From: Octopus sinensis
Taxonomy: Eukaryota
Direction of reading: 5' to 3'
DNA length: 64,000 bases
Assembly (NCBI RefSeq): GCF_006345805.1
Contig: NC_043011.1
Span: 59,656,464 to 59,720,463 of the forward strand
The notes beneath the pieces are model-generated. The model searched no databases and was not told where the DNA came from. It saw nothing but the letters and a program-made list of their open reading frames with translations. The position numbers were made by a program, and so were the translations under genes. This document shows positions 1-64,000 of this stretch, in pieces (within the stretch, counting starts at the first letter, position 1; every line of letters begins with the position of its first letter).

Positions 1-268
1 AACAAAAGATTATTTCAAAAACTTCATTGTCTTACAGCTGTTTCTGCTATTAAAGGCAACGAATTTACATGTTCGTCAAGTGGTAGAGACACACTCAGCT
101 ATGAGTTTCTGGCGTTTTCTAGCAGAATAAACTGTAAGGTAATAAAGATCATTAGAGGATTCCTTGTTCTTTTCTAATTTATTTATTTCATTTCTTCTTA
201 TATATAAATGTATATAAGCAAATTGTATATACGATACATATAAATATATATATAAATAATATTTATGA

Positions 269-304
<36 letters not shown>

Positions 305-321
305 AGTGTATATATATATGT

Positions 322-363
<42 letters not shown>

Positions 364-441
364 ATAAAAATGAAGGTGAGGCAAAAATATTAAGAGTATT
401 ATTTTTCAATAACACAATTAAGAAATTGTTTGTATGTATTG

Positions 442-485
<44 letters not shown>

Positions 486-519
486 ACGCAACCCAGTCAC
501 ACACAGGTGAGAAAATACT

Positions 520-1780
520 AAAACTTGAGTTCGGTGGATCTCCCCCCACAACTACAATCGCATCTTCCTCCTCCTCGTACGACTAAAGTTCCACGTGTGT
601 ATCCTGTGTGCTGGACGTGATGAAAGCCTCTCACAACCTCAGGCGTTCACTTTCAGAGTGATATTTAACTATCTATTTTGTGTCCAGCAATATCTTTTAA
701 ACCCTGGTCCCATTCTCTCTTCCTCGGTCAACTCCTTACTGTTCCACTTCATGCTTTACGCTATTTCTGTCAAATACTCATTGTTCTTTCTCACAACTCT
801 GTGTCTCATATCGTTTCAAGATGAAGTAATCCTCTTAGCTGATCTTCACTCGTCTTAGATTTTCTTTTGTTTTCTTTTGTGCCTTTTACCGTTTCTTTTC
901 ACTTTCTAAGACACTTTTCCACAGCAGCAATTATTTAGCCACAATTTGTTGTTCTCCATCACCTATCGAAGACGAGCCTGTGCAACTGGGAATAAGCACT
1001 TGCCTTTCTTGTCGTCGGCTCCTGACTCTGAGGAGGAGGCAAGTATCCTCGAAACAATACGTTCTGACACCTACCTGTACTGTTGCTATATCTGCTGCTG
1101 TTGTTCTCTTTTCTTATTTTGCAACTCATTTAGGCAGAAAGCGATTGAGCTGTCCTTACCACCACACGTACAACAAACAATTTGTCTAACTGCCTTTCTT
1201 TCTGCACCTACAAAGAGGTGCAACTCCGGAAAAGGCTTATAGTCTTTGGGTATCATCGAGACATGCACGTTTATAGAGATTGCACTCGCTCATACATTAT
1301 TCTTGTAGCCTCTGCAATCAACACTTGCCCTTATCGTGTCATAACGTAACGATGAGTTAAATATCTATGACCCTGCTAATGTCTCTGGTTGTGATTTTGT
1401 ATTTTGCCGCCTCATAGACTGTCACCCTCGCTTTTGTAGACCGGATACACAGTTTTATATGCTTTACTCTTGTTAAGGTAAGCAACATTATTCCATACAC
1501 CGGACAGAGCTTCCCCTAACTGTCCTTTTGTGAACATATGAAAGCGTGTTCCATTCTGAGGAAAGACAAGGGTATATCACTTTCTTTCTTGGTTGTTCCT
1601 GAAAGCATTCCTGGGTCAAGAAAGCCTTGCCCTTCATAATACACCTCTACCATTTTATTCCTTCCTGTGTGAGCCAATTGATTTGTCCAAGAATTCGTTT
1701 TACCTTGCCATAATCGCAAAGACATTATTAAAATATTGGCTGGTGTGGCTCTGTCGTAAGAACGGTCCTAGGTTCATTCC
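520..1780 (-). mobile_element. Possible highly decayed LINE (gag-like zinc knuckle and endonuclease remnants)
   Basis: CCTCGGKDSSIAFC (knuckle-like) and DAIVVVGGD (APE GDFN-like) in broken frames; weak. Confidence 0.25.
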
Positions 1781-2485
1781 AACTATGCGACACCTCTGGT
1801 AAGCGTCTTCTGCTATAGCCTCGGGCCGCCGACCACAACACCGTGAGTGAATTTGGTAGACGGAGACTGAAAGAAGCCTGTCATATAAATATAAATGTGC
1901 GTGTGTGTATGTGTGCGTATATGTCTGTGTCTGTAATTGTCCCCCACCACTGCTTGACAACCGTCTTTTGGTGTGTTAGACAGAATAAGTCCACGGCTTT
2001 AAAAATGTATACTGGGGTCGATTCGTTCAACTAAAAATTCTTCAAGGCAGTACTCCAGCATGGCCGCAGTCTAATTACTGAAACAAGCAAAATATAAAAG
2101 ATAAAAATAAACAAACACATGAAGAGACGATTTTCAGAGATGTTCCAAATATGTTTATAAAACTGTCATTTCCGTTTTGTTGCTTGTATTTTGTGCTTCG
2201 TCTGTAGAAGTTCTTTGGGGAACATAAATGTTGCTACCACTTCCGTTGGTGCGCCCTTCTCCACTGCCCCTTTAAATTTTATTCTTTTTTGTTTTAAAGA
2301 ATTATCTGAGATGTAGTCTTTTTGTCCTCGAATCAGGAAAAAACCCAAAAGACTCTTCACCTCTGCATGTAACGGGTCCACACACGCACAACATAATGAA
2401 TATGCAAATCGTAAAATAATCCGATATTTTCTTTCTAAAACACACGATTTCACAAAAGATACGTCCATAAAGCTCAAATCACAAA

Positions 2486-2573
<88 letters not shown>

Positions 2574-2926
2574 TAATAATAATGATAATAATGATAATTT
2601 TGCCACAAGGGCAGCAATATCGGGGAAGAGGATAAGTCGATTTCATCAACCTCAACTTTAGTTCCACTGGTACTAAATTTATCGAACCCGAAAGGATGAA
2701 AGGCAAAACTGACCTCGGCGGAATTTGAACACAAAATGTAGCGATGGGCGAAATGCTGTTAAGCATTTCGTCCAGCTCACCTCCTTAATAAAAATTTAGA
2801 AAATAGATAAATAAATAATAATAATAATAATTATAATAATAATAATAATAATACTCTACCCAAGTTGTCAGAAAGACACTCGGCAAGAAACGAAAACAGA
2901 ATTGAAAAAAAAGGTTAATGAAAATG

Positions 2927-2987
<61 letters not shown>

Positions 2988-3584
2988 GCATAGCTTATGC
3001 TCTGGCGTTTTATTTCTTGAGTTCAATTCCGGCAGGTGTCAAATTCACTTTGCATCCTTCCGGTTCGATAAAATAAGTACCAGTTGAGGACTGAGACCGA
3101 TTTAATCGACTTATATAATCCCATCAAAATGACTGGTCTTTTGACTAAATCAGACACATCATTATTATTATTATTATTATTGTTGTTGTTGTTGTTGTTA
3201 TTAAGGAGGCGATGTGGCCGAATCGTTAGCACGCCGGGCACAAAATGCTTAGCGGTATTTCGTCCGAGGCTGACTTTGCCTTTCATCCTTTCGGGAGTCG
3301 ATAAATTAAGTATCAGTTACGCACTGGGGTCGAATTGATCGACTTTACCCCACCCCACAAATTCCAGGCCTTGTGCCTATAATATAAATAATTATCATCA
3401 TCATCATCATCATCATCATCCTCATCATTATTATTGTTGTTGTTGTTGTTGTTGTTATCATTATTGACATTGCACAGTATAGAACATCGTGATGTTGTTG
3501 ATTGAAGGTATTGTTTCTCCCGGGGGGTTTGCACTGTTAGTCAAGTCACAACAAGGACCTCAGACAGACACTACTTTATGCAAT

Positions 3585-3619
3585 ATTATTGTTGTTGTTG
3601 TTGTTGTTGTTGCTGCTGC

Positions 3620-3659
<40 letters not shown>

Positions 3660-3790
3660 GCTGCTGCTGCTGTTGTTATTTTTATTATTATTATTATTAT
3701 TATTATCATTGTTGTTGTTGCTACTGTTGCTGTTATTGTTGTTGTTGTTGTTGTTGTTGCTGTTGCTGTTGTTGTTGTTATTGTTATTAT
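3585..3790. repeat. (GTT/GCT/ATT)n compound trinucleotide repeat
   Basis: Direct reading; source of the poly-V/C/L ORF artefacts. Confidence 0.95.
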
Positions 3791-4238
3791 ATTTTACTTC
3801 TCAGAACCCTCGGTTTTACTTGCTCCGTTTGATTCTGTGAAATCGCACAGCAGCTGATGTCAAACACCTCACAGAGGGCCTCTCATTCCGCAAAGGATAA
3901 AACTTGGTACTTGGATGCTGAGTATTGTAGAAGATGCTCAACACCCAAGCACCAATCTCAAAATCCTCCCTGTCCCCAGTAGAGAATGTTCTATTGGGGA
4001 CAGGTCTGCCCTCATTATTATTATTACAAATGCGGTGAGCGAACGCAATCGTTAGGACGTCGAGTGAAATGCTTAGCGGTATTACTTCCGAACCATAACC
4101 TTTTGAGTTCAAATGCCACCGACCTCAAAATTACCTGGGCCTGTGTATTAGACTAGATCCACCACCACCACTACCACCACCCAAGGCTGCTGGCCTTGTG
4201 CCAAAATTTGAAAACATTATTACTGATGATGAGGTTTC

Positions 4239-4278
<40 letters not shown>

Positions 4279-5302
4279 TAATCCATTCTACTAAAGGCAT
4301 AATGGCTGAAATTGTGGAGGAGGGGACTATTACATCGACCCCGGTGTTTCACTGTTACTTAATTTATTGACTCCGAAAGGATGAAAGGCAAAGTCGACCT
4401 CGGCGGAATATGAACTCAGGACGTAGTGACGAGTGAAATACCTATTTTTTTACTACCCACAAGGGGCTAAACACAGAGAGGACAAACAAGGACTGACAAA
4501 CAGATTAAGTCGATTATATCGACGCCAGTGCGTAACTGGTACTTAATTTATGGACCCCAAAAGGATGAAAGGCAAAGTCGACCTCGGCGGAATTTGAACT
4601 CAGAACGGAACTGCATACGAAATACCGCTAAGCATTTCGCTCGGCGCGCTACCGTTTCTGCCAGCTCGCAGGCTGTTCTGTTGATTGGATCAACTAGAAC
4701 ACTGGTCGTCGTAACTGACCGAGAATGCCCATTACATTCCACTGCCACCAGCCAATGAAATAACCCAGCCCTTACTCCCACAAGATCGATAGCCAATAGT
4801 ATAACGAATTCTGTGATCAACATTCATGAAATAACAACCCAATAATATAACCTAAACCGTACAAGCCACAGATAACACACACCATGTTATAAACCACCCG
4901 ATACTAAAGCCAGATATGTCAAAAACGAAATATAACCAGTCAAAGCACTCGTAACGAATATTCTTCACAATAACGAGACAAAACAGTAAAAGAACACGAG
5001 GAACAACAAATGAAAGTAAAACTGACGAAGCAGACAAATCCAATTTCTCGTTTCCCAAATGGCAAAACATCACACACACGGATTAGATACACAGTGGTGC
5101 AGTGGAAATTTGTATATAAAAATTGAAAGAACAAATCGATAATGATAATAATGATAATGGCCATTTCTATTATTTCATCGCTTGAAAACATTCATAGATA
5201 CAACAGCGTGTTTTACAGGGAGATTCGAAACACATGTCGGGGATGTACGTATGTAAATGTTTATTGAGTTGTGTCTAGTGTTTTGCAATGTTCTGGTAAC
5301 TT

Positions 5303-5965
5303 TAAGGCAGCGAGCTAGCTGAATGGTTAACACGGAATGCTTTGCGGTATTTCGTCCGTCTTTACGTTCTGAGTTCAAATTCCGCCGAAGTCGACTTTGC
5401 CTTTCTTCCTTTCGGCGTCGATAAATTAAGTACCAATTGCATACTGGGGTCGATCTAATCGACTGGCCCATCCACAAAAGTTTCAGGCCTTGTGCCTAGA
5501 GTAGAAAAGAATATTCTGCTAACTTAAAGGCAGCGAGCTAGCTGAATCGTTAGCACGAAATGCTTTGCGGTATTTCGTCCGTTTTTACGTTCTGAGTTCA
5601 AATTCCGCTGAGGTCGACTTTGCCTTTCATCCATTCAGCGTCAATAAATTAAGTACCAGTTGCATACTGGGGTCAATCTAATCGACTGGTCACTCCCCAA
5701 AAGTTTCAGACCTTATGCCTAGAGTGGAAAAGAATATTCTGGTAACTTTAAGGCAACGAGCTAGCAGAATCGCTTGCACACCGGGCGAAATGCTTGGCGA
5801 TTTTTCGTCCGTCTTTATGTTCTGTGTTCAAATTCCTCCAAGGTCGACTTTGCTTTTCGTCATTTCAGGGTCGATAGAATAAGTACCATTTAAGCACTTG
5901 GGTTGATGTAATCGATTCGCCCCCCCCCCTTCTCTGAAATTTAAAGCCATGTGCCTATAGTAGAA
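5303..5965 (+). mobile_element. Three tandem full-length tRNA-SINE family A copies (~220-bp period)
   Basis: ggcagcgagctagc...gttcaaattcc...gcctttcatcc..gtcgataaattaagtaccag repeated three times. About 20 further family A copies lie in the window (e.g. 3203, 7235, 7492, 7722, 15625, 22705, 28720, 28946, 63690 plus; 2600, 4270, 20410, 26150, 32665, 34655, 47392, 48800, 53600 minus). Confidence 0.9.
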
Positions 5966-5983
5966 AAGAAGATTTTGGTAACT

Positions 5984-6270
5984 TACGTGTTTTATGCCTC
6001 AAGTTTCCATAAAAGCGGCCTAGCATTCAAAGAAGAGGCCATCGTGTGGCACCGTCTGAAGCCACTTTCGTGCCAGTTCTTTGATCCCAAACTGATTCCA
6101 GTTCTTACTCTTCGAAGCGAGGAAGTCCTTCACTGAAGCTCGCACCTTCTCTTGGTTGAAGAAGCATCATGAGCGCGGGAAATGAGCCTGGGATTGGAAC
6201 AAGTAACATTCTGAGGGAGCTTGGTCCCGCACTGGAGGCTGGCTGTGGCATATACATTCCAACACAACAT
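5984..6270 (-). mobile_element. Mariner transposase C-terminal relic with its terminal end
   Basis: HSQPPVRDQAPSECYLF...VKDFLASKSKNWNQFGIKELARKWLQTVPHDGLFFE resembles mariner HPPYSPDLAPSDYHLF...GI..L..RW; TA at 5984-5985. Confidence 0.75.
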
Positions 6271-6546
6271 ATAAAAATGCAAATTGGAGCAAGGACATAA
6301 TGCAATATACTGGGGTTTTATTTTTATATAAGAAAATAGTTAGGCAAATAAGCAAATAGATACATATATGTGTGTGTGTCCTTATTCAGTTTTCTTTCAA
6401 GATTTCTTGCCAATAGAGAAAGAACCGCTTACTAACCTAGATCCAAGGCTCGTTCATTGGAATTTCAACATCAACAACAGAGTATTTTTACGTGTATATT
6501 TGTATGTATGTATGCATGCATGTATGTATGTATGTATGTATGTATG

Positions 6547-6577
<31 letters not shown>

Positions 6578-6606
6578 GTATGCATGTATGTATGTATGTA
6601 TGTATG

Positions 6607-6638
<32 letters not shown>

Positions 6639-7173
6639 TGTATGTATGTATGTATGTATGCATGTGTGTATAAGTGCAGATTTGTATGTTTTACTTTATG
6701 TATGTATTCTCATGCATATAGTTACATATCTAGACATGCTCATATATATTTAAATGATAAGCTTCTGGAAAGTTTTACAGATTTTTACATTTCCTGCGAT
6801 AGATTGGATCTGGAGTCTTCGAAATAACTTTCTCCTTTCTGGTTTTGAGAAGCCTAATTCCTCGTGATTGGTATTTAAGCAGTGCGTTACATATCCCAGA
6901 GCCCCAGTAATTACAGGTATAAACCTGAACTTGTAATGTATGTATGTAAGTATGTATATATGAATAAATATAAATAAAAGAATATAAATAAAACTCAAAA
7001 TAAAATTAAGGCCAACCCACGCCCACGTAGGTGAGAGGCCACCACCTGGAGTTTTGTGAAGGCAATCAAGGATTACTTTCTGTTTCTATGTTCTCCGGAA
7101 TCACATTCTCATGAATCTGTTGCATTGCGTAAGAAAAACTTTTTACTATAGGCCTTATGTCTAGTGTAGAAAA

Positions 7174-7224
<51 letters not shown>

Positions 7225-7234
7225 CATCATCATT

Positions 7235-7455
7235 AAGGCGGCGAGCTAGTATAATCGTTAGCACGTCGGGCGAAATGCTTAGCGGTATTCCGTCTGCAGC
7301 TACGTACTGAGTTCAAATTCCGCCGAGGTCGATTTTATCTTTCATCCTTTCGGGGTCGATAAATTATATACCAGTGAAACACTGGGCTCAATGTAATCTA
7401 CTTAATCCCTTCCCTCAAATTTGAGGCCTTGTGCTTCTGGTAGAAAGAATTGTTG

Positions 7456-7488
<33 letters not shown>

Positions 7489-7925
7489 GTAAGGCGGCGA
7501 GCTGGTACAATCGTTAGCACGCCGGGCGAAATGCTTAGCGGTATTTCGTTTGCAGCTACGTTCTAAGTTCAAATTCCGCCGAGGTCGACTTTACCTCTTA
7601 TCCTTTCGGTTGGATTAAATTAGCACCAGTTACAGACTGGGGTCGATGTAATCGACTTAATCCTCTCCCTCAATCTGCCCTTGTGGAAAAACTTTGAAAT
7701 CATTATTATTATTACACTTTAGGTGGCGAGCTGGCAAAACCGTTAGCTCGCCGGCCAAAGTGCTTAGCGGTATTTCGTCCTTTTCTACGTTCTGAGTTCA
7801 AATGCCGCCGAAGTCGACTTTCCCTTTCGGGGTCGATAAAATAAGTACCGGTCAAGCAATGAGATTGATGTAATCGACTTACTCTCTCCCCCGAAATGGT
7901 TGGCCTTGTGTCAAAATTTGAGACA
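7235..7925 (+). mobile_element. Three tandem SINE family A copies separated by (ATT)n
   Basis: Same head and core sequence. Confidence 0.85.
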
Positions 7926-8664
7926 GTTGTTTTTTTTTGTGTTGCTATTAGAAAGAAAAGAGGGGCAGGCTAACCCTTTCTTCGTTAACTACAAAAGCTC
8001 GAAGAAATACAAAAAATTGCTACACTTTCACTTGGGGTTTAAAAAAAACTGTATAAAAATACAAAAACCTTTAAAAGTAGGAAGATGGAAGTGAGAGACG
8101 GAATACCATGTATGGGTGGGGGGGCGTATTTAATATTTTAAAAGTACACGCACACACGTATAAATATATATTTATAAATACATACACACACATATATAGA
8201 TACATACTTATGCACATAAATATACACACACATATAAACATAAACACACATATATAAATACATACTTATACACGTAAATATACACGTAAATATACACACA
8301 ATTATGTAAATAAGCACTTATATGTAAACCTACACTCACACACACATTTGCATGGATCTTATTTTAAAAGTACAATAAAGTATACATGAATTAAGATAAA
8401 GGAAATAAAGCATGGGAGATTACTGGTTGGAATGGGTTTAGGTCTCGCCACGACTCCGTTCGCTAAACCAGTTATGTTCGAATGTAACCAAATGCACCAG
8501 TGAGCATTTTTTCTGAATCGTCTGATGTTGAAAATCACTAACATCTTCAAGGTATTTTCTTTCAAGCTCAGTGTAATTTCTTAGTTATAGTTTTACTAAT
8601 AATCTTTTGTTTTGTATGCCGTTTATACCCTGAACCAAACTGGGCATTTTGTTTTTGCATGTAT

Positions 8665-8726
<62 letters not shown>

Positions 8727-9714
8727 ATGTGTGTGCGTGTGTTATTTTAACTTCTGCAGAAAGTTCGTGACTCCAGTGATGCGTAATTTTGTCTATTTTC
8801 TGTTATTATTTTTTATTTTTAAAATTGACGAATTGTGGTTCATTTTCTGTCCATTCAATTTCTTCGTAATTTTCGTGAAGAGGGATTTAATGTGAAAGAA
8901 ATTCTTCGTTTTCTCCTGTCTTCTTTGTTTCACGTTGGGTCTTCATTGTTTGTGACTTTTTCTTCTTTTAACTTCTTTTGTATTTTCACCAACCTTTTAA
9001 GAATTTAAACCAAAAGGCAAAGAGAACCGGGATTTGAAATTAGAACGTAGGAAAAACAGAAGACATATTGTTTATTACTCTACTATTTTTGCCAAGCTAC
9101 ACTCTTGTGCTATACATAAATGAGAGTCTCGATCGTATTCAAGTAAATCGCCACTTGTCTTAGAAAGAAACAGTGTGAGGATAAGGACGCCGGAGAATCC
9201 ATATTGAAGCTAACGTTATTTTCAATAATAGCGTAACGTGGAGGTGCAACGTCCCAGTGGTTAAGGGCAGTGGACTCGCGGTCGGAGGATCGCGGTTTCG
9301 ATTCCCAGACCGGGCGTAGTGTGTGTTTATTGAGCGAAAACACCTAAAGCTCCACGAGGCCCGGCAGGGGGTGGTGGCGACCCCTGTTGTACTCTTTCGT
9401 CCCAACTTTCTCTCACTCTTTCGTCCCAACTTTCTCTCACTCTTTCTTCCTGTTTCTTGCACCTGCGCAAGGACGACTCACTCACTCTCTCTTGATCTCT
9501 CTCTCCCTCTCTCTGCACAGTTGTAAATGGGTACCGGTGATAGTACAACTCTCTCTCTCTTTCATTGTTCTCCTCTTCCTCCTCCTTTTCCACGTGTCAC
9601 ATCCTTGTCTGCTTGCTTCTATACAAACAGTTGAAATAATTAATAAAAGCGCAATACAGGTTAAGCGAGCCATTCTCTTTGGCGATTAACGTCCTTGCTG
9701 TATTCTACTGTCAC

Positions 9715-10080
9715 AACAACTGGAACAATACTCAACCATTTCTCTTAATCTTGGATGCGACGTGCTGCGTTCTCCGGCTCCAACCTTGCTGCATCAACCG
9801 CAAACCCGAGTAGCACCACGCGTAACGCAGAGGAGCGGAAGATACACAAATGCTGGAGTCTGACCTACCACTATTAGTTTATTCCGATCGTCGACGTGAC
9901 CTTAGTTGTTTACGGACCTCGCACAGCTGATTTCTTCCTCAAAATCTGGGTAACTGCGGCCCGTCTGAGAAATGGGGCCTTCAAGGTGGGGTGGCTGTTG
10001 CAGTGAGTGTTACTGGCAATTCTCTGCGGCAGCGCCTATGCAGTCATGTCCGTGAAGCACCGCTGAACACGCCTAGGGTG
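9715..10080 (+). mobile_element. Decayed CRE-like non-LTR element, restriction-like endonuclease C-terminus
   Basis: (W)DATC...NAEERKIHK...FIPIVDVTLVVYGP...WLLQ*VLLAILCGSA matches the WDAT..EERKRRKY..FVPIAVETLG.WG..QRISLAIQRGNA pattern. Confidence 0.6.
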
Positions 10081-10535
10081 TACAACTCTTTGCTCCCTCC
10101 GTCCCATCTTCTGCTGCTTAATCCCCCATCTTTTGTGGTTTCTTCTCTTAGTAATTTGGTTTTTTATCCTGTTAATGTTTTATTTTCCGTTCCATCGAAT
10201 GAAAAGCTACCAATGTGGATAAAACAGATATGTCCCAAGAAATAGCAAGACTGAAATCTGGAAATATTGTTTGCATATTTTCACACTTAAACGTATTTTT
10301 TATACCTCGTTTTTTTGTAATTTTTATCTTTTATTCTTTAAGTCATTGGACAGCGGCCATACTGAGGTACTGCCTTGTTGGGCTTAGTCCAGCATATTGA
10401 CTCCAATAGTTATTTTTAAGTCATGTACTTATTCTGTTGATATCTTTTACCGAACCGCTAAGTTACTAGCACGTAAACAAACCTAACCCGGTTGTCAAGT
10501 GGTTGCGGGGCATACACAGACACAAAGACATACAA

Positions 10536-10573
<38 letters not shown>

Positions 10574-12519
10574 GCACATACACACAGTATTTGACAGTTC
10601 CTTTATTTTTATCGATCCCGAGAGATGAAAGGTGAAACTGACTCCGTAAAGGAATGATCTAAATACCACAAGGTATTTTGTTCGACACTTCATTAAGCTT
10701 GTTAAGTAAGTGTACAAGGCCACAAATTGGTGGGAGGAGGTGAGTTAATCCAAGTACCTGACGAGTACTTCGTTTTACCGACCCTGAATGGACGAGAGGC
10801 ATAGGAGACTTCCGAAGAATATGAACTCAGAGCGTAAAATACCGTGACTTAATACTGCAAGGAATTTTCCTAATGTTCTATCGGTCTTGCCAATCCACAG
10901 CCCTTAATTTCCAGAACAGAAATTTGTGGAGTGTGGTTAGTCGATTAGATTTATCTCTTAGTATTTTTCTGTACTAATTTGTTTTTGAGCCCAGAAAACA
11001 AAGAAGGTAAATTCGACCATCGCAGGATTCAAGCTCAAAACGAAAGAGAGAATTAACTAAATAGCACAAAACACTTTGTCCGATGCTGTATCAGTTCTGG
11101 AAGAAGAAGAAGAAGAAGAAGAAGAAGAAGAAGAAGAAGAAGAAGAAGCATTCTTTATTTTAGCACAAGGCCGGTAATTTTCAGAGGTGAGGATGTCGAT
11201 GACTTAGGCACTGGTGCTCAAATGGTATTTATTTTATCGTTCCCGAAAACGCGAAAGGCAGAGTCAGTCTCTGCTACATCTGAACTCAGAACGTAAAACT
11301 AACAGAATTGTCACCAATCATCTTTCCCGGTGTGCCAAAGATTCTGGCAGCTCAAATAATATTGAGTAATATCCAATCTGAAAATCAAGGAATGGATTTC
11401 CTAAGCTCTAAGGAGCAATCTGGGTTTGTTGACACCAAGAGTGTTGGGTTTAGAACAGCTGAAGAATATTTCGGTTAATTGTACCGTTATAATTAATTTC
11501 TGGTTTAATAACATTTTTTTTCAAAACTAACAACCACATAAAAGATAGGTTCAATTTGAAATTTATAGAAGCCTCCTCAAGGATTTATCAAACAAGATTT
11601 ATCAAACTTATTTCAATCATTAATATTAATTGAAATAAACAAGCGAAAGTTTGTTTGCTTTTTGTCTTTGTTTTGTTTGGGGTGCTTTTTTTCTTTTTCT
11701 CTTTTTTGTCAAAGACAGTTGAATATTCATCAAAACATGGCTAATATTACAAGAACCGTGGAATATTTAATTTCCTCCCTTTTATTTGTATATTTCATAG
11801 AATTTTGTTATTGTTGCTTCTGGATGATTTTTGCGTGTTCCTTCAGAAAATCTTCAGGTTCTCAGATAACATAAAATCAAAAGGTTAAGAAAAGTTCCTC
11901 ATGCACAATGTCTTTGCGTTCAACTTGGTTTATGATTCATATTTCATTCACTGTTTTGCCATCAACATGTCTTTAAGTCTTCGTGCATCCAGTGCTATCG
12001 CAAACAATAGCTTAATCATATTTGGTTGGCAAAGAATTCCATTGATTGATAGCAGCTGAAATATCTTTAGATATGAATTTTACAGAAAGCAGTTCTATCC
12101 TTTCCGCTGCTACATACCTGGGCAATTTGTACTTGGGTTTTGTAATAGAGTTAAGTATTAGTAAGTTATAAAATGATTTGAAACCAATCTACATGCTACA
12201 ATCGATCGGTACTCTTAATCTGTCCCCGGCCTAACACCGACACCTTGTCTTTGGGTATCCTAGAGTGCCCTTGGGTGTCCATGAGTGTCCTTGGGTGTCC
12301 CTAAAGGAGTCCACTCTGTGGCAAGTGTTCAGGAAGTCCCTAATCTTAATCCCTGATCTATGTGGTGTGCTGTTTTCGTCCTCAGTGTTGTTGGGGCTGC
12401 TCTTTACACTCTGGTTATTTCAAGATTTCTTGCCAATAGAGAAAGAACCGGTTACTAACCGAGATCCAAGGTTCCTCCATTGCAATTTCAACATCAACAA
12501 CAGAGTATTTTTACGTGTA

Positions 12520-12637
12520 TATTTGTATGTATGTATGCATGTATGTATGTATGTATGTATGTATGTATGTATGTATGTATGTATGTATGTATGTATGTAT
12601 GTATGTATGTATGTATGTATGTATGTACGTACGTATG

Positions 12638-12671
<34 letters not shown>

Positions 12672-12721
12672 TGTATGCGTGTATGTATGTATGTATGTGT
12701 GTATGCATGTATGTATGTATG

Positions 12722-12755
<34 letters not shown>

Positions 12756-12857
12756 TGTATGCGTGTATGTATGTATGTATGTGTGTATGCATGTATGTAT
12801 GTATGTATGTATGTATGTATGTATGTATGTATGTATGTATGTATGTACGTACGTATG

Positions 12858-12891
<34 letters not shown>

Positions 12892-13111
12892 TGTATGCGT
12901 GTATGTATGTATGTATGTGTGTATGCATGTATGTATGTATGTATGTATGTATGTATGTATGTATGTATGTATGTATTATGTATGTATGTATGTATGTATG
13001 TAGTATGTATGTATGTATGTAAATATGTATGCGTGTATGTATGTATGTATGTGTGTATGCATGTATGTATGTATGTATGTATGTATGTATGTATGTATGT
13101 ACGTACGTATG

Positions 13112-13145
<34 letters not shown>

Positions 13146-13231
13146 TGTATGCGTGTATGTATGTATGTATGTGTGTATGCATGTATGTATGTATGTATGT
13201 ATGTATGTATGTATGTATGTACGTACGTATG

Positions 13232-13265
<34 letters not shown>

Positions 13266-13310
13266 TGTATGCGTGTATGTATGTATGTATGTGTGTATGC
13301 ATGTGTGTAT
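12520..13310. repeat. (TATG)n array with higher-order 84-136-bp periodicity
   Basis: Marker aaatatgtatgcgtg at 12667, 12751, 12887, 13021, 13141 and 13261. Confidence 0.9.
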
Positions 13311-14645
13311 ACGTGCAGATTTGTATGTTTTGTTTTATGTATGTATTCTCATGCATATAGTTACATATCTAGACATGCTCATATATATTTAAATGATAAA
13401 CTTCTGGAAAGTTTTAACACCGACACCTTGTCTTTGTGTATCTTTAGAGTGACCTTAGGTGTCCTTGAGTGTCCTTAGGTGTCCCTAGAGGGGTCCACTC
13501 TGTGGCAAGTGTTCAGGAAGTCCCTGATCTATGTGGTGTGCTGTTTTCGTCCTCGTTGTTGTTGGGGGCTGCTCTTTCCACTCTGGTTATACCACGAAAA
13601 AGTAACTCAATGCGATCATTCAAGAAGGCATCTAGTCAAAGCATAGAGTGATACTCAGTGCAGAAGAACATTTCGTCTCCACTTGTTTCTGCTACGGTCA
13701 TACTGGAGCATCGCCATTCCTTGCAAAAGAGTAAATCGTATAAGCAAATCTCAGATCCAACAAATTTCACATTTTCAATTATAGAATATTGGATCTCTTA
13801 CGAATATATTCCCTAGATTTCATCAAAACCTGTTTGTGAATAAACTGATTCTTTACGGGTGTGTCTTTGCTGTGATCCCTTAAAATAAATGAACGTGACC
13901 GAATCTCGAAGTATTTCGAATTCTCAACATAAATGTTTACCCCTCTATTCTACTCTTGTTCTTCAGAAATAAACTTCTACTTCTTTATCGCTTTTATAGC
14001 CTACTTCATTCCTTTGCTGTGATTTCTTCTAATAACTCTCAATGCGACTCAATTCCAAAGTCTCAGAATAGCTGTTCCTCCTGCGTTCTTGCTCCACTTC
14101 AATAACAACACATTTTTTTTATCGCTTTATTGTCTACTTCGATTATATATACCTTCTTTTTATTTTTACTTCAAGTAAGACATTAAATTATCCTTAAAAA
14201 GATTTTATATATTATGAAATTATACAAACTTCTTAAAAACAACTTCGATTATAATTCTAAAGCAAACTGGAATCTTTTATTTTTCTAAAAATGTTATTTT
14301 TTCTTCTTCTTTCAAACGAGTTCCTTGCATGAGCAAAAGAAAATCTCAAAGCATACATACACACATCAACACACGCACACAACAACTTCCACATACACTC
14401 ATATACATACGTACAAATACACACACATAATACATATACATATGTATTTGTATATACATACGCATAAATATATAAATGCGTTTCTCTATCAATATATATA
14501 TACATATATATATATATATGCGTAAATACATATGTATGTATACATATATATATACCCATTTATAGATTATATATATATATATATATTTCCACATATAATG
14601 TGTATATATATATGGATATATATATACATATATGCATATATATGC

Positions 14646-14704
<59 letters not shown>

Positions 14705-15545
14705 CACCATTCTCTGTAAGGTGTTTAATTGTAGAATATTTTGTCATTATCTTTTTTTTTTTAATCTCCAAAGTATCATTTTTAAATAGAATTTCACGGA
14801 AACAAACTATGAAACCTCGTCGAAATCTTTATCAATCTGGAAAGACCTCTCTTAATCCTAATTTTCTCATTAACAAATTAAGGCATCGTTCCTGTAATTC
14901 CTTGCTTCCCTACCCTTCTCTCACACTCTCTTCTTTAACCCCCTTACTCTATCTCCTATCTGCATCTCTATCTATTTTTCTATCATCTCCCTGTTTCCAT
15001 TTACCCTCTCTCCTTGTCTTTATCTTGTCATATGTGGGACAGAAACCCTTTTTCAATACTGAAAGACGTTTCGAAACAATGAAAAGCAGCAACTGTTTGG
15101 TTTAGACTCTCACTCTGCGTGTGTATGTGTGTGTGTGTGTGGCGCATGCGTGTGTGTGTGTGTGTGCACGTGTATTGCGTAGAAGTCTTATATTTTCTTG
15201 TTTCCATTAAGCGTTTCCATACTTAAACATTTCATGCAATTCAAAAAGAACAAAAAAAAAAATACCTTCGGTAGGATTGTTACGGTTACGCAGTTAGCCA
15301 TCACCGGTGTTATAATGGGTTTCATTTTATTCCTTTATGGGTTCCAGCCCAAAGACTGTGGCCATGCTGGATTACCGCCATTCTATTTATTTATATTAAT
15401 TTTTTGCTTTATATTTCAAACTGGTTTAAAATTTCAAAACTTGATTAACTATATTCTATTTTTTCTTAAATTTATACTAATTCTGAGAATATTGATAAAA
15501 CCATTGTTATTATTATTATTATTATTATTATCATGATTGTTGCTG

Positions 15546-15594
<49 letters not shown>

Positions 15595-15995
15595 CATTAT
15601 TATTATTATTATTATTATTATTACTAAGGCGGTGAGCCGGCAGACGCGTTAGCGTGCCGGACAAAATGCATAGCGACATTTCGTCCGTCTTTACGTTCTG
15701 AGTTCAAATTCCACCGAGGTCAACTTTGCCTTTCGTCCTTTCGGTGTCGATAAATTAAGTACCAGTTACGCACTGGGGTCGATGTAATCGACTAGTCCGG
15801 CTCGCGCTAAATTTCAGGCCTTGTGCCTTCAGCAGAAAGATTATTATTATTATTATCATTATTATTACAAATTTTATGTTGTTTTTGTTGGGTTTTTTTT
15901 TTATTTTGTAACTTTATTGACTGTTGACTGTCGACTGATCGAACTCGATGATGTCGAAGTCAAAATGGCTGACAATAATCACTCCGCCTGCCCTT

Positions 15996-16055
15996 TGTAT
16001 CACATGCGATACACAGGAGATATTTCCCTGGTCTCCATACATCATATGTGATACA
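15996..16055 (-). ncRNA. Pre-miRNA-like 60-nt hairpin
   Basis: Minus strand folds into about 23 bp with one mismatch, one bulge and an 11-nt loop, plus a partial basal stem. Confidence 0.3.
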
Positions 16056-17129
16056 CAATGCCAATATTGTTTTTTTCTTAACCTCCAGTATAACTTGGGA
16101 CTTCTGAAAGGAAAGCTTGATATTACTCAGAACATGTAAAACAAAGGCTAAATTAAAAGTCGGAAAACAAGCATGGACGGTTTTGGACAAATCTATGAAA
16201 ATGCTTTGGGCAGGCAAAGAGTTAAAAAACAAAACGTTGGATTTTTAAAAGAAATGGTCGCATCTTTCTTCTCGCCGTACCCTGTCTTTCTTTATCCCGT
16301 GGTCATAAACTGGTTCTAGCCAAAGCTATATTCTCTAGAGTATTCTTCTACTCTAACGGTTACCCTCAAATAGTTTACAACCCATGACAAAAACACGTAT
16401 GTTGACATATATTTGTAAAGCCTGAGTATACTATAAAAATCTTGCAGACAATAATGTATATATACTTATGTATAATTTTGAAGTCAAAACAGTATATTGT
16501 TTTAAATTATTGTCAGTTTGTATATTTTTGCTAAATGTTCTTCAAACTCTAACAAACGAACATTTTTTTTTCTTTCTTTTTGTTGAAGATCCATTATGGA
16601 GGTTAACAACAATCTGCTTTATTATAACCGTTTCGTTTTAGAAAAACAAGGAAACGGTTAACTGGTTCGAAAAATTTTTTAACCGTAACAATTCTATTTT
16701 TTTTTTTTTTTAATAATTTTTTTTTTTTTTCGAGTAAGCAACTCTTTTTCAACATCTTGAATCGTTCGACAATGTTTCAAACAGTAATTTTAAAAATCTT
16801 AGATACGATGTTCTCATTTCATTTCGATATTAGGAATAACTGTGAATCATTTCTTTACATATCTTACAATTTTCTCAATTGTTTTGTTGAGTATTATGTT
16901 TACGTTGTTATTGTTGAAATAAATGATGTTCTCTTTAATTACAATTGCTGTTAATTACTCACTGATATGTTATTTAAAATATTTATCCATTTTCTTTGTC
17001 GTAAACTTCAAATCTTGGCTGATAGACCAGTTTTTAACAAAATAACACAATGAAACCTTCTATGATACCCCATCTGCCGAAAAATGGAGTCCCTTGTATT
17101 CACATGAATGGAAGATACTTTATATAATT

Positions 17130-17595
17130 TCGCCGGGCGAAATGCTTAGCGGTATTTCATCTGCCGTTACGTTGTGAGACGCCGAGGTCGACTTTGCCTT
17201 TCATCCTTTCAAGGGTCGATAAATAAGTACCAGTTACGCACTGGGGTCGATGTAATCGACTTAATACCTATATCTGTCCTTGTTTGTCCCCTCTGTGTTT
17301 AGCCCCTTGTGGGTAATAAATAAATAGGTATTTCATCTGCCGTTACGTTGTGAATTCAAATTCCACCGAGGTCGACTTTGCCTATCATCCATTCAAGGGT
17401 CGATAAATTAAGTACCAGTTACGCACTGGGGTCGATGTAATCGACTTAATACCTATGTCTGTCCTTGTTTGTCCCCTCTATGTTTAGCCCCTTGTGGGTA
17501 GTAAAGAAATAGGTATTTCGTCTGTCGTTACGCTCTGCTTTGTCTGTCCTTGTTTGTCCCCTCTATGTTTAGCCCCTTGTGGACAATAAAGAAAT
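17130..17595 (+). mobile_element. Multimeric SINE (family A) with 18-bp TSD
   Basis: AAGATACTTTATATAATT at 17112-17129 and 17596-17613; three head-to-tail core/tail modules inside. Confidence 0.85.
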
Positions 17596-19762
17596 AAGAT
17601 ACTTTATATAATTAGCGATCTGTATACATAAAGTTATAACATTATGTTAAAAGCTTTCTAAATTTCAGAATTCGTCTTGAGGAAGTATCTCTTATCGACT
17701 TATATTGTTAAAAACGCAGATATATCAGCATCAGGGGAGGAACCCAGCAGAATTGGTAGAATTACTGGATCGAAATTTCTGCTTCAGCAGCTGCAAATCT
17801 CCACGTCACCGCATGCCAAGCAAACATCGGCTGCTAACTGATAGAGTTGGACAGTGATTGAAAGGTCACTAATGTCGGACTGGTCAGACTGGAATTTATT
17901 ATTATTATTATTAGCGACTAAAACGATCGCTAATTTCGATCTAGTGCTGCTTCCGTCGCTAGTAATAGACTTTATATAACATACAAATGACAAATAATAT
18001 TATAACTATAGTTGAATGGTGACTAAGCTATTTAAAGGGATGAACCGTAGACATCAGCATTAACCAAAAGTCATGGGAAAGCCTTCCTTCTGAGAGATCT
18101 TCCTCTCACAGTCTCATAAGAAAAGATACCTTACTATAGAAGAAGACCAGGAACAGACTTGTTAACTTGAAGTGGAAACTTCTGGTCAAAAAAGACAAGG
18201 GAGACAACTCAAGCGTGTTCAAAATTAAATAAGGAAACTGCAGTGCAGTAATACTCTGATCTTTAGCAAATTTGCTGACAATTCTAAACATATTTTCATC
18301 GTACTAGAATATTTGAGCGAAGCATTATCTTATCAGTTCTTCGCAGATCTTAAATAACCGATATATATATATAAACATTTTGAGCGGGGATCATTTTACC
18401 TGGACTTACTCAACTTCGTTTTCAACTCCGTAAATTGAAAAGAAAACTGAGAAAGTCCAGAGCAAAAATTGTGGTCTTCCTCTTCTGGACATAGTCATAC
18501 TGAAGATAAACATACAAACAGACAGACAAAAAAAAAACAGATATGCATTCAGGTTTCCACGCAGTTTAACCAAATCCTCTCAGAAGCCATTAACAGGCCT
18601 GGGGTTATCGTAGACGACATTTGCCCAAAGTGCCGCACAGTGGGACTAAATCCGAATGCATGTGGCTGCAAAGCGAGCTGATACTGAGGATGATGTGTTC
18701 GAATAAAACCTTCAAAGTAGTGCCCCAACATGGCCGCAATATAATTGCTGAAGCCCTGTACTGTTCAAAATTGTAATAACTCGCTGTTATCTAAGATCTT
18801 CGAAAATAGCCATTCATCGCGATTCTCCGCTCAGTATTCTCGGGACGATCGCGGGAGTGGAGTCTGCAGGCACCGCGATCGGGTCCTAACAGAAGCAACT
18901 GTCTCATCGGTTGGATTCTTAAATAAAACCAACTTAGACTATAGACGTTATCCACCCATCTCGGTTTTTTTTTTTTTTTTATCTACCCCTAGATCTGTGC
19001 AGGAATTGCTGATAAGAAAAGGCATTACTGAAAATGTAATAAAACGGAAATATGCTCAAAGTTGGTCCCTATATTTGCCAAAACTTAGATTCTTTCTCCA
19101 TTGCCTTCCGCTTTTTAATTTTGAATTACTCTGAGTTGCGTCCCTTAACTCTCTTGACCAGAATTAATAATTAAACTCGTGTTTGTTTGTTTTTAATTCA
19201 TAATGGTTATGATTTTAATTCATTAAAATTTTCATCTTCTCTAGATTGAAAATTCGAACTTTCATTTTACAAAATATCTGTTTTCTGACAATTAACATTT
19301 TCGCTAAATGAGGTTAATAATCCGAAAACCAAATTATAATGATTTTAACGATAATTCATGCCAGGCATTTAATGTAGTCCGTTAGGTTTGATTCAATAAT
19401 TCCTCGCTTCAAATCTCCGGGTAGAGCCGTTTTATTTCACTTGTACAGCAGGTACTCCTGAGAAAACGTGAACATCACACTTCAAAATTGTCCGCCTTTT
19501 TTATCTCCTAAAATACTGAACTCTCATATTTCAGCAAAACAGAAATTCATTTCAGTTTTAAAATCGATCGATTATTCTGGCTATTTTACTGCCATTGCTA
19601 GAACCTCAAATTCTCGGAACTGGCAGTTCTGGAGCAAGCTCCATTTATATAGGCCCAAATGGCTCTGTCATCCCTCCATCTCTCATCAGTCACATTGCAT
19701 AAACCTCACCATCCAATTCCTTTTTCATTGAACTTCTATTCCTAGTCTTTCTATTTTTGAGC

Positions 19763-19830
19763 TATACGAAAGTCGGCTGAAAAGTCCATAGGCTGACCAA
19801 GATACTCTCATGGAGTGTGACGAAATTGCA
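19763..19830 (+). mobile_element. Mariner-type terminal fragment
   Basis: TA-cgaaagtcggctgaaaagtccataggctgacc resembles a Tc1/mariner TIR. Confidence 0.45.
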
Positions 19831-20616
19831 TACTAAAAGGGGTAAACTCCAAGGAAACTGCAGTTAGCAATCATCACCTGAAGCTAAGGGTATTGAAAAT
19901 ATCGATTTCTTCTTTACAATGGTGCTCAGTAAGATATTAAATCGTTCGATATATTACTTGTACATCTTAACAAGACAACATTAGATCGTCGACGGCCTTG
20001 TTTCTCCTATACTAGGACTCACACTCTAATTTCTTCAAGCCACACCCTGCTTACTTATTGCCCAAGGAAACGGAATACTCATCCCTGAACTGCCTCTGAA
20101 CAAGGCTGACAACAACAGCAGCAACAACAGCAACAACGTGTGGTACTTATTTTATCAAACCCAAAGGGCTGAAACACTGAAATCGACCTTGGCGGATTTT
20201 CAGTCTAAAACTTAAAGGAAGATAGCCGAAGGTCGCGAGTTATTTTAACGTCTCTCCATTAATAATATCACACATGGGCAAGTGTCTTCCACCATAGCGT
20301 CGAATTTATTAACGGTATTTTAAAATTACAAGCGTTCTCTATCCATTTTGTTTTCCATACCTACATACATACATACATACATACACACACACATATATAT
20401 ATATATATTTCTTAATTGCTCCCAAGGGGCAAAACATACAGGGGACAAACAAGGACAGACAAAGGGATTAAGTCGATTACATCGACCCCAGTGCGTAACT
20501 GGTACTTTATTTATCGATCCCGAAAGGATGAAAGGCAAAGTCGACCTCGGCGGAATTTGAACTCAGAACGTAGCGGCAGACGAAATACGGTACACATTTC
20601 GCCAGCTCGCCACCTT

Positions 20617-21005
<389 letters not shown>

Positions 21006-21062
21006 ATAAACAACAGTTTGTATCAATAAGTAATTTTTACAGATGTAAGAAACTACAATATA

Positions 21063-21108
<46 letters not shown>

Positions 21109-21552
21109 TCTTTTACACTTTTACTCGTTTCAGCCATGCGGCTGTGGTCATGCTGGAGCACTACCATATACATGATATATTGTAGTTTCTTACATCTGTA
21201 AAAATTACTTATTGATGGAAACTGTTGTTTATATCCTCCCTGATAAGATTGATGCCTTTTTCCACATTATTCTTCCTCTCGCATTCATTTTAATGCATCT
21301 ATCGAAACATACGTCGGTGATATAAATGATTTAAATAACTTCTCGAGACTTTGTCTCCATTTACCATTATTCTTAAGTTCTCCAAAACACGTCTCACACG
21401 CGAGTGTGATTACTAATTTCTTGGGCGCTATGTGCCATTTGGCTGCCTTGTAACTTTTCCTCTGGATCTTTCCTTGTAAACTGAACATATATACATATAT
21501 ATATATATATATATAATATATATACTTTATTTCAAGCAGCAGAAAACTCAAC

Positions 21553-21599
21553 AAAATCTGTTACTCTGAGTTTCTCGTTGCCGTTCATCAGACAGTTTT
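21553..21599 (-). ncRNA. Type I hammerhead ribozyme motif in a Penelope-like terminal repeat fragment
   Basis: Minus strand aaaaCTGT-CTGATGA-acg-gcaa-cga-GAAA-ctcagag-TA-ACAGatttt: intact core, stem I, GNRA-capped stem II (closing pair A.A mismatch), short stem III, GUA cleavage triplet. Confidence 0.65.
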
Positions 21600-21875
21600 T
21601 GCTAGAATGGAATTGATATATTAATTCAATCTAGACTCTTACAAACGCTACACCTTTAAAAAAATGGACTTGTTTGATTGGCCCTTTAGAAATAACGGTC
21701 AATCTTCGAGCGATAAACAAAAAAAGCTCAAAAATATATGTATATATATATAAAAAAATTATAAAAATTATAAAATTCGAGGAAAAAACCTTACATTGAA
21801 TAAAATACATATTGACGTTAATGAAGAAAGTATAATTAATGCATAGAAATTAAAACCTATTACCTGTTTACTCCG

Positions 21876-21916
<41 letters not shown>

Positions 21917-21958
21917 GATAAAAAGAAAGAGAGAGAGAGGAAAAGAAAGAGAGGGAGG

Positions 21959-22042
<84 letters not shown>

Positions 22043-24526
22043 GGTGTGTTGTGTGTGTTTATTAGTGTATTATTAGGCACATATTCTTCGCCGATAGCCA
22101 TCGGCAAAGAATGTTAACTTCGGTGAGGAAACCAAAAAGCAGTCTTCTTTTAATGAAATACCTTGTCATGTTTGTTCTGCATCCAGTTACACAGATACTT
22201 CCTTGCTGAAATACAATGAACTAGTAATTAACAAGTTGCTAATTTGTAATCCTCGAACCGTCTCTCGTGGCTCATTGAAGCGTTCAAATATGATAAAATC
22301 AATTTCGACGCGTTGAAAGATCGCTCACATCAAGTAATTAAACTTGTATCGATCATTATTTTAATAGCTCCATCCAAATAGGGGAAATCATTTCCATTTT
22401 CATATGTGACCAATAAATATGGACAGTTTCGCAGTATCAGAAAACTCAATGTTTAGCCGACCTTTCAGAAAAGTCTTACAATCGAAGATTTCTTTCAAAG
22501 TCCATTTATACTATGGCAATAAAAGTAGCGTCCAAAGTTGGAAAAAAATATACTTTAAGATCTATTTTACACAACAAAAGCTGTATTGGATTAAAATAGG
22601 AACATGTGTATCATATTAAATGTAAATACATGTCATAAAGTGACTTTACTGCGATATTCTGGCAGAGATAAAATCTTTTGTGGACAAGGCAAAATCGTTT
22701 TAGCAGAAGCGTATTTAGCCTTAGCGACATTTCTTCCGCCACTTTACGTTCTGAGATCAAATTGTGTTGAGGTCGATTTTACCTTTCATCCTTTTTCTGT
22801 CGATAAAATAAGTACCAGTTAAATACTGAGGTCGATATAATCGACTGACCCACTCCTCCTAAAATTGCTAGTATTGTGCCAAAATTTGAGACAAATATCT
22901 CTTATGAATTTACTATGTTTAAAAGCGCAATATACAACGGAAGTAGAGGAAAAGCATTCCAGCAGTGGCCCGTGGGAATGCATTTCCAGCTCGCTATGAC
23001 TTGTCTGTAGCATGTTGCTGATTTAATTTAAGTCAAACAGCAATTCTCTAGAATCTGAATGAAATACAAATTTTTAGCCCAAGTCATGAAGACGATTATA
23101 GAAACCTTCCATAATTTCATTGTTCACATAATTCATGACTTTTTCATTAAATATTGTTTCTACTTTCTGAGCCACTCCTCTGCATAAATATCCCAGTCAT
23201 CCCGTGGTTTCAGCCCAGCTTCAAGTGATTCACTGGTTAGTTGTTCTCGACTACTTGAAAATTAAACTTGAAGGAACTTTAAATTGCAAACAGCACCATG
23301 AATGTTTAAGCTTAATGCTTACTGATTTTGAAACCGTTGTTTTTTTAAACAGTCAATCAAACTCCAAATTCCAGGCCGACCAGTTTTCCCACATATTTAC
23401 GAGCAGTTTGATTTTGATCATCAGTTATATTTTACAAAAGTTCCACTATGATATGACTGCTCTGCTTAATTTTTTTAACATCATTGAGATTCATATTCGC
23501 TTTTGGCAGTTATTTTGTATTACCATCCAGCTTTTGTCAATGAAGAGTTGAGCAGAAAAAGAATAAATTGCACCAAAAAAAAAAAAATAGTTACCATCCA
23601 TACATCTTAGCTAGCATCACGCACTCCATCCAAACGGAGAGAATGATTATCGCAGATCACAAAAAGCATTAATCCTTTATTTAACACCACTTTTTATCAC
23701 CAACCATAACTGCAACAGTGTCATGGCAGTGAGGTCGACGGTTTTCTAACGGAGTTTCGTCTTTTTTAAGCTATTCCAAAAGTACACGTTGTTTTCAATA
23801 TCCTTTCGTTTTAATTAGATAAATCTAAGAAAGACTATTTTAGAAAAAATTGATTCCTCCTAAAAATCAATATCAACATAACTAGTTCTTTCTGTTGTTT
23901 ACTCTTGATCTGGAGAAGAAACAAACGTGAGGCCAAAATATTTGGTCTTCTGAATGCTAACAAGCAATTCCTGGCAAACAGCAGAACGTATCACTTGAAT
24001 ACTTTAATTCCACATTAACGGAATTAAATATATTTTTCCAGAGTTCCTTTATTCGCATTACTCAGATGTTGTTTCATGACAAGATCAAAGTTTACCGACA
24101 ATTTTAATAACCCAAAACAAATTTCCAAACATTCTTTCTTTTTTCTTCGTCTCAAAACGACTCGCTTTGACCACGCTATGCAAGGCTTTGAGTTGCTGAA
24201 ATTTTTATGTATGGAGAATTTTTTGTCGTTTCATGGCTTCTAGGCTTTCCAGTAGTAAACTCCATTTTCTTGTTCAAAATAAAAAGAAACTGATGTTATT
24301 ATCTTATCAATTAGCCACGACAGTATTGTTGAATCACTACTAATCGAATAAAATTATAAAAAAGAAAAGTTTAAAAATGGAAACCACATATTACGTACAA
24401 TGTGTGGTGGGGGCGGGAGTGTTTGTGGTTGTCCGTGTATATGGAGCTAATCAACGGCAGCATTCGTCCTATTTATCTGGACTGCCATTTTAGCTTGGCG
24501 ATAACTATTAATACATATATACATAC

Positions 24527-24585
<59 letters not shown>

Positions 24586-24798
24586 GGAGATGTACTTGCA
24601 TAGCATGCGACCTGAGAGCGTGTGCTGAAATGAAAACAATTGCAGCGTGGAAGGTGTTTATAAGCCATTTAAAAACACACAAAAACCGTTAGATTCACTT
24701 CAACGTTTAAACTTAATTTACCAAAATATTTTCGGGGCTTTGAGACCGCGACCTCTTCACTAACAAAATACCGTGCTACATGTATGTATGTATGTATA

Positions 24799-24829
<31 letters not shown>

Positions 24830-25892
24830 CACACGATATGAAGATATGCTATTCCCAAATTAGTATATTTTAACTAAAATTTAAAATGTTAATCATAAAA
24901 TCTCCACCACCACCTCTCCCAGAATAGACTTGGCATCGAGTGCATGTACTCCTTTCTGTCGCCCCATTTCTACCCTCTACCCTCGTATCATCTCTGCCTG
25001 ACTAAAATCTCTTTCATCATACGTGTGTCCGATCTCGGCTGACCTGGAGTGAAGCGACAACACCGGAATGAATATTGAATATCTCTGTACACAAATAATA
25101 AAAATGGGAAAATTTTTTTTTTTTGTTCTTTCTGTCGCGAGATATTAAGCAAAGCCGCCATTCATTAAATGACATGGCACATGCATCCACGTTTCTTCCT
25201 CGTAATAATACTAATAGATAAATAGACAGATGCCATTTTGCAATCTTACAACCTCAAGCATGGTTCTGTATGATCTCTATTTTCTTTCATCCTCCTGTCC
25301 TTCGTTTACTTGGAATCTAACAAATTACTTTGAATTAATCAGAGCTGAAATGTAATCGGTTAGACTTAATTTCTTGTGGTTGCTTCGATGCGATTATGTT
25401 GCCCGTTACAAGTATTCTCTTTTAATATTGATATCAATTGAAAAATATCATTTCTGTCTCTGGCAGCAGAATTTAATTAAGAAAAGGCCGCGCATTACAT
25501 CCAAAAGCCTAAATAAAGCCAGCCGTCTGTATCAATATTCCAATAGCTTTACAGCAAAGGCTACAAGAAATAATGACCTTATCTATAGACCCAGCTTGTT
25601 CTTCTTTTTAGAAGTGCTGTTAACCACTGTGTACTTGAATTATCTTTTGCTTCATGGGGCTTTCGGATGCTTGATCGGGTATATTACAGATATGTATGCC
25701 TGGATTGGCACCCAACGAGGTCTGACTGCATGAAAGGCACCGGGCTGTAGAAAACTCTACACCCCGACATGCATTCGTCTGATCCATGCAAGCATATAAA
25801 AGTAGACGTTTAAAACATGGATGATGAGGATGGTGGTGGTGTGGTGGTGGTGGTGACAACGACGACGATGACGATGACGATGATGATGATGG

Positions 25893-25926
<34 letters not shown>

Positions 25927-27150
25927 AACCTTCGGTTAGTTGAGACATTTAATAATTATCATTCGCTTCGCAGAAATTGATTTCAGCAGTACTCGAACTC
26001 AAAAGACGGCAACTCTGTAACAAAGTACTCCTGGAAACGATGTCCAACAACTCTACCGAATCCCATACATCAATCAACACCTATTTCTTGACTGGTACCA
26101 TATTCATCGACCTCGATGGAGTTTAGCAATCCACCATCCTCATTCTCGTCCCATCAATAGACACAAGGCCCGAAATTTTGTGGGAGAGGGACCAGCCGAT
26201 TAGATCGAACCCAGTACGCAACTGGCACTTAATTAATCGACCTCGAAAGTATGAAAGGCCAAGTCGACCTCGGCGGAATTTGAACTCAAAACGTAAAGAC
26301 AGACGAAGTACCGCTAGGCATTTCGCCCGGCGTGCTAACGATTCTGCCAGCTCGCCGCCTTCTCGTCCCAACAATTTTAACGTTTCTAGCATAAGCTTAA
26401 AACCAGAAATTTGGCGAAAGATCTTAATTAAATAAATCGACTCTGTACTTGACTGATACGTTATTTTATCGATCCGTGGACGATAAAAGGTAAAGTTAAC
26501 CATAACTGGATTTGAACTCAGAGCGTAGAGTTGGAAGAAATGTTACATATGCGCAGAAGTGGCTGTGTGAAAAGTAGCTTGCTTACCAACCACATGGTTC
26601 CGGGTTCAGTCCCACTGCGTAGTACCTCGGGCGTCTTTTACCAAAACCTCGGCTCGACCAAAGCTTTGCGAATGGACTTGGTAGACGGAACTGAAAGAAG
26701 CCCATCGTATATGTGTGTGTGTGTGTGTGTGTGCGTCTGTTTGTCCCCGCTCCATCGCTTTGACAACCGATGTTGAAGAAATAAAGTCTAACAGAAAAAC
26801 TCTTTCGTCAGTCCCACTAAAGATTCTGCACCGCCTTAGTAATAATTGTCTGACATTTTCTTGAGGCATCGAAATTGTCGAAGAATCGATGATAGGATGC
26901 AAGATATTAAGAAACGCTTTATTTACAAGGCCCTTTTAAGCTATTTTATCGTGTGATTCTGTTTTGCTAATCTATCTGTCTTTCTCTGTATCAATATCTA
27001 TCAATCAATATCTGTCTTTTTATCTATCAATCTATTTCTCTATCAATATCTATGAGTATTTATCTGTTTATCAATAGCTTTCTATCAATATCTATCTATC
27101 TATCTATCTGTCTATCTATATATATATACATCTGTCTGTCTGTCTATCTA

Positions 27151-27181
<31 letters not shown>

Positions 27182-27409
27182 GTCTGTGTATCTATCTATC
27201 TATCTGTTGAAGAGCGTAGACTCGAAACGTTAAAGACTTGTTTTATTTATACTTCCTGAGCGCCATACTAATACAATTCTTTGTTTGTATTCCACCTGCC
27301 TTCGTTTTTTGTTTATTTCCGTAAACCTGCCTTCGTCTTTTGTCTATTTTCATAAAGCTTCCCGTTATATATATATATATATATATATATATGTCTGTCT
27401 ATCTATCTA

Positions 27410-27442
<33 letters not shown>

Positions 27443-27485
27443 GTCTGTCTATCTATCTATATATATCTGTCTGTCTATCTATCTA

Positions 27486-27547
<62 letters not shown>

Positions 27548-28169
27548 ATATCTGTCTGTCTATCTATCTATCTGTCTGTCAGCCTGTCTATCAATCTGTC
27601 AGTCTGTATGTCTACATGTATATATGTATGTATGTATGTACGTATGTATGTATGTGTGTACGTATGTATGTACGTATGTATGTGTGTATGTATGTATGCG
27701 CATTATAGCGCATACAAAGCCAGCCCCCGTTTGGCTTTCTTGTCGTTTTGTCGCATTACTTTCTCACGCATTGTTGTAAAACTGATAGAAATGCGCTGAC
27801 GTAATACAATTATATTTTTGTCAATATATATAGATATATAAAAAAAAGAAATTATACATTAAACCATTTCTAAAAAAGATTATTACAGAAAACTGAGGAA
27901 GTTCTCCTGAAAAGAAAATTTACTGCTAAATAAAAGAAGAAAACCCATTAGTTGAGCTTCTCGAAATATGTTAGAATATTGAAAGCCGGATTAATAAATG
28001 AAGTAGATATTAAAAATTATGAATGATGTTCTAGAAGGAAGCTGTTATAGACTTGTACATTTAATTCCTTCCTCTCCTTTAAGAGTTATGTGGACATCAA
28101 AAGGATAAGTGTTGTGGAGAGATTCTCCTCAAAAACCATTGGTAGTTTTTCTTTTATAGTTTGTCCTTC

Positions 28170-28535
28170 GCTTGTTTCAATCATTGGACGGCAGCCTCTG
28201 CTGGGGGCACCGCTTTGAAGGGTTTAAGTCGAACAATTCAACCTCGGTACTAGTTTTTTTTGGGGGGGGAGGGTTTTTTTGGGGTGGTGGTGAGTGTTTT
28301 TGTTTTGTTTCGTTAAGTTTGGTATCATTCATTAATTTTGCCGAACCGCTTGTTTCAATCATTGGATGGCAGCCTCTGCTGGGGGCACCGCTTTGAAGGG
28401 TTTAAGTCGAACAATTCAACCTCGGTACTAGTTTTTTTTTTTTGGAGGGGTTTTTTTGGGGTGGGAGTGAGTGTTTTTGTTTTGTTTCGTTAAGTTTGGT
28501 ACTTACTCTATCATTAATTTTGCCGAACCGCTAGG
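28170..28535. repeat. 178-bp tandem duplication of a SINE-B 3' end
   Basis: cttgtttcaatcattgga... recurs at about 28170 and 28348 and is nearly identical. Confidence 0.9.
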
Positions 28536-29699
28536 TTACTCTGCCACGAACAAATTTACACTGGTTGTCAAGCGGTGAATAGGGGCCAGACACAAATTTA
28601 ATCGAAAAGTATTAAATTTAATTAGCATATTTTAATAAAATTATTATTACTTGAGTCTTCATATACTAAAATCCTTCAAATTTATGCATTATCATCTCTA
28701 TTTGATATGAAATTAGGCTCCGAGCTGGCAGAATCGTTAGCGCGCCGGAAGCAATGCTTAGCGGTGTTTCGTTTGTCTCTTCGTTCTGTGTTCAAATTTC
28801 ATCGAGGTTGTCTTTGCCTTTGTTCGTTTCGAAGATGATAGAATAAGTACCAGGGATCCACTGGGGTCGATGTAATCGACTTACCCCCTCTCCGAAAACT
28901 TTGTCCCTTGTGACTATAGTAGAAAGGAATATTTGATACGAAATTAGGCGCCGAGCTGGCAGAATCGTTACGGCGCCGGGGAAATGCTTTGTGGCATTTC
29001 GTTCGTCTTTATGTTCTGAGTTCAAATTCCACTGACGTTACCTTTGCCAGTTAAACACTGGGGTCAATGCAATCGACTTGGCCCTCCCTCTCTCCTGAAA
29101 TTTATGGCTTTGTGCCTAAATTTGAAATCAATAATTGATATGACAATTTCCGAAGTGATCGACCCTGAGATGCAATGATTAATGAACGCTTTTAAAAGCT
29201 AATCTCCGAATCAGTTGAATCTATTTCGATTTCGGCATCCACCTAAATCTCAAAAGCCATCAGATCATCTTCAAAATGTATTATAAATCTTTAGCGTTAC
29301 GAGTATTCTTTATTTATTCTTCATTAATTTGTAGGTTTGAATTTAAATTCCAGTGAGGCGCATGCGTACCTGTGTCGTAAGAAGCTTGCTTCCCAAACAC
29401 TTGGTTCCGGGTTCAGTCCCACAGCATTCCCTAGGTGTCACGCAGTGGGACTGAACCAAGGTCAATCAAAGCCTTGTGTGTTAGATTTGGTAGACGAACA
29501 CCAGCATGCTTCAAGTGCTGATGCCTTTAAAAAAGACTACCAAAATCTCCAGCTAAATATATACATGGCTAAAAGCGGGCTAGTGAGAGAAAATTAAAAA
29601 GTCCTCACGTTGGTTGTGAATCGGCTCCAATTTCTGGATTAAAGCAAAAAATAAGCTTCCTTCCTTTGTCAACACAATAATTATATATATATATATAAT

Positions 29700-30200
29700 A
29701 AAATACAAAATGGGACAAGACCGCAAAACATCAGACAACTAGGTGATACAAAAAGGGACCACAAAACATGCAGATAGACGATACAAAAAAACACTGATTC
29801 GAGCCTTTTATCTTCAGTCAAGAACCGGATCATCCTCGCAATTTCGGCTGATTAATCTTAAGATTGCTCCAATCTGGCCAGCCCCAAGGAAAAAATTAGC
29901 TAAGAGCATTAGATTCCTTGGAAAAAAAGCATTGAATGTATACGAAACAATGACGGAAAAACGGACGATGTTACACGAATATAAATACAAAAATTATACA
30001 AAAAAACAATAATAATAATAATAATAACAGGACATAACAACAGGCGTCTTTCGACTGGAGACGAATTGAATTCAGTTGGCGTGTTGGGAATTAAGCCTTA
30101 CGGCAGAGGAAAGGTGCCGATGTGACAGTGACCGTGGTCAAACGCAAAAGGGTTAGCAATCGGCCAACGGTTACGTGAGAAGAGAAGAGAGAGAGGTGAG
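29700..30200. repeat. Unclassified interspersed repeat next to (TA)n, possibly Penelope-like terminal repeat
   Basis: Begins abruptly at a (TA)n tract, like the other Penelope-like fragments here (24582-24780, 27207-27365, 14790-15100); no ORF. Confidence 0.3.
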
Positions 30201-30431
30201 AACTTTCACTGAATAATTTTTCTTACTCTTTGAAAAAAAGTTTATACTGAAATTATTTTGTGTTTAACTAAAAAAAAGCAAAAACTTTGAAGAAATTGAA
30301 AAAAAAAATTGCTTGAACCGAAATCTGTTTCGAGTTTAATTTTAAAATACATAAATTTTAAGAAATTGTTGCTCTTACTACGATGTCATACCTTCGAATT
30401 AATTATTGCGAATATCGGTGCCCCAAAAATA

Positions 30432-31226
30432 ATGACTCACTACCGAAAAAGAAAACTGAAGCAATCATTGCTGAATTTCCAATCTGATTCATCTAATAAT
30501 ACTAAGCAGAAGAGAATTGGAAACGAAGTTTCGCGGCTCAAGGGAGGTCTTGCAAAGTCTTTGACGCCCTCATTGGATGATCTACGACAACCAGTCGACT
30601 GCCAACCAGTGCAGCCAGTTCTAGCAAAGTTTGATCCAAACATTTATGGAAATCAGAGACGTGACTTCTCGTCAAACTCGTATACTGGTCGTTTATGGTT
30701 AGAGTATTCTCTTTCAAAGACAGCCTTGTCTTGTTTTGCTTCTCGGCACTTTAATACTTCTGCTCAAGCTGATACTTGTTTTATTAAGAATGGATATTCT
30801 AATTGGCATCATGCAAAAAAAAAACAAAAAAAAAACAAAGGTTTAAATAAGCTCGCAAACTCTGCATCCCATATCCAAGCTATGGTGACATGGAAGGAAC
30901 GCCAACAGCGTTTATCCACAACAACTTCCGTGTCTTCAATCTTGCAAAATGATCAGTTGAACAGAAACCGTTATTATATCAGTTTCATTGTTGATATTGT
31001 TCGTTTTCTTTGTGCAAACGAATTACCTTTTCGAGGAAACGGAAATGAAGCTTTTCAGGATCTTTATTCGGAAGATGACACGCAGCCTTGTGGTCTTTTT
31101 ATGAAATTATTCCAGTACACATCAGAGAAAGACTCTAAGCTAATGGAATGTTACAGCACGATTCCAAAAAATGCGACCTACACCTCAGCAGCAATGCAAA
31201 ACGAAATCATCGAATTGTTGAGAAGA
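30432..31226 (+). mobile_element. Truncated hAT-family (ZMYM1/DUF4371-like) transposase, N-terminal half
   Basis: Inside ORF 30309-31283: WLEYSLSKTALSCF (TTF finger), GYSNW, SHIQAM..W, FLCANELPFRG, ATYTSAAMQNEIIELL; ends before the catalytic DDE region. Confidence 0.85.
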
Positions 31227-31659
31227 CCCACTGTCAGCCTCGTGGTCGATGTTTATTTGAAATTATATAAAAATAACCTTTAAAGATTTGGCTGTTATCT
31301 CTAGCATGTAGAAAGACCTTTTAGGCTTAACTATGTGCTTGTTGAAAATCATTAAAAAAAATATTAGAGTCGATACATTCGACTAAAAATTCTTCGAGGT
31401 AATGCCCCAGCATGGCCTCAGTTTAATGATTGCAACAAGTAAAATGAAAATAAAAACGAAATATATCAGAAGTTTTGACCAGATAAGGCATCAAGAAATG
31501 TGAAAAGAAAAACTAAAATTTAACCGAAAAATATAAGTATGGGGCTTTTGTCCACTTTCACACTTTAAGTAGGGGCTTTTGTCTGTACCCCTGTTCCGCA
31601 CCCCCAGTTGCAATTGGCTGGGTATGTGACTGGTTGGAAGCTTGATACATCCTGAAAAT

Positions 31660-31930
31660 ATCACAGTGTCAGCCAGACCATCAGATGCTGTTATAACCCG
31701 CTTGGCACGATGCGCTTCCAATTCTGTCTTGGTTGCCCCATTGTTTCCCCTTTTCACCCAAATCACCTCACTAAATTGTCTTCTGATCATCATGGGGACG
31801 TTCCAAGCGGTCTTTTCCAGTTTCTTGGTTGCCACCCGGCAAGTGCACGTGTTTACTTGTTGTCGGTAAACCTTGCAACATGTGCAACGCAGCGGAGTCT
31901 GTGCTTTTGGTACTCTGCGATGACATTGTT
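31660..31930 (-). mobile_element. Decayed RTE LINE C-terminal fragment
   Basis: VNNVIAEYQKHRLRCVAHVARFTDNK*TRALAGWQPRNWKRPLG resembles the RTE LRWAGHVAR...RPRGRP segment. Confidence 0.65.
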
Positions 31931-31936
31931 CACTCC

Positions 31937-32470
31937 GCTCCATCTTCATCATTGTTTAACGTCCGCTTTCCATGTTAGCATGGGTTGGACGATTTTGACT
32001 GAGGGCTGGCAAACCAGATGGCTGCACAGAGGCTTCAATCTTGATCTGGCAGAGTTTCTACAGCTGGATGCCCTTCCTAATGCCTACCACTCCAAGAGTG
32101 TAGTGGGTGCTTTTTATGTGCCACCAGCACAGGGGCCAGTCAGGCGGCACTGGCAATGACCTCGCTCGAATCTTTTTGCACATGCCACCAGCACAGGTGC
32201 CAGTAAGGCGACGTTGGTAACGATCACGCTCGAATGGTGCCCCTTTAAGTTCCACTGGCATGGAAGCCAGTTGGCTGCTCTGGCAACGATCACGCTCGGA
32301 TGGTGCTCTTGGCACCCTACTAGCACGGGCACAAGTGCCAGTAAGGCGACACTGGTAACGATCACGCTGGAATGGTGGCTTTTAAATGCCACTGGCACTG
32401 AAGCCGGTTAGCCGCTCTGTCAATGATCACACTTGTATGGTGCTCTCTGCACCCTGCTAGCACGGACGCT
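31937..32470 (-). mobile_element. RTE 3'UTR-only copy
   Basis: Reverse complement of the 3'UTR at about 44800-45200 (ggatgcccttcctaatgc..., (cat)n tail). Confidence 0.85.
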
Positions 32471-33195
32471 AATCTCATTTCAAAATCTCGTAATTCTGAA
32501 TCCTGAAAATAAAACGCCCTGGAATATCTGGTCAATTCTTTGAGTTCCATAGTTCAACTCTCTGTCCCATATACAAAGTTAAGACCACCAACTAATTTCA
32601 CCCCGCCTCTACTGGTTCCCACTTGTTAGACCATTGTAATAGGTTGGCTACACAAAATAATGTTCTTTTCTACTCTAGGAACAAGGCCCCAAATTGTTTT
32701 CGGTGGAGCCGGCCAGTCGATTAGATCGAACCCAGTACGCAACTGGCACTTAATTTATCGACTCTGAAAGGATGAAAGGCAAAGTCAACCTCGTCGGAAT
32801 TTGAACTCAGAACGTAACGGCAGACGAAATACCTATTTCTTTACTACCCATAAGGGGTTAAACACAGAGGAGACAAACGGATTAAGTCGATTACATTGAC
32901 CCCAGTGCGTAACTGGTACTTAATTTATCGACTCCGAAAAGATGAAACGCAAAGTCAACCTCGGTGGAATTTGAACTCAGAACTTTCCGGATATATCCGC
33001 CATGAACCGAACCCACAACCTTACGATTTTGAGCCACGTGCCTTCACAACATTTACAGGCTTTATATAAATGTATATTTGTCTTACTACCATCACTTTAC
33101 AACCGGTGTTGGCTTGTTTACGTCGTCGTGACTCAGCCAAAGTGATCCGTAAAATAAATACAGGAGTCGATCTGTTTGACTAAATGCCTTCCAGG

Positions 33196-33435
33196 GTACT
33201 ATTTAAGAAGAGTGGTCCCGGTGCGCGCACTTGCGCATCCGCACTAGTCGATTCTACAACGACTACCTAGCAAAGTAAATAAAACACAAAATAAATAATT
33301 TTTTTAAACAAAATAAATAAAACACAAAAAGTAATTTTTCTAAACAAAGTAAATAAAATACAAAAACACAAAGGATCGACTAGTTACGACTAGCTAGCTC
33401 GCATGCGCACCGGGACAACTCTCCTTAAATAGTGC
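33196..33435. mobile_element. 240-bp MITE inserted into a SINE tail, 5-bp TSD CCAGG
   Basis: TIRs G(T/C)ACTATTTAAG(A/G)AGAGT(G/T)GTCCCGGTGCGC; CCAGG at 33191-33195 and 33436-33440; removing the element restores the SINE tail. Confidence 0.8.
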
Positions 33436-34174
33436 CCAGGCGGTGCCTTCGCAATGCCACAGTCCAATGACAGAAACGAGTAAAAGATAAGAGTATTATA
33501 GTCTAAGACTCCTTCCTCTTCGAATAAAATTCCTTTTGGAACCAGTACAATAATCTTAACGTCTCTCTCCTCCAAACGCGCAGTGAAAGTCTTTCTCTTC
33601 CTGAAAAGCCATCCAATAACGCCTAATGTTCGGTTTCCATTCCACCATTCAGCTCAGAGCAGCACGCCGTAGTTTCGTTTGGCAAAAAAAGAAAAAAGGA
33701 GCGAACCATGGGAGACGGGTAAGAAGTAAAAACTGAAGAAGACAATGAATCTTCAAATAAGCTTGGTTATTGTCCCCTTCGTTTGCCTCGCAGGAGAATA
33801 ACATCAATCAACTCTGAACACACATCTTCATATTCAATTCATCCGAAATACTGGGAGCGAAAACTTAAACGAATTTTTGTTTTATCAAGGGAAGTAACTT
33901 ATGATATAAATTTACGATTTACTTCCCTTAGATCTATAAATTTCAATCTTTTCCCGTTTAGTTCTGGCCTGCTCAAAAGTGGCATAATTATCTTATATAT
34001 CTGCACGTTCGAGCCAACTAATTTAACTGCTATTTCTAATAAATACATTTATACTCTTCTTTTGAAAAGTAGACGCCAGTTCTCAATCAATTTTTTTATA
34101 TTTCTGGCTAGCAAGACTAACCTGATCTCCTTGTCCATAAATTGTGTACGCATACATATACAGATATCTTTCGT

Positions 34175-34475
34175 CTCATCATCATCGTTTAACGTCTGCT
34201 TTCCGTGCTAGCATGGGTTGGACGGTTCGACCGGGGTCTGGGATTGCAGGAGGCTGCACCAGGCTCCAGTCTGATCTGACAGTGTTTCTACAGCTGGATG
34301 CCCTTCCTAATGCCAACCACTCCAAGAGTGTAGTGGGTGCTTCTTACGTGCCACTGGCACAGGTGCCAGGGGAGGCTGGCAGCAGCCACGATCGGTTGAT
34401 GCTTTTTACATGCCAACGGCACAGAAGCCAGTGAAGGCAGCGCTGGCATCGGCCACGTTCGGATGGTGCTTTTTA
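34175..34475 (-). mobile_element. RTE 3'UTR-only copy
   Basis: Same 3'UTR sequence and (cat)n tail. Confidence 0.85.
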
Positions 34476-34909
34476 CTAGCCGCCCACAGTGGAATTCCTG
34501 TCGTAGATCCAAAGGAAATATATCAGAAGCATGGATGACACCAGGTAGCCCAAAACTGAACGTGCTTTACTCAACATACTGACATATACTCATTAGTCCC
34601 CAAAATTACATCTTAACATCATGAGTACAACACTTGAACTGCTAGGCAAAATATTCTTCTCTATTCTAGGCACAAAGCCCAACATTTTTGGGGAGGGGGT
34701 CAGTGCCAGTCGATTAAATCAACACCAGCATGCAACTGGTGCTTAATTTATCGATTCCGAAAGGATGAAAGGCTAAGTCAAGACTTCGGCAGAATTTGAA
34801 CTCAGAACTTTAAGTTTCTGCCAGCTCACCGTCTTGAACAGCAAAATATTAAAAGAAAAACACCCAATGAAACTCTGGTATTTAAAAAAAAATGATAAAA
34901 AATAAAAGT

Positions 34910-34915
34910 TTTATT
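34910..34915 (-). terminator. Polyadenylation signal AATAAA of the securin-like gene
   Basis: Plus-strand tttatt at 34910-34915, followed on the minus strand by a U-rich tract. Confidence 0.5.
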
Positions 34916-34968
34916 TTACAGAAAAGTTTAAAAGAGGAGAGTTGCAAAGAGAGAGGTTTAGGGTTCGT

Positions 34969-35102
34969 TTAACACCCAACATCTGAGTCCGACAGGAGGA
35001 CAAGTTCATCGATGTCTGGTATTGATAGATCTTCGGCTTCAGGTTGGACGGACTGGATTTCAGTGGTAGAGTATAAAGCTTTCTCAAAGATATCACCGGT
35101 TT
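34969..35102 (-). CDS. Securin-like gene, terminal coding exon ETGDIFEKAL...SDSDVGC*
   Basis: Very strong acceptor ttttctttttcttttttttag|; phase 1 matches the previous exon; TAA at 34969-34971; AATAAA about 53 nt downstream. Confidence 0.8.
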
Positions 35103-35553
35103 CTAAAAAAAGAAAAAGAAAATGGGAGAATGATAGTTTGCACAAATGCAATAACGAAAAGTATAAGCAAACATGACCAAAAAAACTCAAAGGATTTTGT
35201 ACCTTTGAACCCTTAGCTATTTAACCCAGCCATATCAGATTGAAATATTTCACCTGTTTTAGGTTCAAACTGGCCAGATCCAGCCTTTCACACCTACCCT
35301 ACAATGTCATTCTAAACATAAACAGTCAAAAACCATTGAAATCTCCAAACTAAAAGATAATGTATGATTTATTCAAAATAATCTTTACGATTATAGGCAA
35401 GGCACAAGGCCTGAAAAAGACACCATTCAAACGTGATTGTTACCAACGTCGCCTTACTGGCACCTGTGCCATGTGCACCATACGGCATAGTGGTTAAGAG
35501 CGCAGGCTACTAACCCAAAGATTCTGAGTTCGATTTCAGGCAGTGACCTGAAT

Positions 35554-35785
35554 CATCATCATCATCATCGTTTAACGTCCACTTTCCATGCTAGCATGGG
35601 TTGGACGATTTTGACTGAGGGCTGGAGAACCAGATGGCTGCACCAGGCTTCAATCTTGATCTGGCAGAGTTTCTACAGCTGGATGCCCTTCCTAACGCCA
35701 ACCACTCCGAGAGTGTAGTGGATGCTTTTACGTGCCAGTCAGGCGATACTGGCAACAACCTCGCTCGAATCTTTTACACATGCCA
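35554..35785 (-). mobile_element. RTE 3'UTR-only copy inserted in the linker of a tRNA-head SINE
   Basis: Same 3'UTR; flanked by SINE head sequence on both sides. Confidence 0.85.
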
Positions 35786-35879
35786 GCTACTAACCCCAAC
35801 ATTCCGTGTTCGATTCCAGGCAGTGACCTGAATAATAATAAGAAGAAATAAAATAAAGCAGTAAATAGAAAACTGCTTC

Positions 35880-36110
35880 AAGAGATGAGGGGCAAGCAAC
35901 TGAGATTTCTTGGTCATGTGATGAGGAAAGATGATCTGGAGATTTTAGTGATGTCCAAACAGATTAAAGATGATTAAGGAAAAGGATGATATGAAGGTTA
36001 AGCTTGAGGAACTGGGTGGAAGAGGTTCCATGGCCTGAATCACTTTCCACACTTTGCCATGAAGTGGAACTGCTACAGCAAAACAAAGAACAGAGAATTT
36101 GTGACAGGAC
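35880..36110 (+). mobile_element. Decayed RTE LINE C-terminal fragment
   Basis: KQLRFLGHVMRKDDLEILVM motif. Confidence 0.6.
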
Positions 36111-36167
36111 ATGATTAGTTATGTCCTACATTCTGGACATGACATCTAAGGAAGAAATAAGCCATAC

Positions 36168-36323
36168 CTGAAAGTATTGGCAACTCTTCATCGTCCGAGA
36201 TTCCGTGGTCCGAATCACTTACTCCACTTTGCCAAATTTGAAAACAAGATGACTTCCAGCTTAAAAGTTTGTCTAAGTAGGAACTGGCTCGCTCTTTCTT
36301 GGGCCAAATATCTTCATAGGTGT
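36168..36323 (-). CDS. Securin-like gene, exon DTYEDIWPKKERASSYLDKLLSWK...DDEELPILS
   Basis: Acceptor ttttcatattttttcag|; donor TCAG|gtatgg; 156 nt open, phase 1/1. Confidence 0.85.
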
Positions 36324-36809
36324 CTGAAAAAAATATGAAAACCATAATTATAAACAGTAAACAGAAACAAAAAAAAAAATCATGTTTTTAAACCATGCCA
36401 GGTGTGGTAGTGTGGCTATGTGGTTAATAAGTTCAACCAGCAACCATGTGATTTCAGGTTCAATCCCACAGTGTCTTGGGCAAATGTCTTCTACTACAAC
36501 CCTAGGTTGACCAATGGCTTGTGAGTGACAATGGTAGATGGAAACAGAATAGAAGTTCATAGAGAGAGCATGTGTGTGTGTGTGTGTGCATGTAGAGGGA
36601 GGGGGTCAGACTGTTGGTGCTATATTAGAGATATTTGCCAAAGGTGGGGCCAAACAGTGGGACTGAAACCAAGACGTAAATGTCAGGAAGCAAGCCTGTC
36701 AACCAGACAGCCATGACTGTAAGGCTGCCAATGCATTTGTCTAATACAATTCACTCACAAGCTGATGGTGAACCCAAGGTATTCTATAGTGGGAGTGAAC
36801 CTGACACCA

Positions 36810-37330
36810 CATCATCATCATCATCGTCATCATTTAGCGTCCGTTTTCCATGCTAGGATGGGTTGGACGGTTCAACTGGGGTTTGTGAAGCCGGAAGGCT
36901 TCATCAGGCCCAGTCAGATCTGGCAGTGTTTCTACGGCTGGATGCCCTTCCTAACGCCAACCACTCCGTGAGTGTAGTGGGTGCTTTTTACGTGCCACCT
37001 GCACAGGTGCCAGACGAGGCTGGCAAACGGCCACGAACGGATGGTGCTTTTACGTGCCACCGGCACGGGGGCCAGGCAAGGCTGGCAACGGACACGAACG
37101 GATGGTGCTTTTACGTGCCACCGGCACGGGGGCCAAGCGAGGCTGGCAACGGACATGAGCGGATGGTGCTACGTGCCAACGGCACGGGGGCCAGGCGAGG
37201 CTGGCAGCGGACACAAACGGATGTTGCTTTTATGTGCCATCGGCACGGAGGCCAGACGGGGCGGCGCCGACTACGATCGGATGGTTCGCTTAACCACAGC
37301 TGCAATTTCCACTGATGTTGATCGGCCTCA
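36810..37330 (-). mobile_element. RTE 3'UTR-only copy with about 6 units of the ~60-bp VNTR
   Basis: The ggtgcttttacgtgcc motif recurs near 36981, 37043, 37104, 37165, 37222 and 37283. Confidence 0.85.
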
Positions 37331-37475
37331 ATTTTGGTTCTGCTTTCTGATATCTGATTTGATTTGGTTTGATTTTGATTGTTCTCACATGGTAGCAAAA
37401 TGGATTTCTTAAGTACAGACCAATGGCTTGATATAACACAGTACTGACTCCAATAATAATTTGTGCTTTCATTAC

Positions 37476-37505
37476 CTGACAGTCTGCAAATGTTTGTTTC
37501 AATTT
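37476..37505 (-). CDS. Possible 30-nt cassette micro-exon of the securin-like gene (EIETNICRLS)
   Basis: Donor TCAG|gtaatg; acceptor ttcctcttgctggccttgtgatag|; symmetric phase 1/1, so it can be included or skipped without a frameshift. Confidence 0.3.
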
Positions 37506-37830
37506 CTATCACAAGGCCAGCAAGAGGAATGTTGGCCAAAATGTGAACAATTAAGGGGAATATACTATTGACCAATTTGTTAAAAATGTCAATGGAAAAT
37601 ATATGGCTAACACTCAAGCTGACAATACAGAAATATCTGAAGTAATTTTTTAAAAATCAAGTCGTCATTTCACATGGAATTTCATCTTCATACCACTGGC
37701 TCTGATGAGGCTTATATAAGGGAATTGAATTGTTTGTATATCAAAAAATGATGAATATGATGATGACCAATTTCATTCTTGGACATCTAGACATTTTGAA
37801 TGAAAACAACTGATATCAAATAACATTTAC

Positions 37831-37954
37831 CGTTTTCCTGTGGCAGCCTGTGTGCTTTCTCAATATCATCATGGAAAGCCAGATTCTTACTTGTTGTCGT
37901 CAGAGAACTTTTGACTGGTTTCTCAAAACCTTTCTTTGGTTTGAAATCTTGTTT
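37831..37954 (-). CDS. Securin-like gene, exon KQDFKPKKGF...FHDDIEKAHRLPQEN
   Basis: Acceptor tttctgcttttcttgttacag|; donor AACG|gtaaat; 124 nt, only one open frame, phase 0 to 1; carries a DIE motif like the separase-binding motif of securins. Confidence 0.8.
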
Positions 37955-38060
37955 CTGTAACAAGAAAAGCAGAAATATTTAGAACTGACATTTTTTTTAG
38001 AAATTCTTATAAATAACAACAACAATGGTAGCACCAGCTCAAAGACAAAGAACAACTTAC

Positions 38061-38253
38061 CAATCCATTCTCTGAAATACTGGCTAAAGCACGACGATTC
38101 TTCTTCTTCTTACAAGATTCTTTTTCAGGATTTTGCTCTCCAAGAAAACCTGGTTTTGACAATGGAGTTTGTCCGTATGCACGTTTTTATTAACATCCCC
38201 CAGAGCACGGCGAGGCGTGGCAAAGTTCTCTTGGAGTTCTTTCTGGTTAGAAG
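38061..38253 (-). CDS. Securin-like gene, exon with two D-boxes (RRALGDVN, RRALASISEN); apparent 1-nt frameshift at T5 run 38184-38188
   Basis: Acceptor cttttattgacag|CTTC; donor TTG|gtaagt. The 5' half reads SNQKELQENFATPRRALGDVNK. The 3' half reads KRAYGQTPLSKPGFLGEQNPEKESCKKKKNRRALASISENGL in another frame. One extra A in the A5 run joins them and restores both splice phases. Confidence 0.75.
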
Positions 38254-38816
38254 CTGTCAATAAAAGTCTAAAATTAAAACCTTGACCAATAATTAGTTGC
38301 AGAATTTCATATTACAGTCGTTATTTTTATTTTGTCTCATTTTCAGTAGCCATGATAGTAATGCTTGGCTAACAAATAGTTTGGGGTTCAATGCCAGGGT
38401 GTGACACCTGAGTCAAGTGTCTTCTATAACTGCCCCACCATTAGTAATGCCTTATCAGTGAATTTTGAAGACAGAAACTTAGTGAAAGCTCACCACGCAG
38501 AAAGGTGAGTATGGATTAGATGGGTGCTGATGAAGGGGCAACCACAACCCCCAAAATATGGCATAGATACTCATTACCCATTTTTGTCTTTGATCTCAGT
38601 GTTTGGTTACATCTGACATCTTGATATAAAACGTTGCAGCAAAAATCAATGCTGTCTAGAATGATCTTTAGAAATAAGCTTAACAAAATAATGTAAAGTG
38701 CACTGCTAACACAGTAGAACAAGTTATTGACTTGTAAAAACATTTAACATACTTTATAGTATGTTATGGTTACATGACAAAACACCTCATACCTACAAAT
38801 CATTAATATAAACATA

Positions 38817-39120
38817 GTGGAGGCACATGGCCTAGTGGTTAGAGCAGCGGACTCGCGGTCGAGGGATCATGGGTTTGAATTTCAGACCAGGCGATGTGTG
38901 TGTTTATGAGCAAAACACCTAAGTTCAACGCGGCTCCGGCAGAAAGTAATGGCGAAACTTCTGCTGACTCTTTCGCCACCACTTTCTCTCACTCTTTCCT
39001 CCTGCATCTAGCAGCTCACCTGTGACGGACCGGCATCCCATCCAGGTTGGGAACCTATACGCCAAGAAACCGGGAAATCGGCCCTTATGAGCCAGGCGTG
39101 GCTCAAGAAGGAACAAGCAA
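38817..39120 (+). mobile_element. Full-length tRNA-SINE family C
   Basis: gtggaggcacatggcctagtggttagagc (A box)...gggtttgaatttc (B box)...ggctcaagaaggaac tail; other copies at 9238-9466, 50755-51030 and 52630-52938 (minus). Confidence 0.9.
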
Positions 39121-39606
39121 CAATATAAACATACCAGCTCCAGAAATGCACTTAATATGTAAACTGGTACATCCAGTAACCTAACACCCCTGTTTGGGGT
39201 GGCTATTTAAGCAATATGTTCAAGGATGTTTAGTGGGTTAGGTGGATGCTGATGAAGGAGCAAATACCCCCATTTTTCACCTTCACTCTCATTGCTTGTT
39301 TACATCTGACATCTTGTATACAAAATGTTGTAGCAAAAAAAATCAGTGCTGGCTTCAATTTCTATAGAATTATCTGTAGAAATAAGCTTAACAAAATAAT
39401 GTACAAAGCACTGCTAACACAGGAGGACATGCTATAAAAACATGGCTGTGTGGTAAGTAGTTTGCTTACCAACCACATGGTTCTGGGTTCAGTCCCACTG
39501 CATGGTACCTTGAGCAAGTGTCTTCTACTATAGCCTTGGGCCAACCAAAGCCTTGTGAGTGAATTTTGTTGATGGAAACTGAAAGAAGCCCGTCGTGTAT
39601 GTATGT

Positions 39607-40222
39607 ATGGAGAGTTAGCTAAATGAGAACGACCTCCACATAAACCAAAAAAGAGGTATAAGGACTTGCTGAAGGCTTCCTTAAGAGATGCTTGCATCTC
39701 TCCTGATACATGGGAAGGCATAGCTATTGCTCATAGCAGGTGGGGAAGGATTGTGTACGAGGGGACAGCCACTTTTGAGAAATCTCGAGTTGCACATGAG
39801 AAAGTAAGGAGGGATGTCAGGAAGGGCATCGCTGTTACACTTCCAGAAGGGAAGGGTCTTCCTTTGATTCTGACATGCAGAGTCTGTGCATGACTCTGCC
39901 TCAGTAAAGCTGGACTTAAGAGTCATTTTCGTAGTCATAAAGCAAGACAGATGAGTGACAACCTGGCCACTGGTGGTGGTGTATCACACCATACTAATCA
40001 TATCTGTCGGGCATGTGGAAGAGAGTGTAATTCGGCAGGAGGACTTAAACGACATGCAAAGGTACATGAAGCCCAGTTACAACTATTACCGGTAAAGGTA
40101 TTAGTTGCCAATTCTGTACAAGACATTGTAGATCTTTAGCTGGGCTAAAAAGTCACATTCGATCACACCACCAGTTAAGCTTCGTGCAATGGCCATACTC
40201 GATAACGAGGGGGCAGCCATAA
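39607..40222 (+). mobile_element. 3' end of a different RTE (BovB-like) LINE with two C-terminal C2H2 fingers and a microsatellite tail
   Basis: YGELAK*ERPPHKPKKRYKDLLKASL...CRVCA*LCLSKAGLKSHFRSH...CRACGRECNSAGGLKRHAKVH; followed by (TA)n(GA)n. Confidence 0.8.
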
Positions 40223-40249
40223 TATATATATATATATATATATATATAG

Positions 40250-40285
<36 letters not shown>

Positions 40286-40287
<2 letters not shown>

Positions 40288-41710
40288 TGCCGAATGTCAA
40301 CCCAACAGAGGGACCAGCTATCTGAATTGACAATACCTTGGTAGATAAAGCAATTAAGAGTATGAAGACAGCAAAAGCCCTCATCCCGTCAGAATCACCA
40401 CAGAGATGCTTAAAATATCTGGCAGCATAGGGTATAGCCTAGTCACCCGTATAGTCAACTAGGTGATACATGAAGGAGTCACATCCAATGACTGGTGTAG
40501 CAACACCATAGTTAACTGCTACAAAGGTAAAGGTGATTCATTAGATACAAATAATTACAGAGGCATCAAGTTGTTGGATCAGGTAATGAAAGTCACGGAG
40601 AGGGTCAAGCCCAGATAATTAGGGAGAGAGTTAGTTTAGACGAGATGCAGTTTGGGTTTGTGCCAGGGAAAAGCACTACTGATGCTATATTTCTGGTAAG
40701 ACAGCTGCGGTAAAAATACTTAGCCAAAGATAAACCACTGTACCTGGTTTTCGTTGACATGGAGAAAGCCTTTGACAGGGTCCCCTGATCCCTTACCTGC
40801 TGGTCAATGTGCAAACTAGGGATAGATGAATGGTTAGTGAGAGCTGTACAAGCCATGTACAGGGATGCTGTCAGTAAGGTGAGGGTTGGCAAAGAATACA
40901 GTGAAGAATTCTGGGTAGGGGTAGAGGTTCACCAAGGATCAGTCCTCAGCCCCCTTTATTCATTATAGTCCTCCAGGAAATAACAGAGGAATTCAAGACA
41001 GGATGTCCCTGGGAGCTTCTCTATGCTGATGTCCTTGCTCTAATAGCTGAGTCACTATCAGAACTAAAGGAGAAGCTTCGGGTGTAGAAGCAAGACCTAG
41101 AATCAAAGGGCCTTAGGGTCAACCTAGCAAAAACCAAAGTCTTAATAAGTAGGAAGGCAGACAAACCACAAATCTCTTCAGGTAGATGGTCCTGCTCAGT
41201 CTGTAGAAAAGGCATAGGTAGAAACTCCATAAGATGTACCCAGTGTAAGCTATGGACACATAAGAGGTGCAGCAATATCAAAGGAAGGCTAACTGGGAAG
41301 ATAGTTTTTGTGACAAATGCTCAGGTGCTATAAACACTGAAAATATGCAGAGAACAGAGAGAACTACAAGTAGTTGATAGCTTCTGTTACCAAGGTGACC
41401 AAGTCAGTAGCAGGGGTGGATGCTCTGAAAGTGTAGCTGCTACAATAAGAATAGCCTGGGCAAAGTTCAGAGAACTACCTCTGCTGGTGAGAAAGGGCCT
41501 CTCGTTCAGAGTAAAAGGCAGACTGTATGACACATGTGTGCGAACAGTAATGCTATATGGCAGTGTAACATGGACCTTGACTGCTGAGGACATGTGTAAG
41601 CTTGCAAGGAATGAAGCCAGTATGCAAGCACCCTGAGAGAAAAGTGTGCAAGAGAGATGACTACACTGGTATGATCATGTGTTGCGAATAGATGAGGACA
41701 GACATGCAAA
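40286..41710 (+). mobile_element. Decayed RTE-clade LINE reverse transcriptase (same family as 44004-45202)
   Basis: Broken frames give NNYRGIKLL, MQFGFVPGKSTTDAIF, FVDMEKAFDRVP, VHQGSVLSP, LLYADV, then CSVC..CTQC..H..C; many stops and indels. Confidence 0.92.
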
Positions 41711-41724
41711 CACGATAAAGTGAA

Positions 41725-41978
41725 CATTCATCGTCATCATTATCATTTAACGTCCGTTTTCCATGCTAGCATGGGTTGGATGGTTCGACTGGGCTCTGGC
41801 AAGCCAGGAGGCTGCACCAGGCCCAGTCTGCTTTGGCAGTGTTTCTACAGCTGGATGCTCTTCCTAACGCCAACCACTCCGTGAGTGTAGGGGGTGCTTT
41901 TTATGTGCCACCGGCACAGGTGCCAGGCGAGGCTGGCAACGGCCACGATCAGTTGGTGGTTTTTACGTGCCACGGCAC
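41725..41978 (-). mobile_element. RTE 3'UTR-only copy
   Basis: Same 3'UTR sequence. Confidence 0.85.
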
Positions 41979-42594
41979 AATAATTATAGTTCCAGATAAT
42001 CTCTGGGATGAAACTTAAATCTACAATTATATATCTTTCTGAAATGGCTGTTAACAAAACCCTTGACATCAACTGTTAAATCTGCCCCAAGTGTGTTCAA
42101 AGCGAAAAGTATGAAGAGGCTTTCGCTCTCCTTTGCTCTTCCAATTCACTTATTGTTGTGAACGAAAGTTCTTTCAGCAAAGCAGTAATGTGTATAACCA
42201 TCCACATTTCATGAAAGACTTCATTAAAAATACAGGGTCTCTCTCACTCCCCACCAACTCCACTCTCTCAAACTCAGACTGAATTTGAGCTACTTACTGA
42301 CAAGAGCTCAACTCAACCATCTAAAGTTCAACACAAACCCTTTAATGTTGAAACCAGCCATATCTGGTTTTAAATACTCTACAAGTTTTACGCTCATTCC
42401 AGCCAGATCCAGCCTCTCACACCTACCCTACAATGGCATTCTAAAAATTAACAACCACATCATTGAAAAAGCTATGAGGTAACGGATGATTAATTGAAAA
42501 CAATTTGAATAAATAAGCAATTACATTTGATAGCATAATTTGAACACCAGCGGGTAAAACCTTTTGCAGTTACTCTGGTCATATCCAGCCCAAG

Positions 42595-42935
42595 TGAAGG
42601 CACATGGCTCAGTGGTTAGAGTGTCAAGCTTACGATCGTGAGGTTGTGAGCTCGAATCCTGGACCGGGCTGCGTGTTGTGTTCTTGAGCAAGACACTTTA
42701 TTTCACGTTGCTCCAGTTCATTCAGCTGTAGAAATGAGTTGTGACATCACTGGAGCCAAGCTGTATCGGCCCCTTTGCCTTTCCCTTGGATAACACTGGT
42801 GGCATGGGGAGGGGAGGCTGGTATGCATGGGTGACTGCTGGTCTTCCATAAACAACCTTGCCCAGACGTGTACCTCGGAGGGTAACTTCCTAGGTGCAAT
42901 CCCATGGTCATTCATGACCGAAGGGGGTCTCCCAT
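42595..42935 (+). mobile_element. Full-length tRNA-SINE family D
   Basis: ggcacatggctcagtggttagag...ctcgaatcc...ggtcattcatgaccgaagggggtct; other copies at 55868-56205 and 57208-57445. Confidence 0.85.
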
Positions 42936-43451
42936 GCAGCCCAAATATTCTACCTGTTTTATGTTCAAACCAGCCAGGTCTGGCTTCTCACACCTAACCT
43001 ACAATGTCATTCTAAAAATTAACAATCACATCGTCAAAATCTCAAAGCTATGAGATAATCCAGGATTATATATTGAAAACAACGAGAATAAATAAGCATT
43101 ACATTTAATAATCTAAATGCAAAAGAGTTAAATGAAATGAAATTACAAAGAGGGGGGGGGGCCTGTGTGTTGAATAAACTTGTTTTGTGATCACATGGTT
43201 TTGGCACCTTGGGCAAGTGAAGGCTGTAATATCATAGCCCCATGCTGATCAATGCATTCAGTAGATGGAAACTGTGTGGAAGCTTGTCATGCCTGACAAC
43301 CGGTGTCAGTTTGTTTACATCCTTGTAACTTAGCAGTTCAGCAAAAGAGTGCCACAGAATAACAAACTTATGAAAAGAGAAAGTTGAAGGCAATGCCCCA
43401 GCATGGCCTTGGTCCAATGACTGAAACAAGTAAAAGATAAATGGTAAATAC

Positions 43452-43524
43452 CTGTTCTGCCCTTTAAATTGGCCGAAGACCCAACATTTTCTTTGGCCAA
43501 AAACCCAAAGCGTATTGACGTCAT
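43452..43524 (-). CDS. Securin-like gene, first coding exon (MTSIRFGFLAKENVGSSANLKGRT), contains KEN box
   Basis: Acceptor ttgttttttctttggcag|CTTCACT-ATG (exon starts 43531); donor ACAG|gtattt; 73 coding nt, ends in phase 1. Confidence 0.75.
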
Positions 43525-43685
43525 AGTGAAGCTGCCAAAGAAAAAACAAATCAACCAAATTAATTAATGACCAGCCAATAATTAAGATATACATTCAGAC
43601 AGGCTTGACGAAGGCTATAGACACAGCTACTATATAAACGAGCAAATCACATTATTTACATTTGACAGATATTTTTCCTCATCTT

Positions 43686-43878
43686 GTGGCACGTAAAAAG
43701 CACCCACTACACTCACGGAGGGGTTGGCGTTAGGAAGGGCATCCAGCTGTAGAAACATTGCCAGATAAGACTGGAGCCTGGTGCAGCCTTCTGGCTTCCC
43801 AGATCCCCGGTCGAACCGTCCAACCCATGCTAGCATGGAGAACGGACGTTAAACGATGATGATGATGATGATGATGAT
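43686..43878 (+). mobile_element. RTE 3'UTR-only copy with (GAT)n tail
   Basis: Same 3'UTR; interrupts the hammerhead-SINE tail. Confidence 0.85.
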
Positions 43879-43886
43879 CTTTCTTG

Positions 43887-43931
43887 TTAACACGTTTCGG
43901 CTGATATACCTTCCAGCTTTCATCAGGTATC
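43887..43931 (-). ncRNA. Minimal hammerhead ribozyme motif, damaged at the cleavage site
   Basis: Minus strand atac-CTGATGA-aaGCTG-gaaggtatat-CAGCc-GAAA-cgtgtt; palindromic ACGT stem III typical of dimeric minimal hammerheads; the N17/stem I region appears to have lost bases. Confidence 0.5.
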
Positions 43932-44003
43932 TTGGGGAAATTTCGAACCCAGGTTCTCATTCCTAAGGTATTCTTCGATGTTATTATTATTATTATTAAT
44001 AAT

Positions 44004-45202
44004 GCTTGGGAATAATAAACACTGAAAATACGCAGAGACCATCTTCCGCCACATTCCAGGGAGAAAAACTAGAAATAGTTGATAGCTTCCGTTACCTTGG
44101 TGACCAAGTCAGCAGCTGGGGCGGGTGCACTGAAAGTGTAACTGCTAGAGTAAGAATAGCCTGGGCAAAGTTCAGAGAGCTCTTATCTCTGCTGGTGACA
44201 AAAGGCCTCTCGCTCAGAGTAAAAGGCAGATTGTATGACGCATGTGTACGAACAGCTATGCTACATGGCAGCGAAACATGGGCCGTGACTGCTGAGGATA
44301 TGCGTAAGCTCGCAAGAAATAAAGCCAGTATGCTCCAATGGATGTGTAATGTCAGTGTTCATACTCGACAGAGTATAAGTACTTTGAGAGAAAAGTTGGA
44401 CCTAAGAAGCATCAGTTGTGGTGTGCAAGAGAGACGTTTGCACTGGTATGGTCATGTGGTGAGAATAGATGAAGATAGTTGTGTGAAAAAGTGCCACACT
44501 CTAGTGGTTGAGGGAACCTGTGGAAGAGGTAGACCCAGGAAAACCTGGGACGAGGTGGTGAAGCACGACCTTCGAACGTTAGGTCTTACTGAGGAAATGA
44601 CTAGAGACCGAGACCTATGGAAGTATGCTGTGCGTGAGAAGACCCGGCAGGACAAGTGAGGCCATAATCCCGGGGCCTACACCTGGGATGTAGCCAGCCC
44701 ACTTATGCATTCCTTTCCTTCTTGGGACACAAAACTCCACTTGTGAAGACCTGTTGAGGCAAGTGAAAATCAAAATCGTAATCTGTCAACATCAATGGAA
44801 TCTGTAGCTGTGATACCAGTGCCGGTGGCACGTAAGAGAACCATCCGAACGTGGCCGTAGCCAGCGCCGCCCGACTGGCCTCCGTGCTGGTGGCACGAAA
44901 AAAGCACCATCCGACCGTAGCCGTTGCCAGCTTCGTCTGGTCCCCGGGCCGGTGGCACGTAAAAGGCACCATCCGATCGTGGCCGTTTGCCAGCCTTGTC
45001 TGGCACCTGTGCCAGTGGCACGTAAAAAGCACCCACTACACTCACAGAGTAGTTGGCGTTAGGAAGGGCATCCAGCTGTAGAAACACTGCCAGATCAGAC
45101 TGGGCCTGGTGCAGCCTTCTGGCCTCCCAGACCCCAGTTGAACCGTCCAACCCATGCCAGCATGGAAAGCAGACGTTAAATGATGATGATGATGATGATG
45201 AT
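44004..45202 (+). mobile_element. 5'-truncated RTE-clade LINE: C-terminal part of the RT ORF (to stop at 44659), 3'UTR with ~60-bp VNTR, (GAT)n tail
   Basis: ORF 44006-44659 has VDSFRYLGD, AWAKFREL, LHGSETW, RLHWYGHVVR, GRGRPRKTW; tail acgttaaat(gat)n. Confidence 0.95.
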
Positions 45203-45924
45203 TATTCAGGTCACTGCCTGGAATTGAACTTGGAATCTTAGGGTTAGTAGCCTGCACTCTTAACCACTATGCCATATGCTGTAGTGGTTAAGAGCACGGG
45301 CTACCAACCCCAAGATTCCAAGTTCACTTCCAGGCAGTGACCTGAATAATAACATAAAAAAAGATACCTTAGGAATGATAACCCAGGTTCAAAATTATTA
45401 TTCAGGTCACTGCTTGGAATCAAACTCAGAATTTTGGATTTAGTAGCCCGCACCCTTAACCACTACACCATATGCCTGTGGGGGATTATGGAGTGAATTT
45501 TAGGCCTTATAAATCTAATATTTTCCTATCCATTCTTAATACTGGTCTGGTTAGGGGTTTATTGTACCCTAGCCTATGTACTGCTGCTTTTAGTCTTCAT
45601 CTTTTCCAGAAGAGTTCTCCGTCTATTATTTTAACTTCATCGCATTTTTCCATACAATATCAGCTACATCCGAGTTTTTAAGTGTGGAGAGGAGAGTTTC
45701 AAAAAGTTCACACAGGTCGGCTTTGTTTCCTGATAACTTTCAGGAAAATTAGTAATTTTTAACGAAATTTTCTACAAGTATCAATCAGAACGTGTAAATT
45801 ATGACTGTATCGGAATTCAATATGGAGAGGAAAATTAGTGAGAACACACACACACACATACATACTGACACATAATTTTTTTCGAAACATCAAGTTTACA
45901 GGTCAGTATGTATTACTTTTTTCT

Positions 45925-46325
45925 CTTTTACTCTTTTACTTGTTTCAGTCATTTGACTGCGGCCATGCTGGAGCACCGCCTTTAGTCGAGCAAATCGACC
46001 CCGGGACTTATTCTTTGTAAGCCCAGTACTTATTCTATCGGTCTCTTTTGCCGAACCGCTAGGTGACGGGGACGTAAACACACCAGCATCGGTTGTCAAG
46101 CAATGCTAGGGGGACAAACACAGACACACAAACATATACACACACATATATATATATATATACATATATACGACAGGCTTCTTTCAGTTTCCGTCTACCA
46201 AATCCACTCACAAGGCATTGGTCGGCCCGGGGCTATAGCAGAAGACACTTGCCCAAGATGTCACGCAGTGGGACCGAACCCGGAACCATGTGGTTGGTTA
46301 GCAAGCTACTTACCACACAGCCACT
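45925..46325 (-). mobile_element. Full-length tRNA-SINE family B (CORE-like ccttgggcaagtgtctt segment, internal microsatellite)
   Basis: ggagtggctgtgtggtaagtagcttgct...ggttccgggttc...tail ggcggtgctccagcatggccgcagtcaaatgactgaaacaagtaaaag. About 15 further copies (e.g. 1780, 26557, 29350, 36400, 39442, 50447, 51600, 54560 plus; 10325, 28170, 60190 minus). Confidence 0.9.
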
Positions 46326-47808
46326 CCTGCTCCTATGTTTGCATGTTCACAATTACTTTTTTCATAGTAAATTCCGATATAATCATAATCTATACAATTA
46401 TATCCGATAGGTATTTACAGAAAATGTCATTTAAAAATACAGCATTCCTTCGATATAGCTCGACAAGGTGGAGACATTTCACTTCGGATATTTCCGTGGG
46501 TTGCGGAGTATAGATATAACGAAATTATGCCAGCAATGTCTCCTTTTAAACTTGAAGAAAAAAAAAAGCCTTGCATATTTTGTTTCTACCTGCTCCATGT
46601 GTGAAGGTAAAATCCACAAATTTCCAAGCAGAAAACAGAATCGAACTGTCATTTGCTTCCACGGAAATACCCAAAGTGAAGTGTTTTGATTTTGTCGAGT
46701 TATATCGAAAGAATGCCAAATACGAATTTTTCTAAAAGTTATGAGGAAACAAAACCGACTTGCCTGAATTTTCCGAAACTCCTCTTTCTACTCGTGAAAT
46801 TTTTTTTTTTTTTTTTTAAGTCGATTTGGCGTAACTTCGGTATATGAAAGTGTTTATTGGGGGTTTTTTTCTATATGGGGAGGGGAGGGTTAGGGGTGGG
46901 AGAAAAGGGTTCTGTTATCTTCAGAAATGTAAACAAAGTCACGTGTGTACCTATACCGAAGCATCGCCAAAATTTTGATACAACCGGAACCTTCACCATC
47001 TGAAGCATATTTGTCGAAAATTTCATTTAAAAATATCCAGTTTTGTAGGGTGTTTTGAGAAAACAGTCTGCTATTTCCATTATCATCTCAACTGAACGAT
47101 TAAACAAAAAGCATTTCAAAATTCCTCTTTATTCGTTTGTGAAGGTAAAAAGCGTAAAATTACTTAACAAAACAGTTGGTGGCAGAAAGAGAATACTTTC
47201 CGATAAATTGCCAAAGGGGAAACAGAACGGAAAAAGGCTTCAGGACCTTTTCTTATCTTATATGAATATAAAACAAATAGGAAGCTTAAGAATAAAGAAT
47301 GCTGGATTTAAAGATATTATGAACATAAAACATTATCGTTAATTCTCGAATTAACGAACTTTAACATTATATGTATATATATATATATTCATTTCTTTAC
47401 TATCCACAAGGGGCTAAACACAGAGAAGACAAACAAGGACAGAGAAACGGATTAAGTCGATTATATCGACTCCAGTGCGTAACTGGTACTTATTTAATCG
47501 ACGCTGAAGGGATGAAAGGCAAAGTCGACCTCGGCGGAATTTGAACTCAGAACGTAGCGGCAGACGAAGTACTGCTAAGCATTTCGCCCGGTGTGCTAAC
47601 TTTTCTGCCAGCTCGACGCCTTATATTATATATATTCTGTTGTGTCTGGGGAGAGTCATTCTCTTTTCGTACCTTATAATTTAAAACACTCACCGGTAAA
47701 GTTTATATATATATATATATATAGTCTTACATTAATCAAATGTGTTAAACTATCCTCTATACATTTATTATTCTTATACAAGAATGTTGTTGACAGTGAC
47801 TTCGTCGG

Positions 47809-47878
<70 letters not shown>

Positions 47879-47901
47879 TAGAATACACAGAGAATACACA
47901 C

Positions 47902-47935
<34 letters not shown>

Positions 47936-48041
47936 ATTCTCTTTTGAAACGAAGGATCTCTCGAACTATATCAAGTTATAACAATAGCAGAAAAAATCGA
48001 AGGCTGGTCAACAGACACCCACATACATCTCTTGTCCGCTT

Positions 48042-48073
<32 letters not shown>

Positions 48074-48306
48074 ATTTTAAAAAGTGTACATTTAAACACA
48101 AGAGAAAACTACTTTTTAACAGGTAATTTTTACATGCTAGAAATAGCAGCCAACACGGCCAAAATCCGGATTTAATACCAAGTTAGTTTTCTCTTGTGTT
48201 TAAATGTACACTTTTTGAAAATATGAATATGTTGTCTATTGACAATTTATACATGCTAGGCCACTGGTAGTGATATTTATAACGAATATTCGCTCCCTAT
48301 ATATGC

Positions 48307-48351
<45 letters not shown>

Positions 48352-48799
48352 AACGGATTTAATTTCTTAAATATGAAAGAACGACCAAGTTCATTTTAAA
48401 TCAACAAATACACATTCATATCTATTATATCTTGCACAAAACATGCTTAAATCCATTCACAACGGATTTAATTTCTTTTTTTTTTTTTTAATGTCAAGAA
48501 AAGACCATGCTAATAGAAAATAAACAAATACAAATAGAGACAGCTACTCACACATATAAAAAAGCCGATATAAGATGAAACAAAGCTGAATAATTACCGT
48601 TAAGAACAGAATGAATGGAGTCGAGTTTTTGTTGTTTTTTAACGGGAAAAGAGATTTAAATTTCGCTGGCCAATCAGATTGCCGGTGAGACGAGCAAATA
48701 GTTCTCTGCGGAAATTTATACCACATGCGTTAACTGTAAAACCGTTGTGGATTCGACCGAGTCTAACAGATAGATCCTTTCTGTTTTAATGTCATGCAA

Positions 48800-49340
48800 T
48801 TTTGGATGATGGGGTTTATCGATTATATCGACTCCAGTATTGGTATTTGACTGGTTCTCCTTTTATCGACCTTGAAAGTGTATGAAAGTTAAGTTCCACC
48901 TTGGCTGCATTTGAACTCAGAACGTAAAACCGGAAAAAATACCTTTTTCTTTATTACCCACAAGGGGCCAAACATAGAGGGGACAAACAAGGACAGTCAT
49001 CGACCCCAGTGCGTAACTGGTACTTAATTTATCGACCCCGAAAAGATGAAAGGCAAAGTCGACCTCGGCGGAATTTGAACTCAGATCGTAAAACTGGAAA
49101 AAATACCTATTTCTTTATTACCCACAAGGGGCTAAACACAGAGGGGACAAACAAGGACAGACAAACGGATCAAGTCGATTACATCGACCCCAGTGCGTAA
49201 CCGGTACTTATTTGATCGACCCCGAAAGGATGAAAGGCAATGTCGACCTCGGCGGAATTTGAACTCACAACGTAACGGCAGACGAAATACCGCTAAGCAT
49301 TTCGGCCGGCGTGCTAACTTTTCTGCCAGCTCGCCGCCGG
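48800..49340 (-). mobile_element. Multimeric SINE family A (three modules, long-tail type)
   Basis: Repeated ttacccacaaggggc(t/c)aaaca(c/t)agaggggacaaacaaggacag and core modules. Confidence 0.85.
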
Positions 49341-49652
49341 AAAAAACACTGTTAAGCATTTTATCCGGTATGGTAACGACTCTGCACGCTCACCGTCTTA
49401 GTTGAACCTGGAAATTAATGTTCGTTCCGTAACCGTGTCATTTCTTCATTCAGGTAATGTTTATAGGAAACGGAGTTCCGGATTACACGTAGCATTTAAC
49501 TAACCGTAAAAACGATTTTGCTTTTTCCCTTTTTCGTTAATAAAGAAATAAAAATAAAAGACTCCTACAAGGTCCAGATGGAGCATATGTAAACGGAACC
49601 CTTCCCACCCTTCATTTTTTTTTTTAAGGGCATTCTACGTTTTAGGCTATGG

Positions 49653-50056
49653 GGATCTTTTCGGTTTGAACGGCAGTTTTTCTAGCGGTGTCATATGAAA
49701 TTGTCACCCATAATTATGACCCTAGTATCGATCTATTGCATTTCAATCTGTTTTAGGGTTAGGGGTGGGAGGAAGGGTATCATTTTTTTTCTTCAGAAAT
49801 GTAAATAAACCCAATCTGTTTCTTAAACGAGGGACATATTCATACGGCACAGAATGTTTTCACCTCAATAGACGTCATTGATTGGTTGAATTGAAGACAA
49901 AAAACAACAAATATCTTACAAACTACAGAATTTTCTCAATAAAGCCAAGAGAAAAAGATGTTTTATGAACACATTCTACCAGTATACGAAGTTTAAAAGT
50001 GTTTAGTTACAAAGAAATTATTTTTAAAAAAACTGCCGTTCAAACCGAAAAGATCC
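49653..50056. mobile_element. 404-bp MITE, Merlin-like (GG-start TIR, 8-bp TSD)
   Basis: TIR GGATCTTTTCGGTTTGAACGGCAGTTTTT at both ends; perfect TSD GGCTATGG at 49645-49652 and 50057-50064. Confidence 0.85.
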
Positions 50057-51032
50057 GGCTATGGAGATTCCGATTCTGAAATAAAATTTTCAAAAATCGC
50101 AACTTCAAAATTTAATCCCCCCCTCCCTCCATTTCTTCATTTTTCACTTTTTTCGAAATTTTTTTACTCTTTTTTTTTGCGAAATACGTACAAAAATTAT
50201 GATTCTGAAAAATAATTTGTTTGTAAAATTTCAATTTTTCGAAAAAAAATATATCCCTTCCCTCAAGCAGGCTATTCACATGCTAGAAATAACAGCCAAA
50301 TCTCACAAAACTGCGATAACCTAATGAATGAAATTTATAATCTATCTCCTCACCTTTCTGCAAAGATTTCTTTCAGAGTAATTTCCCGCAGTAATATGAC
50401 AAAGTGAAATTAAAGCGTTCATTTTTTATTTTATTTTTTTTTAAGGCGAAGGAGTGGCTGTGTGGTAAGTAGCTTGCTTATAAACCACATGGTTTCGGGT
50501 TCAGTCCCACTGTGTGGAACCTTGGGCAAGTGTCTTGTGAGTAGATTTGGTAGACGGAAACTCAAAGAAGCCCGTCGTATATATATATATATATGTGTGT
50601 GTGTGCGTGTTTGTCCCCCCCCCCCCAATATCGCTTGACAACTGATGGTGGTGTGTTTACGTCCTCGTAACTTAACAGTTCGGCAAAAAACGACCGATAG
50701 AATAAGTACTAGGCTTACAAAGAATAAGTCCTGGGGTCGATTTGCTCTACATCGTGGAGCCACATGGCCTATCGGTTAGAGCAGCGGACTCGCGGTCGAG
50801 GGATCGCGGGTTCGAATCACAGACCTAGCGATGTGTGTGTTTATGAGCGAAATACCTAAGCTCCATGCGGTTCCGGCAGAAGGTAATGGCGAACTTCTGC
50901 TTATTCTTCCGCCACAACTTTCTCTCACTCTTTCCTCTTGCATCGTCCTATCAGGTGGGGAACCTATACACCAAGGAAACCGGGAAACCGGCCCTTGTGA
51001 GCCAGGCATGGCTCGAGAAGGAACAAACAAAA

Positions 51033-51227
51033 CAGTTTCCATCCTATGGCGTTCGACCGTTTGGTGGGGGTCGACTACTAACTGCGAAGTTCCTATCTTC
51101 ACTGGCAACTCGCTTTGCAGAGGTAACCGGTGAGGCTGGTGAAGGCGTTTGGCTGTTCCGGTGCATCAGCCTCGCCATCACCCGCTGCAACGCTCCAAGA
51201 GTGCCGGCGTGTCTCAATAGCCATTAG
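51033..51227 (+). mobile_element. CRE-like non-LTR element 3' fragment
   Basis: HPMAF...KFLSSLATRFAEVTGEAGEGVWLFRCISLAITRCNA...*. Confidence 0.65.
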
Positions 51228-52379
51228 AAAAGTTTCCCCAACTTTTCAACCCAAGGTGGTGAATTGTTCTGGATTTTTTTCTTTTTCTCTTTTTTCTGTC
51301 TCTCTTTTTTCTTTGTTTTTTTTCTTAATTATTTCAGTTGTGTTCTTTGTTTTGTCCAATTTCCTAATTTCATTTTATAAAACGATAAACACTGTGAAGG
51401 CTATAAAATTCTCAAATATGAGGGGAAAAAACGAGAAGAAAACACACCAACTATGCACCAAACCACCTTTTAGAAACGTTCCATGTCTTCGAGAATGTCT
51501 CGTCTTTGTTTTTTTTTTTTTTTTTTCATTTTCCACCATGGAAGGTTACAATTCTGTGGAAACTTCCTTTTTTTCTCTTCTGTACTCTTTACTCTCTCGA
51601 CCAAAGCCTAGTGAGTGGATTTGGTAGACGGAAACTGAAAGAAGCCCGTCGTATATATGTATATGTATATATATACATATATATGTGTTTGTGTGTCTAT
51701 GTTTGTCCCCCCCCCCAACATCGCTTGACAACCGATGGTGGTATGTTTACGTCCCCGTAACTTAGCGGTTCGGCAAAAAAAAGATAGAATAAGTACTAGG
51801 CTTACAAAGAATAAGTCCTGGGGTCGATTTCCTCGACAAAAGGCGGTGCTCCAGCATGGCTGCAGTCAAATGATTGAAACAAGTAAAAGAGTAAGATTAA
51901 ATTGAGTTAGTCTCTTTTATTAAAATCGAAAACGACGAGATAATCTCCACTGGAAGACTACTTAATCAGTGCTCATGTGGGATTAGTCAATGACAATAAA
52001 GAAACAAACTCAAAACAATTAAAAGAGCTTATTTTGGATTCATTAGAAGCAAAACGTGAGTTCAAGTTTAAAGATAAACACTCGTATATTGTATTAACGA
52101 ACGGAAAATGAAACAAAATGCGAAATAAAAATTTGATAGTCTTGTAATCAAGGGAGACAACTCTTTTAATAATAGTTATCTCCCTTGCATCTTTCGCTTC
52201 TTAGTTTCAGTCAGTAAACGGTGACGTTTGATTATCCATCGTTTCATTTTGCAATGTAATAAATTATGAAATATTCTTCGTGGTCTGCGCGGCACTTTGG
52301 GCCGTAGTCTTCTACTATGGCAAGTTTGTCTATTTGGGTAGCACATTCAGCCATTTTTGCTCCTTGAGTGATGAATGAT

Positions 52380-53230
52380 TGCTTCAGGGCTTCTTGAATT
52401 ATGTGTCTACTCTCAAAATGGCCACACAAGGCAAACTAAAGCTGCTGTGCTCCATGCTTGGGCGTTGATGTCACCCTGTTTTACTCATGTGGGACAAGGA
52501 ACATCTGCATTTATAATGTAAGAGTTCTTGAAAGCTTCCATCAGACACATTCTGAATGTTGGCCGGTCTTTGCCAACTCCAAACACAGAGATTTTCAGCG
52601 GAGCCGAATTCATGGGCATTTGAGGCAATTTTTTTTTTTTCCTTCTCGAGCCATGTTTAGCTCATAAGGGCCGGTTTCTCGGTTTCCATGGCGTAATAGA
52701 TTCCCCACCTGAAAGGGACGCCGGCCGTCGCAGGTGAGCTGCAAGATGCAGGAGGAAAGAGTGAGAGAAAGTTGTGGCGTAAGAGTCAGCAGAAGTTCGC
52801 CATTACCTTCTGCCGCAGCCGCGTGGAGCTTAGGTGTTTCGCTCATAAACACTCACACACATCGCTCGGTCTGAGATTCGAACCCGCGATCCCTCGACCG
52901 CGAGTCTGCTGCTCTAACCACTAGGCCATGTGCCTCCACTGATTACGATGGCCTGGACATTTTATTTGGATGAGTAATCAGAGGATCCCTAGACAGATGC
53001 TGTACGGCAGACTTGTTTGAGGAAAGCGATCCCTGCAGAAACCAAGACTAGGGTTCAAGGATTGTATAAAGTCCTCGTTGAATGCATATGAGATACGGAA
53101 GACCATTTGGGAAAGCAATTCTTCTCATTGCCAGCAATGGAGGGAACGAGCGAAGGAAGGAGTCGCGATTCTTGAAAAAATATCGTATTTTCATATTGAA
53201 TATCAGCGAGCTGCTTGAAAATTTACTTCG
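52380..53230 (+). mobile_element. Decayed RTE LINE C-terminal fragment interrupted by a SINE at 52630-52938
   Basis: VTLFYSCGTRNICIYNVRVLESFHQ, then after the SINE LRWPGHFIWMSNQRIPRQMLYGRL...KPRLGFKDCIKSSL. Confidence 0.8.
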
Positions 53231-53988
53231 AGTGAATGGAAAGAGTTTTGCCTGCAACATCTACGGACGTTTACGTCAAGAGACGGGCTTGTTAATTATC
53301 AGAGGAACACAAGATAACTATCGTCGTGTGTGGGTCTGTGTTTGTATATATATACATACATATATATAATATTATATAAATATATATAGATTATATATAT
53401 ATATATTATATATATATATAATATATTATTACATACGACGAGTTTCTTTCAGCTTCCGTCACCAAATCCACTCAGAAGATTTTGGTCAGCCAGAGGTTGT
53501 AGTTGAAGAGACTTGCCCAAGCTGCCACACAGTGGGTTCGAACCCTGAACCACACAGTCATGTTTTTTTTTCTTTTAGCTTCTTTAGTTGTTTTTTCTTT
53601 TTACTTTTTTACTTCTCCATTCAGAAAGCCAGTAATTTCAGGGGAGGAGTCGATTACATCGACCCTCAATGCTAAACTGATATTTATTTTATCAACTCGA
53701 AAATGATGAAAGGCAAAGTCAACCTCGGCGGAATTTGAACACAGAGCGTAATACCGAAAGAAATGCCGCAGGGTATTTTGTCCGATCTTGGTGTGTTTAC
53801 TTCCCCGTAACTTAGCGGTTCAGCAAAATAGAACGATAGAATAAGTACCTGTCTTCCCAAGAATAAGTCCAGGGGTCGAGTTCCTCGACTGAAAAGCGGT
53901 GCTCCAGCTTGACCACAGCCTTAGGGCTGAAACCTGTAAAAAATAAAAGAGTAAAAAAGGATAAATGGTTTTTTTTCTGTGGTCTTAT

Positions 53989-54022
<34 letters not shown>

Positions 54023-54048
54023 ATATATAGATAGATAGATATAGATAT

Positions 54049-54089
<41 letters not shown>

Positions 54090-54135
54090 CAGATAGATCC
54101 GTATAGAAAACACACAACACTCATGTACCAATATT

Positions 54136-54214
<79 letters not shown>

Positions 54215-54498
54215 ATACATTATATAATAACAAAGGGTAAAATTATTAATTAAGAGTAATCAATAATTTCCCCAAGTAGAATTCGGTATGAAAAAGGACC
54301 ATTTCACGGTAAAGTTAAGTAATACTTAATAATTAGGGTTCAGCAAAGATTTGCTTTACCACATACCGAAGTTAGAAAAAGCAGCCAACAATCTTTAAAG
54401 TAGAAGAAATAGCTAAGATTTTTGGCTGCTATTTCTAAACTTGGGTATGTGGTAAAGCAAATCTATGCTGAACCTCTTTATAAGTATATATCTATATA

Positions 54499-54539
<41 letters not shown>

Positions 54540-55199
54540 TAATATATATATATATATATATACTGTGGAGTGAATTGGTAGACGGAAACTGAAAGAAGCC
54601 TGTCGTATATATGTATATATATATGTGTGTATATGTATCTGTGTGTGTTTGTGTGTCTGTGTTTGTCCCCCTAGCATTGCTTGACAACCGATGCTGTTGG
54701 GTTTACGTCCCCGTCACTTAGCGGTTCGGCAAAAGAGACCGATAGAATAAGTACTGGGCTTACAAAGAATAAGTCCCGGGGTCGATTTGCTCGACTAAAA
54801 GGCGGTGCTCCAGCATGGCCGCAGTCAAATGACTGAAACAAGTAAAAGATATAAAAGATATATATATATACATATATATACATATATATACATACACATA
54901 TATATATTATATCTATAGTATATATATATAGATATATATATATCTATATATATATATATATATATATATATAATGTATGTATATCTATGTGAAATAGAAG
55001 ATGAATAATCTGTAGTAGATTATCAAAAGTTTAACCGATACCTTAGTAGCAAAAAATCCAGCAGTGAACAGCAGAATGAAGAATGAAATAAAACGATTCT
55101 GTTCAATCTGCGTTCAGCTCCATTTCTTCATTCACCAATATGTTATGTATAATATAATATATATATATATATATATATATAGATATATATATATATGTA

Positions 55200-55230
<31 letters not shown>

Positions 55231-55399
55231 GTGTATATACATATATAAGTATGTATATATATATATATTATATATTATATATATATATATGTATGTATAT
55301 ATATATATATATATTATATATATATAGGTATTATATATATGTATATATATATATACATATATATATGTATGATATATATGTATATGTGTGTGTGTGTAT

Positions 55400-55750
55400 G
55401 TATGCATGTATGTATGCGCATGCCATCGAAACGTGCCATCCCGCGCCTCTAGAATCCTACACTCCTTTTTCCCGCACTTAAGCCTAAGCGTCCATCTTAG
55501 CTTTAGCAGCAGGAGCGGCGGCGGCAACAACAAACAACAAACAGCTGCAAAGAGAACCGAGAAAGCAAGTGTGTAAAGTAGAACCATGGTGCGCATGCGT
55601 GAAGAGCCTTTTAAAGAGAGGAAATGGCATGGCCGGCGGGCGGGCGATGATCGCAGACGGATGTTACCAATCAAACGATGCATCGCCTGCAATGATAACA
55701 AACACACGCAGCTGCACCACAGCGTGATTTATATGCATTCTGCTCCGTCC
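55400..55750. promoter_or_regulatory. CpG-rich promoter-like island
   Basis: Unique CpG-rich patch in AT-rich DNA with GGGCGGGCG (GC box), CCAATC, GCGCATGCG (NRF1-type), TTTCCCGC at 55468-55475 (E2F-type), TTTAAA (CHR-like), CCATCTT (YY1-type); pyrimidine-rich 5'UTR-like run on the minus strand. Confidence 0.55.
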
Positions 55751-56308
55751 AGTACAAGCCACCAACCATTTACTTACCGAACCCCCAAAAAAACAAAACA
55801 AAACAAAAAAAAAAACTATTAAAAAAAGACCTCGGTACGTAAATGTGTGTATGTCTGTATTTAAGTCTCTGTGGCTCAGTGGTTAGGGCGTCGGACGTAC
55901 AGGCATGCGGTTGTGAGTTCGGTTCGCGGACCGGGCTCTGTGTTGTTGTGTGTGTTCGTGAGCCAAGACGCATTGATTCACGTTGCTCCAGTTCTCTCAG
56001 CTGTAGAAATGAGTTGTGATGGCACTGGTGCCAAGCTGTATCGGCCCCTTTTGCCTTTCGCTTGGATAACATCGGTAGCGTGGAGAGGAGGGGCCGGTAT
56101 GCATGGGCGACTGCTGGCCTTCCATAAACACAATCTTGACCGGACTTGTGTCACGGTAGGTAATTTTCTAGGTGCAACCCCATGGTCATTCATGACTGAA
56201 GGGGAGGTGGTTCTTAACCTTTTTTTACCCTATGTATGTAGTATGTATGTATGTAGTATATATGTATGTATGCATGTATACATATATGGATGGATGGATT
56301 GTTGTTGT

Positions 56309-56351
<43 letters not shown>

Positions 56352-57109
56352 AGGGTCAGGAGTCTCTCTGATTTCTCGCTTACAGAGCGCTGGCATTTAT
56401 AATAATTAGATTCCAGCTAGAAAGATGGATATACATGATATGCATAGCTTATACTAATGTAGGTCACTTGCTGTCCATTTAAACCCCAGCCCCGTGACAC
56501 AGCGAGGTCATGGATCAAGTGAAAACACAGTTCCTTTTTGACAGGACAAAAATAATTCCCGCTGTCTTTGCAAGCAAGAAGCGGGTGGATTTGGTTTCAA
56601 ATCCAGGCAGGGCCAAATGAGGTCCTACAAGTTATCTAATAGGTGGCGTTATATTGGGGTTGAAAGAATGACGCGTGTAATATTAAATATGCTAAGACAA
56701 TCTGAAAACAATAGAAACTTTTAAATGTTTACCGGTTTTCATGAAATTTTTGCGTTAACGGAATTGAATTAACGGAAGCTAAATGTAACGGAAGTTAATT
56801 AGTCCGATAATGATTTTTCAATGTTAACCTAAAAGTTAAATCGTAAAAGAAAATGTTAACTTCGTTAAAATAACAATACAAATAAATGATAAATTGCAAC
56901 GCTCAAAAAGAAATGGCTGATGCGAAAAACCTACATATATGTTTCGGTTCATACCCCTACCTGATACGTAATTTTAAGCATTTGGTTATATGCTAAGAAT
57001 TAGTATCATTTTCAACTATATGGGGCAAGTATGTATATGTAAAAGTATGTATATATATATATATATACATACTTGCCCCATATAGTTGAAAATGATACCA
57101 ATTCTCAGC

Positions 57110-57186
<77 letters not shown>

Positions 57187-57518
57187 GGGTGTGTGGTGTG
57201 TGTTGTGTGGAGGCGCGTGGCTTAGGGGTTAGAGTGTCAGCACCATGATCGTAAGATTCTGGTTTCGATTCCTGGACCGGGCGACGCGTTGTGTTTTTGA
57301 GCAAAACTCTTCAATTCACGTTGCTCCAGTCCACTCAGCTGAGTAACGCTGCGATGGACTGGCGTCCAGTCCAGATGGGGAACACATACGCCATATAAAT
57401 CGGGAAACCGGACCCATGAGCCTGGCTAGGCTTTAAAAGGGCGCATTTATTTTTATTATATATATATATGTATATACAAAGTGAAATCTATTCCTCCATT
57501 TTCTATTTTGTATACATA

Positions 57519-57564
<46 letters not shown>

Positions 57565-57723
57565 GTTATATTTCGGAATGGTCATTTTGCCAGTTTAGCC
57601 AATAAAAACACACGCACTATATATATTGGCTAAACTGGCAAAATGACTATTCCGAAATATAACAATATCTGTTTCAACACACGACTTCACATAAAAAATC
57701 TTGCACAACAAATATTTATATTC

Positions 57724-57769
<46 letters not shown>

Positions 57770-58489
57770 ATATTAATATATGTATATATATAATCACTCA
57801 TGATGCCATTCACAGAATATTAATAGTCCTTCACTCAGCGAGACTCGCCCTATTCAATATATTAATAAATAGGGCATTCCTCCATTATTAATAAAGAATG
57901 CCGAGATATCCTCTAAACCATATTTAACCGTGCCGTAAAATAATTAGGGAGTTAACTTCTAAGCCCTCCCATGATCTTTAAATACTTTCCGAAAGACACG
58001 TGACTAAATTTCATTGTGACATTTTATGTAACTTATTTCAGCCGACCCTGGGGCTGATGAATTGCTCCAGCTGGTCGTTGTTAAATACATTGATGGAGGA
58101 CTGCTTAATGCCGATGGCGGTTGTGTGACAAATGTTCAAACAATAAATCACTTTGAGATATTTATTGGGCAATATTGTCATCATCATCACCCCCACCATA
58201 CCCCACCGTCATCATCATCATCATCATCAATCACCACCACCACCACCACCACCGTCATCCTCCTCCTCCTCCTCCTCCTCCTCATCATCATCATCATCAT
58301 TATTATTATTATTACGTGGCAGCTCGTGAGAGACTTGGTGAGAACGTCTCCATCACTGCCCCTCCCTCCCTCCCGCACAATCATTCTTTCTTCCCTAATT
58401 AGTGAAAGGACTGAACATGTGACGAAGCCATACTCACACACGAGGAGAGTAACGGACAACTGTACAACACACACATGCACATCTCACGA

Positions 58490-58539
<50 letters not shown>

Positions 58540-58665
58540 TATGTGTGTGTGCGTGCGTGCGTGTGTGTGTTGTACAACGCTTTTGCTATGGAATGGTGAA
58601 ACTATCTTTCCGTTTCCTGAGAAAGCAAAGTTTTGGGACTTACGACATTTTACATAATAGCAATG

Positions 58666-58725
<60 letters not shown>

Positions 58726-58877
58726 ATATATGTATATATATATAAATATATAATATATGTATTATATATAATATGTATATTATATAATTATGTATATATA
58801 CATATATGTATATATATAACATATATCTATAATGTACATGTATATATATATATACATATATATACATATATATATAT

Positions 58878-59275
58878 ATGGAAGGAATTGTGCCAAATTT
58901 TGGCATTGTAAGCTACACCAATGCTAGAACGGGAGGACACTGCATAGTGCCAAAGATCCCAGCAATGCCATCACGCTTCAGGACCAGCTTCTGCAACAGC
59001 CTGGGTTTCAAGGGCCCACAGCTTTTTAATATTCTCCCAAAGAGTCTGAGGAACTTGCACAAAGTAGATGTAGTGGTTTTTAAATCAAAGCTGGACCTCT
59101 TCCTGTCAAGAGTCCCAGATGAACCTACCTCACGACAAGAGGTGCAAATGAGGGTAGCTATATCAAACTCCATTCTTCACCAAGTGCCACATATTAGACG
59201 AGGTTCGTCGCAATAACAGTGTAGCACAAAACGGCGGTGCATCAGCATGGCCGCAGCTCTGAGCTGAAACTAGCA
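58878..59275 (+). mobile_element. 3' end of a CR1-like LINE (ORF2 C-terminus and short 3'UTR)
   Basis: GPQLFNILPKSLRNL...FKSKLDLFLSRVPDEP...*; 3'UTR ends ggcggtgcatcagcatggccgcagc. Confidence 0.75.
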
Positions 59276-59286
59276 AAAAAAAAATG

Positions 59287-59325
<39 letters not shown>

Positions 59326-59637
59326 TATATATATATATATATAGATATATATATATATATATATACACATTTCGTTGCTATTATGCAAAAGTGTAGTAAG
59401 TCCAATATGTTGCCTTTTCAGGAAACGAAAAAATAGTTTCATCATTCCATAGCAAATAGGTTTTACTTCACTTTGACAATTTTTGACGTCTTGCCATCTG
59501 AAGCAGCTGGAGATGCGATCGTTTGACCAAAAGAACCGGTTATTGCAAGCAAAAATAAATATTGATAAAAAAAATTTTTGTTCAAATTTGGATATAAGAC
59601 AGTTTAACATCATAGCAACGGTATATAAAAACAAAGG

Positions 59638-59770
59638 TGGTATCAAAATGTTTCCGGACTAGTCATGGAGTGCGCCAATAGATTGCAGCACGCGGTTACG
59701 TGCGCAATGAGAGCAAGCAGTGATCTTCATGAGGCAGCGGCCCGAGTGACCTTGCTATGTCTACTTCGCA
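59638..59770 (+). mobile_element. Mariner-type 5' terminal fragment
   Basis: ggtatcaaaatgtttccggactag...gcgccaatagattgcagcac resembles a mariner end. Confidence 0.4.
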
Positions 59771-59801
59771 TTCCCTCACTCATAAATTTCTCGCCAAAAT
59801 A

Positions 59802-59841
<40 letters not shown>

Positions 59842-60127
59842 TTTAAATGCCTACAACCTTAGTATGTTGACATCTATAAGCAATGAAAATGAGATTCACT
59901 TCTGACCATAGGCTGAAACAGCTGTAAGAAGTAATTTTTAGGATTTCATTAATTTATACTATGACTTTTAAAATCTGTATTTGTATTATTATCTTATCTA
60001 TTGATTTATATAAAATTTTTGTATGCTTTTGATGTTCTCATTTGTAAAATGAATAAATAATCCAACATTATAAGATCCGTAAGTTGATGAACAAACCAAA
60101 TTTGTTTCTCCATTTCTTATTTGTATT

Positions 60128-60198
<71 letters not shown>

Positions 60199-60539
60199 GG
60201 TGGGATACTTTCAGTTTTCCGTCTTACCGAATCCACTTACAAAGCTTTGGTCGGCCAGAGACTATAGTAGAGAACACTTGCCCAATTGTGCCACGCAGTG
60301 GGAATGAATCCAGAACCATGTGGTTGGGAAGCAAGCTTCTTATCACACAGTCACTCTTGCACCTATGTATTTCCTCTTCTTCTTTCCACCAGCTTTCTCC
60401 CTTTTTCCTTTTTCTTTTCAATGAAGGACTAGCGTCCGAAACGTTAAAAGACTCTTTCCCATTTCGTTTCAAGCTTTTTTCCAGTAACACTTTTGTTAAA
60501 ACTTGTCCCGTTTCTTGCGTTTCCTCTTGTTTCTGCTCA

Positions 60540-60600
60540 ATCACCATCATCATCATCATCATTAGCATCACCACCACCACCAACCACCACCACCACCACC

Positions 60601-60631
<31 letters not shown>

Positions 60632-60860
60632 CCACCACCACCACCACCACCATAACCATCGCCGTCGTCTCCTCCTCCTCCTCCTCATCATCATCATCAC
60701 CATCATCATCACCACAACCATCATCGTCATCATCATCATCATCATCACCACCACTACCATCACCATCATCACCATCCTCCTCCTCCTCCTCATCATATAT
60801 ATATTATATATATATATATGCGTGTGTGTGTGTGTTTGTGTGTGTGTGGGTGTGTATACC

Positions 60861-60904
<44 letters not shown>

Positions 60905-61267
60905 CCTTTACGGTATATTTGAAGCATTTTCCTTTGCAGAATTAAAGCCAGTCGCGTAAAAATAGTGTATGGATGGGTGCGTGGATGGATGGATGGGTAT
61001 GGATGGATGGATGTGGATGCTTGTATGATGTATATATGTATTAGTTGTATTATGTATTAGTATGTGTGCACGTATATTATATATATATATATCTGTATGT
61101 ATATGTATGTATATATGTATATACGTCTATCTATCCATGTATGCTTGTATATAAATGTGTATGTTTGTACGCACACATGTATGTATATATATATATATAT
61201 ATATGTACGTGTGTATGTTACAGAGGAAGCAAAAACAAAACAATCATAAAAACACATCTACAGTAGC

Positions 61268-61301
<34 letters not shown>

Positions 61302-61890
61302 GCAACAACAACATCACCGGAGAGGATAATTAATCAAACGAACTGAAGACGTTTGAGTTTTAAATTAAATCTCATTTTCTCTTGTTTTCGGTGATGTCAG
61401 TTTGGGAAATGGCTCCTGGTTGAGATTGGTTTTAATAACAATAATGGGTTCGGATTGGCACATTCGGTGGGTGTGGTGTAGCGCCGCAGCCCATGTGCCG
61501 GCGTCGTCGTCGCCTTCCTCCTCCTCTCCATCATCATCCTCCTCTCCATCCTCCTCCTCATCATCATCACCATCACCATCACCACCAATATCCTCCTCCT
61601 CCTCCTCATCATCATCATCATCATCCTAATCATCATCACCATCCTCCTCCTCCTCATCATCACCACCACCATCATCATCGCCATCACCATCACCACCACT
61701 ATCATCATCATCATCATTATCATCATCATCATCATCATCATCATCAGTCATCATCATCATCATCATCATCAGTCATCATCATCATCATCATGTCATCATC
61801 ATCATCATCATCATCACCATCATCATCAATATCATCATCATCATCATCATCATCTTCACCATCATCATCATCATCATCATCATCATCGTC
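60540..61890. repeat. (CAT/CAC/CCT)n trinucleotide repeat blocks (60540-60795, 61510-61890)
   Basis: Direct reading; source of the poly-H/S/I ORF artefacts. Confidence 0.95.
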
Positions 61891-62968
61891 TTTGTACCTC
61901 CATGTTGCTTTCGTGCTATTTTACAAAGTATATAATACATGCATGCACATAGATGCATATATACATGTACACACGTATATAGATATACATGCATGCACAT
62001 ATATTCGCATGTATATATATATATGTCTGTGTATGTTTGTATGTGTGTGTATACATACATGCAGACATACATACGTACATATATATATGTATATATGTAC
62101 ATGTGTATGTGTATATACATATATACAAATACGTATATACATGCTCATACATATATACATACACATACATATTGCATACACGTAGATATATAAATACACA
62201 CACAAACGCAAACATTAAAGCGACGCAGAAATTAGGCATATATGCACACACACAGACACACACACACAAGAATATATCATTCATCACATAGACATGCATA
62301 TATATATACACACACATTTACGTTCACAATAAATCACACAGGAAAGCCCACACACACACTCACATACTCACATGTACATACATACATACATATACATAAC
62401 ACACAACACATATATATATATATATATATATTATATTATATATAATATATACATATATATGGGCTATGTTGTGAGTGTATATATACAATATATAATTATA
62501 TATACATATATGTATATATGTATTTTATGCATGTATGTGTGTGTGTGTGTGTGTGTGCTGTTGTGTGTGTGTGTGTGTGCGTGTGTGTGTGTATTCATAT
62601 ATACACGTAGAAATACAGTCACACATATTCACATATGCACACGTGTACCTCTTCGAGCACAAAAAATAGCTTGAAAATCAATCCGAGCCTGTTAAACAAC
62701 AGACCACTCCCTCCAACGACAACAACAAAATCAATCAATAAATTAAAAGATAAAAATTGAATGACAGACATACAGACAGACAGCTTGAAAGAAAAGAAAG
62801 AAGGGAGGCGAAAAAGAAGTATAAAACGAAAGGAAAGGTGGTAAAGGCGGATGAAAGACGGAATGTAAACGAAAAAGAAAGAAAACGGAAGAAGGAAAAG
62901 AGAAAAGAAAGAAAGCAAGAAAGAAAGGGAGAAAGGAAAATGGAAGAAAAGTAAAAAAGGTTATAATT

Positions 62969-63000
<32 letters not shown>

Positions 63001-63640
63001 AAGAGAAAGAAAGAGGGAGAAAGTGACGGAGAGGGAGAGAGAGAAAGCGCTAAAAAGATTGACGTCGTCGGCTGCAGAAACGAAAAGAGCGCAAAACAAC
63101 AACAATAAGCAATAAAAGAAAAAAAACAGTAACAGTTTGAATTTGTGTGAATGAAATTTGGAAGGAAAGTGAAGAAAATAAGCTGGAATAATTGAATAAA
63201 ATTGGACAGCTGAAAGATTGGTATTTGCTTGATGTATATCGAATTTATCGATTGATTATTAGCTTTTAAATTAACGGCCATTTTCATAAACTACCAAGAT
63301 TTAAAAAAAAAAAACACACAAACACAAAAAGAACTTCTTACGGCATTTTATATAATTTGAATTGTTTGTGTGTTTGTTTGGTGCCATTGTTCTTAAATAT
63401 ATTTTTTCCTCTTAGCTGTGGCTTTTTTTTATATATATTTTTTATTTCCTGAGATTTTTATTTGATTCTTCGTTTTTACTTGTGTTTTACGATTTGGTTG
63501 ATAGTTCTTCATATTTTGCAGGACTTTGACGGTTTGACGGTTGATTTTGGTTAATTCCGATTATTATTATTACTACTACTACTACTACTACTATACTACT
63601 ACTACTACTACTACCACCACCACCACCACCACTACTACTA

Positions 63641-63687
<47 letters not shown>

Positions 63688-63922
63688 TAAGGTGGCGAGC
63701 TAGCAGAAGTGTTAGCACGCCGGGCGAAATGCTTAGCGGTATTTCGTCTGTCCTTTATGTTCTGAGTTCAAAATTCCACCGAGGTCGACTTTGCCTTTCA
63801 TCCTTTCGGGGTCGATAAATTAAGTACCACTTGCGTACTGGGATCGATCTAATCGACTGGATCCCTCGACCAAAATTTCGAGCCTTGTGCCTAGAGTAAA
63901 AAAGAATATTATCAGTAGAAAA

Positions 63923-63976
<54 letters not shown>

Positions 63977-64000
63977 CCAAGACAGTGAGCAGGCAGAATC

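What the first reader, a model, noticed from the sequence alone, without database searches (positions are those of the whole stretch)
34890..43531. Hidden securin-like gene in a cephalopod-type genome
None of the ORF-track entries shows this protein. Spliced, it has the APC/C-substrate and separase-inhibitor layout: KEN at residues 11-13, a CDK site TPRR, D-box RRALGDVN, a basic region, DDIEK (cf. human securin EIEK, yeast Pds1 DIE) and an acidic tail. Securins diverge so fast that invertebrate orthologues are often unannotated, so this may be an unrecognised lophotrochozoan securin.
Basis: partly seen in the sequence, partly recalled or inferred. Interest (0 to 1): 0.7.

Follow-up and report, generated by a model that had tools for sequence, protein, structure and literature searches.

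The report
Octopus securin gene, frameshifted as assembled
This is a real five-exon octopus gene for the cephalopod version of securin, the protein that holds back chromosome separation. It is an expected housekeeping gene that databases list only as "uncharacterized", and this copy has a one-base frameshift in exon 2.

Summary
On the minus strand, five exons with canonical AG/GT borders (CDS 43524-34969) encode a protein of about 226 aa. It has KEN (residues 11-13), TPRRALGDVN (37-46), a basic middle, DDIEK (118-122) and an acidic tail.

The same exon structure is annotated in Octopus bimaculoides as "uncharacterized protein LOC106873580" (226 aa, 90% identical), so the gene is unnamed rather than unannotated.

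A profile of the cephalopod proteins recovers a family in molluscs, an annelid, a priapulid and a coral. Two bivalve members are named "Securin" in UniProt. One of them (scallop XP_021355525.1) was already linked to vertebrate securins by PSI-BLAST in Cromer et al. 2019.

- Profile-profile comparison with mammalian securins gives probability 97%, E 6e-11, with the motifs in the same order.
- The only significant PDB hit is human securin.
- The family has an almost invariant Glu in a DIE patch and never has Arg at the P1 position.
- The Pfam Securin model does not match.

Caveat: exon 2 in the window lacks one base (near 38175/38174) relative to two other octopus sequences. The orthologous reading frame therefore stops after 80 codons. 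This could be an assembly error or a real lesion; I could not test which.

Verdict: a new member of a known kind, of modest interest.

The parts
43452..43524 (-). Exon 1 (coding part, 73 nt; ATG at 43524-43522), residues 1-24
   Evidence: Same length and borders as exon 1 of the O. bimaculoides model.
43486..43494 (-). KEN box (residues 11-13), an APC/C degron
   Evidence: The Glu of KEN is invariant and the Asn nearly invariant in the 13-sequence family alignment.
43525..43690 (-). Conserved promoter-proximal or 5'UTR block. It includes an inverted CCAAT box (ATTGG, 43579-43575) and a TATATA element (within 43639-43626).
   Evidence: About 90% identical to O. bimaculoides until a SINE begins in the window. 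Regulatory function is inferred, not tested.
38061..38253 (-). Exon 2 (193 nt; 194 nt in O. bimaculoides)
38189..38218 (-). TPRRALGDVN: a minimal CDK site (T37-P38) abutting D-box 1 (RRALGDVN, residues 39-46)
   Evidence: P38, R39, A41, L42 and G43 are invariant in A7.
38168..38179 (-). Frameshift site. One base is missing between 38175 and 38174 relative to O. bimaculoides and an independent octopus contig.
   Evidence: Alignment A2; single gap in the CDS alignment.
38084..38086 (-). Premature TAG reached by the as-assembled reading frame (80 codons)
38112..38113 (-). Window-specific cryptic donor (CTT|GTAAGA). It would restore the frame to exon 3 and give a 208-aa product lacking D-box 2.
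   Evidence: The GTAAGA arises from a base found only in the window (TGT against TGC). Use of this donor is not shown.
38067..38096 (-). Second D-box-like motif RRALASISEN (residues 78-87), conserved in cephalopods
37831..37954 (-). Exon 3 (124 nt): basic region and pseudosubstrate patch
37856..37870 (-). DDIEK: candidate separase pseudosubstrate. E121 takes the P4 position and His (Tyr in O. bimaculoides) takes P1.
   Evidence: E121 is invariant in A7. P1 is never Arg in the 24 of 28 family members that carry the Glu. The patch aligns to human 113-EIEKFFP (motif from PMC6858450).
36168..36323 (-). Exon 4 (156 nt): YEDIWPKKERASSYLDKLLSWKSSC module
   Evidence: This is the most conserved block of the family. 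W153 is invariant in A4.
36298..36309 (-). IWPK: a hydrophobic-Pro motif 15-17 residues after the pseudosubstrate Glu, aligned to the human securin 130-LPE docking motif
   Evidence: P138 is nearly invariant. LPE role from PMC6858450.
34969..35102 (-). Exon 5 (coding part, 134 nt including TAA 34971-34969): acidic tail with LSIPDIDEL
   Evidence: P211 of the 'LP' is invariant in A7. A permissive hhalign run places it on human DVELPPV (low confidence).
34910..34915 (-). AATAAA polyadenylation signal, about 55 nt after the stop codon
   Evidence: Read directly from the sequence.

Best explanation
The locus is the octopus orthologue of securin (PTTG1 / Pds1 / Cut2 class). Securin is a small, intrinsically disordered inhibitor and chaperone of the cohesin protease separase.

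Inferred mechanism, by homology:
- The C-terminal two thirds lie along separase. The DIE(K)xH/Y patch sits in the active site as a non-cleavable pseudosubstrate, with Glu at P4 and no Arg at P1.
- The downstream [I/V][W/F/M]P motif occupies the exosite that cohesin's LPE motif would use.
- The N-terminal KEN box and one or two D-boxes let APC/C-Cdc20 ubiquitinate the protein at metaphase. Its destruction frees separase.
- The Thr-Pro immediately before D-box 1 may allow CDK phosphorylation to tune that destruction.

Shown here: the gene structure, the orthology, the family, and statistically supported homology to vertebrate securin. Inferred: separase binding, APC/C-dependent turnover and CDK control.

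As assembled, the window copy has a 1-nt deletion in exon 2. I judge an assembly or haplotype error more likely (about 0.6) than a real inactivating lesion, because the rest of the gene shows purifying selection.
For: Gene model:
- Five exons with canonical splice sites.
- Identical exon structure (73/194/124/156/134 nt), reproducing the NCBI protein exactly in O. bimaculoides.
- dN/dS 0.23 with dS 0.195, and only one gap in 681 nt.

Family:
- 39 hits at E<=1e-3 in 1.84 billion representatives.
- Members come from cephalopods, bivalves, gastropods, a chiton, an annelid, Priapulus and a coral.
- They share the layout MASLxFQxxxDKEN / GKxF / TPRxALGDVN / DIExM(H/Y/P) / DDFEDIWPKxERxSTYxxKLxSWRPxC / acidic tail with LP.

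Link to securin:
- hhalign probability 97.1, E 5.9e-11, with controls.
- The only significant PDB sequence hit is human securin, E 0.0064.
- Two members carry the UniProt name 'Securin'.
- Cromer et al. 2019 connected family member XP_021355525.1 to human and mouse securins by PSI-BLAST.

Functional signatures:
- An invariant Glu in a conserved patch, which that paper treats as the hallmark of securins.
- P1 is H/P/Y/F/N/D and never Arg.
- The Pro of the LP-type motif sits at the spacing reported for human securin.
- AlphaFold gives pLDDT 52 and pTM 0.14, mostly coil with three short helices, as expected for a disordered inhibitor.
Against: - The Pfam Securin model (PF04856) does not match the octopus protein or any of 28 family members, even at E<=1.
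- Direct BLASTP against human securin is weak (E 0.017, D-box region only).
- Much of the hhalign score comes from the N-terminal half, where KEN and D-box are short motifs that can arise convergently (N-halves E 6e-11, C-halves P 0.005).
- The LP-type motif reads WPK rather than LPE.
- Four panpulmonate gastropod members lack an alignable DIE patch.
- No interaction, expression or degradation data exist.
- The window copy is frameshifted.
Confidence: 0.85

Rival explanations
1. The window copy is a genuine null allele or recent pseudogene of securin. In this reading the 1-nt deletion in exon 2 is real, the transcript carries a premature stop (80 codons) and is degraded, and function is supplied by the other allele or another copy.
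For: The deletion is in the sequence as given and is absent from two other octopus sequences. It is not a clean homopolymer miscount under the most parsimonious alignment (deletion of an A plus one substitution).
Against: Everything else looks functional:
- All ten splice sites are intact.
- dN/dS is 0.23 and there is no other indel or stop.
- The promoter-proximal block is conserved.

An alternative reading is that the true sequence is ACG GGA CAA (two synonymous changes) with GGG read as GG. That would be a typical homopolymer error.

Securin-family genes appear to be single copy in the relatives seen here.
Confidence: 0.25
2. The deletion is real but compensated. This species splices exon 2 at the window-specific donor CTT|GTAAGA (38114|38113) and makes a 208-aa securin that keeps KEN, D-box 1, DDIEK and the tail but lacks the second D-box.
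For: That splice gives an uninterrupted ORF of 627 nt. The GTAAGA is created by a base unique to the window.
Against: - The canonical donor TTG|GTAAGT is intact and stronger.
- The 20 residues between the frameshift and the cryptic donor would be an out-of-frame translation of a segment conserved across cephalopods (GQTPLSKP...).
- There are no transcript data.
Confidence: 0.07
3. The family is a different APC/C substrate that resembles securin only through convergent KEN and D-box degrons, and it does not regulate separase.
For: - No Pfam Securin match.
- Most of the profile-profile score lies in the degron-bearing N-terminal half.
- The strongest family motif (ERxSTYxxKLxSWRPxC) has no confidently aligned counterpart in vertebrate securin.
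Against: - The post-D-box halves still align in the pseudosubstrate/LPE register, above all 40 shuffles.
- The Glu is invariant and P1 is never Arg.
- No other PDB protein (sororin, geminin, cyclins, shugoshin and so on are all in that library) scores better than E 2.7.
- No Pfam family recurs among the members.
- There is an independent published PSI-BLAST link.
Confidence: 0.08

Closest known systems
Vertebrate securin (PTTG1; Pfam PF04856; PDB 7NJ1 chain B)
   Same: - Similar length (about 200-230 aa).
- Predicted to be disordered.
- N-terminal (D/A)KEN.
- GKxF (present in most family members, but QKEL in the octopus protein).
- R(K/R)ALGxVN D-box.
- Basic middle.
- (D/E)IE(K) patch with a non-Arg P1.
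- DFE(D/S) followed by a hydrophobic-Pro motif about 16 residues after the Glu.
- Acidic tail with (I/V)xLP.

All elements are in the same order.
   Different: - Below the Pfam threshold.
- WPK in place of LPE.
- Has a strongly conserved ERxSTYxxKLxSWRPxC block, with an invariant Trp, that does not align confidently to vertebrates.
- Thr-Pro directly precedes the D-box.
- Cephalopods carry a second RRAL D-box-like motif.
Mollusc 'Securin' entries (Mizuhopecten yessoensis A0A210QL71 / XP_021355525.1; Sinanodonta woodiana A0ABD3VQ49)
   Same: They belong to the same family. The cephalopod profile hits them at E 9e-13 and 6e-9, and every motif is shared. The scallop protein is the published bridge to vertebrate securins.
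   Different: Only about 27-32% identical to the octopus protein. They have a longer C-terminal LDxSLDI...G.L.L tail that octopus lacks, and no second D-box in scallop. No member of the family has been tested experimentally.
Fungal, fly, worm and plant securins (Pds1, Cut2, Pimples, IFY-1, PATRONUS)
   Same: The same functional logic is inferred: degrons at the N-terminus, and a conserved Glu-containing pseudosubstrate patch in a disordered chain.
   Different: No sequence similarity was detected here. According to Cromer et al. 2019, these proteins are not retrieved even by iterated searches from vertebrate or mollusc securins.

Membership tests
Securin (separase inhibitor class, homologous to PTTG1) | N-terminal APC/C degrons: a KEN box and an RxxLxxxN D-box | tested here: met
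   KEN 11-13 and RRALGDVN 39-46. Conserved across the family. Chance expectation 7e-5.
Securin (separase inhibitor class, homologous to PTTG1) | Small, largely unstructured protein | tested here: met
   226 aa. AlphaFold2 with a 13-sequence alignment gives mean pLDDT 52 and pTM 0.14, with only three short helices.
Securin (separase inhibitor class, homologous to PTTG1) | Conserved patch with an invariant Glu acting as pseudosubstrate (Glu at P4, no Arg at P1) | tested here: met
   E121 is invariant in A7. In the 24 of 28 members that carry the Glu, P1 is H10/P5/Y4/F2/N2/D1 and never R. The patch aligns to human EIEKFFP. Four gastropod members lack the patch.
Securin (separase inhibitor class, homologous to PTTG1) | [quoted passage not shown] 2019) | tested here: inconclusive
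   [I/V/L][W/F/M/L]P, with a nearly invariant Pro, lies 15-17 residues after the Glu and is aligned to human L130-P131. The third residue is K/R/S rather than E.
Securin (separase inhibitor class, homologous to PTTG1) | Statistically supported sequence homology to experimentally proven securins | tested here: met
   hhalign probability 97.1, E 5.9e-11, with shuffle controls. Human securin is the only significant PDB hit, E 0.0064. Published PSI-BLAST link through family member XP_021355525.1.
Securin (separase inhibitor class, homologous to PTTG1) | Binds and inhibits separase; destroyed by APC/C-Cdc20 at anaphase onset | not testable with these tools
   There is no multimer prediction and no experimental data here.
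Pfam PF04856 'Securin sister-chromatid separation inhibitor' | Match to the family HMM at or above the gathering score (22 bits) | tested here: not met
   No hit for the octopus protein at E<=10. No hit for any of 28 family members at E<=1. Only a marginal nematode relative reaches 14.6 bits. I therefore do not file it as a PF04856 member as that model now stands.
Orthologue of O. bimaculoides LOC106873580 | Same exon-intron structure and high identity over the full length | tested here: met
   90% aa identity over 99% of the length. All five exons have identical borders, with 87-95% nt identity. The exception is a 1-nt deletion in exon 2 of the window.

The most novel reading that the evidence does not exclude
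Non-vertebrate animal securins, from coral to octopus, form one recognisable family that current domain models miss. Their best-conserved element is not the pseudosubstrate but a DDFEDIWPKxERxSTYxxKLxSWRPxC module with an invariant Trp, partly predicted to be helical. This module could be an ancestral second anchoring site on separase, or a site for another partner, that has been lost or remodelled in vertebrates. Cephalopods, oysters and abalone have independently added a second D-box. A less likely variant is that the frameshift is real and is rescued by a lineage-specific cryptic donor.
Probability: 0.3. Interest if true: 0.45.

Novelty: new member of a known kind. Interest (0 to 1): 0.33.

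Why it matters
- Securin is essential cell-cycle machinery but evolves so fast that most invertebrate copies are labelled "uncharacterized". Naming the cephalopod gene gives octopus and squid cell-cycle, oocyte-meiosis and regeneration studies a proliferation marker and a handle on separase control.
- The alignment from coral to octopus could seed a broader securin model than Pfam PF04856.
- It also points to a conserved Trp-containing module that is worth testing for separase binding.
- For genome curation, it flags a probable single-base error (or a real lesion) in this assembly that would hide the gene from automatic annotation.

Tried and rejected
- Pfam scan of the repaired protein and of 28 family members: no Securin hit and no recurrent family.
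- phmmer of the single protein against PDB sequences: nothing.
- BLASTP against human securin: only a weak D-box match.
- The human PTTG1 database search listed only mammals in the 120 rows shown, so it gave no bridge sequences.
- The word-indexed search with the family profile added little beyond molluscs, Priapulus and a coral.
- hhalign of the coral sequence alone against mammalian securins: not significant.
- Exact look-ups of the window's frameshifted exon-2 ORF and exon-4 ORF in public assemblies: not on record. Whether the deletion is real could therefore not be tested.
- Rfam and ARAGORN on the whole window: nothing.
- Literature searches for securin in octopus, molluscs or other marine invertebrates found no functional study.
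- The structural papers PMC5385133 and PMC5302053 were not held.
- I did not run a structure search with the model, because a pLDDT of 52 would give meaningless matches.
- Rejected: that this is a chance concatenation of ORFs. The orthologous annotated model and dN/dS 0.23 rule that out.
- Rejected: that it is a cyclin, geminin, sororin or shugoshin N-terminus. Those families gave no hits in the Pfam or PDB searches.


Full report
**What is in the sequence**

The feature lies on the minus strand. A three-frame scan of 34800-43700 and explicit splicing give five coding exons:
- 43524-43452 (73 nt, with the ATG at 43524)
- 38253-38061 (193 nt)
- 37954-37831 (124 nt)
- 36323-36168 (156 nt)
- 35102-34969 (134 nt, ending in TAA)

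Every exon is bounded by AG and GT. An AATAAA lies at 34915-34910.

- KEN at 11-13
- TPRR at 37-40
- RRALGDVN at 39-46
- DDIEK at 118-122

It has a basic middle (net +10 over residues 47-117) and an acidic tail (net -17 over residues 161-226). A KEN box plus a full D-box near the N-terminus appears in only 7e-5 of composition-matched shuffles.

**The frameshift**

The literal splice is 680 nt, which is not a multiple of three. I aligned exon 2 with O. bimaculoides and with an independent octopus contig (Logan SRR11869391). The window reads CATAC-GGACAAA where the others read C(G/A)TACAGGGCAAA. One base is missing between 38175 and 38174.

In the orthologous exon structure the frame then runs into TAG at 38086-38084 after 80 codons. 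An uninterrupted 208-aa ORF does exist if a donor found only in the window (CTT|GTAAGA, 38114|38113) is used. It translates about 20 conserved residues out of frame and removes a second D-box-like motif (RRALASISEN, residues 78-87) that is conserved in cephalopods.

Apart from this one gap, the CDS is 92.8% identical to O. bimaculoides, with dS 0.195 and dN/dS 0.23. All splice sites are intact, and about 165 nt upstream of the ATG are conserved.

I therefore favour an assembly or haplotype error (about 0.6) over a real lesion. I could not test this: exact look-ups of the window's ORFs in public assemblies found nothing.

**Orthologues and family**

A database search with the frame-corrected protein found three proteins:
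- O. bimaculoides 'uncharacterized protein LOC106873580' (226 aa, 90% identity, full length)
- a hypothetical protein from Argonauta hians (247 aa, 52% identity)
- an exon-2 genomic fragment

The O. bimaculoides locus (CM046618.1) has the same five exons (73/194/124/156/134 nt). Spliced, they reproduce the NCBI protein exactly. The gene is therefore annotated in a sister species but not named.

There the gene spans 2.8 kb. In the window it spans 8.6 kb, because introns 1, 3 and 4 are swollen by repeats (5198 against 794 nt, 1507 against 708 nt, and 1065 against 509 nt).

A profile of the two full-length cephalopod proteins, searched with HMMER against 1.84 billion representatives, gave 39 hits at E<=1e-3. 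The full-length hits are 183-313 aa. They come from oysters, scallops, mussels, Solemya, a chiton, abalone, caenogastropods, heterobranchs, the annelid Dimorphilus, Priapulus and the coral Pocillopora. Almost all are labelled 'uncharacterized' or 'hypothetical'. Two (Mizuhopecten A0A210QL71 and Sinanodonta A0ABD3VQ49) are called 'Securin' in UniProt.

The alignments show one ordered architecture:
- MASLxFQxxxDKEN
- GKxF
- TPR(R/K)ALGDVN
- a lysine-rich linker
- (D/E)(D/E)IExM(H/Y/P)
- DDFEDIWPKxERxSTYxxKLxSWRPxC (W153 invariant in A4)
- an acidic tail containing an invariant Pro in an (I/V)xLP motif

**Is it a securin?**

The Pfam model PF04856 does not match the octopus protein or any of 28 family members. 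BLASTP against human securin is weak. Four other lines of evidence do support the link.

1. Profile-profile comparison of the family (A4) with 16 mammalian securins (A5) gives probability 97.1 and E 5.9e-11 over 118 columns. KEN, GKxF, the D-box, DIE against EIEKFFP, and DFED-I-WP against DFESFDLP align in order.
   - Thirty column-shuffled versions of the securin alignment score at most 16, and the reversed alignment scores 13, against 75 for the real comparison.
   - The portions after the D-box, compared alone, again find the DIE/EIEK register (score 23.5, P 0.005; 40 shuffles score at most 18.8). The link therefore does not rest only on the degrons.
   - A permissive alignment extends in order to the C-terminal LP motif.
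2. An unbiased hmmsearch of all PDB sequences with the family profile returns human securin (7nj1_B) as the only significant hit (E 0.0064; the next is 2.7).
3. Cromer et al. 2019 (bioRxiv 10.1101/606285) report that the scallop protein XP_021355525.1 is connected to human and mouse securins within a few PSI-BLAST iterations. That protein is P0127 in the family found here.
4. The same paper states that securins are defined functionally. Their only shared sequence features are KEN and D boxes plus a conserved patch with an invariant Glu. That is exactly the pattern seen here: E121 is invariant in A7.

**Mechanistic reading**

Rosen et al. 2019 (PMC6858450) define the human pseudosubstrate as 113-EIEKFFP. 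Changing 118-FP to RE turns securin into a substrate. [quoted passage not shown]

In the family found here, the residue three positions after the Glu (P1) is H, P, Y, F, N or D and never Arg. A nearly invariant Pro preceded by a bulky hydrophobic residue lies 15-17 residues after the Glu and aligns with human L130-P131.

AlphaFold2 predicts a mostly disordered chain (pLDDT 52, pTM 0.14) with short helices at 140-151, 185-196 and 213-217. This fits a protein that folds onto its partner.

My inference is as follows. The C-terminal part lies along separase, with DIE(K)xH/Y blocking the active site and WP blocking the substrate exosite. KEN and the D-box(es) drive APC/C-dependent destruction. The conserved Thr-Pro next to D-box 1 may make destruction sensitive to CDK. 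The last point rests on general knowledge of yeast Pds1 and was not tested here.

**Rivals**

- A real null allele or pseudogene (0.25), or a cryptic-donor isoform (0.07). These concern the state of this copy, not its identity.
- An unrelated APC/C substrate that converged on the same degrons (0.08). This is disfavoured by the alignment of the post-D-box halves, the P1 pattern, the absence of any other PDB or Pfam match, and the published link.

**Novelty and score**

Every animal is expected to have a securin. The mollusc family has already been tied to vertebrate securin in passing in the literature, and the octopus orthologue is already a gene model. The finding is therefore a new member of a known kind.

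The points of interest are these:
- Cephalopod securin is unnamed.
- Pfam misses the whole family, from coral to octopus.
- The family carries a conserved Trp-containing module and, in cephalopods, a second D-box.
- This assembly carries a frameshift that would block annotation.

Interest: 0.33.

Noticed in passing
window 38254-43451, 36324-37830, 35103-36167 (introns 1, 3, 4): These introns are 2-6.5 times longer than in O. bimaculoides (5198 against 794 nt, 1507 against 708 nt, 1065 against 509 nt). Interspersed repeats account for the difference. The gene spans 8.6 kb here and 2.8 kb there.
   Followed up: partly
window 31968, 34201, 35584, 36846, 41759 (+) and 43817, 45144 (-): Seven copies of a SINE-like element share the core TTCCATGCTAGCATGGGTTGGACG, with none expected by chance. 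The core is often preceded by (CAT)n. Three copies carry tandem arrays of 61-67 nt units (34336-34476, 36980-37285, 44819-45033). Three of the copies lie inside the securin introns and one lies just upstream of the promoter block.
   Followed up: partly
window 39627-40190 and 40460-41640 (+ strand, inside intron 1): These are decayed retrotransposon remnants. One is a C2H2 zinc-finger fragment (weak Pfam zf-C2H2 hits, below the cut-off). The others are reverse-transcriptase-like stretches (FGFVPGKSTTDAIF..., HQGSVLSPL...) broken by stops and frameshifts. The fragments were too short for Pfam to call RT.
   Followed up: partly
window 44006-44659 (+): An intact 217-aa ORF closely resembles the C-terminal part of the decayed element in intron 1 (RIAWAKFRELL...VKGRLYDACVRTAMLHGSETW...). 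It may be a younger copy of the same LINE family. It has no Pfam hit.
   Followed up: partly
window 30309-31283 (+): A 324-aa ORF has a sub-threshold match to DUF4371 (E 6e-5, 23 bits against a cut-off of 32). That domain is seen in hAT-type, transposase-derived proteins. It is probably another mobile-element relic.
   Followed up: partly
window 43525-43690 (-) and exon 1: The 165 nt upstream of the ATG are about 90% conserved with O. bimaculoides. They contain an inverted CCAAT box (ATTGG 43579-43575) and a TATATA element. Exon 1 itself contains CCAAT followed by TTTAAA. This arrangement resembles the CCAAT/CHR promoters of G2/M genes. That is only a recollection, not a test.
   Followed up: no
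Alignment A4 (P0125 oyster, P0131 abalone, cephalopods): Second copies of the D-box (TPRKALGSINKD in Saccostrea, RPRKALGDVNG in Haliotis, NRRALASISEN in cephalopods) sit at different positions. This suggests independent duplications of the degron.
   Followed up: no
Alignment A4: P0146, P0152, P0154, P0159 (Aplysia, Biomphalaria and two unnamed relatives, P0154 and P0159, from Logan/JGI contigs): These gastropod members keep the IFPRxERLSTY...SWRPPC block but have no alignable DIE pseudosubstrate patch. Either the patch has diverged or the alignment fails there.
   Followed up: no
window 12265-13400, 20400-21200, 27280-27800, 55100-55700, 60000-62300: Long microsatellite and low-complexity tracts, such as (TATG/CATA)n, (TA)n and homopolymeric-codon runs, generate many spurious long ORFs in the ORF list. 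A (TA)17(GA)15 tract lies inside intron 1 at 40222-40285.
   Followed up: no
L002 (Logan SRR11869391), protein P0003: The public gene call for this octopus exon-2 contig reads through an in-frame stop as Q and runs from intron into exon. It is a gene-calling artefact, and it shows how the exon is misrepresented in automated protein sets.
   Followed up: partly
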